This document shows, piece after piece, positions 1 to 64,000 of a stretch of 64,000 bases of DNA (its first letter is position 1; each line of letters opens with the position of its first letter). The position numbers and the translations under genes were made by a program. The notes under the pieces were generated by a model, which did no database searches, had not been told where the DNA came from, and was given only the letters and a program-made list of their open reading frames with translations. This DNA is from Candidatus Woesearchaeota archaeon (GTDB taxonomy: Archaea > Nanobdellota > Nanobdellia > Woesearchaeales > DSVV01). The stretch is taken from NCBI GenBank assembly GCA_018657385.1, contig JABHXF010000023.1, positions 1,297 through 65,296 on the forward strand, given 5' to 3'.

Positions 1-197
1 ACCTTTTTTCAACTCTTTTTTAATATATTCATCTAAATTTGTCATTAATTATGTCTTTTGTAACTACCGGTATTAATAATTTACTAAATTTCTCTGTTTT
101 TATTAGTGTGATGTAATAACTTTTATTGGGAAATCAGAAAGCTTTATATATATCATTTGTAAGAATTAAATACATCTATATATAAAAGGGAAATATT

Positions 198-3100
198 ATG
201 GGAAAAAAGAGGTTATTCCAATTAGGTGTAATAGTATTAATTTTGTTATTTAGTAGTTCAATTTCTTTTGGTACTAAGTTGGTTCAATCTAGTTCTCCTG
301 CTCTTGGAATTTTTAATGAATTAACAGAAGAATGTAAGGGTACCAACAGGTTATTTTTAGAGATGTTTGTTGGTTGTATAAGATATGATAATGAAGAAGG
401 TTATGTTTTGGGAATTCCTTTTTATAATTCAGAATTTTTTACTGATTTGGGTACAGGAAATGTTATTGAAGGAAAAAAACCATTACCCCCCTTAACAGGG
501 ATATGGGCAAATTATCCCAATACTTTTGCCAAAGAACCAACATTATCTATACCATATTATGACAACCCTAGTAATATAAGAAAAGCAAGAATGTATGAGG
601 CATATAGTAAGGTGTTACCTGATGGAACAACCTTTAATGGTGCTTGTAGATTATTTGCTTATTATAAACATGATTATTGCAATGATGAGGTTGTTTTTCA
701 TGAAGAAATTATAAAAGAAGATAAAACTTTTTTTTGTTCACAACCTCAACCAAAAGATACTTTTCCATGGCCAGAAGAACAATATGGTTTTGGTGAACCT
801 GTTTCAAGAGCATTAAGTTTAAAAAATCAATATCTTTATTCAGTTGATTGGGATAATGTTCCAAGTGATTGTAATAATTTAAAAGGTACTTCTAATGGTA
901 ATTCTTGTTGTGGTGACGATTATATGTGGATAATGAATAGTGTACATAACATAGATGAGACAGTAGACAAGAATATTGATGATTGGTGTTTATATAGTTA
1001 CATTGATGAAGATGAAGAAGCATTGTTTGACTTTCATGAAGATCAGTTTGGTTTTGAAGATGCAGCAGTTGGTCCACATCCATATCGGAATGGAGTTTAT
1101 TGTACTCCTCTAAGATCTATTGCTGCCGCTGGTGATATACAAGAGATTCATTATGCATATGATTCTAAATTATTACTTTATTCTCCAGATTCTGATGCTG
1201 AAGAGGACAGATTATTTAGGTATTATTATGATGATCCTGGAACAACAACAGATGTTGGATTATGGGAAGAACCAAATCTAAACCCTCGTTATTGTCATCA
1301 TTATTTTTTAGAAGGAACAGGAGATATTTTTGAATGGACAAACTCTAAACAAGCTGGAGAGATCCATTATTTTGATGTTAAGGATGATTCAAACAATGAT
1401 GGTATCTCATCATCAAACATTCCCAAGAAAGTTGACAATGATAAGAAATTTGTTTTAAATCCAAAAGCACCAGATTATATCTATGATGTCATGACTAAAA
1501 CTGATCATTTTCCTAAACTTAATGAGTATGATTCTGATGGTGATGGTATTGATTCAGATGATCTTAATATTTGTAATTTATTTTTAGATGGTGAATGGAC
1601 TGGCCATCATTGTTGTGGAAATAAGTTTGATGCTGGTGAAAATAAACAAGAAAGTTTTAATGATCCTTATGAAAATGGTAAACATTATTTCCTGGATAAA
1701 TCAGATCTTCAAGAATATGAATTTGAAATAAAAGAAGATAATCTTAAACCAAATAAAGCATGTTACAAAGGTGAGACAGCTAGTGGTGGTGAGATTGTTA
1801 ATGATCCTTATGATCCTATCTATTTTAAATCTGATAATTTAGGTAATTTTAATTGTGGTTATTTGAATGAAGGTGATATTTTAATGGGTATTTTTAATGG
1901 TGTTTCTTTGGGTGATCTTAATTTAGATGTTAAAACTTGTTGTAATATTAAATATCCTAATTTTAAGTTAAACCCAAAACAAGTTGGTACCACAGAAAAG
2001 AATGGTTTTGACTGGGATCTTTATGATTGTGGGCATGTTGCATCTTTGTTAAATGAAAAAGGTACATTAAAATATTGTGTTGATGAAGAAAGAAGGAAGG
2101 AAGAATTAATTCTCGGTAAAACTATTGATTTAGATCATATTGGTTTAAAATATACATATGATGCTCTCCAAGTTTCTACTGATTATTTATTATTTGGTTC
2201 TGTTAATGATGCACCACATCCTTTAGCATTAAAATTAAATATTGGTGACAATGGAATAAATGATAATGTTTATAACAAATGTGAATCAACATATCTAACA
2301 AAAGATTATCACATGCTAGAAGATGATTATGAAGACAACGACGTATTCTATTATTGTCATACAAATAATTCCTGGTTATCAATACCTATTTCAGACCAAC
2401 AATTAAGTAAAGGAACTAGTTCAGCACCAACACCTTTTGGTATGCTAGGAAGAATACCTCAAGAAGGAGATAAATTATATGAGGTAGATGAACCCAAAGA
2501 GATTGGTTTTGCTCATGCTAAATCTTCAGGTTGTTGTTTTGAAAATGAATGTTGGACAGGAAAAAAATGTGTTCCAAATGGTTATATTTTTGAAGACGTG
2601 GATGTAACACACACATGTAGTTATGGTGATTGGGGTGTAGGGGATCCTTCTTATAATTGGTATGATGAACAATTTGATGGAGACACTAGTGTTGCTATAG
2701 GTGTTCAATATTGTACAGATAAGTGGAGTTGTGCATGTCCTAAGGATGATAAATATTCTGCCATAACATCAGAAGAAGATGGCTGGACAATTGATGAATG
2801 TGAAAAATATACAACTCCAGGTAAATGGTGTACAAGATTCCCTTGGACATATGTTGGAGATAGATTCTGTGAAGTAACAGATCAAACAAATATAGTTGAT
2901 GCTGACACTTATGAAGAGGCAGCATGGACTACAAGAACAAAATATTTAGCAACTGCAATGTTAGATATTCCTACAACTGATAACTATGTTTTACATTGTG
3001 ATGATCCTGGAAATATATTTAATTTTTATCCACAAGCTAGCAAGTATTGGGATGAATATATTAAAGATGGGATGTTTTCAGAAAATTATAATTATGATAT

Positions 3101-4271
3101 TATGAATAATTTCTGTGTTTTATTAATTAATCCTGGAGATAATGAAGAAGTTTATGTTGGAACAACTCTTAATCCTTTATTGGATTATAGTTCAGTAACT
3201 CAAAGTCTTTATAGTGATGAATCAGAAGAAAACATAGATACAGAATGTTTTGATGATAATGGTGAAGAAGATTATTGTACTGCAACATTTGGCGATGTGG
3301 ATGCAGGTCCAACATTTGTTTGTTACAGGCCATTAGTTAGTAGTGCAGGACAATGTAAACTAAAACCTGGAAGTCAGGAAGCATGTGATGATTATTATGG
3401 TGGCTTAAATATGGGTGAACATACTTGGGAGGCTGATGATATTAATGATCCAGATACATTTGGTGTTTGTATTCCAAAGGGTCCTGATTTTATGGAAATG
3501 TTAAATGTTACTGAATACATGACTCAGATTTTGTATGGTGAAGATGATAAAAAAGGTTTAGTTAATAGTCCTTATTTATTTAATCAAGACCAAGGGGCAG
3601 ATCCAGACTTTTGTGATGAAACAGCAGAACTAACTAATTTCGCATCTAATACTGATTTTTTAATGTTTAAACAATGTGATGAAACTAATATTGCCTATAA
3701 TGACGTGGCAAAAGCAATAATCTTTACAAAAAAGGCTGGCATAGTTAATCCAATAACCTTAACTTACCAACAAGTTCATAATTCAAAATTAACAACTTAT
3801 GCAGATGAATTTAAACAATTTGTAGTGGATAATGCAGTAGAAATTCAAGATTGGGGAGAAAATATTGATTTAATGAAATCTATTAGTGACTTTGATAGGA
3901 TCTATTATTATCAAGACGCTAGTAGAAAAATATTTGGTATGTTAGAAAGAAAATCAAACCCATTACTTAGTCCATCAAGTAATGATTATGCAAATAAACT
4001 TGAATATTTTTATGCAATTAAATATGAAGGATTTGATAATCTATTCTATAATTATGATACAACTTTAGGTGAGAAAAAATGTTCTATTGTAAAAGATGAA
4101 TATGCACCATTTAAAGACATTGGTTGTTTCAGAGAAGATGCTTTATTGTTCCCAAATAATTATTTCTTAATCTCTCCACCAATGGAAAATTATTATTCAG
4201 ACAATAATGGTAATCCATACATATCAGAGTTCTGGTTTGATTTAACTGCAAAGTTAAGAGTAATAAAATGA
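198..4271 (+). CDS. Giant exported, acidic, cysteine-rich surface protein (1357 aa); no family recognised
   Basis: Uninterrupted 4.07-kb ORF. The N-terminus MGKKRLFQLGVIVLILLFSSSISFG looks like a Sec-type signal. The body is rich in D/E/N/Y/C, with vicinal-Cys motifs (SCCGDD, HHCCGNK, SGCCFENEC). The stop overlaps the next start (ATGA at 4268-4271). Confidence 0.8.
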   Translation: MGKKRLFQLGVIVLILLFSSSISFGTKLVQSSSPALGIFNELTEECKGTNRLFLEMFVGCIRYDNEEGYVLGIPFYNSEFFTDLGTGNVIEGKKPLPPLTGIWANYPNTFAKEPTLSIPYYDNPSNIRKARMYEAYSKVLPDGTTFNGACRLFAYYKHDYCNDEVVFHEEIIKEDKTFFCSQPQPKDTFPWPEEQYGFGEPVSRALSLKNQYLYSVDWDNVPSDCNNLKGTSNGNSCCGDDYMWIMNSVHNIDETVDKNIDDWCLYSYIDEDEEALFDFHEDQFGFEDAAVGPHPYRNGVYCTPLRSIAAAGDIQEIHYAYDSKLLLYSPDSDAEEDRLFRYYYDDPGTTTDVGLWEEPNLNPRYCHHYFLEGTGDIFEWTNSKQAGEIHYFDVKDDSNNDGISSSNIPKKVDNDKKFVLNPKAPDYIYDVMTKTDHFPKLNEYDSDGDGIDSDDLNICNLFLDGEWTGHHCCGNKFDAGENKQESFNDPYENGKHYFLDKSDLQEYEFEIKEDNLKPNKACYKGETASGGEIVNDPYDPIYFKSDNLGNFNCGYLNEGDILMGIFNGVSLGDLNLDVKTCCNIKYPNFKLNPKQVGTTEKNGFDWDLYDCGHVASLLNEKGTLKYCVDEERRKEELILGKTIDLDHIGLKYTYDALQVSTDYLLFGSVNDAPHPLALKLNIGDNGINDNVYNKCESTYLTKDYHMLEDDYEDNDVFYYCHTNNSWLSIPISDQQLSKGTSSAPTPFGMLGRIPQEGDKLYEVDEPKEIGFAHAKSSGCCFENECWTGKKCVPNGYIFEDVDVTHTCSYGDWGVGDPSYNWYDEQFDGDTSVAIGVQYCTDKWSCACPKDDKYSAITSEEDGWTIDECEKYTTPGKWCTRFPWTYVGDRFCEVTDQTNIVDADTYEEAAWTTRTKYLATAMLDIPTTDNYVLHCDDPGNIFNFYPQASKYWDEYIKDGMFSENYNYDIMNNFCVLLINPGDNEEVYVGTTLNPLLDYSSVTQSLYSDESEENIDTECFDDNGEEDYCTATFGDVDAGPTFVCYRPLVSSAGQCKLKPGSQEACDDYYGGLNMGEHTWEADDINDPDTFGVCIPKGPDFMEMLNVTEYMTQILYGEDDKKGLVNSPYLFNQDQGADPDFCDETAELTNFASNTDFLMFKQCDETNIAYNDVAKAIIFTKKAGIVNPITLTYQQVHNSKLTTYADEFKQFVVDNAVEIQDWGENIDLMKSISDFDRIYYYQDASRKIFGMLERKSNPLLSPSSNDYANKLEYFYAIKYEGFDNLFYNYDTTLGEKKCSIVKDEYAPFKDIGCFREDALLFPNNYFLISPPMENYYSDNNGNPYISEFWFDLTAKLRVIK

Positions 4272-6730
4272 AAACTAAGAAATCACAAATGGCTATTTTC
4301 ATGATTCTAGGTATAACAATTGTTATGTTAATTGGATTAGCAATGTATGGTGCAAGCAATGCTGATTCTGGGCATTTATCAACAAAACAAAAACAAATGG
4401 AAGAATTATTTATTGGCAAGGGGAAGTATACAACTTATATTCAAAGTTGTTTAGATCAAGCAACAAAAAATGCATTATACTTAGTTGGACAACAAGGTGG
4501 TGCAATTTATTCTGATTCTAACTTCGACGATGCAACACCAATTCCAGGAGGAACAAAGGCTATTGATTATCATGAAACAGATGATGGGTTAAGAATCTAT
4601 TATGGTTTAACTGCACCTCCAATACCAACAAAAACAGAAAATAAAATGTTAAAGTATCCATTTACAAATACTCTTCCTTCAGAACCATTTCTTAGTCCAG
4701 ATTCAAGTGTTTATGGTGATTCAACCCCATTTTTTGAAAATTTTCCAAATCCTTTAATTTCTTTATGTGATTATCATGGTCCTAATTCTTTAGATGGTGA
4801 AAATATTGAATGTGGTACTGGTCCTTATAGGTATGACAGCACTTTATTAACAGACCATAATAGTGTTCAAGAATATTTACAATATTACATTACACAAAAA
4901 ACAGATGAATGTATTAAATTAGAAGCTCTTCCCGAATTACAAGGTTTTGATATTGAAAAAGAAAATATTGATGTAAAAGTTACAATGGCTGCATCTACAA
5001 TAACTTCAAAATTAAGTATGAATCTTTCTATTACAGATAATCAAACTCTACCTAAAATAGAAATAAGTGATATTACTATTGAGAAGAATGTAAGATTATT
5101 AGAGATGTTTCAAATATTACAAGATATAATTCTTGAAGATTCTAGAAATATTTTCTATGACATTAAAGGCACGGATATTTGTGGTGTTTCTTCACAAGGT
5201 CCTTGCTTAAAAGCAAACATGGTTATTGAAAAAGAACAAGTTAGTCAAGGGGATGATTGGATTATAAAAATAACAGACACAGAATCTTTGTTAGATGGGA
5301 AAGAATTTACTTACCAAGTTGTTTTTGAAAACAGATATCCAGCATTAGATTATATTACTCTAGATAATGTTAAACTAAAATCTCAACTTCAAGATTATGA
5401 TGCTGTTGCAGTACAAGGCATGACTTTAATTTTAGATCCTTATGGTTATGATCCTGATGAAGATTTTCATGTGGCTGAAGGATACATGGGTGAAGGTTAT
5501 ACTTATGAATTTGTTGGTGGGTATACAGAGTATTCACCTGGTGTTAATTCTGCATGCTTATCTGGAAATGCAAATTTAAACGTATTAGTAAGTAAACTAA
5601 ATTCAAATTCTTGCAGGAAACCATCCTCTCCCCCATTTACAACAGGTAAAAAAGTTGAATGGGTCTTGGGAAAAAAAGATGCAGGTGAACATATAATTAA
5701 TGTGAAAATTTGTGATATGTTAAATCAATGTGATGAACAAGAATTAAAAATTTTAGTTGTTCCTTTACTGATTTTTGATGGGGTTCCACAACCAGGGATT
5801 ATGCCAAGTAAATATTTATATAATTCACACAAACTTGCTGGTAGTTTTATCTATGAAACAGACCCTGGAGATACAATTACTTTAGGTATTAATAATGCAA
5901 TTCCTGTTTCTTATGTTCCAACTAGTGGCCCTATTGTACTTAACAATCCTTCTCCTGTAACAGATTTGTTAGAATATGCTAATCAACAATACCAAATTAA
6001 GCAACAGCTTGGAGATGTTGATGGAAAAAGCTTTACAACTATAATTACAAATCCTGACACAGGAGTTATAATTTATTATGATGAAAATGGTCAACCAATT
6101 GCTTATTCTATCGATGATGATGAACCTATCTTGTTTCCACCAGTTACTGAACAAACAGATGAAGAAATAAGTTATTATAATCTAGCAGAAGCATTAAAAC
6201 CAGGTGTTAATGTTTATCAACAACAAGAAGCAATTGAATTAATAGAAGAAGAAGAACAAGAAACAACACAACCATTACAAGACAAACCATTGGTTGTAGT
6301 TGTTGACGGAAATGTAAATCATGGTGAACATGAAATATATTTTATTGAAAATAATAATCCTGAATATCCTCAAATTTATTTAGTTACTCCTAATTATGAT
6401 GATATCAACTTACAAAATAAAGTTCCAATGGATGATCCTATAAGAAAAATGATTGGAGACGATGATGGGAAAGCTGATGCTCTTCCAGTAAAAATGGCAA
6501 TCTTTGGTACTGGTAGTGGTTGTAAAAATAATATTTGCATTTATCATTTTAATAATAATGAATGCTCACAACATGGATCTTATTATAAAAACTATTGTTT
6601 AAAAAGTAATGGTTGTTATTATGGTTTTAGTATAAATATTAATGAAGAAGGTGATGGGCATAGCATAGAACCTGCATCAATGAAAGAAGATTCTTGTTCA
6701 GAATGCACATCAAATGGGTGTATGAATTAA
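4268..6730 (+). CDS. Large prepilin-like (class III signal-like N-terminus) exported protein, 820 aa, Cys-rich C-terminus
   Basis: The N-terminus MKTKKSQMAIFMILGITIVMLIGLAMYG has a K-S-Q motif followed by a ~22-aa hydrophobic helix. The start is coupled to the upstream ORF by ATGA. A central Ig/PKD-like stretch is present (DPDEDFH...GEHIINVKICD). The C-terminal 90 aa are Cys-rich. Confidence 0.75.
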   Translation: MKTKKSQMAIFMILGITIVMLIGLAMYGASNADSGHLSTKQKQMEELFIGKGKYTTYIQSCLDQATKNALYLVGQQGGAIYSDSNFDDATPIPGGTKAIDYHETDDGLRIYYGLTAPPIPTKTENKMLKYPFTNTLPSEPFLSPDSSVYGDSTPFFENFPNPLISLCDYHGPNSLDGENIECGTGPYRYDSTLLTDHNSVQEYLQYYITQKTDECIKLEALPELQGFDIEKENIDVKVTMAASTITSKLSMNLSITDNQTLPKIEISDITIEKNVRLLEMFQILQDIILEDSRNIFYDIKGTDICGVSSQGPCLKANMVIEKEQVSQGDDWIIKITDTESLLDGKEFTYQVVFENRYPALDYITLDNVKLKSQLQDYDAVAVQGMTLILDPYGYDPDEDFHVAEGYMGEGYTYEFVGGYTEYSPGVNSACLSGNANLNVLVSKLNSNSCRKPSSPPFTTGKKVEWVLGKKDAGEHIINVKICDMLNQCDEQELKILVVPLLIFDGVPQPGIMPSKYLYNSHKLAGSFIYETDPGDTITLGINNAIPVSYVPTSGPIVLNNPSPVTDLLEYANQQYQIKQQLGDVDGKSFTTIITNPDTGVIIYYDENGQPIAYSIDDDEPILFPPVTEQTDEEISYYNLAEALKPGVNVYQQQEAIELIEEEEQETTQPLQDKPLVVVVDGNVNHGEHEIYFIENNNPEYPQIYLVTPNYDDINLQNKVPMDDPIRKMIGDDDGKADALPVKMAIFGTGSGCKNNICIYHFNNNECSQHGSYYKNYCLKSNGCYYGFSININEEGDGHSIEPASMKEDSCSECTSNGCMN

Positions 6731-6816
6731 TCTAATTATTTTTAATAACCACTATTAAATAGATATAATAGTTAGTAAAATATATAAATCAATTTAATAA
6801 ATATACTATTATTACT

Positions 6817-9800
6817 ATGAAATTTAAAAAAGGGTTGATATTAATAGTATTAGTTTTAGCTATTTTAATTCCTTTTTCTTTGGCTGAACAATGTTATATT
6901 CCTAGTGCTAAGACTTGTGAAACAATTGATGAAGATTTTACTCTTGAAATGTGTGAAAATACTGTTGAAGATGGTGGTGCTGAAGGAAAAATTGCAGTTG
7001 ATGAATGTGATACTGGTTGTTGTTGTGAATTTCATCAATTAGATGATAGTTATACTGCTTCTACAGGATATTTTAAAGAAACCTGTACTGAAATTTCTAA
7101 TAATTTATTTTTTAAGGATATTCCATGGGTTACGTTATGTGAACAACAATGTCAAGAGCTAACTGATATTTTACAAGCAGAGGGTGGCTTACCAGCATGT
7201 ATGGATAGTATTGATAATGATGAAGATGGTTTAATTGATATGGCTGATATAGATTGTTTAAGCAAAGAAGATACATCTGAACATCCTTCTGCAGAAGATA
7301 CTGAATGTAGCAACACAGTTGATGAAGATGGTGATGGGTTATTAGATTATTTTGGATTATATGAAGACGGTGGTAGCTATTCTGATTATTTGGATGCTGG
7401 AATTTTACCTGATCCATGTTGTACAAAAGAGTTTGGTGTTTCTGAACTTTGTGATTTTCCTGAATGTGATGTTGGTAATAATACTGAATTATGTACTTGT
7501 GGTGGGAATGTTTGTGGTTTCCCATGGCAAATAGAGGGTAATGAAGATTATGATTATGAAAATAAAAAAGATCTAGATCCATATAGTAAATATGTAACTG
7601 GTTCATATTGTTGTAATGGTCAATGTAGTTTTACACCTTGTGGAGATTGTATAGAAGGCCAAGAAACATTTAAAAAAACAGCAGAAGGTTTAGAAACATA
7701 TACTTGTGAATGTGATAGTGATGGTGTTTGCGCATATGGTGAACCTGTTATTACAAAGTTAGGGTTTCCTGAATATTGTATTGATTCTTTAGGTTTTGAT
7801 GGTTATGGTATGGATGAAGACGAGGATAATAAACCAAATTGTTTAGATACTGATTGTTTTGGTGTGTCATGCAGTAATGAACCTTTAAATGTAGAAAACA
7901 AATTTCCTGGTGGTTTAGTTATTCCTCCGAAAACTTGTTCATTTGATAAAAACAAATATCCTGATTATTTTAATCCAATCACAGCTAAGGAAGAACCAAT
8001 TGCATATTATGATGCTAACATAGAAACATGGGTGTGTTGTTTCCCTGACTCAAATAAAAAATCAAGAGTTAAGGATTGTAATGATGATAGTGTTCCTGAT
8101 ACTTGTGGGGAATGTGCATGTTTAAATTCACATAAAGAAGCACAACAATTAACAGTTGATCATGTTCTTGGCAAGCAACAATTAAACATTAGTTATTTCT
8201 TTGCATGTCAACATGAAGATATTAGACTTAAACTAATGAGGTGTGATAATATTCCAGCACAATGTGGTGTTGTTAATGGTGAAGTCCAATTAGAAAATAG
8301 TAATTTATTTACAGATATTAGTGATGGGTTAACATGCGATCTTCTTGATAATGGAATTGTTCAAGAAGACCAAGAAAATTGTCTAACTGAAGATGGTTTA
8401 TTACAACCTGGATTATTAACTGATTTTGTTGGGCTCTTTGATAATAATATACAAACAAAAAAACATTATACTTATATTATGAAATCAATTTATCCAGATG
8501 GTATTGTAAGTTTTTCAGATCCTGTACATATAGAAACAGGGAATAATCAAATTTGTTTTGATAATACTGGACATTTTTGTATTCGAGATGAAGATTTTCA
8601 TGAAGATTCTGCAAAATATAGGTATTATTGTGATGATAATAATGATTTACATGGTGGCCAAGATGCAGATGATGAATATATTTGTAATGATAATGAAGTT
8701 TGTGTTGAATATTTAACTGGTTCAAGTGGTAAAGAAACAACTTGTCAAACAAAAATGCCTTGTATATTCTGTGGTTCGCCATTTAACACATATGGTTTTA
8801 TAGATAATGCAATGATTGATCTTACCACATTCCCTGATGGTTTTATGGAATTAAATAAAGAAGATTTTAATCCTGATTGTACTATCTCAGAATTATGTTA
8901 TTATGATTATACAGATACAATAAAGGATGCTTATGAAGATTGTTCAAGAGTAGATAATTGTTATGATTATAGGTCAGAAGATGCATGTCAGGGTTATGCA
9001 GGCGAACAAAATAATAAATGTTTAACTCATTCATGTACATGGAATGCCACTAAGATGGATCTTATTGATGATCTTGATGATGCTTTAAGTGGATTAGATA
9101 TTAATGTTGGCTATTGTCATGATCCAGATGAAAATGTTAAAAACTGTCAACTATGTAATAAATTATCAAATAATGAAGTATTTGCGTATTGCAGTATTGA
9201 TATGTGTCGTGGGTTTACTACAGATGACACAGATTGTTACTTTAATTCTACAATGGAATGTGATTCTTCTAATCATTTAACCTGTACAAATTATAATCAA
9301 GGTTATCCAGGCAATTTTAATAAAATTAGAACTGATTGTTTAGGTGAATATGAACAACCACTAGTCTTAGATATAATCCATGATCAGAATGATAAACCAA
9401 TTTGGGGAACAAATGCAGTAAAAGTTAAAGGAAATGATCTTCTTGGTTTTGGTGTTTGTGATTTTGATGAAAGCCAACAAAAATGTTTTAAAGATGGTAA
9501 TGATGATAATAAAACAGATCCAAAAGGAAAAAAAGGATCAGATATTACTCCACCTGTAACAGAAGTTATTGCACCTGCTAATTCAGATAAGATTGAATTA
9601 AAATTTGCAATTAATGATCCTATTGTGGATGGGAGATATCATTCTGACCCTGAGGATATTAAAACATATTATTGTTTCCCTAGTGATAATCATATTCCTG
9701 AAGTTATACAAGATGGACTTATGGAAGGTAATTTACCTGGGTATTCAGATTTTGAAAGTTATAATTATGATGGCGATGGATTTTTAACTGAAAAAGAATT

Positions 9801-12800
9801 AGGTGAATGTTATCCTAATAACTTATACAAACCAGATGAAGACCCATTAATTCCAAATGGTAATGGTTATCACAAAGTATTTTACTATTCAATTGATGAA
9901 GCAAAGAATATTGAAGAAGTTAAATCATTTTTATTTAATGTTGATATTAAACCACCTGAAATAACTATCACTCCTTATGTTACTAATGATTTATCAGCCC
10001 CTTATGATGATACACAAATTTTATTTTCAGTTGAATTAGATGAATCAGCAAAAGAATGTTATGATATCTTTGAAGATTATGTTGGTGTTAAAGAAATTAA
10101 TTATGAAGGTGGTCAATATTTCCAAGCTAAATATACAGGACTAAAAGATGCAAGTTATTTATACACTGTTGTTTGTACAGATTTCTTAGACAATACAATT
10201 AATAAATCTATTACTGTAAAAATTGATGCTGATCAGGAAATTCAATCACCTCAGCCAACAGGGGTATTAGATTATAGTCCTGTAAACTTAGAAATTATCA
10301 CATTAAAACAAGGTGATTGTAGGTTTGGCCAATCATCAACATTTGCTTTACTAACTTCATTTGGCGAACCAGAACAAATTAGTACAGGTCCTAGTTTATA
10401 CAAATACACTCATCAACTTTCATTAGAGGAACAAGGGTTACAGAAATATAGAGTTATGTGTCAATTTCCAGGGTTGTCTGGAGAAAGAGAAGATGAAATC
10501 CAATTTGTTCTAGACACAACTCCTCCTACAACTAGATTAACAGATCCAAAAGGTAATGATTTTAATACATCTCAATGGTATTCTGGAGAACATAGCGGAG
10601 ATATGGCTTATTTACAATGTGTAGATGAACCTGAGTTTGGTTTTGGTTGTGATGAATTACAAACACACTATTGTTTACAAAAAGGATCATTGAAATGTCC
10701 AACAAGATTAGAATTCCCTGGTCAAGAAAAAGATACTAGTTATCCATTATATACTCCAGTTAATATTCCTAATATTCCTGATGAACAATGGTTATGTTAT
10801 CATTCTGGAGAATTAACTGATAATAATATGGGTGGTTTAATAGAAGACAAAACTTGTGTTAAATTATTAATGGATTCTTCACAAGGTCCTGATATTAATG
10901 TACCATTATTAAAACAATATACTGATTTAACTAATCCTTTCTTTTATGGTTCTCCTGTGCTTGAACAAGGTATAACTGTTGCATTTTTATTAGAAGGGGA
11001 AGTAATTGATGGTGATGCAGCAACATCTCCTCCAGATAATAAATTAAATATTCAAGTTTATCCTTTATCTGAAGATTATTTAGTTGGTGTTGCATTATTA
11101 ACTGCCTTAACTGAAGAAATTGCACTATTAGAAGAAAACCAAGAATTTGAAATTGGTGATCTTGGTGCATCAGAATTATTTGAAGATATCCCTTCAAACA
11201 ATGCATTTTCTCAGGAAATTAATTTAATGCCTGGTCTGAATAAAATTTTATTAGAAGCAGTTGATAGATCTGGTGAATGGACAAGTAAAGAATATTATAT
11301 TATGGTTAGTCCATTTAATGGTGAGTTATTAGAAATTCTTGAACCACCTAAGGGTGTTTCCAAAGAAAAAGAATTTGATTTAATTGTAAAAACATCAGAT
11401 GATCTGCCACCACCAGAAAAATGTATGTTATCACAGAATAAAAATATAGGTTATAATTATGAAATGGAACAAATTGAACCAAGGAAATTTAAGAACCATT
11501 TTAATTTATCAGGAATGATTAGTGGTATTTATTATACTACTTTTATCAGATGTGATTTCCCTGGTGGTATATCTGATGAAACTTTTGTTGATATAATTTG
11601 GGATAATAGTGCACCTGCTATTGCAAAATTCTTTATTAATCCAAGTGATGGGAAGGAACCACCAGCTGTTGTTGAACCTCCTTTTGTAACAAACTTAACA
11701 GTTGTTACAGACGATAAAACAAGATGTAAATATTCAAAAACACCTGGGACTGATTATTTTTCAATGACCCCGTTTGATGATTATGAAACAAAAAATCTTA
11801 GTTATGTAAATGAACATAAACTAACTAATCTAATTGATGGTCAACAATATACTTATTATGTCAGGTGTGATAATGGTCCAACAGAACCAGCTTCAACTCA
11901 TATTTCTGAAGAATCAGTATTAACATTTATGGTTGATACAACTCAATTTACTGGCTTTGAATTAATTACTCCTGAAAAATTCACTAGCGACACTTCAATA
12001 GACTTTGAATTACATACTACAAAACAAGCAAGTGATTGTACTTTTGGTCCAGAAGAAGAAACAGTAGATCTTTACTTAATGGAAACTGTTGCATCTGGTG
12101 TGGATGCATTTAAAGTCCATTATGGTGGTCCAATCTCATTATTAGAAGGCGAACACACCTTTTATTTTAAATGTCTAACTTTATCAGAAGGCCATGTAAT
12201 GGATAATTACAAATTTTCAATTGATGTAACTCCACCATCACTTGCTATTAAAACAGATCCTTATACTTCTTCATTATCTACATTATCTGCGAGTTGGGAA
12301 GGTGAAGAAGAATATAGTGAAGTTGAAGAATATAATTATTCAATTGGTACTGAACCAGGTCTGGCAAATATTTATGAGTGGGATAATACTGCTGATTTAA
12401 ATGAAAAAGAAAACAATCTTAATCTTTCAAACGAAACAACTTATTATTGGAATGTAATTGCAATGAATTCTGTTGGATTATGGAGTGATATTGTAAGTAG
12501 TAATGGTACTTATGTTGATTCCACCTATAATCCTGGTTATGAAACTTTTGAAGATAATGTAGCAGTTTGCGCTAATAGTATTAAAGACTTAGGAGAAAGC
12601 GATCTTGATTGTGGTGGGAATTGTGGTAGTTGTAGTAATGGTAAAAATTGTGAAGTCAATAATGATTGTGTTAGCAGCCAATGTATTAGTGGGATTTGTG
12701 TCGGATCTTCATGTGATGATGGTATATTAAATCAACAAGAAGCAGATATTGATTGTGGTGGTCCATGTATTAGTTGTGATAATGGTATGGATTGCGATGT

Positions 12801-13497
12801 TAATAGTGATTGTAGCTCTGGATATTGTAATGTGGGGACTTGTCAACAACCAACTTGTGATGATGGTATTAAGAATGGGGTTGAAATTGGTGTTGATTGT
12901 GGTGGAAGTTGTTTAGGTGAATGTGATATTCCAGTTGGTGGGGAAGTAGATGAAGATTGTTATGATGGTATAAAAAATCAAGATGAAGAAGGAATTGATT
13001 GTGGTGGTGCTTGTAGTAATTGTGAAGAAGCACCAGAACCAGTTGAACCTAAGGATGATTCATCATTCTGGTGGGTATGGTTAATTTTATTATTAATTAT
13101 TACAGGTCTTGCAGGTGGAGGGTATTATTATTATCAAAGTGTTTTCCTAAAACACACACCATTGAATAAGACGCAAACAAGAGCACAACAAATTCAACAA
13201 TCTCAAAGAACTCAACAACCACAACAAGTATGGGGTTCTACAAAAAAATCTCAAAGACAAAGAGTAACTTCCTCTATTTCACCAACTAAATCAACTCTAC
13301 AATCAATCTCACAAAGTTTAGGGGCTACATCTAATACTTTTTCTAAACCAAGTTATAGTAAAAGAAGACAACAAAAACAAAACAAAAGAAATGCAATTTT
13401 AAAAGCATTTGATGAAAAACCTAAAAAGAATGAAAGCAAAATCAAATTAAAATTAAAAGATCTGGATGATAAGTCACCAAAGACTAAGAAAAAATAA
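6817..13497 (+). CDS. Giant mosaic surface adhesin-like protein (2226 aa) with C-terminal TM anchor and cytoplasmic Q/S/K-rich tail
   Basis: 6.7-kb ORF with signal MKFKKGLILIVLVLAILIPFSLA. DNDEDG/DEDGDG acidic loops flanked by Cys lie at 7195-7360. Six modules each start with D-x-[TK/SA/TQ]-P/F-type boundaries (DITPP, DIKPP, DTTPP, DNSAP, DTTQF, DVTPP) across ~9540-12540. An FN3-like segment lies at 12271-12520. Four CGG-type Cys repeats lie at 12568-13029. The TM helix FWWVWLILLLIITGLAGGGYYYY lies at 13066-13134, followed by a ~120-aa basic tail. Confidence 0.85.
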   Translation: MKFKKGLILIVLVLAILIPFSLAEQCYIPSAKTCETIDEDFTLEMCENTVEDGGAEGKIAVDECDTGCCCEFHQLDDSYTASTGYFKETCTEISNNLFFKDIPWVTLCEQQCQELTDILQAEGGLPACMDSIDNDEDGLIDMADIDCLSKEDTSEHPSAEDTECSNTVDEDGDGLLDYFGLYEDGGSYSDYLDAGILPDPCCTKEFGVSELCDFPECDVGNNTELCTCGGNVCGFPWQIEGNEDYDYENKKDLDPYSKYVTGSYCCNGQCSFTPCGDCIEGQETFKKTAEGLETYTCECDSDGVCAYGEPVITKLGFPEYCIDSLGFDGYGMDEDEDNKPNCLDTDCFGVSCSNEPLNVENKFPGGLVIPPKTCSFDKNKYPDYFNPITAKEEPIAYYDANIETWVCCFPDSNKKSRVKDCNDDSVPDTCGECACLNSHKEAQQLTVDHVLGKQQLNISYFFACQHEDIRLKLMRCDNIPAQCGVVNGEVQLENSNLFTDISDGLTCDLLDNGIVQEDQENCLTEDGLLQPGLLTDFVGLFDNNIQTKKHYTYIMKSIYPDGIVSFSDPVHIETGNNQICFDNTGHFCIRDEDFHEDSAKYRYYCDDNNDLHGGQDADDEYICNDNEVCVEYLTGSSGKETTCQTKMPCIFCGSPFNTYGFIDNAMIDLTTFPDGFMELNKEDFNPDCTISELCYYDYTDTIKDAYEDCSRVDNCYDYRSEDACQGYAGEQNNKCLTHSCTWNATKMDLIDDLDDALSGLDINVGYCHDPDENVKNCQLCNKLSNNEVFAYCSIDMCRGFTTDDTDCYFNSTMECDSSNHLTCTNYNQGYPGNFNKIRTDCLGEYEQPLVLDIIHDQNDKPIWGTNAVKVKGNDLLGFGVCDFDESQQKCFKDGNDDNKTDPKGKKGSDITPPVTEVIAPANSDKIELKFAINDPIVDGRYHSDPEDIKTYYCFPSDNHIPEVIQDGLMEGNLPGYSDFESYNYDGDGFLTEKELGECYPNNLYKPDEDPLIPNGNGYHKVFYYSIDEAKNIEEVKSFLFNVDIKPPEITITPYVTNDLSAPYDDTQILFSVELDESAKECYDIFEDYVGVKEINYEGGQYFQAKYTGLKDASYLYTVVCTDFLDNTINKSITVKIDADQEIQSPQPTGVLDYSPVNLEIITLKQGDCRFGQSSTFALLTSFGEPEQISTGPSLYKYTHQLSLEEQGLQKYRVMCQFPGLSGEREDEIQFVLDTTPPTTRLTDPKGNDFNTSQWYSGEHSGDMAYLQCVDEPEFGFGCDELQTHYCLQKGSLKCPTRLEFPGQEKDTSYPLYTPVNIPNIPDEQWLCYHSGELTDNNMGGLIEDKTCVKLLMDSSQGPDINVPLLKQYTDLTNPFFYGSPVLEQGITVAFLLEGEVIDGDAATSPPDNKLNIQVYPLSEDYLVGVALLTALTEEIALLEENQEFEIGDLGASELFEDIPSNNAFSQEINLMPGLNKILLEAVDRSGEWTSKEYYIMVSPFNGELLEILEPPKGVSKEKEFDLIVKTSDDLPPPEKCMLSQNKNIGYNYEMEQIEPRKFKNHFNLSGMISGIYYTTFIRCDFPGGISDETFVDIIWDNSAPAIAKFFINPSDGKEPPAVVEPPFVTNLTVVTDDKTRCKYSKTPGTDYFSMTPFDDYETKNLSYVNEHKLTNLIDGQQYTYYVRCDNGPTEPASTHISEESVLTFMVDTTQFTGFELITPEKFTSDTSIDFELHTTKQASDCTFGPEEETVDLYLMETVASGVDAFKVHYGGPISLLEGEHTFYFKCLTLSEGHVMDNYKFSIDVTPPSLAIKTDPYTSSLSTLSASWEGEEEYSEVEEYNYSIGTEPGLANIYEWDNTADLNEKENNLNLSNETTYYWNVIAMNSVGLWSDIVSSNGTYVDSTYNPGYETFEDNVAVCANSIKDLGESDLDCGGNCGSCSNGKNCEVNNDCVSSQCISGICVGSSCDDGILNQQEADIDCGGPCISCDNGMDCDVNSDCSSGYCNVGTCQQPTCDDGIKNGVEIGVDCGGSCLGECDIPVGGEVDEDCYDGIKNQDEEGIDCGGACSNCEEAPEPVEPKDDSSFWWVWLILLLIITGLAGGGYYYYQSVFLKHTPLNKTQTRAQQIQQSQRTQQPQQVWGSTKKSQRQRVTSSISPTKSTLQSISQSLGATSNTFSKPSYSKRRQQKQNKRNAILKAFDEKPKKNESKIKLKLKDLDDKSPKTKKK
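12568..13029 (+). repeat. Four tandem Cys-rich modules, consensus C-[DY]-DG-I-x-N-x-x-E-x-x-[IV]-DCGG-x-C, inside the 2226-aa ORF
   Basis: Read from the translation: ...SDLDCGGNCGSCSNGKNCEVNNDCVSSQCISGICV / CDDGILNQQEADIDCGGPCISCDNGMDCDVNSDCSSGYCNVGTC / CDDGIKNGVEIGVDCGGSCLGEC / CYDGIKNQDEEGIDCGGACSNCE. Confidence 0.8.
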
Positions 13498-13522
13498 TTA
13501 AAATATATAGAAGGTGTAAAAC

Positions 13523-13993
13523 ATGAAATCACAAGTTCAACAAATGTTTTTTTATATTTTGGCATTATTTGTAATTGGAATGATTTTATTATTGGGGATT
13601 AAGTATGTTGGAAAAATAGTAGAACAAATAGAAACAATTGATTTAGTAGAATTTAAGACTAGCTTAATTGATGATTCCGATGTTATGTTATCTAAATATG
13701 GTAGTTGGCAGAAAAAGTCATATACTGTTCCAGAAGGTGTTAAAAAAGTATGTTTTTTCACGATTAATGAAGATCAACACCCCTGTGTTGGAGATTTAGA
13801 TTTTATCATGTGCGATGCATGGAACGACGGGACACAAAATGTCATGACTATTCCTTGGTCAGATACTTCAATAAACCTTACAAAGATGACTGTTGATAGT
13901 ACAAAAGATTATTTGTGTTTTGATGCTATTGACAGAAAAATTACAATTAGGATGACAGGTAAAGGTAATGGTGTTTTAATATCAGTGCCATAA
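13523..13993 (+). CDS. Prepilin-like protein (156 aa), candidate minor pilin
   Basis: The N-terminus is MKSQVQQMFFYILALFVIGMILLLG (K-S-Q followed by a hydrophobic helix). A GGTG Shine-Dalgarno lies 8 nt upstream. The gap to the giant ORF is only 25 nt. Confidence 0.7.
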   Translation: MKSQVQQMFFYILALFVIGMILLLGIKYVGKIVEQIETIDLVEFKTSLIDDSDVMLSKYGSWQKKSYTVPEGVKKVCFFTINEDQHPCVGDLDFIMCDAWNDGTQNVMTIPWSDTSINLTKMTVDSTKDYLCFDAIDRKITIRMTGKGNGVLISVP

Positions 13994-14106
13994 CCTTATT
14001 ATATGTAATTTAATTGTGCTTAATTTAATTATCTCTATTTTTGTCATGCACAATTTAATTATGTATTGTTATTAATATTATTAAGACTAGAAAAACTAAA
14101 TACAAA

Positions 14107-15189
14107 ATGAAGCATTCTAAAAAAGCGGTAATTGAAATGCAATTCAATTGGATATTTATCTTTGTAGTTGGCTCTGTTATTTTATTGTTTTTTGTGTTTA
14201 TTGGTAAATCATACATGGAAAGTTCCAATATGAAACTATCAGGTAAAATCCTATTTGAAATAGATTCAATTATGAAAGGTGCAAGTTCATCTTCAAAATC
14301 ATCATCTGAATTAGAAATACCAAAATTGGAGTTGGGATTTACTTGTTATCCTGAATGTAGTGAAGAAGGTTGTGATTCTGGGTTTGCTATTGGAAACACG
14401 GGAGTAAATAAACCAACTCCTCATGATATTATTTTTGCCCCAAGTGAAATCAAGAGTGATTTTTTATATACATGGACCTTAGATTGGACATCACCATTTA
14501 GAGTTGGAAATTTTCTTTATTTAACAAGTCCATCAATAAGGTATGTATTTGTTTATAATGAGGATTATTCTATGTCTAAAACCATGGCTGAAAAAATATA
14601 TAACTTATTTTTAGATAATGAATTTATTACTGTTGATTTATACAGCGAAGAAGAATTAATGGATGACTTTGAAGCCACTAATCATAAACATGTAAGATTT
14701 GTTTTCTTTTATACATTTGAAGATGATCTTGACTTAGATATTGGCAAATCTGATTTTGATTTAGTTATTTTTAGTGATCCTAATCCAAACTTTAATGGTC
14801 ATGTATTGTTTTTAAGTGAAGATATGGCTGCAGAAACAGGTGATTTTGATGATTCTGTTGGTTATTTTGGAAAAGAATCAATGGTCGGTGCAATTTTTTC
14901 AGAAAATCAAGATTTTTTCGTTTGTAATATGCATAAGGCATTTAATAGTTTAGAAAGAATATTTGGGATTTATAAGATAAAAGCCCTTTACTTAAAGACT
15001 CAAGCAGGTGCATGCGGTGGCATTTATGAAAATTTTGCTGCCTTTCCTCTTCCTGAAAATTTTCAATATCCAAGTAGTTTTGAAGAAGGTGATTATGAGA
15101 AAATATCTAGTTTATTAAAATCTATGTCATCATCAGCAGAAAAAGCAAACAAAAATGCAATATTTAACTCATGTCCTAGACTTTATTAA
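14107..15189 (+). CDS. Prepilin-like protein (360 aa), candidate minor pilin
   Basis: The N-terminus is MKHSKKAVIEMQFNWIFIFVVGSVILLFFVFIG (K-A-V-I-E followed by a hydrophobic helix). It is co-directional with the rest of the cluster. Confidence 0.65.
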   Translation: MKHSKKAVIEMQFNWIFIFVVGSVILLFFVFIGKSYMESSNMKLSGKILFEIDSIMKGASSSSKSSSELEIPKLELGFTCYPECSEEGCDSGFAIGNTGVNKPTPHDIIFAPSEIKSDFLYTWTLDWTSPFRVGNFLYLTSPSIRYVFVYNEDYSMSKTMAEKIYNLFLDNEFITVDLYSEEELMDDFEATNHKHVRFVFFYTFEDDLDLDIGKSDFDLVIFSDPNPNFNGHVLFLSEDMAAETGDFDDSVGYFGKESMVGAIFSENQDFFVCNMHKAFNSLERIFGIYKIKALYLKTQAGACGGIYENFAAFPLPENFQYPSSFEEGDYEKISSLLKSMSSSAEKANKNAIFNSCPRLY

Positions 15190-15229
15190 CTAATTAAATT
15201 ATATCACTCAAGAAAATAATACAAGAAAA

Positions 15230-15748
15230 ATGAAAAAAACAAAATCACAATTAAAAATAGGCGAATCAATAATGGTTTTAATTATTTTTTTCATTATTTT
15301 AATGGTTGGTTTAGTTTTTTATGCTAAAGTTCAAAGTCATATTGCGATTAAGGATGCAGAGGAATTTAATGCAAAAAGAACAATTGATATGGCATTATCA
15401 GTTAAGTTTATGCCTGAACTACAATGTACTGTACAATCAACAGAACAATTTGATTGTATTGATTTATTAAAAATAAATGCTTTTAAAGCAATTATGCTAA
15501 ACACTGAAAAACAAAGTTATAGAAGATATTATGCAAGGATGTTTCCCAATGCAAAAATTACTATCAAACAATCTTTTGTTCCATTTGGAGAAGGTATTGA
15601 AGGTGGAGAAATAATGTTATTTGATAATACATATGTTGATGAGGTAAATGCATCAGGTGTAATAAAAATGTCCATACCTGTAACTATTTTTGATCCAATT
15701 AGGGATTCAAACAGCTTTGGATTTATTGTACTTGATACTTATAGTTAA
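15230..15748 (+). CDS. Prepilin-like protein (172 aa), candidate minor pilin
   Basis: The N-terminus is MKKTKSQLKIGESIMVLIIFFIILMVGLVFYA. The gap to the previous ORF is 40 nt. Confidence 0.65.
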   Translation: MKKTKSQLKIGESIMVLIIFFIILMVGLVFYAKVQSHIAIKDAEEFNAKRTIDMALSVKFMPELQCTVQSTEQFDCIDLLKINAFKAIMLNTEKQSYRRYYARMFPNAKITIKQSFVPFGEGIEGGEIMLFDNTYVDEVNASGVIKMSIPVTIFDPIRDSNSFGFIVLDTYS

Positions 15749-15806
15749 TATTAATCTCCTAATCAATAATATACCAAACTTAATATATTAAACAAGAAAA
15801 TTAAAA

Positions 15807-16406
15807 ATGAATACAACAACAAAAGCACAAACAGAAATCATGGGGTTAATGATTATTGTAGTTATTATTACATTAATTATTTTGTTTGTTATTTCTGTTG
15901 TTTATTTTAAACCAGTAGACGATCCTTTAAACAGCTTTATCCAGAAAGATCTTTCAACAGGTATAATCAGTGCTATGTTAAAAACAGATTCAGGATGTAC
16001 AAAAGATACCACACTAGAAGATTTGTTTATAGACATTACTAAAACTCCACTTGGTACAATTCAATGTACTTCTGAATTAACTAATGTTTTAAGTGCAAGA
16101 TATCCAGATAATGAATTTTGTCAAGATATTATTATGAGCCGAGGTGCTCTAGAGTGTGGTGTTTCTCAAATCTTGTATACTTTACAAATAGACATTAATC
16201 GGCCATATCATTTTAAGGTCAAAAGTAATGATAATAAATTTCTAGAAACAGATGGTCTTATTCCTTTTCCACCAAGTAAATATTTAGAAGAAGAATTTTC
16301 AAGGGCAACAAGTGTTGATGTTACTCCATATTCATTACCTCTTTATCCTAGTATCGATGTTTTAGAAATTTGGTTGTGTATAGGTGGTGAATGTCCAAAT
16401 ATTTAA
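15807..16406 (+). CDS. Prepilin-like protein (199 aa), candidate minor pilin
   Basis: The N-terminus MNTTTKAQTEIMGLMIIVVIITLIILFVISVVYF carries K-A-Q-T-E. This resembles the K-G-Q-x-S-x-E start of euryarchaeal DUF361-type pilins. Confidence 0.7.
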   Translation: MNTTTKAQTEIMGLMIIVVIITLIILFVISVVYFKPVDDPLNSFIQKDLSTGIISAMLKTDSGCTKDTTLEDLFIDITKTPLGTIQCTSELTNVLSARYPDNEFCQDIIMSRGALECGVSQILYTLQIDINRPYHFKVKSNDNKFLETDGLIPFPPSKYLEEEFSRATSVDVTPYSLPLYPSIDVLEIWLCIGGECPNI

Positions 16407-16560
16407 TATTTGTTTTAATTAAGACTTGTTTTAATTAAAATGGTTATTTAAGTTAAAGTATACATAATATTTATATATAAGGATGGTAATAATAAGGATA
16501 TAACATGGATTATTATAATATTTAATAAACATAAATAAACATAACAAATGAGGTGAAAAA

Positions 16561-16839
16561 ATGTTTAAAAAAGGAGATATATCACTTAATATGATTATTA
16601 TTGCAATAATTGCATTATTGGTGTTAGTTATTATTGCAGCTGTATTTACAGGTAGATTAGCAATGTTTAATGTTGGGATATCTGATTGTAATTCAATTAA
16701 AAATGCACAATGTATTTTTGAATGTGGTGATGGTTTTGTGGCACATCCAACAGGTAAATGTTTAGATGATGGAAAGAAAGTTCCAGATGTAAAATGTTGT
16801 ATTCCTGTGGATTATTCAGAAATAGATGAATATTCTTGA
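16561..16839 (+). CDS. Small prepilin-like protein (92 aa, six Cys), candidate major pilin
   Basis: The N-terminus is MFKKGDISLNMIIIAIIALLVLVIIAAVFTG (K-G-D followed by a hydrophobic helix). A strong SD (GAGGTGA) lies 6 nt upstream. It has its own AT-rich upstream region with TATA-like ATTTATATATA (~16470) and a T-rich tract right after the stop. The short globular part has 6 Cys, including VKCCIPV. Confidence 0.7.
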   Translation: MFKKGDISLNMIIIAIIALLVLVIIAAVFTGRLAMFNVGISDCNSIKNAQCIFECGDGFVAHPTGKCLDDGKKVPDVKCCIPVDYSEIDEYS

Positions 16840-16880
16840 TTGTTTTTTTCTTTTATTCTATTTTATTTAATTCTTTTTTA
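16840..16880 (+). terminator. Oligo-T tract candidate terminator after the small pilin gene
   Basis: TTGTTTTTTTCTTTTATTCTATTTTATTTAATTCTTTTTT lies directly after the stop codon. Archaeal termination commonly uses T-runs. Confidence 0.4.
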
Positions 16881-16948
16881 ACAATTTTCAATAAATTTTA
16901 ATTATTTGTTACTTTAATTTTAAATACTACCTCTATTTCCCTTATTGG

Positions 16949-17836
16949 ATGAAAAGAAAAGTAATCACACTTTCTGATACTACATTTGTTATAACCTTAC
17001 CATTAGACTGGATAAGAAAATATGATATTAAAAAAGGTGATTATATTGATTTAAGTCAAATTAATGATGATTTATTGGTTAGTGTTGACTCAATACCATT
17101 AAAAAAGAATATTAAGATTGATATCTCTAATTTAACAGAACGTGTGATTAGGTGGCAATTATCAGCATTGCATAAATCAGGTTATGACCATATTGAAATT
17201 TTATATGCTAACAAAGATCAGGAAAAACTCATATATGAATTAATGAAGAATTTGTTTACTGGTTTTAACATTCTTTCTGAAACAGCTAATTGTTTAATAT
17301 TAAGATCAATTGCTAAAGAAGATAAGCAGGAATTTGATGCTGCTTTGAGAAGAGCATTTAGAATCACTTTGTTAATGGGTAATGAATTACTTGATTGTTT
17401 TAAAAAAAGAGAAATTAATGAACATATTAAAGAAAAAGAATTAATTAATAACCAATTAACTAATTTTTGTCAAAGATTAATAAATAAACATAATTATGGT
17501 GGCAATAAAGCTACCTTTCTTTATGCAATTATTTGGAATTTAGAAAAAGTATGTGATAACTATAAATATATTTTTGATACTATCAATACAATTGAAGATC
17601 TAATTGAACCAAATATATTAGAGGTATTTGAATTAATTAATGAATATTTAAATGATTATTACAACTTATTTTATGAATTTGAATTAACAAAGTTAAATAA
17701 AATTAATCAAAAACAAAATCTCATCAAAGAAAAGATTAAAAATATTCAGAAAAAAGATGAAATATTAAATCATTTGCAGGTATTAATGACTCAGATTACA
17801 GATTTTTCAGCTTCAATAATTGCCTTGAATAGTTGA
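16949..17836 (+). CDS. AbrB/SpoVT-domain plus PhoU-like regulator (archaeal phosphate-uptake-regulator-type architecture)
   Basis: The N-terminus KRKVITLSDTTFVITLPLDWIRKYDIKKGDYIDL is typical of the AbrB/SpoVT swapped-hairpin fold. The rest is helical and PhoU-like (ALRRAFRITLLMGNELLD...). Confidence 0.55.
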   Translation: MKRKVITLSDTTFVITLPLDWIRKYDIKKGDYIDLSQINDDLLVSVDSIPLKKNIKIDISNLTERVIRWQLSALHKSGYDHIEILYANKDQEKLIYELMKNLFTGFNILSETANCLILRSIAKEDKQEFDAALRRAFRITLLMGNELLDCFKKREINEHIKEKELINNQLTNFCQRLINKHNYGGNKATFLYAIIWNLEKVCDNYKYIFDTINTIEDLIEPNILEVFELINEYLNDYYNLFYEFELTKLNKINQKQNLIKEKIKNIQKKDEILNHLQVLMTQITDFSASIIALNS

Positions 17837-17865
17837 CTAGACAATTTTAAACTGGCAAATTTTGA

Positions 17866-18282
17866 TTATCTTTTTGCATTTATGCAAAGTTTTACACCAC
17901 ATGCTAAGCATTTTTTGAATAAATAGGTGCCTTCTCTTATTAATTTAGTCTCTGGTTTTCCACATTCTTCACAAAATACATATTCTACTGCATATTTTTC
18001 TATTTTTTCATTAATTCTACTTGCTGGAACTTTAGCACCAAAAATAATTCCATTTTTTTTCAAATCTCCTGGTGTTGCAAGTTCTTTTAGAATAAATTTA
18101 AACATATGTTCTACTGGCCTATTGAATGTTTGAGCAATTTGATGGAAATTACTAATGATTGTTGTATTTCCTTGTATGTGTCCTCTTACTTTTGGAACTT
18201 CAAATCTAGTTTTAATATCCCTTATTTCTGGCAATTTTTTATATGCGCCTTCTAACATATCTTCATAATTGTTTGAACTCAT
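17866..18282 (-). CDS. eif2b: Translation initiation factor aIF2 beta subunit
   Basis: Contains RFEVPKVRGHIQGNTTIISNFHQIAQTFNRPVEHMFKFILKELATPG and the C-terminal zinc ribbon CEECGKPET...CLACG. Confidence 0.9.
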   Translation of the reverse strand: MSSNNYEDMLEGAYKKLPEIRDIKTRFEVPKVRGHIQGNTTIISNFHQIAQTFNRPVEHMFKFILKELATPGDLKKNGIIFGAKVPASRINEKIEKYAVEYVFCEECGKPETKLIREGTYLFKKCLACGVKLCINAKR

Positions 18283-18306
18283 TTTATACTAAGGTGCAAA
18301 GGTTGC

Positions 18307-18335
18307 TTTATAAATCTTTTCAAAAGATTTATAAA
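18307..18335. promoter_or_regulatory. Bidirectional promoter: a 29-nt perfect palindrome carrying two TTTATAAA TATA boxes
   Basis: The sequence is TTTATAAATCTTTT-C-AAAAGATTTATAAA. The outer edges are each 25 nt from the divergent ATGs at 18282 (-) and 18360 (+). Confidence 0.65.
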
Positions 18336-18359
18336 ATAGCTTCTTGGTAATACAAGTAT

Positions 18360-19208
18360 ATGGTACTAGATATGTTAATAAACCCAGTACAGGCTGAGAA
18401 AAGACCTTGGCAGATGTTTTTTTTGGGAATTTTATTCTCATCATTAGCAATCATACTTAGTATTATTATTTTTTCTAAACATAGTTCTTTAGTGATGGTT
18501 TTTCTTACAGTTTTAGCAAGTTTTCCAATCATTTACAAAACAATTAAATTAGAAGAATACAAAGATGAGCAAGATCATTCAGAAACTTTTTTATTAAAAG
18601 AACATGCCCGAGCATTAGAGGTATTTATGTTTCTTTTTGTTGGTATTTTGGTATCTTGTACAATCTGGTTTGTATTTTTGCCAGCAGGTTATACAGCCCA
18701 AGTTTTTGGTGTACAAGCAGACACAATTAATACAATTAATACTGTTTATTTAGGTAATGCTATTAGTAACTCTGCATTTTTAACAATATTAACAAATAAT
18801 TTAAGAGTATTATCTATTTGTATCTTATTTTCTTTTTTGTATGGTGTTGGTGCATTATTTATTTTAACATGGAATGCAACAGTTATTGCAACTGCAGCAG
18901 GAATTTTTATTAGGGAAAACTTATCTACTTTAGGTTCAAGTATTGGGGCAATTTCAGTAGCCAAGTATTTTCATCTATTTTCTTTAGGAATATTAAAATA
19001 TATGGTACATGGTGTTTTTGAAATAATGGCCTATTTTGTTGCTGCTTTGGCTGGTGGTATAATCTCTGTTGCAGTAATTAGGCATGTTTTCGGATCTAAG
19101 AAATTTGAACGAATTATTTTTGATGTTTCAGAGTTATTAATCATTTCCATTGCACTTATAGCTATTTCTGCAGTTATTGAGGTATTTATTACACCAATAT
19201 TATTTTAA
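18360..19208 (+). CDS. Integral membrane protein, SpoIIM/DUF95-like
   Basis: Several TM helices are present. The motif ILTNNLRVLSICILFSFLYGVGALFILTWNATVIATAAG resembles the DUF95 NN...G.G...NG core. Confidence 0.55.
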   Translation: MVLDMLINPVQAEKRPWQMFFLGILFSSLAIILSIIIFSKHSSLVMVFLTVLASFPIIYKTIKLEEYKDEQDHSETFLLKEHARALEVFMFLFVGILVSCTIWFVFLPAGYTAQVFGVQADTINTINTVYLGNAISNSAFLTILTNNLRVLSICILFSFLYGVGALFILTWNATVIATAAGIFIRENLSTLGSSIGAISVAKYFHLFSLGILKYMVHGVFEIMAYFVAALAGGIISVAVIRHVFGSKKFERIIFDVSELLIISIALIAISAVIEVFITPILF

Positions 19209-19330
19209 TCAATAAACTCTAACAAATTATTATAATCACCCATAAACTCTCATATACTATTCTAAACACTCATGGGCCATCATAATCTCATATTAATACG
19301 TCTATGGATATACATAATAGAAATTGAATA

Positions 19331-19340
19331 AATATATATA
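19331..19340 (+). promoter_or_regulatory. TATA-like box for the 19363 ORF
   Basis: AATATATATA is centred about 27 nt upstream of the ATG at 19363. Confidence 0.45.
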
Positions 19341-19362
19341 TCCTAATGGGATTTATTTTTTT

Positions 19363-20676
19363 ATGTTAGATAAAGCTAAAATTATTCAATTAATAGGTCT
19401 AAAGGGGTTAGTTATTCCTAAGGATTTAATGAGTGAGTTTAATGCAGATACATTTATTATTGGGGCAACTTTATCTGAATTAGTAAGGGATGGTAAGCTT
19501 AAATTAACAACTGTAAAAATAGGTGGTAGTCCTTTTTATTATCTTCCAAATCAAATCGCTAAACTACAGGAATTAAATAAATATCTAAATGAAAAAGATC
19601 AGAGGGCATTTAATCTATTAAAAGAGAAGAAAGTACTAAAAGATTCTGAATTAACCCCTATACAGAGGGTATCAATGAGAGCTATTAAAGATTTTGCTCA
19701 ACCTATTGAAGTAAAAACACAAGAATCAACTGAAATATTCTGGAGATGGTATTTATTAACTCATCAAGAATGTATAGACTTAATTAAAGAAAATTATTTT
19801 CAAGAACAAAAGCAGCCAATAGTGCCATTACAATCAACTCCACAACAAATTCCTGTTAAAACAACCTCTTTACAACATACTCCACACACTACTTCAACTC
19901 CCCCAACCTCCCAAATTTCTCAAACTCCTTCAACTAATTTAACATCTTCAACTTTTCAAACAACTTCAAATGTTCAAACCCCTCCAACCCAAAAAAATTC
20001 AATACACCAAACACAGATTAACCAACCACTAACCAAACACCAACCAATCAAACAACAAGCAACATCTTCTCCTTTATTAACTCAACAACAACCAAATATA
20101 CAATCAGGAACTAAAGGGCATCTAGAAACCAAAGAACAATCTGAAATAAAACCAACTATTAAGGAGAAAATAAAAGCAGTTTTTGATGATATGACAAAAC
20201 AAAAAAAAGAAACCAAAGAAGTCATTAAACCTAAACAAGAAATAAAAAAACCCAAGCGTGAAACAAAGCCACCTCAAATTAAAAAAGTAAAGTCAGAAAC
20301 AAAAGATTCTAATCAGCCAGAAACAACAGATTCTCATCAAAAAACACTTTTTGAGGAACCAACTGGTGAGTTATATAAGAAAACAAAAAAATATTTTAAT
20401 AGAAACAACATTAAGTTAAATAATATAGAAGTTATACGTAAAGATAAGGATATGGATTGTATTGTTGAGATTCCATCTCCAGTTGGTGTTGTTGAATATT
20501 ATTGCAAAATTAAATCAAAGAAAAAATGTAATGATGGTGATCTTGCAACTGCTTACGTTAACGCACAGATGAAAAATTTACCTGCTTTGTTCATAACAAC
20601 TGGTGAAGTTACAAAAAAAGCACAAGAAATGTTAAAAACAAAATTTAAAAATATGAAAATCATAAATCTGAGGTGA
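19363..20676 (+). CDS. wHTH-like N-domain, ~200-aa low-complexity linker and C-terminal Mrr-like (PD-(D/E)xK) domain protein
   Basis: The ATG at 19363 is preferred over the TTG at 19324 because of the TATA spacing. The linker is first T/S/P/Q-rich and then K/E-rich. The C-terminus DMDCIVEIPSPVGVVEYYCKIKSKKKCNDGDLATAYVNAQMKNLPALFITTGEVTKKAQEML resembles the Mrr_cat pattern (D...E/Q-x-K...fiTt..ft..A). Confidence 0.5.
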   Translation: MLDKAKIIQLIGLKGLVIPKDLMSEFNADTFIIGATLSELVRDGKLKLTTVKIGGSPFYYLPNQIAKLQELNKYLNEKDQRAFNLLKEKKVLKDSELTPIQRVSMRAIKDFAQPIEVKTQESTEIFWRWYLLTHQECIDLIKENYFQEQKQPIVPLQSTPQQIPVKTTSLQHTPHTTSTPPTSQISQTPSTNLTSSTFQTTSNVQTPPTQKNSIHQTQINQPLTKHQPIKQQATSSPLLTQQQPNIQSGTKGHLETKEQSEIKPTIKEKIKAVFDDMTKQKKETKEVIKPKQEIKKPKRETKPPQIKKVKSETKDSNQPETTDSHQKTLFEEPTGELYKKTKKYFNRNNIKLNNIEVIRKDKDMDCIVEIPSPVGVVEYYCKIKSKKKCNDGDLATAYVNAQMKNLPALFITTGEVTKKAQEMLKTKFKNMKIINLR

Positions 20677-21434
20677 TATTAATGAATAAAAAAAATATGA
20701 AATATTTAATTGTCATTATTGTTGTTATTATGTTATTATTTATTGGTTGTGCAACCAAACAATATGAATGTCCTAATGGGGATGTTGTAGAGGATATTAC
20801 AACTTGTAATATCAATGGGGAACTTGATGAAACTTCGTCTGAATCAACTACACAACAACAAGAACAATCAACAACACCAGCTGAAACAACTATTTCAGAA
20901 ACAAATAATGGTAATCAATTAACTGATTCTCTTGTAGAAGAACCAATAACAAAAACAATTGGTATTCCACAACTATCATTAACTCAAACACAAAAAGATA
21001 AATTAAATGAATTATTAAATAATAAAAAGTCAATTATTTACCCGCCTATGTTGGGTGTTAATGATCAACTTCCTATTGGTGGCACATATACTTTTGCATA
21101 TGGTATAAAGAATCCAACAGTACTATCAAAAGAGTTTTTTTATTCAATAAAACTTATTGATTCTAAAACTGAATCTTTAAGTAATGCTGGTGCAGATGAT
21201 ACTGTTCTTGATTGGTTTTTACCAAATACTGATTTAGATGCAACATATACTTTAGGGAAAAATGAGATTGTTTATGTCCCTCTTATTGTAGTAATTGGAG
21301 ACAAGATGAATAAAGATGGTAAAAAAACAGTTGATGGTACATATGACTTCAGGGTTACCTCAGAAACTATTGATGGTGTATTTACTGACGACCATCATTA
21401 TACTGATTTTGTTATAAGGGTATCTAATGATTAA
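20673..21434 (+). CDS. Lipobox-containing secreted protein (253 aa)
   Basis: The signal MKYLIVIIVVIMLLFIGC carries an F-I-G-C lipobox. The start is either GTG at 20673, overlapping the previous stop, or ATG at 20682. An S/T/Q/E linker is followed by a beta-rich domain. Confidence 0.6.
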   Translation: MILMNKKNMKYLIVIIVVIMLLFIGCATKQYECPNGDVVEDITTCNINGELDETSSESTTQQQEQSTTPAETTISETNNGNQLTDSLVEEPITKTIGIPQLSLTQTQKDKLNELLNNKKSIIYPPMLGVNDQLPIGGTYTFAYGIKNPTVLSKEFFYSIKLIDSKTESLSNAGADDTVLDWFLPNTDLDATYTLGKNEIVYVPLIVVIGDKMNKDGKKTVDGTYDFRVTSETIDGVFTDDHHYTDFVIRVSND

Positions 21435-21486
21435 TTTAATTATTTTTAATTATTTTTTAAAATTTTAAAATAAGCGTGGTATTAAA

Positions 21487-22518
21487 ATGGGCATAGCAAT
21501 AAAAGATATTTTAATTTCAAAAGAGATTTCCATTCCTGATCTTAGAAATAAAACTCTTGCAGTTGATTCATTTAATATGTTATATCAATTTCTAACTACA
21601 ATTAGGGCGAGAGATGGTAGTTTATTAACAAATCAAAATGGTGATGTTACTTCACATCTTATTGGGTTGTTTTCTAGGGTAACAAATATGATGGAACAAG
21701 GTTTAAAGTTAGCTTTTGTTTTTGATGGTACGCCTCCACAATTAAAAAGACATGAACAACAAAGAAGGGCAGAACTAAAAAAAGAAGCAAAAAAAGAGTA
21801 TGAAATTGCAAAACAGCGAGAAGATATTGATGGGATGCGTAAATATGCATCAAGGACAACAAAATTAACAAAAGACATGGTTAGCGATGCAAAAGAATTA
21901 ATTTCTTATCTTGGTCTACCAATTATTCAAGCAAAATCAGAAGGGGAAGCACAAGCAGCTTATTTAGTTAAACAAAAACATGCCTTTGCAACTATCAGTC
22001 AAGATTTTGATACATTGTTACATGGTTCTGATTATCTTGTTAGGAATCTATCAATTGCAGGAAAACGAAAAAGAACAAATAAGCTTGGTTATATTACTGT
22101 TAAACCTGAATTAATTAATCTTTCTGATAATCTTAATCACTTAGGTGTTGATCAAGACCAACTAATTGCATTATCAATGTTAATTGGAACAGATTATAAT
22201 ATTGGTGGTATAAAAGGTATTGGTCCTAAAAAAGCAATTACACTTGTCAAACAACATAATAAAGATTACAATGAAATGTTTAAATCAGTTAAATGGAATG
22301 ATTATTTTGATTATGATTGGGAAGATGTTTTTTATTTAATCAAAAATATTCCAATTGAAAAAAACTTTGATATTAAATTTACTTCTCCAGATTTTAATAA
22401 GATTACTGAATTTTTATGTGAAAAACATGGTTTTGAGAAAGAAAGAGTAGAAAAAACCTTAAATAAAATTGCTAATTCAAAAGATATTAAACAAAAAGGC
22501 TTGGGTGACTTTTTCTAA
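21487..22518 (+). CDS. fen: Flap endonuclease 1
   Basis: Contains MGIAIKDIL...LAVDSFNMLYQFLTTIRARDGSLLTNQNGDVTSHLIGLFSRV...AFVFDGTPPQLK and a C-terminal PIP-like GLGDFF. Confidence 0.92.
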   Translation: MGIAIKDILISKEISIPDLRNKTLAVDSFNMLYQFLTTIRARDGSLLTNQNGDVTSHLIGLFSRVTNMMEQGLKLAFVFDGTPPQLKRHEQQRRAELKKEAKKEYEIAKQREDIDGMRKYASRTTKLTKDMVSDAKELISYLGLPIIQAKSEGEAQAAYLVKQKHAFATISQDFDTLLHGSDYLVRNLSIAGKRKRTNKLGYITVKPELINLSDNLNHLGVDQDQLIALSMLIGTDYNIGGIKGIGPKKAITLVKQHNKDYNEMFKSVKWNDYFDYDWEDVFYLIKNIPIEKNFDIKFTSPDFNKITEFLCEKHGFEKERVEKTLNKIANSKDIKQKGLGDFF

Positions 22519-22677
22519 ACAAACATGTCGGAATGACTCCTTTTTATTATATTATTGAATAAACCATATCAAAACCTATATATAATAGTAAATAAATGAA
22601 TCTATTTATATAGCTAAAACTATATATAAAAGATAATATATAATTTAAATTAAAAATACATTAAAAACATAAAAAAA

Positions 22678-25600
22678 GTGGTGATTATGGCTGAAGACCC
22701 TCAATCAGGAAGATGGCAGACTTTTAAACAAGGTTTTTCTAATTATAGGGCAGAAAAAAAGCAAGCAAAAAATGCAAATAAAGCAAGTGCTGCTAAGATT
22801 AAGGCTGATATGGATGGAGTCAAAGTTGCAAGGATGGATGAAAACGAAAGAAGACAATTACTACAACAACATCAAGAAGATTTAGACAAATTACAGCCAA
22901 AACGAGCATTTCTAAAAAATCTGTCAGGAAAAGGGGGCACAGCTACCAAAGCAGCCACTCTAGGAATAGGTGCTTGGTTGGGTAGTAAGTTTAAGCGAAA
23001 TTCTGAACCTAAGAAATTTCATGATACTGACAAAGTTTGGAAATGGAGATTTTTTTCTTATATTATTTTATGTATTGTTTGGCATTATGGTCTCTTAATA
23101 CAACTAGAAATCCCACCATTTGGAAAAGCTATGTTAAATATTGTTTTTGCGTTAATCACATATTTCTGGGCTGTTCCACAAGAAGAAAGAACAAGTAATC
23201 GCATATGGGAATTTTTAGTAGTTATTTTCATACTTTATTATTCAGTTGAAGTATTAGGAGTTATGTTAGTTGGAATAGCACCTGCTTCAATTGGTGCATT
23301 TATTCATGGTTGGTTATTAAATCCTTTATTGACACCATGGTGGCTTTTTTATGCACTCTTTGTTAGAGTTCAGGGCAGAGCATGGTTAGGTGATATACCT
23401 ACTATTGTTGTTCTTGTTCTTTATATTACAGCAGGGTTAGGTGTTGGTACTTCTCTTGCTGGTACACCCTTACAAAGTCAATTGTCAGAAAAGGGGTTTA
23501 GTCTTGATAGGACACATATTGAGAATTTTAATGATTTTTTAAGCAGAGCTGCTGATTTCTGGAAATATATTTGGGATAATATTGTTAAATCATTCAAGGG
23601 ATTTAAACTATTTTGGTATAAACGTATTGATATAGCCACAGGTGGAGATTATTATACAGGAAGGGTTGAACAAGCAGAAGATGAACCATTGGGTGTAACA
23701 ATAGAAAATGTTAAAACAGCTGATTATGAATTTGAGACTGATGAAAAAATAGTTGTTTATGGTACTATCAAGGCACATACATTAGATGATGGTATTAGAA
23801 TAAAACCTGGTTGTTTTTTAGGTTATAAAAGAGATTATGAAGAAAAATATATTGAAGGGAATGTAAATGTTGGTCCTTCTAACGATTATTTAGTATTTGA
23901 TATGGATGAACAAGATATGGATTGTATTTTACCTCCAACAGCAGAAGTTAAGGCCATATTAGAAAAATCTAAAACAGTTACATTAACTGCAGAATTTAAT
24001 TTTGAAACAATGGCATATCTTAAAACTTATTTCATGTATCAAGATAGATTAAGAAGTTTACAAAGACAAGGTCTTGATCCATTAAATGAATTTGGTATTA
24101 AAGATAATAATCCTACTGCGGTATTTACTAATGGGCCTGTAATGCTTGGTATTGGTACAAAAAAACCACCTTATGGTGTTGCAATTGCAGGTCTTAGTGG
24201 TTCTTCAGATAATTTGTTAAGGGTTGGAGTAACAGTTGATAATAATTATGGTTGGAAAGGTAAGATTAAAAAAATTAATCAAGTAATAATGGTTGTTCCA
24301 GAAGAATTAGAAATTGTTAATTCTGCTTGTAGTCACGTATTTAATAAATATGCTGACTCTACAAACCTAGACTCCTGTGTTAAAGATTATATTGATTATA
24401 ACAGCAGACCATTTATTGAATGTGCAGACAAGGTATGGCAGGAAGGAGGAGATTACTTTGATAAATATGATAAAGAACATTTAGCACAAGCAAAGATTAA
24501 TAATAATGTTAAGACTTGTGTTAGGAAAGTTTGTACAAAAGAGTATGAGGGTTATATTGGCTATGCATTAAATACTGCCTTTTCTAGTAAAGGTTTAGAA
24601 GATATTGAAAATTATAAAACCTTTAGTTGTAACTTTAAAGTAAGACCAGGTACAGAACAAGATTTATTAGGGACAGCACCTGTTTCTGTAAGGTATTTAA
24701 GGGCTAAGGTTAGATATGATTATGAAATTGAAAAGTCCACAAGTGTTAGAATAAAAAAAGACTATAATAAATATGGTTCAGGTATTATGGACCATTCACA
24801 ATCTTTGTATAGTGATCCGCAAAAAATATATGAAACAGTTGGTCAAAAAACATGGAAATCTATTAATAATAATCCGCATGTAGCTGCTGTTGAACCTTGT
24901 TTAGCTATTGCATTACTAATTGAGGCAAGTGGTGGCCAAGAATATTATAATAAAAATGGTCAACAAGGATTATTTACTTTAAGTCCTAAACTAACTAAAA
25001 AAATAGCAGAAAAATTAGGTGATACAAGCCAAAACTTAATGGATATTGATACAAATATTAAGTATGGTATGGAATTATTAAATGATTTAAAAACAGGAAG
25101 TGTAAATTATTTAGGTGCGGACAATACAATTATTCCTGCAAATGAAAATGAGTTGATGATTCTCTTTAAGGAAGCAGTTACAAATGATCAAGTTAAATAT
25201 GATTCAATTAAACCAAGTGTAAAGGAATCATGCAATCAAGAAAAAGCATATCTTTGTAAAGAAGATCCCTTTTATTCTAAATATCATGGTTATGAATTAA
25301 CAATTGAATCTTTAAAAGATTATTGTAAAAAACCTGGAACACAAGCATTATTAGAGAAGGTAAAAGATTTTGATTTAATTAAGGAAGAAAATCCTAATTT
25401 TTGGTCTCCATTTAAGTCAATTAAGGTTACAAAAGAAACAAAAGATGTAAACCCAAGTTTAGATGAAGATTATGAAGTCAAAGTTACAAAAACATTTAGC
25501 GAAGATAAGAAAAAGATTCAAGTTGGGGTAAAATTAATAAAAGATAATAAAGAAAAATTCTCTAAATCTTTTAATCTTAATCAAGAAAATTCTGCAGATA

Positions 25601-25980
25601 CTGCTTGGTATTATGGTGATAAATATCCTTTTATTAGGGCAAGATTAAAATCTGTAAATTTTGAAACAGGTGATGTTGTTATAGATGTTCAAGATTTTGA
25701 ATTTACTATAAAAAAAGTTGAAATACCTTACAATCCAACATCTCTCAAGAAAGATGTATGGGTTGATAGTTCAACTGAAGAAACAATTGTAAGGGCTCTA
25801 TTTAATAAACCTACAAATACTTTGGTATTTTACGATAATGGAAATAATCAACTTTGCACAATCAAATTGACAACTTCAAAAACATGTGCAAATTTACCAG
25901 AAATAAAAGTATATCAACTTAATGATGTTAATGATGACTGGTTTGAAGGTTATGTTGAGTTTAATCCTCAAAAAGAATAA
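22678..25980 (+). CDS. Polytopic membrane protein (1100 aa) with a ~830-aa ectodomain carrying a lytic-transglycosylase-like segment
   Basis: The N-terminal ~120 aa are basic and presumably cytoplasmic. A hydrophobic block of about 5-6 helices lies at ~23040-23470. A large hydrophilic C-terminal region follows. The start is GTG at 22678 or ATG at 22687. Confidence 0.75.
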   Translation: MVIMAEDPQSGRWQTFKQGFSNYRAEKKQAKNANKASAAKIKADMDGVKVARMDENERRQLLQQHQEDLDKLQPKRAFLKNLSGKGGTATKAATLGIGAWLGSKFKRNSEPKKFHDTDKVWKWRFFSYIILCIVWHYGLLIQLEIPPFGKAMLNIVFALITYFWAVPQEERTSNRIWEFLVVIFILYYSVEVLGVMLVGIAPASIGAFIHGWLLNPLLTPWWLFYALFVRVQGRAWLGDIPTIVVLVLYITAGLGVGTSLAGTPLQSQLSEKGFSLDRTHIENFNDFLSRAADFWKYIWDNIVKSFKGFKLFWYKRIDIATGGDYYTGRVEQAEDEPLGVTIENVKTADYEFETDEKIVVYGTIKAHTLDDGIRIKPGCFLGYKRDYEEKYIEGNVNVGPSNDYLVFDMDEQDMDCILPPTAEVKAILEKSKTVTLTAEFNFETMAYLKTYFMYQDRLRSLQRQGLDPLNEFGIKDNNPTAVFTNGPVMLGIGTKKPPYGVAIAGLSGSSDNLLRVGVTVDNNYGWKGKIKKINQVIMVVPEELEIVNSACSHVFNKYADSTNLDSCVKDYIDYNSRPFIECADKVWQEGGDYFDKYDKEHLAQAKINNNVKTCVRKVCTKEYEGYIGYALNTAFSSKGLEDIENYKTFSCNFKVRPGTEQDLLGTAPVSVRYLRAKVRYDYEIEKSTSVRIKKDYNKYGSGIMDHSQSLYSDPQKIYETVGQKTWKSINNNPHVAAVEPCLAIALLIEASGGQEYYNKNGQQGLFTLSPKLTKKIAEKLGDTSQNLMDIDTNIKYGMELLNDLKTGSVNYLGADNTIIPANENELMILFKEAVTNDQVKYDSIKPSVKESCNQEKAYLCKEDPFYSKYHGYELTIESLKDYCKKPGTQALLEKVKDFDLIKEENPNFWSPFKSIKVTKETKDVNPSLDEDYEVKVTKTFSEDKKKIQVGVKLIKDNKEKFSKSFNLNQENSADTAWYYGDKYPFIRARLKSVNFETGDVVIDVQDFEFTIKKVEIPYNPTSLKKDVWVDSSTEETIVRALFNKPTNTLVFYDNGNNQLCTIKLTTSKTCANLPEIKVYQLNDVNDDWFEGYVEFNPQKE
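24881..25100 (+). other. SLT/lysozyme-like motif region within the 1100-aa protein
   Basis: CLAIALLIEASGGQEYYNKNGQQGLFTLSPKLTKKIAEKLG...NLMDIDTNIKYGMELLNDL aligns by eye to the family-1 lytic transglycosylase core (..ES....G..GLMQ........D...TNI..G..YL). The candidate catalytic Glu codon is at 24922-24924. Confidence 0.45.
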
Positions 25981-26019
25981 TAATTAAAATTCAAGTAAAT
26001 AATAAAGAAGATAAATAAG

Positions 26020-27057
26020 ATGGAAAAAAATAAATCAAACAAAAAAGCAATTATAATTGGAGTTTCACAACTCTTACTAGTCTTTATTTTATTATTCATT
26101 ACATCATGTGGTGATGGTGGAGAAACACACACAATTGATTTAGATTTTCATAAGGGTACAAAAGGTGTTGAGTTTGATGTTTTAGGAGTCATGGGTGAGA
26201 TTTACGAAGATACTGCATTTAAAATTATAATTAATGTTTTTAATAATGGTGCTTATGATCTTCCTGAAGCAAATGGTGGTTATGTTAATTTAAATCTTGA
26301 AGAAGATTATATGTGTCTTTCTGATGGCCAGAATTGTTTAACCACACAAAATGCAGGTGCTGCTATTAAACCATTAGGATACCTTAAAGGGAAATCTATT
26401 TTTAATCCATCTGGTGATTTTGAGATTCTTGAATATTATGTTCATGTTAAAGATATTGATAAACAAAGTTTTCAACATACAAGTAATGTTGGTATAAGTT
26501 TATGTTACCAATATCAAACAGATTTAATTACAGATATTTGTATTGATCCTTATTTTTATGAGCAATCAACAATAGAAAAACCATGTGTTGTTAAGGACTT
26601 AACTTTTTCAGGACAAGGTGCCCCATTAGTTGTTACAAAAATTGAAAACAAAATGTTATCTGATGGGAAAGATAGTGTAAGGCCAATGTTTATTATCCAT
26701 GTTTCTAAAACAGGAGATGGAGAAATAATTAATAAGGAAATGGTTAACAAAGTGTGTACAGCAGATCCTCTTGGACCAAATGCTTTTAATGTTGTTCATC
26801 TTCGTGAGCTAGAATTTATGGTTGGTAATACTCTCTATAAACACGACATAAACAATGAAAATTCAAATCTTAAATGTAATTTTTTAAATAAGAAAAGTGA
26901 AACAAAACTTAATCAAGGTAAGGCAAAAATAAAATGCACTGCAATAAAACCAATCAATAAAGATAGTGGTACTTTTTCAACACAATTAAAAATGATATTT
27001 GATTATGGGTATACTTATTCAAAATCAAAATCAGTTGTAATAAAACGTTTATATTAA
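26020..27057 (+). CDS. Lipobox surface protein, paralog 1 of 3 (345 aa)
   Basis: The signal LLVFILLFITSC carries a lipobox. Motifs are shared with the next two ORFs (IIINVFNNGAYDLP; SLCYQYQTDLITDICIDP; SGQGAPLVVTKIE; FIIHVSKTGDGEII). Confidence 0.7.
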   Translation: MEKNKSNKKAIIIGVSQLLLVFILLFITSCGDGGETHTIDLDFHKGTKGVEFDVLGVMGEIYEDTAFKIIINVFNNGAYDLPEANGGYVNLNLEEDYMCLSDGQNCLTTQNAGAAIKPLGYLKGKSIFNPSGDFEILEYYVHVKDIDKQSFQHTSNVGISLCYQYQTDLITDICIDPYFYEQSTIEKPCVVKDLTFSGQGAPLVVTKIENKMLSDGKDSVRPMFIIHVSKTGDGEIINKEMVNKVCTADPLGPNAFNVVHLRELEFMVGNTLYKHDINNENSNLKCNFLNKKSETKLNQGKAKIKCTAIKPINKDSGTFSTQLKMIFDYGYTYSKSKSVVIKRLY

Positions 27058-27106
27058 TTAAATATACCAAATTAAAATTCAAGCAATTCGAAAAAACATA
27101 ATAAAA

Positions 27107-28045
27107 ATGAAGTCAAATAATATCAATTCCACAATTAAAAGATACAATAAATTATTATTGTTATTACTTTTATTAGTTTCAATTTTAATTATTTCATGTA
27201 GTGGCTCTCCTAAACAAGGTGACCTTATGCATGGTAGTAAAGGTATTGAATTAGAAGTGAAATATTTCAAACCAAATCACCAGTTTGTACATGGTGAGTT
27301 TATGAACTTATTTATTGAGGTTATGAACAAAGGAGTTTATGATAACCCTACCGGGTTTATTAAAATAATTGGCCATGATTCAAATGCCATTTCTTTTAAA
27401 GAAACAAAGAAAGATCTTCCATCCCTAGTTGGTAAAAAACCATATATACCAGAAGGGGATTCATTTATTTTAAAATTTGAAGAAACTGCCCCATTAAATG
27501 TTCCTTATGGTTCATCTCATCAATCAAATTTATTAATTTCTGCTTGTTATAATTATCAAACAAATGCAATTGTTACTGTATGTATTCCTACACTTAAAGA
27601 ATATGCAGAAGGTTCACCTGTATGTAAGACTGGAGCAAAAAGCTTATCTTCTCAGGGTGCACCAGTAGCTGTTACATATATTGAACCAAGTGTTGGGGCA
27701 GATGAATTACAATATATTATTCATGTTTCTAATGTTGGAGATGGGGTAATTATTAAAGAGGATATGTTAAGTAATTGCCCATCTGAAATCGGTCCTTCAG
27801 ATATTGATGAAGTCAGAATTGATGTACAAATCTCAGCTTTAGGAACAGCAACATGTACAAATAATAATCTAATCAAGTTATATGATGGTAACGGTGCAAC
27901 AATTTGTAGAATTAAGAAAGGTACAGGTGATGTTAGCTATGAAACTCAAATGGGTATCTTATTAAATTATGCATATACTTCTTCAATAAAAGAAAGTATT
28001 AACATAGTAGATCCATTTTATACTGGTAAGGAGAAATATGAATGA
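27107..28045 (+). CDS. Lipobox surface protein, paralog 2 of 3 (312 aa)
   Basis: The signal LLLVSILIISC carries a lipobox. Motifs: FIEVMNKGVYDNP; SACYNYQTNAIVTVCIP; SSQGAPVAVTYIE; YIIHVSNVGDGVII. Confidence 0.7.
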   Translation: MKSNNINSTIKRYNKLLLLLLLLVSILIISCSGSPKQGDLMHGSKGIELEVKYFKPNHQFVHGEFMNLFIEVMNKGVYDNPTGFIKIIGHDSNAISFKETKKDLPSLVGKKPYIPEGDSFILKFEETAPLNVPYGSSHQSNLLISACYNYQTNAIVTVCIPTLKEYAEGSPVCKTGAKSLSSQGAPVAVTYIEPSVGADELQYIIHVSNVGDGVIIKEDMLSNCPSEIGPSDIDEVRIDVQISALGTATCTNNNLIKLYDGNGATICRIKKGTGDVSYETQMGILLNYAYTSSIKESINIVDPFYTGKEKYE

Positions 28046-28256
28046 TTGAAAACCAAGAAAATCCAGTAAAATAATCAAAATTGCCTAATATAACTAAAAT
28101 TAATCAATAATTAACCAAAAACTATATATATAGTTTAACATAATATTTATATACTCACATATAAGATAACATAAATATAATAAAAGTATAATAGTGATAT
28201 TATTTAAAATAACATAACTAAAAAATAATTAAAAAAGAAAAAAGAGGAGGATATAT

Positions 28257-29192
28257 ATGAAAATAATAAAATATTTATTACTAATTTTAGTTTTAATGTC
28301 TTTATTGTTTGTTAGTTGTACAGGCAATAGAAGAGAATCAGGTGTTGCAGCTCCATTCTATGGTGGGAGTGAAGGTTTAATTGGGGAATTTGAAGATATA
28401 GGTTCTTTATTAAGTCAATCTGGTTATCCTGAGATTTGGGAAGACCAAGGTATCCCTATTCAAGTAAGAATTTTTAATAGAGGTGAATATACTCTTCCTT
28501 CAAATTCAGTTCAGTTTAAAATTAAAGGAATTAAAATTCCTGAAGATTTTCAAGGTGCAGAGGCAATGAAGACAAATCTTAATGAAATTGAAAAAGTTTC
28601 TGAGTATCTTACAGAAGGTGGCGATGAATTAGTTGACTTTGGTGAGGCGTATTATGTTAAGGGTGTTAAAGGCACATTTTATGATGCTAATGTTTTTATT
28701 GAATATACTTATCCATATGAACAAACTGTTATTGTTCCTAAAGTTTGTTTTAAAGGAGATCCTTATGATGAAACTATTTGTGAAGTTGATGAATCTAAAC
28801 AAGCCTATATCTCTGGCGGACCATTTCAAATGGGTTCAGTAGTTCAAAGACCTGCTGGTAAAGGTAGAATTAGTCTTGAAATCCCTATTAGAAATGTAGG
28901 TGGTGGAAAAGCTAAGAAAGAAGATAGCATGTTTGAAGACTTCTCTCCTTTATATGATGAGCTAATTATGGAAGTTCCAGATGGTTGGGAATGCTCAGCA
29001 AAAGGTGGCGGCGATACAGTTAGAGTTAATAGAAATGGTGAAACTGTTATCAGATGTAAATATGGTTTTTATGGTGCACCAATCCCAGAAACAGATGTTT
29101 ATACAAGTGCATTTGATTTAAAAGTTTATTACATCTATTGGGACTTTGTATCGCAAACAGTTAGGATCAGGGAAAACCCAGAATTAAATTAA
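28257..29192 (+). CDS. Lipobox surface protein, divergent paralog 3 of 3 (311 aa)
   Basis: The signal LVLMSLLFVSC carries a lipobox. A GAGGAGG SD is present. Motifs: IQVRIFNRGEYTLP; IEYTYPYEQTVIVPKVCF; ISGGPFQMGSVVQ; LEIPIRNVGGGKA. Confidence 0.65.
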   Translation: MKIIKYLLLILVLMSLLFVSCTGNRRESGVAAPFYGGSEGLIGEFEDIGSLLSQSGYPEIWEDQGIPIQVRIFNRGEYTLPSNSVQFKIKGIKIPEDFQGAEAMKTNLNEIEKVSEYLTEGGDELVDFGEAYYVKGVKGTFYDANVFIEYTYPYEQTVIVPKVCFKGDPYDETICEVDESKQAYISGGPFQMGSVVQRPAGKGRISLEIPIRNVGGGKAKKEDSMFEDFSPLYDELIMEVPDGWECSAKGGGDTVRVNRNGETVIRCKYGFYGAPIPETDVYTSAFDLKVYYIYWDFVSQTVRIRENPELN

Positions 29193-29198
29193 TTTTTT

Positions 29199-30668
29199 TT
29201 ATTTATCTTTCTTTTTTTTAATTATTTCTATAGTGCCTTTATTTGCATCAAGTTCAATTAGGTCTCCAGTTTTAATTATAAATGATGCACCCAATGTTCC
29301 AACTATACATGGAATTCCAAATTCTCTACTTATTACTGCAGCATGTGAACAAATACCACCTTCATCAGTAATAATTCCTGATGACTTCTGAATAATCTGG
29401 ACCATAATCGGGGAAGTCATTGTAGTTACGATAATTTCTCCTTTTTGAAATTGTTTACAATCTTTACTAAATTGTTTTAGATCTTTTACATTAACTATCC
29501 TTGCTTTAGCAGTAATTATTCCTCTATTGGCAGGCATCCCTTTTATTGTTTTAGATTTAATTTTTTTATCTTCTTTCTCAATAAACTCATTTTTATGTTT
29601 AACCCCATTAGCTCCAAAATATGTGTTTGTATTATTATTAACATGGTGTAATATAATACTTTTTTTCCTTTCTTTAATTTTGTTTATGTTCAAAGATTTT
29701 CCAGTTTCTAAAAAATAAAAAATGTCTTTAAAAGTATATGTTTTAATAAAATCATTAAATTCTCCACCAATTCTTTTTTGAACTTCTTTTAATAGGTCTA
29801 AACAGAGATATTCTGCTCCACTCCAACAATGTTTTAATCTATATCTAAATATCCCACTTTTTTGTAATATTGTGCTATACTCCTTTAACTTTTTATCATT
29901 AATGATAGAATATATCTCTTCATGCTTTTTTGATACTTTTATCAAATTGTCCTTTATGTTCTTTATTTCTAAATTGATCTCTTTTTCAGTCTTTTTTTCT
30001 TTAAGTTTCTCATACAAATAATCAATCACTTCTTTTTTAGAATATGTATTAAAGAACAATGCAGGGAATTTTCTAGAATAAACTTCAATTTCTTTTTCTG
30101 ATACTTTCTTTTTTTTCATCAGATTAAAAAAATAGATTCTTTCTTCCATTGTAACATCCATCTCTTCTGGTGTACATAAACTAATAAAATAATCCTTAAA
30201 AATTTCATCATTATGAACTTTTTTTCTTATTATTTCTTTAACCTTTTTCTCCAAAAAATAAGTGCTCTCTGGTGTGGAAGTTCCAAAATATATGAATGTT
30301 TTTTTAATATAACTAAAATAATCTGTTAATATTTTTTTAAGTTTCTGGTTTGAAAGATTAGTGAAATCTATCTTTTTTATATCCTCACTGAATTTAAAAA
30401 AAGATTTGATGTGTTTATCTATATCATTAAACAATTTTTTTGTATACTCTTTATTAAAATACTTTTTACCATTATTTCTGAACTCTTTTATGGCTTCTTC
30501 AGGCATATAGTGTTCAAATACACCATCTGATAAGATAAACATGGACTCACTTATATTTGATTTGGTTACTTTTCCTTCATTATTAGTCGCTAGAAGTATC
30601 TGAAAAAGCATAACTTCAGTAATCATCGCAGATTGTTTCTGCCCCCACATAAACTTAAATGATTTCAT
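29199..30668 (-). CDS. PEP-utilising-enzyme mobile (swivel His) domain protein with an unrecognised ~370-aa N-terminal region
   Basis: The C-terminus GEIIVTTMTSPIMVQIIQKSSGIITDEGGICSHAAVISREFGIPCIVG matches the PEP-utilizer phospho-His domain. The N-terminal part is Lys-rich and shows no ATP-grasp motif that I can see. Confidence 0.6.
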   Translation of the reverse strand: MKSFKFMWGQKQSAMITEVMLFQILLATNNEGKVTKSNISESMFILSDGVFEHYMPEEAIKEFRNNGKKYFNKEYTKKLFNDIDKHIKSFFKFSEDIKKIDFTNLSNQKLKKILTDYFSYIKKTFIYFGTSTPESTYFLEKKVKEIIRKKVHNDEIFKDYFISLCTPEEMDVTMEERIYFFNLMKKKKVSEKEIEVYSRKFPALFFNTYSKKEVIDYLYEKLKEKKTEKEINLEIKNIKDNLIKVSKKHEEIYSIINDKKLKEYSTILQKSGIFRYRLKHCWSGAEYLCLDLLKEVQKRIGGEFNDFIKTYTFKDIFYFLETGKSLNINKIKERKKSIILHHVNNNTNTYFGANGVKHKNEFIEKEDKKIKSKTIKGMPANRGIITAKARIVNVKDLKQFSKDCKQFQKGEIIVTTMTSPIMVQIIQKSSGIITDEGGICSHAAVISREFGIPCIVGTLGASFIIKTGDLIELDANKGTIEIIKKKKDK

Positions 30669-30691
30669 TTTCTATTAATCTAGTGGTGCTA

Positions 30692-30699
30692 TTATAAAT
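30692..30699 (-). promoter_or_regulatory. TATA-like box about 27 nt upstream of the 30668 start
   Basis: The minus-strand sequence is ATTTATAA. Its centre is ~27.5 nt from the ATG. Confidence 0.45.
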
Positions 30700-30721
30700 A
30701 ATTAACTAATCAAAGAATAAA

Positions 30722-31696
30722 TTATTTCAAACTACACAAAGTAAAATTAGCCAACAATGCCTCTAATTGTAGATATTCATCACTACCTTCAGTCATTCTA
30801 AACTCTATTTCTCCACATTTATCAATTAACTTAACTTTCATTCTATCATCTATATCTAATTCTAAAACTTGTCTCTGTATTTGTTTAATTATATCTTGTC
30901 CACTAAGTCCATATCTTAACATTGCATCTAACAATTTATTTCTGGCATCAATAAATTTATTATTAATTGCTAATTGCAATATTTCTTCAACTTCTTTTGG
31001 TTTAGCAACAGATGCCATTGAAAACACTAATTCTTCTGTTATTTTTGAGTCAAGTGCAGCACAACTTTGTAAAATGTTTTCCATCCTTCTACAATCTCCT
31101 CCACTTATCTCAAATAGAGCTTGTTTTGCATTTTCTTCCATATCTAGATCTTCTGCTTTTGCAATACTTTCAATTAATACAAAAATATCTTCTTTTGCTA
31201 ATGGTTTAAATCTAAATAAAGTACATCTACTCTGAATAGGATCAATAATTTTTGAGGAATAATTATTAGATAGAATAAATCTACATGTTTGTGTATAATT
31301 CTCCATAGTTCTTCTTAATGCTTGTTGTGCTTCTTTTGTTAAAGCATCACTTTCATCTAAGAAAATAACTTTAAATGGTACATTACCAAGGGCTCTAGTT
31401 CTTGCAAAGTCCTTTACTTTATTTCTAACAACATCAATACCTCTTTCATCTGATGCATTTAATTCAAGAAAGTTTTGTTTCCAGTTCTCTCCAAACATTT
31501 GTTTAGCTACAACAATTGCTAATGTTGATTTTCCTGTTCCAGCAGGTCCTGAAAACATTAAATGAGGCATATTTCCTTTTTTAATAAATGCCTTAATCTT
31601 TCTTTTAATATCTTCCTGGCCTTTAATCTCATCAAATGTACTAGGTCTATACTTTTCAATCCATATTGCTGTATTTTGCTTGTTTGGTGGATTCAT
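30722..31696 (-). CDS. rfcS: Replication factor C small subunit
   Basis: Contains WIEKYRPSTFDEIKGQE..., the Walker A motif SGPAGTGKST, DESDALT, and the SRC motif in IDPIQSRCTLFRF. Confidence 0.93.
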   Translation of the reverse strand: MNPPNKQNTAIWIEKYRPSTFDEIKGQEDIKRKIKAFIKKGNMPHLMFSGPAGTGKSTLAIVVAKQMFGENWKQNFLELNASDERGIDVVRNKVKDFARTRALGNVPFKVIFLDESDALTKEAQQALRRTMENYTQTCRFILSNNYSSKIIDPIQSRCTLFRFKPLAKEDIFVLIESIAKAEDLDMEENAKQALFEISGGDCRRMENILQSCAALDSKITEELVFSMASVAKPKEVEEILQLAINNKFIDARNKLLDAMLRYGLSGQDIIKQIQRQVLELDIDDRMKVKLIDKCGEIEFRMTEGSDEYLQLEALLANFTLCSLK

Positions 31697-31769
31697 TATA
31701 AAATTTAGAATTTTTGTAGCTTTAAATATTTATTGTTTGTAAAATCTTAGAATTAAATAAATAAAAAAA

Positions 31770-32033
31770 TTAAATAATATCTTCTTCTGCAATAACTAAA
31801 TAGTCACCCATAGCAATAACTGCACTAAATGGTATTAATATATTGCCTTGTTTGTCTTTTTCTAACTCTAACTTTTCTGTATAGGTTGTTGGGTTAACAA
31901 GTACTATATGGATTAGTTCTCCAGATCTAGTTTCAAATACTAAATCGCCTACATCTCCAAACTTTTTTGCAGATTTTGATACTACTACTTTTCCTAATAA
32001 CTGTTTTGAAAACTTTTTTTCTTCTTCACCCAT
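31770..32033 (-). CDS. PRC-barrel domain protein
   Basis: 87 aa. LLGKVVVSKSAKKFGDVGDLVFETRSGELIHIVL...ILIPFSAVIAMGDYLVI is typical of small archaeal PRC-barrel proteins. Confidence 0.6.
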   Translation of the reverse strand: MGEEEKKFSKQLLGKVVVSKSAKKFGDVGDLVFETRSGELIHIVLVNPTTYTEKLELEKDKQGNILIPFSAVIAMGDYLVIAEEDII

Positions 32034-32348
32034 TTTATTTCCCCTCAGTAATGATTATTTCATTTAATATTAATAAACCTAATTATTAATGATATGTGAG
32101 ATACTATTGTATTTAAATCTTTCGATAGAAAATGGCCTTGTATGTTTTGAACGTATAAGGTGAGAACAATAAACTATTTTATACTTAAACTACTTAATTA
32201 GGCTTACTTTATCTGTTTTTACGTCTTATTTAATTAAATATCTTGTGGCAAACATTAAGCAAATTTTCAATTTGACTCAAATATAAACTAAATTTAACCC
32301 TTTTCACACTTTTTTTAATTTTTTTATTTGATTTCAAATAATTATTCA

Positions 32349-32978
32349 TTACTTAACAAGTTTATCTACTGCTTTAGGAACATAATCCATTAACTTTTCA
32401 ACAGCAGCAATATATGCTTTTCTTCCTAAACCAAATGAATTAGGTATTTCTGCTTTATTATCTCCTGTAACATATCTACTAAGTACATCAATCAATGGAT
32501 TATATTGGGAAGAGGCATATATCTCTTGTACTTGATTATTATTGGTATTTGCCATAGACAATACAGCAATTGTATCAGGTTTTGCAATTGTTTGTTCTTT
32601 TTTTTCTTTAATGATTCCTTCAATACCAAACATTGGTAAAACATCTACTCTATCCTTCATTTCTTCTTGAATAAATTGATATTCTGCTTTTTTAAAATAA
32701 TGTACTATGGCTGTATCATTACCTTCTTTTATTGCCTTATTTATATCTTGGAGTTCTATTGGTGTATATACTCCTCTTTCTTTTGCAACAGCAATTACCT
32801 TTAATCTAAATCCAATTGGTACATTATCTAATCTGATTTTTTCAGCTAATGATCCACTGGATGCTGCTTCATATCTTTCAACTGCATCTATTTTATGAAG
32901 GTGATCTCTAGCAATTAGTTCTGCAATTGGTGATCTTCCTTGGTTTCCAGTACATGTAAATTCAATGATTTCTTTCAT
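32349..32978 (-). CDS. Low-molecular-weight phosphotyrosine phosphatase / ArsC-like family protein
   Basis: The P-loop C-X5-R-S sits at the N-terminus (FTCTGNQGRSP). The ATG at 32978 is preceded by an AAGGTGA SD, so it is preferred over the GTG at 32987 given in the ORF track. Confidence 0.65.
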   Translation of the reverse strand: MKEIIEFTCTGNQGRSPIAELIARDHLHKIDAVERYEAASSGSLAEKIRLDNVPIGFRLKVIAVAKERGVYTPIELQDINKAIKEGNDTAIVHYFKKAEYQFIQEEMKDRVDVLPMFGIEGIIKEKKEQTIAKPDTIAVLSMANTNNNQVQEIYASSQYNPLIDVLSRYVTGDNKAEIPNSFGLGRKAYIAAVEKLMDYVPKAVDKLVK

Positions 32979-33107
32979 TTTCTTCACCTTTTCTATGGTT
33001 AATTTAATAATTATTTAATTGTTTGTATTTGTATCACTTGATAGTACTAACTCCATACCTTGTACTATTTAAATCTTATTTCCCCCTTGGTGGGTTAGGA
33101 TGGTAAG

Positions 33108-33117
33108 TTTTATATAT
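33108..33117 (+). promoter_or_regulatory. TATA box for the TrmB-like gene (leaderless spacing)
   Basis: TTTTATATAT is centred ~26.5 nt upstream of the ATG at 33139. Confidence 0.5.
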
Positions 33118-33138
33118 CATCTTGTATTTTATTAGCAT

Positions 33139-33915
33139 ATGATTGATTCAAGTACATTAGAGGGAATAGGTTTAACAAAAGGCGAGGCAAGGGTTTATCT
33201 TGCATTAGTTCATCTTGGATCTACTAGTGTTGGGCCCATAATAACCCTGAGTAAGGTTTCTGGTTCTAAGGTTTATGTAATATTAAATAAATTAATTCAA
33301 AAAGGATTAGTAAGTTCCATTATTAGGAATAAAACAAAAATATTTCAACCACAAGATCCTTCAAGACTATTTGATTATATTGATAATCAGGAGAAAGAGA
33401 TACAAAAAAGGAGGGAAAAAATAGGGGATTTAATGCCTTCTTTAATTGCATCTCTTAAAGAAAAACCAGAGACTATTGTTGAAGTATTAGAGGGTAAAAG
33501 TGGATTTATCTCTATACATGAAAAAGAACTTAAAAAAATGCAAAATGGCGATACATACTATTCAATAGCTGATTATACTTTTGGTAAGACTTATGCTGCA
33601 TTTTGGATTAAATATAATGAATTAAGACAAAAAAAAGGCATTGGTCAACATCTTATATACTCATTTGATAATTGGAATCAAAAACATAGGGTAGGATTAA
33701 GAAAAAAAAGAAAATTATTTTCTCCACGTGTTTTGCCTACTGAAATAAATATACCAACACATTTATCAATATTTAAAGAAGCAGTAGTCATTAGTATATT
33801 TGAAAAAGAACCAATTTCAATTGTTATTAGGAATAAATCTTTATTCAATGCTCAAAAACAATACTTTAAAATGTTATGGGATATTGCAAAACTACCTATG
33901 GGATATGAAAATTAA
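33139..33915 (+). CDS. TrmB-family transcriptional regulator
   Basis: The N-terminal wHTH region is LEGIGLTKGEARVYLALVHLGSTSVGPIITLSKVSGSKVYVILNKLIQKGLV. Confidence 0.7.
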   Translation: MIDSSTLEGIGLTKGEARVYLALVHLGSTSVGPIITLSKVSGSKVYVILNKLIQKGLVSSIIRNKTKIFQPQDPSRLFDYIDNQEKEIQKRREKIGDLMPSLIASLKEKPETIVEVLEGKSGFISIHEKELKKMQNGDTYYSIADYTFGKTYAAFWIKYNELRQKKGIGQHLIYSFDNWNQKHRVGLRKKRKLFSPRVLPTEINIPTHLSIFKEAVVISIFEKEPISIVIRNKSLFNAQKQYFKMLWDIAKLPMGYEN

Positions 33916-33977
33916 GAAATCTCACACTACTTTACTAAAAATATTTATATAAAATCAACTTAACACAAAAATAAGGG

Positions 33978-35075
33978 ATGATAAACATGAAAATAGAAGA
34001 AAAAATCAAACTAATAATGGAAGTAGGGGAAGAAGTTCTTACAGAAGAAGAGCTGAAAACACTATTTGAGACAAAAAAGCATCCAATTGCATATGATGGT
34101 TTTGAGCCTTCTGGCACAAGCGTACATATTGCTCAGGGGTTATTAAGGGCTATAAACATCAATAAGATGACTAAAGCAGGGGTAAAATTCACTATGTTAG
34201 CTGCTGATTGGCATGGTTGGGCAAATAATAAGTTAGATGGTGATTTAGAAAAAATTAATATTGTTGGTGATTACTTAATTGAGGTATGGAAAGCATGTGA
34301 TATGGACCTTGATAATGTTAAATTTATCAGAAGTACAGATTTAATTAATAATGGCACATACTGGAAAACAGTAATGCAAGTAGCAAGAAATAATACTGTT
34401 AAAAGAATAACAAGATGTTCTCAAATCATGGGTAGGGGAGAGAATGACTCATTACAATCTTCTCAGATACTTTATCCTTGTATGCAATGTGCTGATATCT
34501 TTGAAATTGGTGCTGATATCACACAATTAGGCATGGATCAGAGAAAAGTAAATGTATTGGCAAGAGAAGTAGGTCCAAAGCTTGGTTATTACAAGCCTGT
34601 TGTTGTTAGTCATCATATGTTACAAGGGTTATCACAACCACCAGGTAAAGATGCGAGTCATGAAGAACGAATGATGGCAATGAAAATGTCAAAATCAAAA
34701 CCTGATTCTGCTATTTTTATGAATGATATTGAAGCAGATATTAATCGTAAGGTTAAAAAAGCATATTGTCCAGAAGCTCAAGTTCAGGAAAATCCTATCT
34801 TAGAATATTGTAAATATATCATCTTCCCCAAATTTGAAAAATCTGGTTCATTAATTATTGAAAGACCTGAAAAATGGGGTGGTAATCTTGAATTTAAAAC
34901 TTATGCCGAATTAGAAAAAGCATTTGCTGCTAATGAATTACATCCTGCAGATCTTAAACAAGCAGTTGCTATTTATCTTAATAAACTTCTTGAACCTGTT
35001 AGGAAAAAACTTGAGAAAAACAAAAAAGCAATTAAATTAGCAGAACAGATTAAAGAATTTAAAGTTACAAGGTAA
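33978..35075 (+). CDS. tyrS: Tyrosyl-tRNA synthetase (archaeal type)
   Basis: Contains AYDGFEPSG..HIAQG, the KMSKS loop (KMSKSKPDSAIFM) and IERPEKWGGNLEF...ELHPADLKQAVA. It is collinear by eye with M. jannaschii TyrRS. Confidence 0.88.
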   Translation: MINMKIEEKIKLIMEVGEEVLTEEELKTLFETKKHPIAYDGFEPSGTSVHIAQGLLRAININKMTKAGVKFTMLAADWHGWANNKLDGDLEKINIVGDYLIEVWKACDMDLDNVKFIRSTDLINNGTYWKTVMQVARNNTVKRITRCSQIMGRGENDSLQSSQILYPCMQCADIFEIGADITQLGMDQRKVNVLAREVGPKLGYYKPVVVSHHMLQGLSQPPGKDASHEERMMAMKMSKSKPDSAIFMNDIEADINRKVKKAYCPEAQVQENPILEYCKYIIFPKFEKSGSLIIERPEKWGGNLEFKTYAELEKAFAANELHPADLKQAVAIYLNKLLEPVRKKLEKNKKAIKLAEQIKEFKVTR

Positions 35076-35092
35076 TTTAGATAATAAATAAC

Positions 35093-35100
35093 TTTATATA
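35093..35100 (+). promoter_or_regulatory. TATA box (TTTATATA) for the M24 peptidase gene
   Basis: Its centre is 27.5 nt upstream of the ATG at 35124. Confidence 0.5.
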
Positions 35101-35123
35101 CTTCTTTTTTTATAATCTTATTC

Positions 35124-36206
35124 ATGAAATCTTTTAAACAAGAACTAAGAAAACAGAAAATTCATCTTGCCTTAATTATAAACTCAACTTTACAAGATCC
35201 TAATTTTTATTATTTAACTAATGTAACTCCAGAAAATGCATTCATGTTAATATCTTCTAAATTCTCAACTAAAATATACTGTTCTCCTCTAGAATCTGCC
35301 CAACTTAAATCTAAATCAAAAATAAAAGCATTTTATAATCTTGATAAAAAAACATTTGAAAAGATGATTGCTTTAATAAGAAAATACAGGATTAAGAAAA
35401 TTGGTATGAATCTATCAACAATTACTGTAAATGAGTTTAATGGGATTAAAAAAAGAATACAAAAACAAGTTAAGGGTATTAAGTTTGTTGATATTTCTAA
35501 TCTATTAAGAAAAACCAGAGCAATTAAAACAAAACAAGAGATTAAATTATATAAAAAAGCAACAAAGATTACTGAAATTATTTGGGAAAAAACATTAAAG
35601 TACATAAAATCCAAGAGGTCAATAACTGAAATACAAGTGAAAGAATTCATGGAAAAAGAAATGAATAATTTAAACTTAACTTCTTCATTTCCAACAATTG
35701 TAGCGTCTGGAAAAAATTCATCTATTCCGCATTATGTTCCACAAAAAAAGAAACTAAGTAAGGGATTTTGTGTTATTGATTTCGGAATAAATTATAAAGG
35801 TTATTGTACTGATATAACAAGAACTATTTATCTTGGAAAACCATCACAAAAAGAAATAGATCTGTATAAACTTATTTTTGATACTAAAAATTATGCTGCT
35901 TCATTAATCAAACCAAACCAATTTTCCGCAACAATTTCAAAAAAAACACGGAAATTTCTGGGGGAATACGATAAATATTTTACACATGGTCTTGGTCATG
36001 GGATTGGGCTAGAAATTCATGAATTACCAAATTTAAAGGTAACAGCAAAAGAAAAATTCCAGCCAAATATGATTTTTACAATTGAACCGGGTATATATAT
36101 AAAAAATAAATTAGGAATCAGACTAGAAGACGATTATTTATTAACAAACAAATCTATTATACAATTAACTAAAGCACCAAAAAATCTTGCTGTAATAAAT
36201 CGGTAA
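35124..36206 (+). CDS. M24 family Xaa-Pro peptidase
   Basis: Metal-ligand motifs are present: DFGINYKGYCTDITRT, HGLGHGIGLEIHE, FTIEPGIY and IRLEDDYLLT. Confidence 0.85.
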   Translation: MKSFKQELRKQKIHLALIINSTLQDPNFYYLTNVTPENAFMLISSKFSTKIYCSPLESAQLKSKSKIKAFYNLDKKTFEKMIALIRKYRIKKIGMNLSTITVNEFNGIKKRIQKQVKGIKFVDISNLLRKTRAIKTKQEIKLYKKATKITEIIWEKTLKYIKSKRSITEIQVKEFMEKEMNNLNLTSSFPTIVASGKNSSIPHYVPQKKKLSKGFCVIDFGINYKGYCTDITRTIYLGKPSQKEIDLYKLIFDTKNYAASLIKPNQFSATISKKTRKFLGEYDKYFTHGLGHGIGLEIHELPNLKVTAKEKFQPNMIFTIEPGIYIKNKLGIRLEDDYLLTNKSIIQLTKAPKNLAVINR

Positions 36207-36237
36207 TTTTATTAATCTCCTTTAATTCTTTAATCTT

Positions 36238-36807
36238 ATGAAATTAATCTTAACAAGGCATGGCCAAACAATAGGTAATGTAACTGGTATTTTGCAGGGT
36301 CATAATCCTGGCAAATTAACTGAAAAAGGAATACAACAAGCAAAAAAACTAGCTTTAAGATTAAAAAATGAAAAAATAGATGCAATTTATTCTAGTGACC
36401 TTAAACGTGCTAGTGATACTGCAAAAATGATCATTGAATTTCATAAAAATATACCTGTCTATTATGTAAAAGAATTAAGGGAGGGTGATTGTGGTAGTTT
36501 TACTGGAAAAAAAGAATCTGAAATTGATTGGAATTGTAAACCAGATGATGCTGAATCAGTTGATGAAATGCAATCAAGAGTAAACAAATTGTTTGAATCT
36601 GTTTACAAGAAACACGTGAATGATACAATACTTTTTGTTGGCCATAATGGTATTAATAAATCATTGATGACTATTATCAATAATCTTCCAGCTAATGATT
36701 TACCTAAAATACCAAGTTTTTCTCCAACTTCACTTACTATCTTTGAAATTAATGAAGACAAAAATAATAAAATTCTTTTATTAAATTGTGTTGAACATTT
36801 AAATTAA
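36238..36807 (+). CDS. Histidine phosphatase (phosphoglycerate mutase-like) family protein
   Basis: Contains the catalytic RHG motif (LILTRHGQTIGN) and a downstream VGHNG. Confidence 0.8.
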   Translation: MKLILTRHGQTIGNVTGILQGHNPGKLTEKGIQQAKKLALRLKNEKIDAIYSSDLKRASDTAKMIIEFHKNIPVYYVKELREGDCGSFTGKKESEIDWNCKPDDAESVDEMQSRVNKLFESVYKKHVNDTILFVGHNGINKSLMTIINNLPANDLPKIPSFSPTSLTIFEINEDKNNKILLLNCVEHLN

Positions 36808-36832
36808 AATAATTTGAAAAATCTACACAAAC

Positions 36833-36840
36833 TTTATAAA
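36833..36840 (+). promoter_or_regulatory. TATA box (TTTATAAA) for pan
   Basis: Its centre is 26.5 nt upstream of the ATG at 36863. Confidence 0.55.
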
Positions 36841-36862
36841 CAAAAAAGATTTACTCTATGTT

Positions 36863-38005
36863 ATGGATGCAAAAAATAATGAAGCATTAGATAATGTCAT
36901 GTATAACTATACTGTTAATGCACATCGTCTAGAGACAGAAAATAAAATTCTAAAAGAAACAATAACACAACTACAGAGAGAATTAAAAAGATTAAGGGAA
37001 CCTGCATTAATGGTTTGTGAAGTTTCTGATGTTACAGGCGAAAATGCAGTTATTCGAACACCTAATGGTAATCAATTTTTTGTTAATGTTTCTAGAGATC
37101 TTAAGGATTTAAGATCAGGTGATACTGTATTGGCTGAACAAAAGAATCTAAATATTATAAAAAAAGTTTCAGTTTCAAAAAAGTTTAATGTTGAACAATT
37201 TGTAATTATGGAAAAACCAAAAGTTTCTTGGAAAGATGTTGGTGGTTTAAAAGATCAAATTGAAGAGATACAAGAAGTTGTTGAAATGCCTTTATTAAAC
37301 CCTGAGATATTTAAAAAAGTGGGTATTGTTCCACCAAAAGGTATTTTATTATATGGTCCACCAGGTACTGGAAAAACTTTGTTAGCTAAAGCAGTTGCTA
37401 AGGCAACAAAAAGCACATTTATAGAAATTGTTGCATCTGAATTAGTTCAAAAATTTATTGGTGAAGGTGCAAAAATGGTTAAAGAAATCTTTGAGTTAGC
37501 AAGAAAAAAAGCACCTTCTGTTGTTTTTATTGACGAGCTTGATGCACTGGCTGCAAAGAGAATTGAAGTTGGTACTTCTGGAGAAAGAGAAGTTCAAAGA
37601 ACTTTTATGCAATTCTTAGCAGAATTAGATGGCTTTAAAAATTTAGGTAATGTTAAAATTATTGGCTGTACTAATAGAAAAGATATTTTAGATCCTGCAA
37701 TTCTTAGGCCAGGGAGATTAGATCGTTTAATTGAAGTTCCTCTACCTGGAAAAGAAGGTGTAAAACAAATCTTCACTATTCATTCAAGAAATATGACCCT
37801 TGATAAAAATATTAAATTGGATAGGGTTCTTAAGAAATTAGAACATTTTTCTGGTGCAGAAATTAGGGCTGTTTGTACTGAATCTGGTTATTTTGCTATA
37901 AGAAATAAAAGAACTAAAATTATTGAAAGTGATTTATTATTAGCTGTTGAAAAAGTAAAACAAAAAGAAAAACAAGATGAATCTTATCTAAAGATGTTTG
38001 GTTAA
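36863..38005 (+). CDS. pan: Proteasome-activating nucleotidase (AAA+ ATPase)
   Basis: An N-terminal coiled coil and an OB segment are followed by GILLYGPPGTGKTLLAKAVA and VVFIDELDAL. The length (380 aa) fits PAN. Confidence 0.9.
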   Translation: MDAKNNEALDNVMYNYTVNAHRLETENKILKETITQLQRELKRLREPALMVCEVSDVTGENAVIRTPNGNQFFVNVSRDLKDLRSGDTVLAEQKNLNIIKKVSVSKKFNVEQFVIMEKPKVSWKDVGGLKDQIEEIQEVVEMPLLNPEIFKKVGIVPPKGILLYGPPGTGKTLLAKAVAKATKSTFIEIVASELVQKFIGEGAKMVKEIFELARKKAPSVVFIDELDALAAKRIEVGTSGEREVQRTFMQFLAELDGFKNLGNVKIIGCTNRKDILDPAILRPGRLDRLIEVPLPGKEGVKQIFTIHSRNMTLDKNIKLDRVLKKLEHFSGAEIRAVCTESGYFAIRNKRTKIIESDLLLAVEKVKQKEKQDESYLKMFG

Positions 38006-38043
38006 ACTTGGCTTTATTGATTAAATAATTGAATTTTTCTAAT

Positions 38044-38523
38044 CTATCTTATTAAAACCATAATGGTGGCTAAAGAAATAATATCAAATATCACCTCATT
38101 ATATGTAATATTTATAATAAAACCTTTTTCTTTTATTTTCCATAATTTTTTTGTGTCAATAATTCTAATATGGATGTAATCTAATAATATATGTGTATAA
38201 TATGAAATACTTATTATTAAAAATAGTTTTGTTAATCCTAATAGCAAAAAAATCATTACTAAAATGGTTACTATTATCATACCTATTTTGTGGTGTATAA
38301 ATGTTCTTTCACTTAACCTGTGGTAATGTGATGAATTATTCCATGCATCTTTAATTTTAAAATCTTTAAATTTATTGTCAATAATAAAACCAATATAATG
38401 ATCTATATCAACCAAAACAGCAAGAATTCCTATTATTAATGCATGCTTACCACCAATTAGCCCAAATTTAGTAAAGATTAAACCAATTAAATATGCAAAA
38501 ATAAAATGTGACCATGGATACAT
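38044..38523 (-). CDS. Membrane-bound metal-dependent hydrolase, YdjM/DUF457-like
   Basis: Contains MYPWSHFIFAYLIGL..., VDIDHY and HILLDYIH within four hydrophobic helices. An AGGTGA SD is present. Confidence 0.5.
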   Translation of the reverse strand: MYPWSHFIFAYLIGLIFTKFGLIGGKHALIIGILAVLVDIDHYIGFIIDNKFKDFKIKDAWNNSSHYHRLSERTFIHHKIGMIIVTILVMIFLLLGLTKLFLIISISYYTHILLDYIHIRIIDTKKLWKIKEKGFIINITYNEVIFDIISLATIMVLIR

Positions 38524-38542
38524 ATTTCACCTCTTGAAAAAG

Positions 38543-38617
38543 TTGCGTGCTCGATAGTTACTTCCGTCGGTCACAGCGTTAGCTCCCATGGTGTTCACGA
38601 TCTCACAGCACGCAAGG
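38543..38617. ncRNA. Isolated GC-rich, stem-closed element (candidate small structured RNA, class unknown)
   Basis: G+C is about 55% by hand count, in very AT-rich flanks. A 9-bp terminal stem pairs TTGCGTGCT (38543-51) with AGCACGCAA (38607-15). In minus orientation a TTTTTAAA box lies ~22-27 nt upstream and CTTTTTC follows the stem. Confidence 0.3.
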
Positions 38618-38705
38618 TATAATAATCACTTCAAGTTTAAAAACTTTTCTTAGAATTAACAAGTTAATCTATAATTGTATTGTATTTAATCCCTTAATTA
38701 GCTAA

Positions 38706-39806
38706 CTACATTACTTTAAAATCAATACATATTCTATAAACACCTGGTGATTGTTGACCACATTTGATTAAATTCAATATCTTACATTTTTTCTTTGCTT
38801 TAATGCAAGCTTTTTTAATTGTTTTTTTTGCATTATCAAACTCTTTTTCATGTAAAAAGTTATAAAAATGCATATCTGTGCCTTTTTTACTTAGCATTAA
38901 TGCATCTTCTAGAAAATCTTCTGCATGTTTTGGTAGAGGCATTAGAATTCTATCAAATTTTGTTCCTAATTTAGATAATTTAGGTGCAATCTTCTTAACA
39001 TCCCCATTAATTAGGCCAATATTAATTAATTTGTTTAATTTTATGTTTTCTAATCCATATTTATGTCCTTCTGGATTAATTTCTATCCCTATAACCTTAT
39101 TTACCATGTCTTTTGCATTATTTGCAATAACACAGCAATATGGTGCACAACCACTAAACATTACTAATATGTTTTCTTTTGTTTTTTTCTTGGTGTTATT
39201 TTCAAGTTCTTTAAAATCATTTTTAATTAATTCAACAATTCTTTTTCTTTCTGTAGACAATCGTGGAGAAAAATATACTTTTTCTACATTTAATTTTAAT
39301 CTAATATTATTTTCTTTATGGAATGCAACTTTCTTTTTTTCTCCTACTAAATATTTCATTTTTTGTGTTCTGAAAACACCTTCATGACTACTATCTTTTC
39401 TTAATACTGTTTCAACATCTTTTCTAATGTCTAATAAAACTTTTCCAATCTTTTTTTCTTTATTTCTTAGTTCTTCGTCAATCTCTAGTATTGCAACATC
39501 TCCTATTAAATCATATGCTGTTTTTACTCTTGTTAATTCTTTTTTTGTTAATACTTTAGATAATGCCTCTTTCAATGACGTGGCTTCTTTTTTGATTGTT
39601 TCAATCTTTTTGTTTACTAATTTATATTTATTATAACTTTTTTTTGGCTTATTATTAATTGGAAAAAATACAAATCCATTTTCTAATCTTACTTTATACT
39701 TGTCACTAAGATTATTATCCTTCATTAATTCATTCTTAATTTTATTCGCTTCTTTAACTGGAACCTTAATTGTTAAAACCATAAAAGAATAAAAAAGAAA
39801 AAGCAT
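38706..39806 (-). CDS. trm5: tRNA (guanine37-N1)-methyltransferase Trm5 / Taw2 (Met-10+ family)
   Basis: Contains VAILEIDEEL..., VYFSPRLSTERKRI, the SAM motif VMFSGCAPYCCVIA and FDRILMPLP. The TATA spacing supports the ATG at 39806. Confidence 0.8.
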   Translation of the reverse strand: MLFLFYSFMVLTIKVPVKEANKIKNELMKDNNLSDKYKVRLENGFVFFPINNKPKKSYNKYKLVNKKIETIKKEATSLKEALSKVLTKKELTRVKTAYDLIGDVAILEIDEELRNKEKKIGKVLLDIRKDVETVLRKDSSHEGVFRTQKMKYLVGEKKKVAFHKENNIRLKLNVEKVYFSPRLSTERKRIVELIKNDFKELENNTKKKTKENILVMFSGCAPYCCVIANNAKDMVNKVIGIEINPEGHKYGLENIKLNKLINIGLINGDVKKIAPKLSKLGTKFDRILMPLPKHAEDFLEDALMLSKKGTDMHFYNFLHEKEFDNAKKTIKKACIKAKKKCKILNLIKCGQQSPGVYRICIDFKVM

Positions 39807-39830
39807 TAATTAACTTTTTGGTTTTTGAAC

Positions 39831-39838
39831 TATAAATA
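39831..39838 (-). promoter_or_regulatory. TATA box (TATTTATA on the minus strand) for trm5
   Basis: Its centre is ~28 nt upstream of the ATG at 39806. Confidence 0.5.
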
Positions 39839-39851
39839 AGTTAATTATTAC

Positions 39852-41534
39852 TTATTTTGGACTAACTTCTATTTTAAGTTCAATTATATCTATACTAGTT
39901 ATATCTGGTTCAATCTTAACAGCATTACTACCTGGTTCTACAAAGCCACTAATGTCTTTACTATACTTATTTTTGTAAGTATTAACATAAAACTTATGTC
40001 CATTAACATAAACATGTGCTGCCTTTTTTTCACTGTCGTCTATAAATCTCATTACTAATTCTGCTTTAAAATCATTTCTCAATGCTTTAATATCTAATTC
40101 ATTGTCAGAATTACATTTATAAGAGCTTCCAGTTTTTGTTTTATAATTACTTGGGCAATCATCACATTGTGAGGTTGTTAACGAATGTTTACAAACATCA
40201 CTTATGCCATATATAGGTACATCATTACACCAATAATTGTCTTCACTTTCATCAAAACAGCAGTCTTCATCATAATATTTGCTACATCCTTCTGGGCAAA
40301 TATTATCTTTGTCATCGCCACATAAACCTTCACATGCTTCAGCTGCATCATTTGATTTGTCTTCATAACCTGTTACACATCTATTACATATGTCTGTGGT
40401 TACAACTGCAACACATCTGTCTCCATCTTCATTTGGAACAACATCACACCAATACATATTTCCAGTTTCAAAACAACAATCTCTATCAAGGTCTTCATCA
40501 CAATTAGCAGGACAGATACCATCCACTTCTCCACATGATTCTTCTTTATCTTCCTCTTCTCCAACAAACAATCTATTATCAATTTCAAAATAATATAGTG
40601 GGTATGTCTGTTTTTCTAGTTCAGTATCTACCTTTATTTGGAATATTGAATAATATCCTTTATCTGTTTTAAATGTAATAAAATTAGTTCCAGCAGATAT
40701 CATATCTGTTGATAAATCAACTCTGTTAAGTTGTGTGCAATCTGGGATTCCAGAATAAATATTTTGATTGTTAATATAAACTCTTAATTTACCAACAGAT
40801 GTTGGATCACAATCTGGGAAAAATCGTAAGCTTGCTTTTTCAAGATTAAACTTTTCAGTATCAGTCACAATAAATGACATTTTACTTGCTTGTTCACTTA
40901 CATCTGTTATGTCTCCTGTAATTTGTACATTATCTAATAAATATTCATTTGTTGTCCAAAATCTCCAACCAACTGGGCTTACTTCTAATGAAATTATATT
41001 AACTGGTTGTAGTGATGTTTTATCAATATTTATTACAGGGAAAGGGTTTGCCATACCTTCATATATCATATTCCCATTCAAAGATACTCTTAACATACCT
41101 TGTCCTTTTTTTGTTGTTGCAGACAATAAAACATTATCTATATATTCAACATCTTGTATCTTAAATGTAACATTTCTTGTAAGAACATCAAATACTCCAT
41201 TTTTTACATATAATGATTCTTCTTGTGTTAATACACTTGCACTTGTTGTTGTGTATAAATTAACAGACGGTAAAGGATGTTCATATGAATTAAATTTTAA
41301 GTAATCAATTCTTCCTGGTGAAGTTGATAATGATGTTTTATTAATTGTAAATGGTGCGCCATCATATGAATTACTATTTCCTGATCCACTAGAACTTGTA
41401 GGAGAATCTCCTAATAAATTTGCTCTTTCATGTGGTGGAAGTAATAATAAGTATAAAACAATAAAAACTGCTATTAATGCAATTAATCCTGCTGCACCTG
41501 CAGCACTTTGAGCTTTTTTTCTAGATATCAACAA
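39852..41534 (-). CDS. Prepilin-like surface protein (560 aa) with repeated beta-domains and a duplicated ~70-aa Cys-rich module
   Basis: The N-terminus is (M)LISRKKAQSAAGAAGLIALIAVFIVLYLLLL (K-A-Q followed by a hydrophobic helix). It uses a TTG start behind a GAGGTGA SD. Two collinear modules lie at ~40115-40540 (CGEVDGICPANCDEDLDRDCCFETGNMYWC... and CGDDKDNICPEGCSKYYDEDCCFDESEDNYWC...). Confidence 0.7.
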   Translation of the reverse strand: MLISRKKAQSAAGAAGLIALIAVFIVLYLLLLPPHERANLLGDSPTSSSGSGNSNSYDGAPFTINKTSLSTSPGRIDYLKFNSYEHPLPSVNLYTTTSASVLTQEESLYVKNGVFDVLTRNVTFKIQDVEYIDNVLLSATTKKGQGMLRVSLNGNMIYEGMANPFPVINIDKTSLQPVNIISLEVSPVGWRFWTTNEYLLDNVQITGDITDVSEQASKMSFIVTDTEKFNLEKASLRFFPDCDPTSVGKLRVYINNQNIYSGIPDCTQLNRVDLSTDMISAGTNFITFKTDKGYYSIFQIKVDTELEKQTYPLYYFEIDNRLFVGEEEDKEESCGEVDGICPANCDEDLDRDCCFETGNMYWCDVVPNEDGDRCVAVVTTDICNRCVTGYEDKSNDAAEACEGLCGDDKDNICPEGCSKYYDEDCCFDESEDNYWCNDVPIYGISDVCKHSLTTSQCDDCPSNYKTKTGSSYKCNSDNELDIKALRNDFKAELVMRFIDDSEKKAAHVYVNGHKFYVNTYKNKYSKDISGFVEPGSNAVKIEPDITSIDIIELKIEVSPK

Positions 41535-41680
41535 AAATCACCTCATTATTATAATATTATGGAATACACAATTATACATATATAAACATAGTACTAAATT
41601 AAGTGATATATATATTTTTGCCAAATTATTAGTAAATTATATGTAAATATTAATGGATTAGATGAAGAATTAAATAAAAA

Positions 41681-41843
41681 CGGGCCTGGAGGGAATGTCG
41701 ATACTTTGCATACTAATTTTTTGCAAAACATATTCGAACCCACGGTCTACGGCTGCCTTCATATGCATTGCATATTAGAAGGCCGTCGCATTATTTGTCT
41801 TATTTCAGATTAATCCAAAATAACCAGACTATGCTACAGGCCC
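41681..41843 (-). tRNA. tRNA-Arg(UCU) candidate with three introns (D-loop, canonical 37/38, T-loop)
   Basis: Hand fold of the minus strand. The acceptor stem is GGGCCTG/CAGGCCC with discriminator G. The D-stem is GCAT/ATGC, enclosing 39 nt. The anticodon stem is ACGGC/GCCGT with loop CUUCUAA, plus a 21-nt intron forming a near-canonical bulge-helix-bulge (CTTC/GAAG 4-bp helix between bulges TAA and GCA). The T-arm is GTGGG-TTCGAAT, then ~37 nt, then CCCTC, with one U-U mismatch. TTTATAAA lies 27 nt upstream and TTTTTATTT follows the 3' end. No CCA is encoded. Confidence 0.65.
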
Positions 41844-41869
41844 ATTCAGTCATTAGATTACAGCAGTGC

Positions 41870-41877
41870 TTTATAAA
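41870..41877 (-). promoter_or_regulatory. TATA box (TTTATAAA) for the tRNA gene
   Basis: It lies 27 nt upstream of the predicted tRNA 5' end at 41843. Confidence 0.55.
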
Positions 41878-41908
41878 GTTTATTACCATAATTTTTTATT
41901 ATTATTTA

Positions 41909-42094
41909 TTATTTTCTTAATTTTTCAAGTTTTAGAGAGAATCCACATTGTCCACAGTTCATTTCTAGAAAACATTCAACCATCCATAGCTCAATATCAT
42001 TTATTAGTCCACATGCATTGCATTTGACCTCAAAGTACTCTTCTGCCTTCCCATTTTCGATTCCATAAGGCAGTTTTTGCACAATTTCAACCAT
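41909..42094 (-). CDS. Small zinc-ribbon-like protein (61 aa)
   Basis: Two CxxC pairs are present (CNACG ... CGQCG). A GGTG motif lies upstream of the ATG. Confidence 0.4.
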   Translation of the reverse strand: MVEIVQKLPYGIENGKAEEYFEVKCNACGLINDIELWMVECFLEMNCGQCGFSLKLEKLRK

Positions 42095-42614
42095 TTAGGT
42101 AACACCATTTATTTACTATTAACATTATCTACTATTATTTGTTGTATTTTGGTTATTAATTATTAAAATTATTCACTATTTGGGTTTTTTATAATTTAGA
42201 TATGTGTGGTGCAATTTGATGTAATTATTGGTATTTGAATCTAGTATGCATTTAAGTTTGAATATGATCTTTTGAACAATGTAGTAATATATTAATGTTT
42301 GTATACCAAAATAGTCTAATTTGTCTTATTTTTGTAATATGTGCACAATATCTTATTTTTATCTGTTGAAAACAATAACCTTTATAAGTAACCTGGGTCT
42401 TTTACCCAACACTACGTAAACATCAAATGAGCATTTGAAAACGAAGAAATAAACGTAAATGCTCTTAATAAACAATATTACGGCCTGAAAAAGCGTTTTT
42501 AGCTTTAAAGAGCACAATTGTGCCTTCAATTCTAAAAAAACGCAACCAATAGGCAATTTTTGCTATTGAAGGATAATAAGGCCTAGATATAAGAATAATC
42601 ATTGGATATTAAAA

Positions 42615-43601
42615 ATGCCTAAAGCACATAAATCAAGATCAGGAAGTATGCAATATTGGCCTAGAAAAAGGGCTAAACGAAGTTATGCTAGGGTTAGGGC
42701 TTGGGCAGATATTAAAGATGCATTGCCTCTGGGTTTTGCTGGTTATAAGGCAGGAATGACACATATCATAGTTGCTGATAATAGAAAAAACTCAAAATCT
42801 AAAGGAGGGGATATGTCAATTCCAGTAACAGTTATTGAATGTCCACCTATCAAAATTTTTTCTGCTTTATTTTATAAATATGATGTTAACAAATGGCTTC
42901 TAAAAAAAGAAATTTCATTCAAAGCAGATAAAGAACTTGCAAGAAAATTAAAGTTACCTAAGGATAATAAGGCATCATTAGATAATATTAAATTAGAAGA
43001 TTATGATGATGTAAGAATTAAAGTATATACTCAACCTAAACTAACAGGTATTGGGAAAAAAAAGCCAGAAGTATTTGAAATTTGCTTAGGTGGTAATAAA
43101 GAAGATAAAATTGAATATATTAAACAAAATATTGGTAAGGAAATAAGAATTTCTGATGTTTTCAAACCTGGCAATGTTCTTGATTTTCATACAATTACAA
43201 CAGGAAAAGGTTATCAAGGTCCAGTTAAAAGATTTGGTATTGGTTTAACAAGTCATAAATCCGAAAAAGTTAGAAGGGGACCTGGAAGTTTAGGTAGTTG
43301 GTGTGGTCAAGGGCATATGATGTATAGAGTTTCACATGCTGGTCAAATGGGTTATCACACAAGAACAGATTATAATAAATGGTTATTAAATGTTTCAGAC
43401 AAACCAGAAGAAGTAAATCCTAAAGGTGGGTTTATTAGATATGGTTTAGTGAAGAATGATTATATTTTAATTAAGGGATCAGTTGGTGGTCCTAAGAAAA
43501 GATTAGTTAGGTTTAATTATACTATTAGGGGAAGTAAAAAAATACCAAAGGAAGCTCCTTCAATAGAACATATTAGTCAAGAATCTCAACAAGGTAACTA
43601 A
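42615..43601 (+). CDS. rpl3: 50S ribosomal protein uL3
   Basis: Contains MPKAHKSRSGSMQYWPRKRAKR... and GKGYQGPVKRFG. It is the first gene of the cluster. Confidence 0.95.
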   Translation: MPKAHKSRSGSMQYWPRKRAKRSYARVRAWADIKDALPLGFAGYKAGMTHIIVADNRKNSKSKGGDMSIPVTVIECPPIKIFSALFYKYDVNKWLLKKEISFKADKELARKLKLPKDNKASLDNIKLEDYDDVRIKVYTQPKLTGIGKKKPEVFEICLGGNKEDKIEYIKQNIGKEIRISDVFKPGNVLDFHTITTGKGYQGPVKRFGIGLTSHKSEKVRRGPGSLGSWCGQGHMMYRVSHAGQMGYHTRTDYNKWLLNVSDKPEEVNPKGGFIRYGLVKNDYILIKGSVGGPKKRLVRFNYTIRGSKKIPKEAPSIEHISQESQQGN

Positions 43602-43603
43602 AG

Positions 43604-44410
43604 ATGGATTTAGCAATTTATAACTTAACAAAAACAGAAACAAACAGGAAAAAAGTTCCTGAACAGTTTTCAGAATTAATTAGGCCTGACATTATTAAAA
43701 AAGCTGTTTTTGCTATAAGAAGTCATAAACGTCAACCTTATGGTGCTAGTCCTGAAGCTGGTAAACGTCATTCAACAAATATTAGCAGAAGAAGAAACAA
43801 TTATAAAACAAGTTATGGTCATGGAATCTCAAGAGTTCCTAGAAAAATATTATCTCATAGGGGAGAAAGATTTAATTGGGTTGGTGCATTTGCTCCAGGA
43901 ACAGTTGGTGGTAGGAGAGCACATCCTCCAAAAGCAGATAAAATATGGGATGAAAAAATTAACAAAAAAGAAAGAAGAAAAGCAATAAGAAGTGCTTTAG
44001 CTGCAACTTTAGTTCCTCAATTAGTTGAAGAAAGAGGTCATAAAATTCCTAAAGAATATCCTTTTTTTATAGAAAACAAATTTGAAAGTCTTGATAAAAC
44101 ATCAGATGTTAAAAAAACCTTAGAAAAATTGGGTTTTGAAGATGAATTAAAAAGATCTTCTGTTAAAAAAATTAGGGCAGGCAAGGGTAAAATGAGGGGA
44201 AGAAAATATAAAAAGAGAAAAGGGCCTTTGTTAGTGGTATCTGAAGATTGTAAATTATTAAAGTCAGCATCAAATATACCTGGTGTTGATGTTGTTGTGA
44301 TTAATAAAGTAAATGCTGAATTGTTAGCACCTGGAACACAGGCAGGAAGATTAACACTGTTTACTGAAGCAGCAATTGATAAAATAGAGAAAGAAAATTT
44401 ATTTATGTGA
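43604..44410 (+). CDS. rpl4: 50S ribosomal protein uL4
   Basis: Contains HKRQPYGASPEAGKRHS... and RAGKGKMRGRKYK. It is in the conserved position after uL3. Confidence 0.93.
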   Translation: MDLAIYNLTKTETNRKKVPEQFSELIRPDIIKKAVFAIRSHKRQPYGASPEAGKRHSTNISRRRNNYKTSYGHGISRVPRKILSHRGERFNWVGAFAPGTVGGRRAHPPKADKIWDEKINKKERRKAIRSALAATLVPQLVEERGHKIPKEYPFFIENKFESLDKTSDVKKTLEKLGFEDELKRSSVKKIRAGKGKMRGRKYKKRKGPLLVVSEDCKLLKSASNIPGVDVVVINKVNAELLAPGTQAGRLTLFTEAAIDKIEKENLFM

Positions 44411-44415
44411 TAATC

Positions 44416-44676
44416 ATGGAAGCCTATACAATACTAAAACATCCGTTGTCAACAGAAAAAGCAATTAGGATGATGGAAGCTGAAAACAAACTCGTGTTTA
44501 TGGTAGAAAGAAAAGCAACTAAAATATTATTATTAAAAGCATTTGAACAAATGTTTAAAATCAAACCAATAAAAGTTAATACTTTGATTACACCAAAAGG
44601 TAAGAAAAAGGCAATTTTTAGATTACCTCTTGATCAACCAGCTATTGACATCGCAACACAATTAGGTATCATGTAA
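44416..44676 (+). CDS. rpl23: 50S ribosomal protein uL23
   Basis: Contains ILKHPLSTEKAIRMMEAENKLVFMVERKATK. The ATG at 44416 is preferred over the GTG at 44407. Confidence 0.9.
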   Translation: MEAYTILKHPLSTEKAIRMMEAENKLVFMVERKATKILLLKAFEQMFKIKPIKVNTLITPKGKKKAIFRLPLDQPAIDIATQLGIM

Positions 44677-44732
44677 TTAAAGTGATTATAATTAAAAAAA
44701 CATTATAAAAATTTAATAATAAGGAATACAAA

Positions 44733-45452
44733 ATGGGAAAAAGAATCATTGCACAAAGACGTGGAAAAGGAAGCACAACTTATAGGGGTCACTCTTTTAA
44801 ATTTAAAGGTACTGCAAAACATCCTCGTTTGGGTAATGAACCTCAGTTAATTAAAGGGAAGATCATTGATTTAATTCATTGTCCAGCTCATAGTGCACCA
44901 TTAGCTAAAGTTAAATATGAAAATGGAGATACTTCCTTAATGATTGCTCCTGAAAATATTTGTGTTGATCAAACAATTGAAGTATTAGGTAAAAATGTTG
45001 AAGTAGGTAACATATTACAATTAAAAGAAATTCCTGAAGGTACATTAATTTATAATATTGAAGCAGTTCCTGGAGATGGTGGTAAATTTGTAAGAAGTTC
45101 AGGTACATTTGCAAGAGTTATGACTCATTTAAATAATAAAACAACTTTAATATTACCTTCAAAGAAACAAAAAGTATTCAATTCAAAATGTATGGCATCT
45201 ATTGGTGTTGTTGCAGGTGGAGGAAGACCTGAAAAACCATTCCTAAAAGCAGGAACAAGATTCCATAAAATGAAAGCTAAAAACAGACTTTATCCAAAAG
45301 TAAGTGGTGGTTCAATGAATGCTGTTGACCATCCATTCGGTAATAAAAGAAGTTCAAGAAAATCCACTGCAAGAGTTGCTCCAAGAAATGCCCCTCCAGG
45401 TAGGAAGGTTGGTATGGTTAGAGCAAAGAGAACAGGTAGGAGAAAACGTTAA
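44733..45452 (+). CDS. rpl2: 50S ribosomal protein uL2
   Basis: Contains MGKRIIAQRRGKGS..., GGGRPEKP and MNAVDHPFG. Confidence 0.95.
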   Translation: MGKRIIAQRRGKGSTTYRGHSFKFKGTAKHPRLGNEPQLIKGKIIDLIHCPAHSAPLAKVKYENGDTSLMIAPENICVDQTIEVLGKNVEVGNILQLKEIPEGTLIYNIEAVPGDGGKFVRSSGTFARVMTHLNNKTTLILPSKKQKVFNSKCMASIGVVAGGGRPEKPFLKAGTRFHKMKAKNRLYPKVSGGSMNAVDHPFGNKRSSRKSTARVAPRNAPPGRKVGMVRAKRTGRRKR

Positions 45453-45464
45453 AGGTGTAATGAA

Positions 45465-45851
45465 ATGGCTGCAATTCGAGAATTCAAGTTTAGAGGAAAA
45501 TCAGTAGAAGAAATCAAACAATTAGATATAAAAGAGTTTGCAAAACTACTTCCTACTAGACAAAGAAGATCATTATCACGTGGATTTACAGATGCACAAA
45601 AAAGATTTTTAGCAAAACTTGATAAAAGCAAGAAAAATGTTAAAACTCATTGTCGTGCTATTGTTATAATTCCTCAAATGTTGGATAAAACAATTTTACT
45701 TTATAGTGGAAAACAGTTTGTTCCAATAATAATTGTACCTGAAATGTTAGGTCATTGTCTTGGTGAATTTGTTTTATCAAGAAACAGAGTTAGCCATAGC
45801 GCACCTGGTGTTGGAGCAACACGATCAAGTGCTGGTGTTTCAGTAAGGTAG
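45465..45851 (+). CDS. rps19: 30S ribosomal protein uS19
   Basis: Contains FRGKSVEEIKQL... and GHCLGEFVLSRN.V.HSAPGVGATRSS. Confidence 0.93.
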   Translation: MAAIREFKFRGKSVEEIKQLDIKEFAKLLPTRQRRSLSRGFTDAQKRFLAKLDKSKKNVKTHCRAIVIIPQMLDKTILLYSGKQFVPIIIVPEMLGHCLGEFVLSRNRVSHSAPGVGATRSSAGVSVR

Positions 45852-45915
45852 ATTAAATAATAAAATTCAAAAATAATAATAATCAAATAAATTAAACAAA
45901 ATAAAACAAATAAAA

Positions 45916-46656
45916 ATGACATACAAATACGCATTCGAAGGTTACAACAAGGAGCTTATGTCTAGAGCTGTAGGTAATTCATTAGGTATATCTACAAAAC
46001 AAAGCATAGAAATCTGTAATTTTGTTAGACGTAAACCTGTTGTAAGAGCTAAAAAAATATTAGAAAATGTCATTAATGAAAAAGAAGCTATTCCATTCAA
46101 AAGATTTAATAGTGACGTTGGTCACAAACCAGGGATTGGACCTGGAAGATATCCAAAAAAAGCAAGTGAAGCAATATTATCACTTATTAAGGCTGCTGAA
46201 GCAAATGCTCAGTTTAAGGGACTTAATACAAGTAATATGGTTATTAAACATATTTGTGCACATAAAGCCTCTACTCCATGGCATCATGGAAGGCAAAGAG
46301 GAGTTAAGATGAAAAAAACACATGTTGAAATTGTTTTAGAAGAAACAAAAAAACAAGATCCTAAATCAGAATCAAAGAAAACAAAACCAAAAAAAGTAGA
46401 AGTTAAAGAAACAGAAGAAACACAAAAAGTATCACAATCAAAAGTAGAAAAATCAAAAATAGAAACAATAGAGAAACCAAAAGTAGTTAAGGAAGAACCT
46501 AAAACTGAAGTAAATGCTCCTAAAAAAGAATCAACTGTTGAAGAATCTAAAAAAGAAGAAGTTAAGGTAGAACCTAAAACTGAAGCAGTGACCCCTAAAG
46601 AAGAAACACCTGTTGAAGAATCTAAAAAAGAAGCACAAGAGGATAAACAAAAATGA
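45916..46656 (+). CDS. rpl22: 50S ribosomal protein uL22 with a ~100-aa Lys/Glu-rich C-terminal extension
   Basis: The core is YNKELMSRAVGNSLGISTKQSIEICNFVR...HICAHKASTPWHHGRQRG. The tail runs from ~46345 and contains a duplicated 21-aa unit (46495-46557 and 46570-46632). Confidence 0.92.
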   Translation: MTYKYAFEGYNKELMSRAVGNSLGISTKQSIEICNFVRRKPVVRAKKILENVINEKEAIPFKRFNSDVGHKPGIGPGRYPKKASEAILSLIKAAEANAQFKGLNTSNMVIKHICAHKASTPWHHGRQRGVKMKKTHVEIVLEETKKQDPKSESKKTKPKKVEVKETEETQKVSQSKVEKSKIETIEKPKVVKEEPKTEVNAPKKESTVEESKKEEVKVEPKTEAVTPKEETPVEESKKEAQEDKQK

Positions 46657-47501
46657 TCCTACGAAAAGTTGTTGATCAAAAACTCAAAGAATTTGAGATT
46701 GGAGAATTTATTCAAGGCAGTTTAAAGAGAGTTGGACTTAGTCATATTAAATTACAAATGACGCCATTGGGTGAAAAAATAATTATTTATGCATCACGTC
46801 CAGGATTAATTGTTGGTAGAAAAGGACAGAATATTAGAAAATTAACAAGCACATTAAAGAAAAGATTTGGGTTAGAAAATCCACAAATTGAGATTAACGA
46901 AATTGAAAATTTAAATTTAAATGCTAATATTGTTGCAGAAAGAATTGCAAATTCACTTGAAAAGTTTGGTCCAGTAAGATTCAAAGCAATTGGTCACAAA
47001 GCATTGGAATCTGTTATGCAATCTGGTGCATTAGGTGTGGAAATATTAATTACTGGTAAAATACCTAGTAGCAGAGCTAAAAGATGGAGATTTTATCAAG
47101 GTTATTTGAAAAAATGTGGAGATATTGCACTAACTGGTGTAAACACAGCTTATACATCTGCACAAATTAAGAGTGGTACTGTTGGTATTCAAGTAAGAAT
47201 CATGCCACCTGATACTGTTTTACCTGATAAAATTGTTATAAGATCAGAATTATCAGAGGTTGCAGAAATTAAAAATACAGAAAAAGAATCAACACAAGAA
47301 AAAGATTCAGAAAAAGAAAAGAAACCAAAAACAAAGAAACCAAAAAAATCTGTAACAAAAAAATCTACTAAAAAATCCTCAAAAAAGGAAGGGAAAGAAG
47401 AAAAGGAAGTAACTGGGGAAATTAAAGAAAAATCTGATGCTAAACAAGAAAAGTCAGAAGAAAAAGTAAAAGACAAAATAAAAGAAGAAAATAAAAAATA
47501 A
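46653..47501 (+). CDS. rps3: 30S ribosomal protein uS3 with a Lys/Glu-rich C-terminal extension
   Basis: A KH-domain core is present (IIIYASRPGLIVGRKGQNIRKL). The ATGA overlaps the rpl22 stop. The tail starts at ~47253. Confidence 0.93.
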   Translation: MILRKVVDQKLKEFEIGEFIQGSLKRVGLSHIKLQMTPLGEKIIIYASRPGLIVGRKGQNIRKLTSTLKKRFGLENPQIEINEIENLNLNANIVAERIANSLEKFGPVRFKAIGHKALESVMQSGALGVEILITGKIPSSRAKRWRFYQGYLKKCGDIALTGVNTAYTSAQIKSGTVGIQVRIMPPDTVLPDKIVIRSELSEVAEIKNTEKESTQEKDSEKEKKPKTKKPKKSVTKKSTKKSSKKEGKEEKEVTGEIKEKSDAKQEKSEEKVKDKIKEENKK

Positions 47502-47513
47502 AAACTAATAAAA

Positions 47514-47729
47514 ATGAAATACAAAGAGCTTAAAATAATGAGTAAAGAAGATCTTAACTCTAAATTGTTAGAATTAAGAAAGGAATTAATGAAACAAAAT
47601 ACTCAGAGGGCTACAGGAACTCAATTAAAAAATCCATTAATAATCAAAACAATCAGAAAAGATGTTGCAAGGATTTTATCTTTGCTTGAATCAGAAAAAA
47701 CAAAAAAAGGTGAAAAAAAGCATGAGTGA
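47514..47729 (+). CDS. rpl29: 50S ribosomal protein uL29
   Basis: Contains MSKEDLNSKLLELRKELMKQNTQRATG. Confidence 0.9.
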   Translation: MKYKELKIMSKEDLNSKLLELRKELMKQNTQRATGTQLKNPLIIKTIRKDVARILSLLESEKTKKGEKKHE

Positions 47730-48030
47730 AATTTGTTCAACATGCGGTCTTCCAGAAGATTTGTGTGTATGTGAATCAATTGCAAAAGAACAACAAAAAA
47801 TCCAAGTATCTTCCATTAAGAAAAAGTTTGGGAAAATATATACTGTGATTAAAGGAATTGATCCAAAACAAATTGATATCAAAGACTTAACAAAAAAATT
47901 AAAATCAATCTTTGCTTGTGGTGGAACATATAAGGACGAGAAAATTGAACTGCAAGGGAATCACAAACAACATGTTAGGGAAGCATTGGTAAAAATGGAC
48001 TTTGCTCCAGAAACAATTGAAATCAAATAA
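47722..48030 (+). CDS. sui1: Translation initiation factor SUI1 (aIF1)
   Basis: Contains MSEICSTCGLPEDLCVCE and KIELQGNHKQHVREALVKMDF. The ATG at 47722 overlaps the rpl29 stop, so the upstream extension in the ORF track (47662) is rejected. Confidence 0.88.
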   Translation: MSEICSTCGLPEDLCVCESIAKEQQKIQVSSIKKKFGKIYTVIKGIDPKQIDIKDLTKKLKSIFACGGTYKDEKIELQGNHKQHVREALVKMDFAPETIEIK

Positions 48031-48302
48031 TGCTGATCATGACTACGACAAAAGATCTACTAAGGTCTGAATGGATTGGATTGAATGTTAAAATAATCAA
48101 ATCAACAAACAAAACTTTGGATGGTATTGAAGGCAAAGTTGTTGACGAGACAAAACATGCATTCATACTCCAAAATATGAATACAAAAAAAAGAGTGTTG
48201 AAGAGTCATTGTTTTTTCCAAGTAACTTTGGACAACAAACAATTTGTTGTTGAAGGTAAAATGCTTGAGAAAAGACCAGAAGATAGAATAAAAACAAAAT
48301 AA
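48030..48302 (+). CDS. rnp1: RNase P protein component 1 (Rpp29/Pop4)
   Basis: Contains LLRSEWIGLNVKIIKSTNKTLDGIEGKVVDETKHAFIL. It is in the conserved position between uL29/SUI1 and uS17. Confidence 0.85.
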   Translation: MLIMTTTKDLLRSEWIGLNVKIIKSTNKTLDGIEGKVVDETKHAFILQNMNTKKRVLKSHCFFQVTLDNKQFVVEGKMLEKRPEDRIKTK

Positions 48303-48351
48303 AAACAAATAATCATTAAAAAACATTTGAAAAAATCACATGGTGAAGTTC

Positions 48352-48678
48352 ATGAAAAAATCAAAAAATATTGGGTTGGGAATACCAACACCAAAAGAAA
48401 GTTGTGAAGATCAAAAATGTCCGTTCCACGGCGACATTTTAGTTAGAGGTCGATCTTTTGTAGGCATTGTTTCAAAAATTTCATTTCAAAAAAATGCATT
48501 AGTTGAATGGGAAAGAAGAAGATATGTTCCAAAATATGAAAGATATGAAAAAAGAAAATCTAAATTATGGGCTCATAATCCTTTATGCCTTGATGTTAAG
48601 GTAGGGGATAATGTTAAAATAATGGAAACAAAAAAAATAAGTAAAACAAAGAACTTTGTTATTGTTCAAAAACTATGA
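48352..48678 (+). CDS. rps17: 30S ribosomal protein uS17
   Basis: Contains CEDQKCPFHGDILVRGR and KISKTKNFVIV. The ATG at 48352 sits 5 nt after a GGTGA SD. The alternative start is 48340. Confidence 0.92.
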   Translation: MKKSKNIGLGIPTPKESCEDQKCPFHGDILVRGRSFVGIVSKISFQKNALVEWERRRYVPKYERYEKRKSKLWAHNPLCLDVKVGDNVKIMETKKISKTKNFVIVQKL

Positions 48679-48687
48679 GGAATTAAT

Positions 48688-49089
48688 ATGTTAGCAGTAA
48701 ACGCAAAAATAACTAGACCATTACCACATGGCGCAATATTAGAAGTATGCGACAATAGTGGTGCCAAAATCGTTAAATTAATTTCAGTTAAAAAAATTAA
48801 AACTAAGAAAGGCAGAATTCCTGCAGGCGGTGTTGGAGATCTTATTATGGCGAGTGTTCAAAAAGGTAAGCCAGACATGAGAAAGAAAATGGTTCTAGCA
48901 GTTATAGTTAGACAAAAAAAGGAATATAAAAGACCAAATGGTTTAAGAGTTAAATTTGAAGATAATGCTGCTGTAGTATTAAAGGATGATAAAGGAAATC
49001 CTCAAGGTACAATTTTTAAAGGTCCAATTGCTAAAGAGGCATGCGAAAGATGGCCTGGAATTGCAAAGGTTGCAAATATTATTGTATAA
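48688..49089 (+). CDS. rpl14: 50S ribosomal protein uL14
   Basis: Contains LEVCDNSGAKIVKLISV and AVIVRQKKEYKRPNGLRVKFEDNA. Confidence 0.95.
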   Translation: MLAVNAKITRPLPHGAILEVCDNSGAKIVKLISVKKIKTKKGRIPAGGVGDLIMASVQKGKPDMRKKMVLAVIVRQKKEYKRPNGLRVKFEDNAAVVLKDDKGNPQGTIFKGPIAKEACERWPGIAKVANIIV

Positions 49090-49141
49090 TCATAATCAAC
49101 AATTAAAATAAAGAACAAAAAATAATCAAGGAAAAAACAAA

Positions 49142-49648
49142 ATGAAATCAGATTTTTCAAAAACATGGGTTGCAAGTAAGCAAACAAGAAAACAAAGGAA
49201 ATATAGATTTAATGCTCCTTTTCATATTAGATCTAAGTTTTTAAACGTTAACTTATCAAAAGATTTAAGGGAAAAATACGGGATTAGAAATATTAGGGTA
49301 AGGAAAGGAGATAAAATCAAAGTTTTACGTGGAAGTCATAGAAAACAGATTGCTAAAGTTGAAAAAATTAGTGTTGCTAATACTAAAGTATTCCTTGAAA
49401 AAATTGAACAAGTTAAGAAAGATGGGAATAAAACATTAAAACCATTTGAACCATCAAATTTACAAATTGTTGATCTTGATGTTTCAGATAAAAAAAGAAT
49501 TAAAAAGTTAAAGACTTCAAAGGACGCTTCAAAAGATGTTCCAAAAAAACTAAAGTCATCTACATCAAAGCCATCTCAAAAAGATGCTGTAGTCGATACT
49601 AAACAAAAAATAACAAAAGGTAATTCCAATGGTAAAAAATCATCTTAA
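49142..49648 (+). CDS. rpl24: 50S ribosomal protein uL24 with a Lys-rich C-terminal tail
   Basis: The KOW core is IRVRKGDKIKVLRGSHRKQIAKV. The tail starts at ~49517 and overlaps the rps4e start by 20 nt. Confidence 0.9.
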   Translation: MKSDFSKTWVASKQTRKQRKYRFNAPFHIRSKFLNVNLSKDLREKYGIRNIRVRKGDKIKVLRGSHRKQIAKVEKISVANTKVFLEKIEQVKKDGNKTLKPFEPSNLQIVDLDVSDKKRIKKLKTSKDASKDVPKKLKSSTSKPSQKDAVVDTKQKITKGNSNGKKSS

Positions 49649-50327
49649 AAGATTAAATGTCCCAACTTCATGGGTAATTAAGAAAAAATCAAATGTTTTC
49701 ATAACTAGGCCTAAGCCTTGTGGTCATGTTACTGATCATTGTATGCCTATTAATGTCATTTTAAGAGACATGTTAAAAATTGGTAAGACAACAAAGGAAA
49801 TTAAACACATTTTGTTTAATAATGATGTTTTAGTTAATGGGAAGAAAAGGGATGATGTTAAATTTGCTATGGGTTTTATGGATGTCCTCGATATTAAAAT
49901 ATTAAATGAGGCATATCGTTTAATAATAAATCATAAAAACAAATTAGTTACTATCAAAGTTGATGAAAAAGAAAAAAATATTTTATTATTAAAAGTAAAA
50001 AATAAAACCTTGCTTAAAGGTGGTAAATTACAAGTTAATTTTACTGATGGTAGTAACCTATTGGTTGAAAAAGATGAATTCAAAGTTAATGATGTTGTTG
50101 TATTTGATTTTGTAAAGAAAAAAGTTCAACAAATTTTAAAATTAGAAAAAGGATGTTTGATTTACATTGTTGGTGGAAGGTATGTTGGAGGAGTTGTTAA
50201 ACTTGAAAGCATTAAAGATAATGAAATTGTATTCAGAACAGACGACAACGAAGTATTTACAACATCATTAAGATATGCATTTGTTGTTGGAAAAGACAAA
50301 CCAGTAATTAATTTAAATCAAGAATAA
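49629..50327 (+). CDS. rps4e: 30S ribosomal protein eS4
   Basis: Contains MVKNHLKRLNVPTSW and DVLVNGKKRDDVKFAMGFMDVL. Confidence 0.93.
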   Translation: MVKNHLKRLNVPTSWVIKKKSNVFITRPKPCGHVTDHCMPINVILRDMLKIGKTTKEIKHILFNNDVLVNGKKRDDVKFAMGFMDVLDIKILNEAYRLIINHKNKLVTIKVDEKEKNILLLKVKNKTLLKGGKLQVNFTDGSNLLVEKDEFKVNDVVVFDFVKKKVQQILKLEKGCLIYIVGGRYVGGVVKLESIKDNEIVFRTDDNEVFTTSLRYAFVVGKDKPVINLNQE

Positions 50328-50369
50328 AAAATCAATGTAATAAATAATAATTAGGTAATCATAAGGAAA

Positions 50370-50882
50370 ATGAACGTAAATAAACAAATTCAAATTGAAA
50401 AAATCACCTTAAACTTTGGTGCAGGTAAAGATCAATCTATGTTAGAAAAGGGTATGAAGTTAATTGAATATATTACTGGTATTAAACCAATTAAGACTAA
50501 AGCAACAAAGAGAATTCCAGGTTGGGGTTTAAGACCAGGTCTACCTATTGGATGTAAACTTACAATTAGGGATAAAACCAAAGCAGATTATGTTAAAAGA
50601 TTCCTTAAAGCTAAAGCAGATATTTTGAAGCAAAGTAATTTTGATCAACACGGTAATATTGCTTTTGGTGTACACGAGTATATTGATATTGATGGTGTTG
50701 AATATAATCCTGATTTAGGATTAATTGGATTACAAATCTGTATTACTTTGAAAAGAAATGGTTATAGAATTAAGAAAAGAAAAATAATGAAACGTTCTAT
50801 TCCAAAAACTCATCAAATTACTCAGGAAGAATCAATAGAATTCATGAAAAAAGAATTCAATGTTAAAGTGGAGGAAAAATAA
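50370..50882 (+). CDS. rpl5: 50S ribosomal protein uL5
   Basis: Contains [11 protein letters not shown] and [19 protein letters not shown]. Confidence 0.94.
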
Positions 50883-50883
50883 A

Positions 50884-51114
50884 TTGACATATAGCCATTT
50901 TAAAAAACCATTGAAACAACTTAAGGTTAAACCGCCTAAGTTAAAGAAATATTTAAAACATAATACTCCTAAACAAAGAAAAACAGGTAAAGCAAAGAAA
51001 AGATGTAGACGTTGTTTAAGAATAGGTGGTCATATTGATAAATATGGTTTAAACTTATGTAGACAATGTTTCAGACAAATCGCAACAAAAATTGGCTTTA
51101 AGAAGTATAATTAA
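50884..51114 (+). CDS. rps14: 30S ribosomal protein uS14 (zinc type); start uncertain
   Basis: Contains [36 protein letters not shown]. The TTG at 50884 sits 8 nt after a GGAGGA SD. The ORF-track alternative is the ATG at 50860, which overlaps rpl5. Confidence 0.85.
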
Positions 51115-51126
51115 AGGTGAAGTTAA

Positions 51127-51519
51127 ATGGTATTAAATGATGTATTAGCAAATGTTTACTCACATTTACTTAATTGTGAGAAGCTTGGAAGAAAGCTTTG
51201 TATAATTAAACCTAGCTCCAAAATGGTTAAGGCTAATTTAAATATCTTAAAACAAGAAGGATATATTGGTGAGTTTAAAGAAGTTGAAGATAATAAAGGA
51301 AATTTTATAGAAATAAATTTAATTAGTACACTTAACAAATGTGGTGTTATTAAACCACGTTATTCAATTAAAAAAGAAGATTTTGATAAATTCGAAAAAA
51401 GATATTTACCTTCAAGAAATATGGGTATCTTAATTGTATCAACCTCACAGGGATTAATGATCCATAGACAAGCTAAAGAAAAAGCATTAGGTGGTAGATT
51501 AATTGCTTATTGCTATTAA
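51127..51519 (+). CDS. rps8: 30S ribosomal protein uS8
   Basis: Contains VLNDVLANVYSHLLN, GILIVSTSQGLMIHRQAKEKALGGRLIAYCY and an AGGTGA SD. Confidence 0.94.
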   Translation: MVLNDVLANVYSHLLNCEKLGRKLCIIKPSSKMVKANLNILKQEGYIGEFKEVEDNKGNFIEINLISTLNKCGVIKPRYSIKKEDFDKFEKRYLPSRNMGILIVSTSQGLMIHRQAKEKALGGRLIAYCY

Positions 51520-51551
51520 TTAGAATTAAAAAAACAAAAAACAAAATAAAA

Positions 51552-52094
51552 ATGAAAGTTAAAAATTATGTTGAGGAAATTAACATTCCAGAGGGAGTTG
51601 AAGCTCAATTAGATGGCTCTATCTTAATGGTTAAAGGTAAGAAAGGAGAGTTAAAGAGAGATTTTTTCGATCCTAGAATTAAAATTCAAATAAAAGATAA
51701 TAATGTTTTATTTGATGTTAAAGTATTAACTAAAAGAGAGAAAATGTTGCTTGGAACTTATGTTGCACACCTTAATAATTTATTTAGGGGTGTAAAGGAA
51801 GGGTTTGTTTATAAATTAAAAATTTGTTCAGGTCACTTTCCAATGAATGTTAGTATAAAAAATGATGAATTTATAATTAAAAACTTTATCGGTGAAAAAG
51901 TTCCTAGGGTATTAAAGATTAATTCAGATGTTAAAGTTAACATAGATGGTGAAGTTATAACCATAGAATCAAATAATATTGAACTAGCTGGTCAAACTGC
52001 AGGTTCAATTGAGAAATTAAGTTCAAGAACTGGATTTGATAAAAGAATATTTCAACAGGGTATATTTATTATTGAAAAGCCTAAAAGGGCATAA
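51552..52094 (+). CDS. rpl6: 50S ribosomal protein uL6
   Basis: Contains IPEGVEAQLDGSILMVKGKKGEL and KLKICSGHFPMNV. An internal ATG is preferred over the start at 51510. Confidence 0.92.
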   Translation: MKVKNYVEEINIPEGVEAQLDGSILMVKGKKGELKRDFFDPRIKIQIKDNNVLFDVKVLTKREKMLLGTYVAHLNNLFRGVKEGFVYKLKICSGHFPMNVSIKNDEFIIKNFIGEKVPRVLKINSDVKVNIDGEVITIESNNIELAGQTAGSIEKLSSRTGFDKRIFQQGIFIIEKPKRA

Positions 52095-52105
52095 AAGGTA
52101 TTAAC

Positions 52106-52720
52106 ATGGAATCAGAAAAATTAAAAAGTATGTTGGAAATGAGAGCAAAGCTGAAGAAAAGAAAACCTAACTTTGTTAGACAAGATATTTTAATCAAACG
52201 TCTAAAAAGAAAATGGGTTAAACCTAGGGGTCTTCATAGTAAATTAAGGCTTTGTAAAAAAGGTAATGCTAAATCAGTTAGTAAAGGATATAAGTCACCT
52301 GCTTTAGTTAAAAACATGTTAAAAAATGGTTTAACACCTATTTATGTTTCTAACCTTGGTGATTTAGAAAATTTTGATAATAAGACACAAACTGCTGTTA
52401 TTAACGCAAAAGTTGGTTTGAGAAAGAAATTAACAATCGTAAAAAAAGCAATTGAAATGAATATTAAAATTGCTAATCTTAAAGATCCTGCAAAATTAAT
52501 TAAAGATAAGGAAGATGAACTTATGAGTAATAAAAAATTAAAACAAGAAAAACAAAAAGAAAAGCAGGAAAAGAAAAAGAAGCTTGAAGATAAAACAAAG
52601 AAAGAAGAAAAGTCAATTGATAAACTTGCTCAAGAAGGAGAAAAAACAGAAGAAGAAAAGAAGCAAGAAGAAAAAAAGAAACAAGATAAGGTCTTAATAA
52701 GTAAAGACGAAGGTTACTAA
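52106..52720 (+). CDS. rpl32e: 50S ribosomal protein eL32 with a Lys/Glu-rich C-terminal tail
   Basis: Contains KKRKPNFVRQDILIKRLKRKWVKPRGLHSKLR. The tail starts at ~52526. Confidence 0.9.
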   Translation: MESEKLKSMLEMRAKLKKRKPNFVRQDILIKRLKRKWVKPRGLHSKLRLCKKGNAKSVSKGYKSPALVKNMLKNGLTPIYVSNLGDLENFDNKTQTAVINAKVGLRKKLTIVKKAIEMNIKIANLKDPAKLIKDKEDELMSNKKLKQEKQKEKQEKKKKLEDKTKKEEKSIDKLAQEGEKTEEEKKQEEKKKQDKVLISKDEGY

Positions 52721-52721
52721 A

Positions 52722-53180
52722 ATGAAATTAGTTGTTCAAAAAAGAATTGCAGCAGACATTATGAAATGCTCTGGGAAAAGAGTTAAATTAGATCCAGATA
52801 GACTTAGTGATGTAAAGGAAGCAATTACAAAAGCTGATATTCGTTCATTAATTAAAGAAGGTGCAGTTAAAAAGCAACAGAAAAAAGGTGTTTCAAGGGT
52901 TAGAGCAAAGAAAAGACAAATTCAACGTTCAAAAGGTAGACAAAGGGGAACAGGAAAAAGAAAGGGAACAGCTAAAGCAAGAGCACCAAAAAAAGAAGTG
53001 TGGATGAGAAAGATCAGGCTTCAAAGAACATTCCTTAAGGAATTAAAAGAAAAAACTTTACTTACAACTCAAGTTTACAGAATATTATATTTAAAAGCAA
53101 AAGGTGGTTTTTTTAGAAGTAGAAACCATTTGAAAAATTATATTGATGAACATAAATTATTTGTATCAAAGAAAAAGTGA
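52722..53180 (+). CDS. rpl19e: 50S ribosomal protein eL19
   Basis: Contains VQKRIAADIMKCSGKRVKLDP and KGRQRGTGKRKGT. Confidence 0.93.
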   Translation: MKLVVQKRIAADIMKCSGKRVKLDPDRLSDVKEAITKADIRSLIKEGAVKKQQKKGVSRVRAKKRQIQRSKGRQRGTGKRKGTAKARAPKKEVWMRKIRLQRTFLKELKEKTLLTTQVYRILYLKAKGGFFRSRNHLKNYIDEHKLFVSKKK

Positions 53181-53185
53181 ATAAC

Positions 53186-53716
53186 ATGAAAAAACGAATT
53201 ATTGTACAATATAGAAGGAAAACAGAAGGAAGAACTGATTACTATAGAAGATTGTCTCTTTTAAAATCAGGAAAACCAAGGTTAGTAATTAGAAAAACCT
53301 TAAAAAACATCATTATTCAATTAGTTGAATATGTTCCTAATGGTGACAAAATAATTGTTGCATACAATACTAAGTCATTAACTAAATTAGGTTGGAAACA
53401 CTCTAATAAAAACATATCTGCTGCTTATCTTGGTGGATTAATGATTGGTAAACTTGCTTTGGGGAAAAAAACTAATGAAGCTATTTTAGATCTTGGTTTA
53501 CAACCAAGCATTAAAGGTTCAAAAATTTATGCAGTTATTAAAGGAGCAATTGATGCTGGATTAAATGTTCCATGTGATGAAAAAATGTTTCCTAGTGAAG
53601 AAAGAACTGCTGGTAAACATATTGTTGATTATCATACAAAATTAAAAAAGCAAAATGTAGAAAATTTATCAAAAGATTTCATATCAATTAAAGAAAAAAT
53701 AATTAAAGGTAATTAG
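53186..53716 (+). CDS. rpl18: 50S ribosomal protein uL18
   Basis: Contains RRKTEGRTDYYRRLSLLKSGKPRLVIRKTLKNIIIQL. The ATG at 53186 is preferred over the GTG at 53177. Confidence 0.92.
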   Translation: MKKRIIVQYRRKTEGRTDYYRRLSLLKSGKPRLVIRKTLKNIIIQLVEYVPNGDKIIVAYNTKSLTKLGWKHSNKNISAAYLGGLMIGKLALGKKTNEAILDLGLQPSIKGSKIYAVIKGAIDAGLNVPCDEKMFPSEERTAGKHIVDYHTKLKKQNVENLSKDFISIKEKIIKGN

Positions 53717-53717
53717 T

Positions 53718-54728
53718 ATGACAAAAAAACAAGTGCAAGAAAAAACTGAAACAAATGCAAAAGAAACTCCTACTGAAAAGCCTATTGTTAAAGCTGTAGA
53801 GGAAACTAAGACAGAGGCTCCTAAAATAGAAGCCCCTAAGGAAGAGAGAGATAATGTTCCTATTTCAAAACCTGATAATAAAGGAAGACCCCAACAAGGT
53901 AGAAGAGATAGAAACGCAAGAGCTGTATTTGATAAAGAAGCATGGAAACCTAAGACTTCATTAGGTTTGAAAGTAAAGGATGGCGAAATTACTGATATTG
54001 ATTATATTTTAGATAATGGGTATAGGATTTTAGAACCTGAAATTGTAGATGTATTATTAAAAAAAAGTGAAACTGATTTATTGCTAATTGGTCAATCCAA
54101 GGGTAAATTTGGTGGTGGTCAAAGGCGTGTATTTAGACAAACACAAAAGAAAACAATGGAAGGTAATAAACCAAAGTTTGCAACATTAGCAGTTATTGGG
54201 AATCATGATGGTTATTTTGGTGTTGGTTTTGGTAAAGCTAAAGAAACAGTTCCAGCAAGAGAAAAAGCATTTAGAAAATCAAAACTTAATATTAGAAAAA
54301 TATCTCGTGGATGTGGTTCATGGGAATGTAATTGTGGAAATCCTCATTCAATTCCTTTTAAAATTCATGGTAAATGTGGTTCAGTAGAATTAACTTTAAT
54401 GCCAGCTCCAATTGGTACTGGTTTATGTGTAGAAAAAGAATGTGCTAAAATTTTGGCATTAGCTGGAATTAAAGATGTTTGGTCAAGAACTAAGGGTAAA
54501 ACAAAAACCAAATTAAACTTAATCAAAGCTTGTATAGAAGCATTAGATAGTTTAATTAAAACAAGATTAACTTCAGCACAGAAAAAAGAAATGTGTGTTG
54601 TTGAAGGTAAAATTACTGTTCAAGCTCAAGATGAAGCTGAATTTATTGATTCAATGGATGTAGAAGATTCAGAAAAATTAAAACAACCAGAAGAATCAAA
54701 ACAATCAGAAAAAAAGTCTGAAAAATAA
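53718..54728 (+). CDS. rps5: 30S ribosomal protein uS5 with N- and C-terminal low-complexity extensions
   Basis: The core is [27 protein letters not shown]...[23 protein letters not shown]. There is a ~70-aa K/E/P/T N-terminal extension and a ~35-aa acidic C-terminal extension. Confidence 0.92.
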
Positions 54729-54757
54729 ATAATCTTAAAATAATAAAGCTGATAAAA

Positions 54758-55213
54758 ATGGAAGAAAAACAAGTTAATCAAACTGAAAAACAAGAAATCA
54801 AGAAACAAAAACCACAATCTACAAAAGATTCTAAAGAGGTTTTATTAGCTGTAATTAGAATAAGGGGTTGTATTGGTATAACTGGTAGTACTCGTGATAC
54901 TCTTGAAATGTTAAAACTTCATAGAAAAAACTTTTGTGTGATCCTTAAATCAACACCTTCATTAGTTGGTATGATTAAAAAAGCAAAAGATTATATCACA
55001 TGGGGAGAGATTGATGAATCATTGTTAAAAGAGTTAATTGAAAAACGTGGTGAACCTAATCCTAAGGACAAATCAAGAACAAAATCATATTTTAGGTTAC
55101 ATCCACCAAGAAAAGGATATGGTAGGAAAGGAATTAAAAAAACATTTACTGTTGGTGGAGGCCTTGGTTATAGGGGCGATAAAATTAATGATTTAATTAA
55201 GAGGATGCTTTAG
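54758..55213 (+). CDS. rpl30: 50S ribosomal protein uL30
   Basis: Contains [30 protein letters not shown] and a ~27-aa K/Q/E N-terminal extension. Confidence 0.9.
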
Positions 55214-55269
55214 AAGATTCAGATAACTAATCTGATTTAAATATTAAATATTCAAATAAGTGATTTAAA

Positions 55270-55875
55270 ATGTTAAGAAAAAGAAAAAAAAACACAAGAT
55301 TTAGGGCAAAAACCACTCATGGTTATGGTTCTATGAAGAAGAATCGAGGTAAAGGTCATAAAGGAGGTAGTGGTATGGCTGGTACAGGTAAAAGGGCAGA
55401 TACTAAAAAACCATCTGTATGGGGTAAGAAGTATTTTGGCAATGGTGGCTTTGTAGCTCATAATAGTAGACCTGTTGTTGCAGTTAACATATCTCATATT
55501 GAAGATAAATATCTTAATTTAGTTGAAAAAAGTATAATTACTGAGGAAAATAATGTTTCAGTTGTTGATTTTTCAAAATTAGGTGTTGATAAATTATTAG
55601 GTACTGGTAATCCTACAAGAAAATATAAAATTCTGGTTAATATTGCAAGTAAAAAAGCAATTGAAAAAATTGAAAAAGCTGGTGGAGAAGTAGTTATTAA
55701 AGTAGTTGAGAAAAAGCAAGAACCACAAGAAAAACAGGAAAAACAAAAAAAACAGAAAAAACAAGTGAAGCAAGAGAAACAAGGAAAAGAAGAACAGAAA
55801 AAAGAAAATACACAAGAACCACAAAAAAACAAAGGGGAACAAAAAAGCCCTAAAGAACCAGAAACTAAAGAATAA
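55270..55875 (+). CDS. rpl15: 50S ribosomal protein uL15 with a Lys/Glu/Gln-rich C-terminal tail
   Basis: Contains GYGSMKKNRGKGHKGGSGMAGTGKR. The tail starts at ~55705. Confidence 0.92.
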   Translation: MLRKRKKNTRFRAKTTHGYGSMKKNRGKGHKGGSGMAGTGKRADTKKPSVWGKKYFGNGGFVAHNSRPVVAVNISHIEDKYLNLVEKSIITEENNVSVVDFSKLGVDKLLGTGNPTRKYKILVNIASKKAIEKIEKAGGEVVIKVVEKKQEPQEKQEKQKKQKKQVKQEKQGKEEQKKENTQEPQKNKGEQKSPKEPETKE

Positions 55876-55948
55876 TTACAATAAAATCTTAAAAAAGCCT
55901 TGAAAAATAGGAAAAACATAAAAACCAGTAATTTATGAGGAACTATAC

Positions 55949-57373
55949 ATGGCATGGTATCATCCAATCATTTTTAATCTTCCAGAAGTTGCAGGTCCAA
56001 CTCAAAAGAAATTAGCATTTAAAGAAAAACTTAAATGGACAGGCATTATTTTAGTTCTATTCTTTATTCTTGGTATTGTTCCTTTATTTGGTCTTGGTGA
56101 AAATGCTTTAGCAAGATTTGAATTTTTATCTGTTATCTTGGGAGCAAGTTTTGGTTCAATTATTTCATTAGGTATTGGGCCAATAGTAACATCATCTATC
56201 GTATTACAATTATTAAATGGTTCAGGAATTGTTAAATTTGATTTAACATCTCCAGATGGTAAAAGATCATTCCAAGGTATTAATAAATTATTAGCAATCT
56301 TTTTTATTGTGTTTGAAGCAGCAATATATGTTTTCATGGGTGGGTTAGCACCAGCAGCTGCATTTAAAGGCACATCTTTATATTTTTCACTTGAATTATT
56401 ATTAGTATTACAATTAATATTAGGTGGTTTACTTATATTACTAATGGATGAGATTGTTAGTAAATGGGGATTTGGTTCAGGTATCTCATTATTTATTGCA
56501 GCAGGTGTTTCAAAATCTATTTTTATTCAAGCTTTTAGTTGGGTAAAAAATACTGAATCTATTGGTGATATCACATATTCAACAGGTAAAATCCCACAAT
56601 TATTTCAATCATTGGGTGCTGGTGATCCTCAAACAGCTTTTTTAGCAATAGCAGCTATTACTGCAACTATTTTTGTGTTTGTTATTGCTGTTTATGTTCA
56701 AGCTATGAAAATTGAAATTCCTTTATCTTTTGGAAGAATTAGGGGTCATGGTATTAGGTGGCCTTTAAGTTTTACTTATGCAAATGTTATTCCTGTTATT
56801 TTAGTTTCTGCTTTACTTGCTAATATGCAATTATGGGCAAAATTATTACAAAATTGGGGTTTCCCTCTTTTAGGGGTAGTTAATGAACAAGGTGTTGCTG
56901 TTTCAGGCATAGTTTCTTGGTTATATAACCCTGGTGGTAGTCAAGGTTTAATTGGGATGATTATTCAACAAGGTGGTTTTGCTATTGGGCTTAGGCCTTA
57001 TTTGCAAGCTTTAATTTATTTACTAATTATGGTTGCTGGTTGTATGTTATTTAGTTATTTTTGGGTTCAAACATCTGGAATGGATGCAAGGTCCCAGGCA
57101 AAGCAAATGATTGGTTCAGGCTTAACAATTCCAGGTTTTAGAAGAGATGAAAGAATACTTGAAAGATTATTAACCAGATATATTGGTCCTTTAACAATCA
57201 TGGGTGGTGCAACTATTGGTTTTTTAGCAGGCTCTGCTGATATTTTAGGTGCACTTGGATCAGGAACAGGTATAATGCTTACAGTTATGATTATTTATAG
57301 GTTATATGAAGAAATTGCAAAGGAACACATGATGGATATGCACCCAGCATTAAGAAAGATGATGGGTGGATAA
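55949..57373 (+). CDS. secY: Preprotein translocase subunit SecY
   Basis: A ten-TM profile is present, with FLSVILGASFGSIISLGIGPIVTSSIVLQLL and GMDARSQAKQMIGSGLTIPGFRRD. It is in the canonical position after uL15. Confidence 0.95.
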   Translation: MAWYHPIIFNLPEVAGPTQKKLAFKEKLKWTGIILVLFFILGIVPLFGLGENALARFEFLSVILGASFGSIISLGIGPIVTSSIVLQLLNGSGIVKFDLTSPDGKRSFQGINKLLAIFFIVFEAAIYVFMGGLAPAAAFKGTSLYFSLELLLVLQLILGGLLILLMDEIVSKWGFGSGISLFIAAGVSKSIFIQAFSWVKNTESIGDITYSTGKIPQLFQSLGAGDPQTAFLAIAAITATIFVFVIAVYVQAMKIEIPLSFGRIRGHGIRWPLSFTYANVIPVILVSALLANMQLWAKLLQNWGFPLLGVVNEQGVAVSGIVSWLYNPGGSQGLIGMIIQQGGFAIGLRPYLQALIYLLIMVAGCMLFSYFWVQTSGMDARSQAKQMIGSGLTIPGFRRDERILERLLTRYIGPLTIMGGATIGFLAGSADILGALGSGTGIMLTVMIIYRLYEEIAKEHMMDMHPALRKMMGG

Positions 57374-57467
57374 ATAACTTATTTATATTTCCTATTTATC
57401 ATAATTAATAATTAACTTTAAGAATTTAATTATAAGAATTTTATAATAAGAGAGGTAAAATAAAAAG

Positions 57468-58334
57468 ATGGTGTTTGAATCAATAAGTCTAGTATTTCAA
57501 TCAATATTAAATCCTATTTTTTCTCCATTACTTAGAATGCCTTTCTTGTTATCAATTATTTTAATTTCTTTTTTGATATCATTACTTATTGTTCTAGTAT
57601 ACAAAAAATTTACTAATCAAAGTTTAATGAAGGAATTAAAAGAAGAAATAAAAGAATTACAAAAACAGATGAAAGATTTAAGAGATAAACCTCAAGAAAT
57701 GATGAAGATTCAGAAGCGAGCAATGGAAACTAATATGAAATATATGATGCATTCTTTAAAACCAACATTATATACTTTTATTCCAATTATTATCATTTTT
57801 GGTTGGCTTAACACTCATATGGCTTATTATCCCTTAGTTGAGGATCAAGAATTTAGTGTTTTATTGGAATTTGTTGAAGAGGCAAAAGGTAATATTGAAT
57901 TTATAGAAACACAAGATATGGAATTATTAAATGATCCAAGTCAGACAATATTAGAAAATCAAGTGAAATTTGTATTAAAAGGAAAAGTAGGAGAATATAC
58001 TCTCAATTTTAAATATCTCCCTGAAATTGTAAGCAATAATGAAACAGATAATGATGAAAGGGGAATTAATGAAACAAAAAATAATGAATTATTTTCTAAA
58101 GATATCATTATTATAGAATCTGATGGTGATCGTGTTTACAAAAGACCAATGGAAGTATTTAGAAAGCAATCTTTAAGGAGAATAACTGTAAGTAATCAAA
58201 AGATACTTGCTTTTGAAGGTATTCCAGTTCTTCAAGATATTCCTTGGGTAGGTGGCTTTGGTTGGCTTGGCAGCTATATCTTATTTTCTTTAGTATTTAG
58301 TTTAGGATTAAGAAGAATAATGAAAATTTATTAA
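57468..58334 (+). CDS. DUF106 / archaeal YidC-Oxa1-like membrane insertase homolog with a large insertion
   Basis: TM1 is followed by the coiled coil MKELKEEIKELQKQMKDLRDKPQEMMKIQKRAMETNMKYMMHSLKP, then TM2. A ~150-aa hydrophilic insert precedes the last TM. The position after secY is conserved. Confidence 0.7.
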   Translation: MVFESISLVFQSILNPIFSPLLRMPFLLSIILISFLISLLIVLVYKKFTNQSLMKELKEEIKELQKQMKDLRDKPQEMMKIQKRAMETNMKYMMHSLKPTLYTFIPIIIIFGWLNTHMAYYPLVEDQEFSVLLEFVEEAKGNIEFIETQDMELLNDPSQTILENQVKFVLKGKVGEYTLNFKYLPEIVSNNETDNDERGINETKNNELFSKDIIIIESDGDRVYKRPMEVFRKQSLRRITVSNQKILAFEGIPVLQDIPWVGGFGWLGSYILFSLVFSLGLRRIMKIY

Positions 58335-58411
58335 TTCTTTTTTTATTTTAATTATTCTCAATTAAGACACTTATTAATCTTATTAAATCTATACTAAAAC
58401 ACACCAAAACC

Positions 58412-58419
58412 TTTATAAA
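58412..58419 (+). promoter_or_regulatory. TATA box (TTTATAAA) for rpl34e
   Basis: Its centre is ~28 nt upstream of the ATG at 58444. Confidence 0.55.
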
Positions 58420-58443
58420 CCCCTGGTTAATTCTAATAGTAAA

Positions 58444-58713
58444 ATGGTCTCTCCAAAACATAGGTCTGGGTCAAAAAGAAAGGTTTTTGTCAAAACACCA
58501 GGTGGCAAAACTACAACCCATTATAGAAAAAGAAAGCCTTCAAGTGCTAAATGTGGTAGTTGTGGCGCTGTTTTAAAAGGTGTTCCAAGAGAATTACCTA
58601 GTAAAATGAAGAATTTACCTAAGACTGCTAAACGTCCACAAAGACCTTTTGGTGGAGTTTTATGTACAAAGTGTATGAGGAGCAAATTTAAGACTGTTGC
58701 AAGGGCAAAATAA
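58444..58713 (+). CDS. rpl34e: 50S ribosomal protein eL34
   Basis: Contains HRSGSKRKVFVKTPGGKTTTHYRKRKPSSAKCGSCGAVLKGV. Confidence 0.92.
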   Translation: MVSPKHRSGSKRKVFVKTPGGKTTTHYRKRKPSSAKCGSCGAVLKGVPRELPSKMKNLPKTAKRPQRPFGGVLCTKCMRSKFKTVARAK

Positions 58714-58857
58714 TTATATTAATAATTGTGTAGCAAATTAGCATAATTAATGCTACAAAAAGACAATTGTTATCTCTTTTGTTTGTAGGTAACTATAAAT
58801 GTTATTTTAAGCTTTATTTGATGATAAAAAGCTTAGAAGAGATGGTAGGTGAAAAAA

Positions 58858-59379
58858 ATGTTTGAAATAGGAAGATTATGTATGAAATTAGCTGGTAGAG
58901 ATGCTGGTAAAAAATGTGTTGTTGTTGATGTTCTAGATGATAATTATGTATTAATTGATGGTCAAACCAGAAGAAAAAAGTGTAATTTAAAGCATTTGGA
59001 ACCATTAAATATTGTATTAAAATTAGATAAAAATGCATCAAATAAGGTAGTTATAGATGCACTTAAAGAAGAAAATATTGATTGTTTAGAAAAGAAAGAA
59101 AAAGAAAAGAAAGCTGTTACTACAAGACCTAAAAAACAGAAAGTTGTTAAGAATAAAGGACCAAAAACAAAAAAAGCAGATAAGAAATCAAAGGCAAAAT
59201 ATTCAAAAACTGCTAAATCTACAACTGTTGATAAACCAGCAACTGATGCAAAGAAACCTGAAGTAAAAAAGGTCGAAGCAAAGAAACCTGAAGTAGAAAA
59301 GGTTGAAGTAAAGAAACCTGAAGTAGAAAAGATTGAAGCAAAGAAACCTGAAGTAGAAAAGGTTGAAGCAAAAAAATAA
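58858..59379 (+). CDS. rpl14e: 50S ribosomal protein eL14 with a ~90-aa Lys-rich tail ending in tandem decapeptide repeats
   Basis: The KOW core is MFEIGRLCMKLAGRDAGKKCVVVDVLDDNYVLIDG. The ATG at 58858 sits 5 nt after an AGGTGA SD. Confidence 0.88.
   Translation: MFEIGRLCMKLAGRDAGKKCVVVDVLDDNYVLIDGQTRRKKCNLKHLEPLNIVLKLDKNASNKVVIDALKEENIDCLEKKEKEKKAVTTRPKKQKVVKNKGPKTKKADKKSKAKYSKTAKSTTVDKPATDAKKPEVKKVEAKKPEVEKVEVKKPEVEKIEAKKPEVEKVEAKK
59248..59367 (+). repeat. Four near-identical 30-bp in-frame tandem repeats (AKKPEVEKVE) at the 3' end of rpl14e
   Basis: The unit GCAAAGAAACCTGAAGTAGAAAAGGTTGAA starts at 59248, 59278, 59308 and 59338, with 1-3 substitutions per copy. A partial fifth copy runs into the stop. 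Confidence 0.9.
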
Positions 59380-59447
59380 ACTTAAATTAACTCAAATTTA
59401 CTTCAAAAACAAAATCATTATATACTTCTTTTTATTTATTCTTATAT

Positions 59448-60293
59448 ATGGTTAATTATCTTAAAGAATTGAAACAAACTTGGAAATTATATCTAAATAA
59501 TCTTATTGTCTTATTGCCTGCTTTTTTTTCCACTATTGCTTTTTTATTGGTTCTGCTTCTTGCAGGCTTAGAATTTTTATTTATCACTTTATTAGCAACA
59601 GGTTCAACTTTTGTATTTGATAATTTTGTATTCTCTTCTTTAATTATTACTTTAATTGTCTTATTTAGTATTTTTGATCTTGTTTTATTAATTTTAATTA
59701 ATTCCTATTTTGAAGGTATGATTATTGGGATGTTTAAAGATGTTTGTATTAAAAGAAAAACTTCCATGGCTTCGCTTTTACCCTTTGGAAAAAAGTATGT
59801 GTTCACATTATTTAAAATTAGACTATTTAAGTTTTTTATTCTTTCTTTTTTCCCATTAATTATTTTATCAATTATTCCTTCTTTACTATTTATTTTTAAA
59901 AATTACATTTTTGGAATTATTATTACTATTTTATTCAGCTTAATTTTCATTGTATACTCTCTTTTTATTATGTTTGGATTCTTTTTTATCCAACCTATTA
60001 TTACAACAGAAAACAATACTAATCTTTTTTTCTTAGTCAAGAAAAGTTTTACTTATTCTTTTCAAAATCCAACATTAGTTTTTGCAACTTTTGGTGTCGG
60101 TATTGTATTGGGGATTTTAACTAGTATGGCTTTGTTACCTGTAATTATTATTGAGAGGATTATGGCTATTGTCTTTCCCCTTATTATTTTTGTTACTGTC
60201 CCTATTCGAGTAATTGTACAGTTTTTCATTACCTTTTTCGTGGCATTATTTAAATTTAAGGTATATTATTCAGAAAACAAAATTAAAAAGTGA
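59448..60293 (+). CDS. Polytopic membrane protein, unknown function (281 aa)
   Basis: About six long hydrophobic segments are present. No motif was recognised, and in particular no GxGD that would suggest a prepilin peptidase. Confidence 0.55.
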   Translation: MVNYLKELKQTWKLYLNNLIVLLPAFFSTIAFLLVLLLAGLEFLFITLLATGSTFVFDNFVFSSLIITLIVLFSIFDLVLLILINSYFEGMIIGMFKDVCIKRKTSMASLLPFGKKYVFTLFKIRLFKFFILSFFPLIILSIIPSLLFIFKNYIFGIIITILFSLIFIVYSLFIMFGFFFIQPIITTENNTNLFFLVKKSFTYSFQNPTLVFATFGVGIVLGILTSMALLPVIIIERIMAIVFPLIIFVTVPIRVIVQFFITFFVALFKFKVYYSENKIKK

Positions 60294-60348
60294 TTAATCT
60301 ATTCTAATTTTTTAAATTATTAAACTACTATTAGATATATTCAAACAT

Positions 60349-62004
60349 TTACTCCATATCAACTAATTTAAATAACTCACTTAAGTTAAGTTCAAATGCA
60401 CTAACTGGCATATCTAACTCAAAGTTTTCAAGAACTTGCGGGTGCATTTCACCAATTATTGCTACTTTTTTACCATTGACGATTACTCTTCCAACTCTAC
60501 CTTGAATAAATGAAGGATGTTCATAATCAATAATCTTAAACTCTAAATTTAACATTCTTAATAAATAATCTAATATTTGTTTAATCTCTGTATAATCTAT
60601 TGTTTGGTGTGAACTTGCTACTCCTAATCTTGTAAACTCCTCAACATTTGATTCTGCATTTCCTCCTTTTTTAAACACAACACCTATATCATATATTTTT
60701 TGTGGATATTCATAATGTTTATTATGCTTAAATACATTCATTAAGCAAGGTAACATCCATGACCTTAATGTATTATATTCTTCAGTTGTTGGGTTTGATA
60801 GATTCACACACTCTATTTTTGCATTCATTTTTTTAATTTGATCATCTTTGTTGATTAAATGATATGAACAAGTTTCAATTAAACCAAGTCCTACTAATAT
60901 ATTTGCAACTCTGCTCTTGAATGCTTCAAATTTATCTCCTTCTGCAATTGTACTTACTTTGGGTATCTCTTCTTCAAAGTTTTCAAATCCAAATGCAATA
61001 GCAATATCTTCAGCTACATCTATTGCATGCATAACATCTGCCCTATATGCAGGAACTAAGACATTTCCAGATTCATAACCATATCCCATTTTTTCTAAAT
61101 GTTTTTTCATATCTTTTTCTTTTAATTCAAGACCTATTTTTTGATTAACATAATTAACATCAACTTTCATCTTTGTGGGTGTTAAATTAGGTGTTGTAAT
61201 TGTTTTATTTTCATAAACAATGTCCATTGATTCTACTTTTCCACCCATGTCTGCGAAAAGAGCAGCTAATATGTTTAAACCAATTTTTTGATACTCTAAA
61301 TCAAAACCACTAAATTCAATAAATATGTCTGTTGTTTTCTCATTTATTTTTCCAGTTAAATGTGAATTGATAATTGGTGTTAATGACATAATCTTATTAT
61401 CAGAATCTATGAATACGGCAAACTTATTTAATCCCTCAACTAAATGTGCATAATCTCTACCTGCTGGATGCTGACTTAATACTTGTAATCCAGTCATTTC
61501 TTTACTTGCTTCTAATGGTCTGAATTTTATTTCTTTAGGTTTCATTGCCTTGAAATAGATTGGTAATTTAATATTTTCTAATGGATAAATACCAATTGCT
61601 GCTTTTTTTCTATTTCTACAAAAAGTTGTATGTAATTTTTCTTGAACTTGGATAACTTCTCTAATCTTCTCATCGTCAAACTTTAAATTTCTAACAATTG
61701 CACATACAGTGTAGGGTCTTATTTTTTCCATACCTTTTTCAACAATAACTCTTTGTCCTGATTTTTTAATATCGTATTTTCTTAATCCTGTTTTTACACC
61801 AATAAAAGAACTAAATGCTCTTGCAAAACCTTGTTCAGATAACATGTCTGGTCTATTTGGAAATATTTCTACTTGGATTTCATTACCTTCAATTTTTTCT
61901 AGATCTGTTCCTAACATACTTATACGATCTTTTAATTTATCTAAAGGTAATTTTTTTCCTACAAGTTTTTCAAAAACATTTTTGTTTAGTGTTACAGTTG
62001 GCAT
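60349..62004 (-). CDS. pheT: Phenylalanyl-tRNA synthetase beta subunit (archaeal type)
   Basis: Contains MPTVTLNKNVFEKLVGKKLPLDKLKDRISMLGTDLE and EIFPNRPDMLSEQGFARAF. It lies directly downstream of pheS. Confidence 0.92.
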   Translation of the reverse strand: MPTVTLNKNVFEKLVGKKLPLDKLKDRISMLGTDLEKIEGNEIQVEIFPNRPDMLSEQGFARAFSSFIGVKTGLRKYDIKKSGQRVIVEKGMEKIRPYTVCAIVRNLKFDDEKIREVIQVQEKLHTTFCRNRKKAAIGIYPLENIKLPIYFKAMKPKEIKFRPLEASKEMTGLQVLSQHPAGRDYAHLVEGLNKFAVFIDSDNKIMSLTPIINSHLTGKINEKTTDIFIEFSGFDLEYQKIGLNILAALFADMGGKVESMDIVYENKTITTPNLTPTKMKVDVNYVNQKIGLELKEKDMKKHLEKMGYGYESGNVLVPAYRADVMHAIDVAEDIAIAFGFENFEEEIPKVSTIAEGDKFEAFKSRVANILVGLGLIETCSYHLINKDDQIKKMNAKIECVNLSNPTTEEYNTLRSWMLPCLMNVFKHNKHYEYPQKIYDIGVVFKKGGNAESNVEEFTRLGVASSHQTIDYTEIKQILDYLLRMLNLEFKIIDYEHPSFIQGRVGRVIVNGKKVAIIGEMHPQVLENFELDMPVSAFELNLSELFKLVDME

Positions 62005-62040
62005 TTTTTCCCTTTTAATTGTATTTAATTTGATATCTTT

Positions 62041-63588
62041 TTATAATCTCATCCATGCTTTCATCTCTTTTAGTTGTTTTAAATCATTTCTATATAAATC
62101 TCGAATATCTTTGATCTTGTAAGCTGATGTAATCATTCTATCTAATCCTGGTCCCCATGCTAATACTGGAACATCTCTTCCAAGTAATGGTTTAACAACT
62201 TCAGGTCTGAAAATACCTGCTGCTATAAATTCAATCCATTTTTCATGTACGGGATCATAAACATCTCCTTCTAATGATGGCTCTGTATAAGGAAAATAAG
62301 CAGGCCTAAATCTAACCTTAGGGAAACCCATCTTCTTTGCAAACTCTCTTAAATAACCCATTAAATGCTTTAAGTTTGCATTCTCATCTATAACAATTCC
62401 TTCTGTTTGATTAAATTCAAATAAATGTGACCAATCAAGTGTTTCATTTCTAAAACACTTACCAACTGAGAAAAATTTAGCTGGCATTTCAGATTCTTTT
62501 AATTCTGCTAAAGTTTTTGCACTTAAACAAGTTGTATGTGTTCTTAATACATTTCTTTTTGCATCTTCTTTATTCCAATTATAACGCCAACCTCTACTGC
62601 CTGTGGTTCCTCCATTTTCATGAACTGCTTTTACTTGTTCAACTAATTTTTTATTTGGAAGGTTACCTTTTTCAGGATCTTTTATGTAATAAGTGTCTTG
62701 TAATTCTCTAACTGGGTGATCTTGTGCTGTAAATAATGCATCAAAGTTCCAAAATGATGTTGTTAGCATTGGACCAGTCATTTCTTTAAAACCCATGTCT
62801 AACCATATTCGTTGTGCATATTCGATTGCTTGATTGACAAAATGTCTTTTACCTCCACTAATTTGTGGAACATTAATCTTAACATCATATCTTCTAAATG
62901 TTTTTCCTTTCCATTTTCCTGTTTTTAACATTTCAGGTGTTAGTCTATCAACTACTTTAATATTATCTATTCCTGATTTTGCAACTTTTTCTCCTAGTTT
63001 TGTTAATTTTGCTCTAAATGTTCTTACTTTTTGTATAATTACGAATTCTTTTCTTTTTTTGAAGTTATCCAATACAAATTTTTCTTCATCTTTTAATTCT
63101 TCTAGGTTTATTTCTTCTGATAATAATCTTTTTAGAAATAATTCTTCTAATGATTCTTTGTTTAATAATTTTTTACCATGTTCAGTGATAGAAATAATCA
63201 TCTCTTTTCCATCTCTTTTTATATCGATTGCTACTTTTCTTTTTAGAATTCCAATACATGCATTAACTTCATCTCTTTGCAGTTTTGCTTTTTTTGCAAT
63301 TTCATCTAAATTCATTGCTTTGTCTTTGATGGCTTGAATAAATCTTTTTTCAGGCAATCCCTTGCTAGCTGCTTCTTTTCCTGTTTTATCTAATTGTAAA
63401 ACTTCTCTTGCATCTTCTTCAATTTTTACAATCTCTTTATTTTCTAGCCATTGAAATGCTCTCATAACTCCTGCTAATGGTAGTTTTGTTTTTTCAATTA
63501 TTTTATTCAAAGAATCATGCTTAACAAGAATTGGTAAGACTTGTCTTTCTAATGGGTGTAATCCCTCAATAACCTTTTTAATATCCAT
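62041..63588 (-). CDS. pheS: Phenylalanyl-tRNA synthetase alpha subunit
   Basis: Class II motifs are present: FRNETLDWSHLFEFNQTEG, FRPAYFPYTEPSLEGDV and AWGPGLDR. TTTATAAA at 63611-63618 lies ~27 nt upstream of the ATG. Confidence 0.93.
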   Translation of the reverse strand: MDIKKVIEGLHPLERQVLPILVKHDSLNKIIEKTKLPLAGVMRAFQWLENKEIVKIEEDAREVLQLDKTGKEAASKGLPEKRFIQAIKDKAMNLDEIAKKAKLQRDEVNACIGILKRKVAIDIKRDGKEMIISITEHGKKLLNKESLEELFLKRLLSEEINLEELKDEEKFVLDNFKKRKEFVIIQKVRTFRAKLTKLGEKVAKSGIDNIKVVDRLTPEMLKTGKWKGKTFRRYDVKINVPQISGGKRHFVNQAIEYAQRIWLDMGFKEMTGPMLTTSFWNFDALFTAQDHPVRELQDTYYIKDPEKGNLPNKKLVEQVKAVHENGGTTGSRGWRYNWNKEDAKRNVLRTHTTCLSAKTLAELKESEMPAKFFSVGKCFRNETLDWSHLFEFNQTEGIVIDENANLKHLMGYLREFAKKMGFPKVRFRPAYFPYTEPSLEGDVYDPVHEKWIEFIAAGIFRPEVVKPLLGRDVPVLAWGPGLDRMITSAYKIKDIRDLYRNDLKQLKEMKAWMRL

Positions 63589-63723
63589 AAGATGTATAAA
63601 CCGATTAGTATTTATAAAAGTTACGAATAGATTAATAGATATATGGTTTTATATACAATATGCTGTTGAAACAAGTTATTTCAAAATTTTAATTAAGAAT
63701 AAAAATAATAAAAAAAGAAGAAA

Positions 63724-64000
63724 TTACTTCTTATAAGGTTTCATGCCTTTCCATGCTAAGTCATACAAATTATACATTGCACTTGCAAAGAATGGTGTGT
63801 TTACCCAAATTCCAATATCGTATGTTGGGTGGACATCTGAATCATCCATAACCATAAAGATTATTTCTTTCCCATCAACAACACAGAATCTTGCTTTTGA
63901 ATCAGTAGTTTTTACTTCTGCAACATCTTTGATTTCTTTCATTGCATTATGGCATTCTTTTGTAATTGGTGCTGCAATTCTAATCTTAACTCCTCTTTTC
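63724..64000 (-). CDS. TrmB-family regulator, C-terminal domain; partial, runs off the window end
   Basis: The frame stays open upstream of the M given in the ORF track (...KRGVKIRIAAPITKECHNAMKEIKD...). ARFCVVDGKEIIFMVMDDSDVHPTYDIGIWVNTPFFASAMYNLYDLAWKG is typical of the TrmB C-terminal domain. Confidence 0.6.
   Translation of the reverse strand, partial: KRGVKIRIAAPITKECHNAMKEIKDVAEVKTTDSKARFCVVDGKEIIFMVMDDSDVHPTYDIGIWVNTPFFASAMYNLYDLAWKGMKPYKK

What the first reader, a model, noticed from the sequence alone, without database searches (positions are those of the whole stretch)
24881..25100. Lytic-transglycosylase-like (SLT/lysozyme-like) segment in an archaeal membrane protein
LAIALLIEASGG...GQQGLFTLSPKLTKKIAEKLG...NLMDIDTNIKYGMELLNDL lines up by eye with the family-1 SLT core of E. 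coli Slt70 (AIARQES...GASGLMQIMPGT...LLDPETNINIGTSYLQ). The match includes a candidate catalytic Glu, although here it is E-A-S rather than E-S. Archaea have no murein. A surface-exposed murein-cleaving domain in a reduced archaeon would suggest interaction with, or attack on, a bacterial partner, or cleavage of another glycan. Bacterial pilus and secretion systems commonly recruit dedicated lytic transglycosylases. That makes its location about 6 kb from a pilin-rich locus noteworthy.
Basis: partly seen in the sequence, partly recalled or inferred. Interest (0 to 1): 0.65.

Follow-up and report, generated by a model that had tools for sequence, protein, structure and literature searches.

The report
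Inactive-looking murein-cutter domain, archaeal surface protein
A large membrane-anchored surface protein of a marine Woesearchaeota archaeon really does contain a bacterial-type cell-wall-cutting (SLT/lysozyme-like) domain, but the residues needed for cutting have been lost, so it probably acts as a structural or binding module, not as a weapon against bacteria.

Summary
Window 24881-25100 lies in a 1097-aa gene (22687-25980, +). This segment passes the Pfam SLT threshold (22.8 bits against a cut-off of 21.3; 26.1 for the domain alone). A family profile matches MltE, Slt70, MltC and MltF, and the AlphaFold model (pLDDT 87.7) matches family-1 lytic transglycosylases.

The proposed catalytic Glu does not hold. 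In every alignment the catalytic Glu of MltE and LtgA falls on Ala750, the residue just before the invariant Ser. Glu749 is one position too early and is A, D or H in the nearest orthologues. The Gln of GLMQ and the AYNxG motif are also gone. More distant orthologues keep all three motifs. The domain is still as conserved as the rest of the protein, so it looks like a retained pseudo-enzyme.

The SLT and C-terminal module is a variable add-on. It is absent, intact or degenerate in different lineages. The core is a multi-pass membrane protein with Ig-like ectodomains, followed by three paralogous lipoprotein genes. That operon is conserved across Woesearchaeota in a housekeeping neighbourhood.

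The link to pilin genes is not conserved. Large SLT-domain proteins in Woese-/Pacearchaeota are already published, so novelty is modest.

The parts
22687..25980 (+). Gene for a 1097-aa multi-pass membrane surface protein. Residue numbers below count from the GTG at 22678, which gives 1100 aa.
   Evidence: ORF. The called start and an identical protein (P0001) occur on 24 or more metagenome contigs. There are 16 close homologues, all Woesearchaeota or metagenomic. 658 clusters at 50% identity match at E<1e-30.
22687..23016 (+). Lys/Arg/Glu-rich N-terminal region, predicted cytoplasmic
   Evidence: Sequence. It is the least conserved region, with 33% identity within the clade.
23017..23463 (+). 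Membrane domain of about 5 TM helices, with the conserved kinked motif LNPxLTPWW(F/L)YYA
   Evidence: Hydropathy and AF2 helices. N215, P216, T219 and W222 are invariant or nearly invariant. Loop charges fit an N-in/C-out topology (inference).
23464..24792 (+). Long stalk helix, then the conserved central ectodomain: two beta-sandwich (Ig-like) domains with a Cys-rich helical insert. The FNFETMAYLKTYF and TNGP motifs lie here.
   Evidence: AF2 model with pLDDT 74.7 overall and 85-95 in the beta domains. Foldseek returns only generic Ig-like or adhesin-type matches. It is the most conserved region, with 65.7% identity within the clade.
24796..25329 (+). SLT/GH23 lysozyme-like domain (residues 707-884), with a degenerate active site
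   Evidence: Pfam SLT hit, PDB profile hits, AF2 model and Foldseek.
24922..24930 (+). Remnant of motif I: Glu749-Ala750-Ser751. Ala750 sits in the catalytic-Glu column.
   Evidence: Alignments to MltE (AIESGG) and LtgA (RQESRF). Family census.
24967..24981 (+). Remnant of motif II: G-L-F-T-L (canonical G-L-M-Q). The Gln is replaced by Thr.
25330..25977 (+). C-terminal domain of unknown fold that accompanies this type of SLT domain. It has a conserved PF(I/V)R motif and two invariant Cys.
   Evidence: Alignment A1. No Pfam or NCBIfam hit.
26020..27057 (+). Lipoprotein paralogue A (lipobox ...ITSC)
   Evidence: Conserved directly downstream in orthologous loci.
27107..28045 (+). Lipoprotein paralogue B (lipobox ...IISC)
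28257..29192 (+). Lipoprotein paralogue C (lipobox ...FVSC)

Best explanation
The segment is a genuine family-1 lytic-transglycosylase (SLT, GH23, lysozyme-like) domain. It was inherited as part of a C-terminal extension of a conserved Woesearchaeota cell-surface protein. In the window's lineage it has lost the catalytic Glu and the other signature residues. It therefore most likely no longer cleaves murein, and persists as a non-catalytic structural or ligand-binding module.

Shown: the fold, the residue substitutions, their conservation pattern and the operon structure. The protein has a cytoplasmic N-terminus, about 5 TM helices, a stalk helix, two Ig-like beta-sandwich domains, the dead SLT domain and a C-terminal domain. 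It is encoded with three paralogous lipoproteins.

Inferred: the outward-facing topology, that the four products form one envelope complex, and that the SLT relic contributes by binding or scaffolding and not by catalysis.
For: Fold and homology.

Active-site loss:
- The catalytic Glu of MltE and LtgA aligns with Ala750.
- In the 7 representatives of the window clade this column is A, T or I. The preceding residue is E, A, D or H, so it is not conserved.
- The motif II Gln is T, S or G, and AYNxG is absent.
- P0008-P0032 and others keep E-S, GLMQ and AYNxG.

Maintenance: the SLT region shows 46.9% pairwise identity within the clade. That is similar to the TM region (44.7%) and the C-terminal region (41.8%). 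Two further Cys pairs are conserved.

Dispensability of catalysis for the core function: orthologues at the same locus lack the SLT module entirely (P0012, 650 aa; compare). Only 12 of 64 GTDB loci carry this SLT type. 16 of 53 SLT-bearing representatives lack the Glu, in two groups on a central-domain tree.

Operon: all 43 GTDB loci with enough flank have lipoprotein-family ORFs directly downstream. 32 have three, 8 have two, 2 have one and 1 has four. The same holds. The neighbours are housekeeping genes.
Against: No biochemical data exist. Glu749 is present in the window and its closest relative, and a shifted acid cannot be excluded from sequence alone. I could not inspect the model coordinates to see where Glu749 points. 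The Pfam score is only just above threshold. That the four gene products form a complex is inferred from synteny only. No transcript evidence was found. The lost motif II and III residues are also substrate-binding residues in Slt70 (established knowledge), so glycan binding may be weakened too.
Confidence: 0.62

Rival explanations
1. The domain is still an active lytic transglycosylase or muramidase. It would use Glu749, shifted by one residue, as the general acid, and attack the murein of a bacterial partner.
For: Glu749 sits next to the canonical position in the window and in P0002. The fold and the S-G-G and N-I-x-x-G elements are retained. Intact relatives exist, and the literature reads them as murein-degrading (PMC8204110, PMC9723730).
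Against: Glu749 is A, D, A, A or H in the other clade members, while the domain stays conserved. A one-residue shift at the end of a helix turns the side chain by about 100 degrees (inference). The motif II Gln and motif III are also lost.
Confidence: 0.1
2. The domain cleaves or remodels a different glycan, such as chitin-like GlcNAc polymers, a host archaeal wall polymer or its own envelope glycan. It would use a different catalytic arrangement.
For: GH23 members and g-type lysozymes act on related beta-1,4 GlcNAc-containing glycans (established knowledge). MltE-E64Q binds chitopentaose (PDB 4hjy, listed). The domain is under constraint.
Against: No conserved acidic residue replaces the Glu among the clade-invariant columns of the N-terminal lobe. 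Those invariants are C35, S45, G46, G47, G58, L62, P64, A71, N80, I88, G91, L94, D97 and K99. Only D97 is acidic, and it lies in the LLNDLK helix after the N-I-x-x-G motif. No glycan-synthesis genes are linked to the operon.
Confidence: 0.12
3. The SLT segment is a decaying relic with no function of its own, carried along as a spacer.
For: Loss of all three catalytic or substrate motifs. Complete absence of the module in many orthologues.
Against: The region is as conserved as the TM and C-terminal regions across 7 representatives that share only 37-65% identity overall. 22 columns are invariant, including four Cys. The fold is predicted with confidence. A second lineage also keeps a Glu-less domain.
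Confidence: 0.1
4. It is a specialised lytic transglycosylase recruited by the nearby pilus locus, like VirB1 or EtgA, or it is part of a prophage or mobile element (tape-measure-type SLT).
For: Pilin-like genes with class-III-signal-like N-termini lie about 6 kb upstream. A phage tape-measure SLT appears among weak PDB hits (9b45, E 0.0016).
Against: Orthologous loci have DNA polymerase D, acylphosphatase, Pelota or AMP-binding genes upstream instead of pilins. The gene lies among FEN1, RFC, aIF2-beta, TyrRS and a ribosomal operon. No phage genes are present.
Confidence: 0.03

Closest known systems
E. coli MltE (EmtA) and other family-1 lytic transglycosylases (Slt70, MltC, MltF, Neisseria LtgA); Pfam SLT PF01464, CAZy GH23
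   Same: Same lysozyme-like helical fold and same order of motifs. Retained elements are the Ser after the catalytic position, the S-G-G turn, the Gly of GLMQ and the N-I-x-x-G element.
   Different: The catalytic Glu is replaced by Ala. The Gln of GLMQ is replaced by Thr. AYNxG is absent. There are extra conserved Cys pairs. The domain is embedded in a 1100-aa archaeal multi-pass membrane protein and is not a periplasmic or lipoprotein enzyme.
[quoted passage not shown] 2021, fam00969/module 98, PMC8204110; Vigneron et al. 2022, PMC9723730; AR20 in Castelle 2015 as cited there)
   Same: Same phylum, same kind of large surface protein with an SLT domain. Orthologues P0008 and P0014 are annotated 'transglycosylase SLT domain-containing protein [Ca. 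Woesearchaeota]'.
   Different: The published reading is an active murein-degrading enzyme that indicates bacterial hosts or predation. In the window's clade the active site is degenerate, and standard annotation gives no SLT call: the precomputed Pfam column is '-' for P0001-P0007. I could not check whether this exact protein belongs to fam00969.
Secretion- or pilus-associated specialised lytic transglycosylases (VirB1, EtgA, FlgJ-type)
   Same: SLT fold. A pilin-like locus lies within 6-9 kb in this genome.
   Different: There is no conserved linkage to pilus or secretion genes. The architecture is different, and the catalytic Glu these enzymes require is absent.
MSCRAMM-type bacterial surface adhesins (ClfB, SdrE, CNA). 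Structural resemblance of the central region only.
   Same: Tandem Ig-like beta-sandwich ectodomains (Foldseek E 1e-5 to 1e-4).
   Different: TM-scores are very low (0.1-0.2) and there is no sequence similarity. This is a generic fold class, not evidence of homology.

Membership tests
Pfam SLT (PF01464) / GH23 family-1 lytic transglycosylase | Significant match to the family HMM above the curated threshold | tested here: met
   22.8 bits against GA 21.3, E 6.9e-5. Domain alone: 26.1 bits. Profile-to-PDB matches to MltE, Slt70 and LtgA.
Pfam SLT (PF01464) / GH23 family-1 lytic transglycosylase | Lysozyme-like alpha-helical fold superposable on solved LTs | tested here: met
   AF2 pLDDT 87.7. 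Foldseek top 50 are all LTs, with probability 1.0 for nearly all (0.96-0.99 for three) and TM 0.5-0.66 for the best.
Pfam SLT (PF01464) / GH23 family-1 lytic transglycosylase | Catalytic Glu immediately before the conserved Ser (motif I, E-S) | tested here: not met
   Ala750 occupies the column, and Glu749 aligns to Ile of MltE and Gln of LtgA. The clade has A, T or I at this position.
Pfam SLT (PF01464) / GH23 family-1 lytic transglycosylase | Motif II G-L-M-Q and motif III A-Y-N-x-G (substrate-binding residues; motif definitions from established literature on family-1 LTs) | tested here: not met
   The window has GLFTL and VKYDSI. E-retaining orthologues have GLMQ and AYNxG.
Pfam SLT (PF01464) / GH23 family-1 lytic transglycosylase | Cleavage of MurNAc-GlcNAc bonds with 1,6-anhydroMurNAc formation | not testable with these tools
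   Needs biochemistry.
DPANN large extracellular SLT-domain proteins (Castelle 2021 fam00969) | Encoded by Woese-/Pacearchaeota; large protein carrying an SLT domain; predicted extracellular | tested here: met
   Names of homologues, titles of GTDB loci, archaeal housekeeping neighbours, and topology with conserved Cys.
DPANN large extracellular SLT-domain proteins (Castelle 2021 fam00969) | Membership of the published cluster itself | not tested
   The family's member list was not accessed.
Pilus/secretion-system-dedicated lytic transglycosylases (VirB1/EtgA type) | Conserved genomic linkage to the pilus or secretion apparatus | tested here: not met
   Pilin-like genes are near only in the window. 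They are absent from orthologous loci.

The most novel reading that the evidence does not exclude
The conserved four-gene module is the core cell-surface attachment apparatus of Woesearchaeota. It consists of a multi-pass membrane protein with Ig-like ectodomains plus three ancient lipoprotein paralogues. The C-terminal GH23 module is an exchangeable host-wall-targeting head. It is catalytic in lineages that live on bacteria, absent in others, and converted to a non-catalytic binding module in this widespread marine lineage. If so, the state of this one domain would report host type, or a switch away from murein-walled hosts.
Probability: 0.15. Interest if true: 0.7.

Novelty: new variant of a known kind. 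Interest (0 to 1): 0.36.

Why it matters
SLT-domain proteins are repeatedly cited as genomic evidence that some Woesearchaeota attach to or prey on bacteria. This analysis shows that presence of the domain is not enough. In two sizeable lineages, including this globally distributed marine one, the catalytic Glu is gone while the domain is kept. The domain is also only an optional extension of a much more widespread envelope operon of unknown function. Together these findings caution against calling 'peptidoglycan degradation' from a GH23 or SLT hit alone. They also point to a conserved four-gene surface module as a better target for understanding DPANN cell-cell contact.

Tried and rejected
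- Single-sequence phmmer of the domain against PDB gave only chance hits (E about 2). Profiles were needed.
- NCBIfam: no hit.
- Rfam and tRNA scans of the window: nothing.
- A second word-indexed homologue search with the alignment returned the same 16 proteins.
- Central ectodomain: Foldseek gave only generic Ig-like matches with TM below 0.2, so no family was assigned.
- Lipoprotein paralogues: no Pfam hit, no PDB sequence relatives, and hhalign against the central domain was not significant (probability 0.9%).
- tblastn for a second family copy in the window: none.
- HMM scan for any other SLT-like region in the window: none.
- Metatranscriptome evidence: no RNA run holds the gene.
- Cluster names added little.
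- Prophage or mobile-element origin and pilus-associated LT were considered and rejected on synteny.
- The short 610-650-aa proteins were first taken for paralogues. Their loci show they are orthologues lacking the SLT module.

Full report
**What is at the coordinates.** Window 24881-25100 lies inside a single long + strand ORF, 22678..25980. Public gene calls start it at the ATG at 22687, giving 1097 aa. An essentially identical protein (P0001) is found on at least 24 metagenome contigs, and the same DNA is present in 20 or more marine or seawater metagenome runs. I number residues from the GTG, so the motif is Glu749-Ala750-Ser751 (GAG GCA AGT, 24922-24930).

**Is the SLT resemblance more than chance? 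Yes.**
- Pfam SLT (PF01464) matches residues 738-806 with 22.8 bits against a gathering score of 21.3 (E 6.9e-5). The isolated domain gives 26.1 bits (E 6.5e-6).
- A single-sequence search of PDB found nothing.
- A profile of the region from 11 family members hits MltE/EmtA (E 7.7e-11), Neisseria LtgA, Pseudomonas Slt, E. coli Slt70 (5e-9), MltC, MltF and g-type lysozymes.
- A profile built only from the window's own clade still finds LtgA at E 4e-4.
- AlphaFold2 on residues 707-884 gave pLDDT 87.7 and pTM 0.86. Foldseek against PDB returned lytic transglycosylases throughout the list shown, with probability at or near 1.0 and TM up to 0.66.
It is not met, so the fold assignment stands.
- Precomputed annotation lists no Pfam domain for P0001-P0007.

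**The organism and the neighbourhood.**
- The neighbours are archaeal housekeeping genes: aIF2-beta, FEN1, RFC small subunit, a TrmB regulator, TyrRS/TrpRS-type synthetase, PAN-like AAA ATPase, Trm5 and a ribosomal-protein operon.
- All named homologues are Candidatus Woesearchaeota. A scan of GTDB species genomes gave 64 loci, mostly titled Woesearchaeota, Nanoarchaeota or Nanoarchaeia.
- This is core chromosome, not a prophage or plasmid.

**The active site.**
- In the MAFFT alignments, in hmmalign and in both HMMER alignments to solved enzymes, the catalytic Glu aligns with the residue immediately before the invariant Ser. The reference motifs are MltE ...AIESGG... and LtgA ...RQESRF....
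- In the window that residue is Ala750. Glu749 aligns with Ile of MltE and Gln of LtgA.
- Glu749 is not conserved among the closest relatives. The hexapeptide reads IEASGG (window, P0002), AATSGG (P0003, P0005), ADTSGG (P0004), TAISGG (P0006) and VHTSGG (P0007).
- In the same clade, the Gln of motif II (G-L-M-Q) is T, S or G, and motif III (A-Y-N-x-G) is absent.
- More distant full-length orthologues (P0008-P0011, P0014, P0017-P0032 and others) carry canonical E-S, GLMQ and AYNxG.
- That these motifs define family-1 lytic transglycosylases, and that the Glu is the single catalytic acid, is established knowledge. PDB entries for MltE E64Q and Slt E503Q are labelled as inactive mutants.
- A neighbour-joining tree on the central domain puts the seven Glu-less representatives of the window clade together. 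A second group of nine Glu-less representatives has G, L, K, T, I or S at that column. Two Glu-retaining sequences branch between them. In total, 16 of 53 SLT-bearing representatives lack the Glu. The tree is approximate, so I claim only one or more losses.

**Is the domain decaying? No.**
- Within the window clade, mean pairwise identity is 46.9% for the SLT region. The TM region is 44.7%, the C-terminal domain 41.8% and the N-terminal tail 32.9%.
- 22 columns are invariant across six sequences that are only 29-70% identical. They include S-G-G, the Gly of motif II, the N-I-x-x-G element and four Cys.
- The fold is being maintained without its catalytic residues, which is the signature of a pseudo-enzyme.

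**The rest of the protein.**
- Hydropathy and the AF2 model of residues 110-693 indicate five TM helices. The fourth is kinked at the nearly invariant LNPxLTPWW motif.
- The Lys-rich N-terminus and the Arg-containing loops 2-3 and 4-5 fit an N-in/C-out topology. This is inferred from the positive-inside rule.
- The 14 Cys after the last TM helix, most of them invariant, fit an extracytoplasmic location.
- After a roughly 45-residue helix come two beta-sandwich domains with a Cys-rich helical insert (pLDDT 85-95). Foldseek finds only generic Ig-like matches at TM below 0.2, including staphylococcal adhesins, transglutaminase barrels and integrin domains. I assign a fold class only.
- The exhaustive HMMER search found 658 clusters at E<1e-30. 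Most match only the TM and central part. That part is the core of the family.

**The operon.**
- Directly downstream on the same strand are three genes (26020-27057, 27107-28045, 28257-29192). Their products are paralogues (BLASTP 3e-22 and 2e-6). All carry a signal peptide ending in a lipobox-like Cys, which is invariant in 15 sequences.
- The same A-B-C trio follows the orthologous gene in every locus I inspected.
- Among 43 GTDB species loci with at least 4.3 kb of downstream sequence, 32 have three, 8 have two, 2 have one and 1 has four lipoprotein-family ORFs immediately downstream.
- These lipoproteins have no Pfam or PDB relatives.
- The 650-aa protein P0012, which lacks the SLT and C-terminal domains, occupies exactly the same locus as the SLT-intact P0014. 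Both loci read Pelota, AMP-binding enzyme, a ~393-395-aa unknown, the family gene, three lipoproteins, one further small unannotated gene (on the opposite strand), RFC-small, PRC, then a class-I tRNA synthetase (compare). The short forms are therefore orthologues.
- The SLT module is thus a lineage-variable C-terminal extension. This SLT type is present in only 12 of the 64 GTDB loci. Whatever the conserved operon does, it does not need transglycosylase activity.

**The pilin argument.** ORFs at 13523-16839 do have short charged N-termini followed by a hydrophobic helix, like archaeal type IV pilin precursors. They follow three giant ORFs with no annotation. In the orthologous loci, however, the genes upstream are DNA polymerase D, acylphosphatase, aIF2-beta and SpoIIM, or Pelota and an AMP-binding enzyme. 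The proximity is specific to this genome and gives no support for a functional link.

**Most likely mechanism.**
- Shown: a real GH23/SLT fold with a degenerate active site that is nonetheless conserved. It sits in a membrane-anchored protein encoded with three lipoproteins in a widely conserved operon.
- Inferred: the domain faces outward, the four products act together in the envelope, and the SLT relic now serves as a binding or scaffolding module.
- Whether it still binds a glycan is open, because residues that contact substrate in Slt70 are also changed.
- I put about 0.8 on 'not an active lytic transglycosylase' and about 0.6 on the whole statement.

**Comparison with what is known.** Large extracellular SLT-domain proteins of Woesearchaeota and Pacearchaeota have been described and interpreted as murein-binding or murein-degrading. 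They are taken as hints of bacterial hosts or predation (PMC8204110; PMC9723730; also PMC10936187 and PMC12352652). The general idea in the finding is therefore not new. What seems to be new:
- Part of this family, including this abundant marine lineage, carries a catalytically degenerate domain.
- The domain is an optional add-on to a conserved four-gene envelope module.

I found no paper that discusses catalytic-residue loss in these proteins, but the library is not exhaustive.

**Verdict.** The segment is a new variant (pseudo-enzyme) of a known kind. Interest is moderate to low for the finding as stated. Interest is somewhat higher for the caution it raises about reading lifestyle from GH23 hits, and for the conserved operon it exposes.

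Noticed in passing
window 26020-29192: Three tandem paralogous lipoprotein genes (345, 312 and 311 aa) with an invariant lipobox Cys and no Pfam or PDB relatives. They are conserved in the same order downstream of the family gene across Woesearchaeota, which points to an ancient triplication.
   Followed up: yes
window 13523-16839: Five small ORFs (156, 360, 172, 199 and 92 aa) whose N-termini look like archaeal class III (type IV pilin) signal peptides. No Pfam hits.
   Followed up: partly
window 198-13497: Three consecutive giant + strand ORFs (1357, 820 and 2226 aa) upstream of the pilin-like genes. They have no significant Pfam domain, only a sub-threshold EF-hand hit in the largest. They may be surface or fibre proteins.
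   Followed up: no
window 19324-21434: A 450-aa ORF with a long Thr/Ser/Gln/Pro-rich low-complexity linker and a weak Mrr_cat-like C-terminus (E 0.009), followed by an overlapping 253-aa ORF with a lipobox (LFIGC). Unannotated genes of roughly comparable size (about 360-440 aa, then about 230-250 aa) sit at the same position in L001, L004 and L006.
   Followed up: no
L016, L018, L020 and many other GTDB loci; L071: Many MAGs carrying this Woesearchaeota-type operon are titled 'uncultured Methanosarcinales archaeon', and one is titled 'Candidatus Binatia bacterium'. These are probably mislabelled or mis-binned records and not true occurrences outside DPANN.
   Followed up: no
window 1-64000: No tRNA gene and no Rfam family at gathering threshold in 64 kb, although the region is a gene-dense core chromosome that includes a ribosomal-protein operon from about 42.6 kb.
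   Followed up: no
window ~24630 (residue in ...KTFSCNFKV...): The window protein differs from database representative P0001 by at least one residue (Asn in the window, Lys in P0001). This indicates population microdiversity in this widespread marine lineage.
   Followed up: no
family members P0050, P0097, P0104, P0112, P0118, P0128, P0138: Other branches of the same TM-plus-central-domain family carry a different lysozyme-like C-terminal module (...CG(I/V)MQIN..., often with E-S/E-N). It is followed by fibronectin-III-like domains instead of the window's C-terminal domain. Wall-targeting modules may therefore have been acquired or exchanged more than once.
   Followed up: partly
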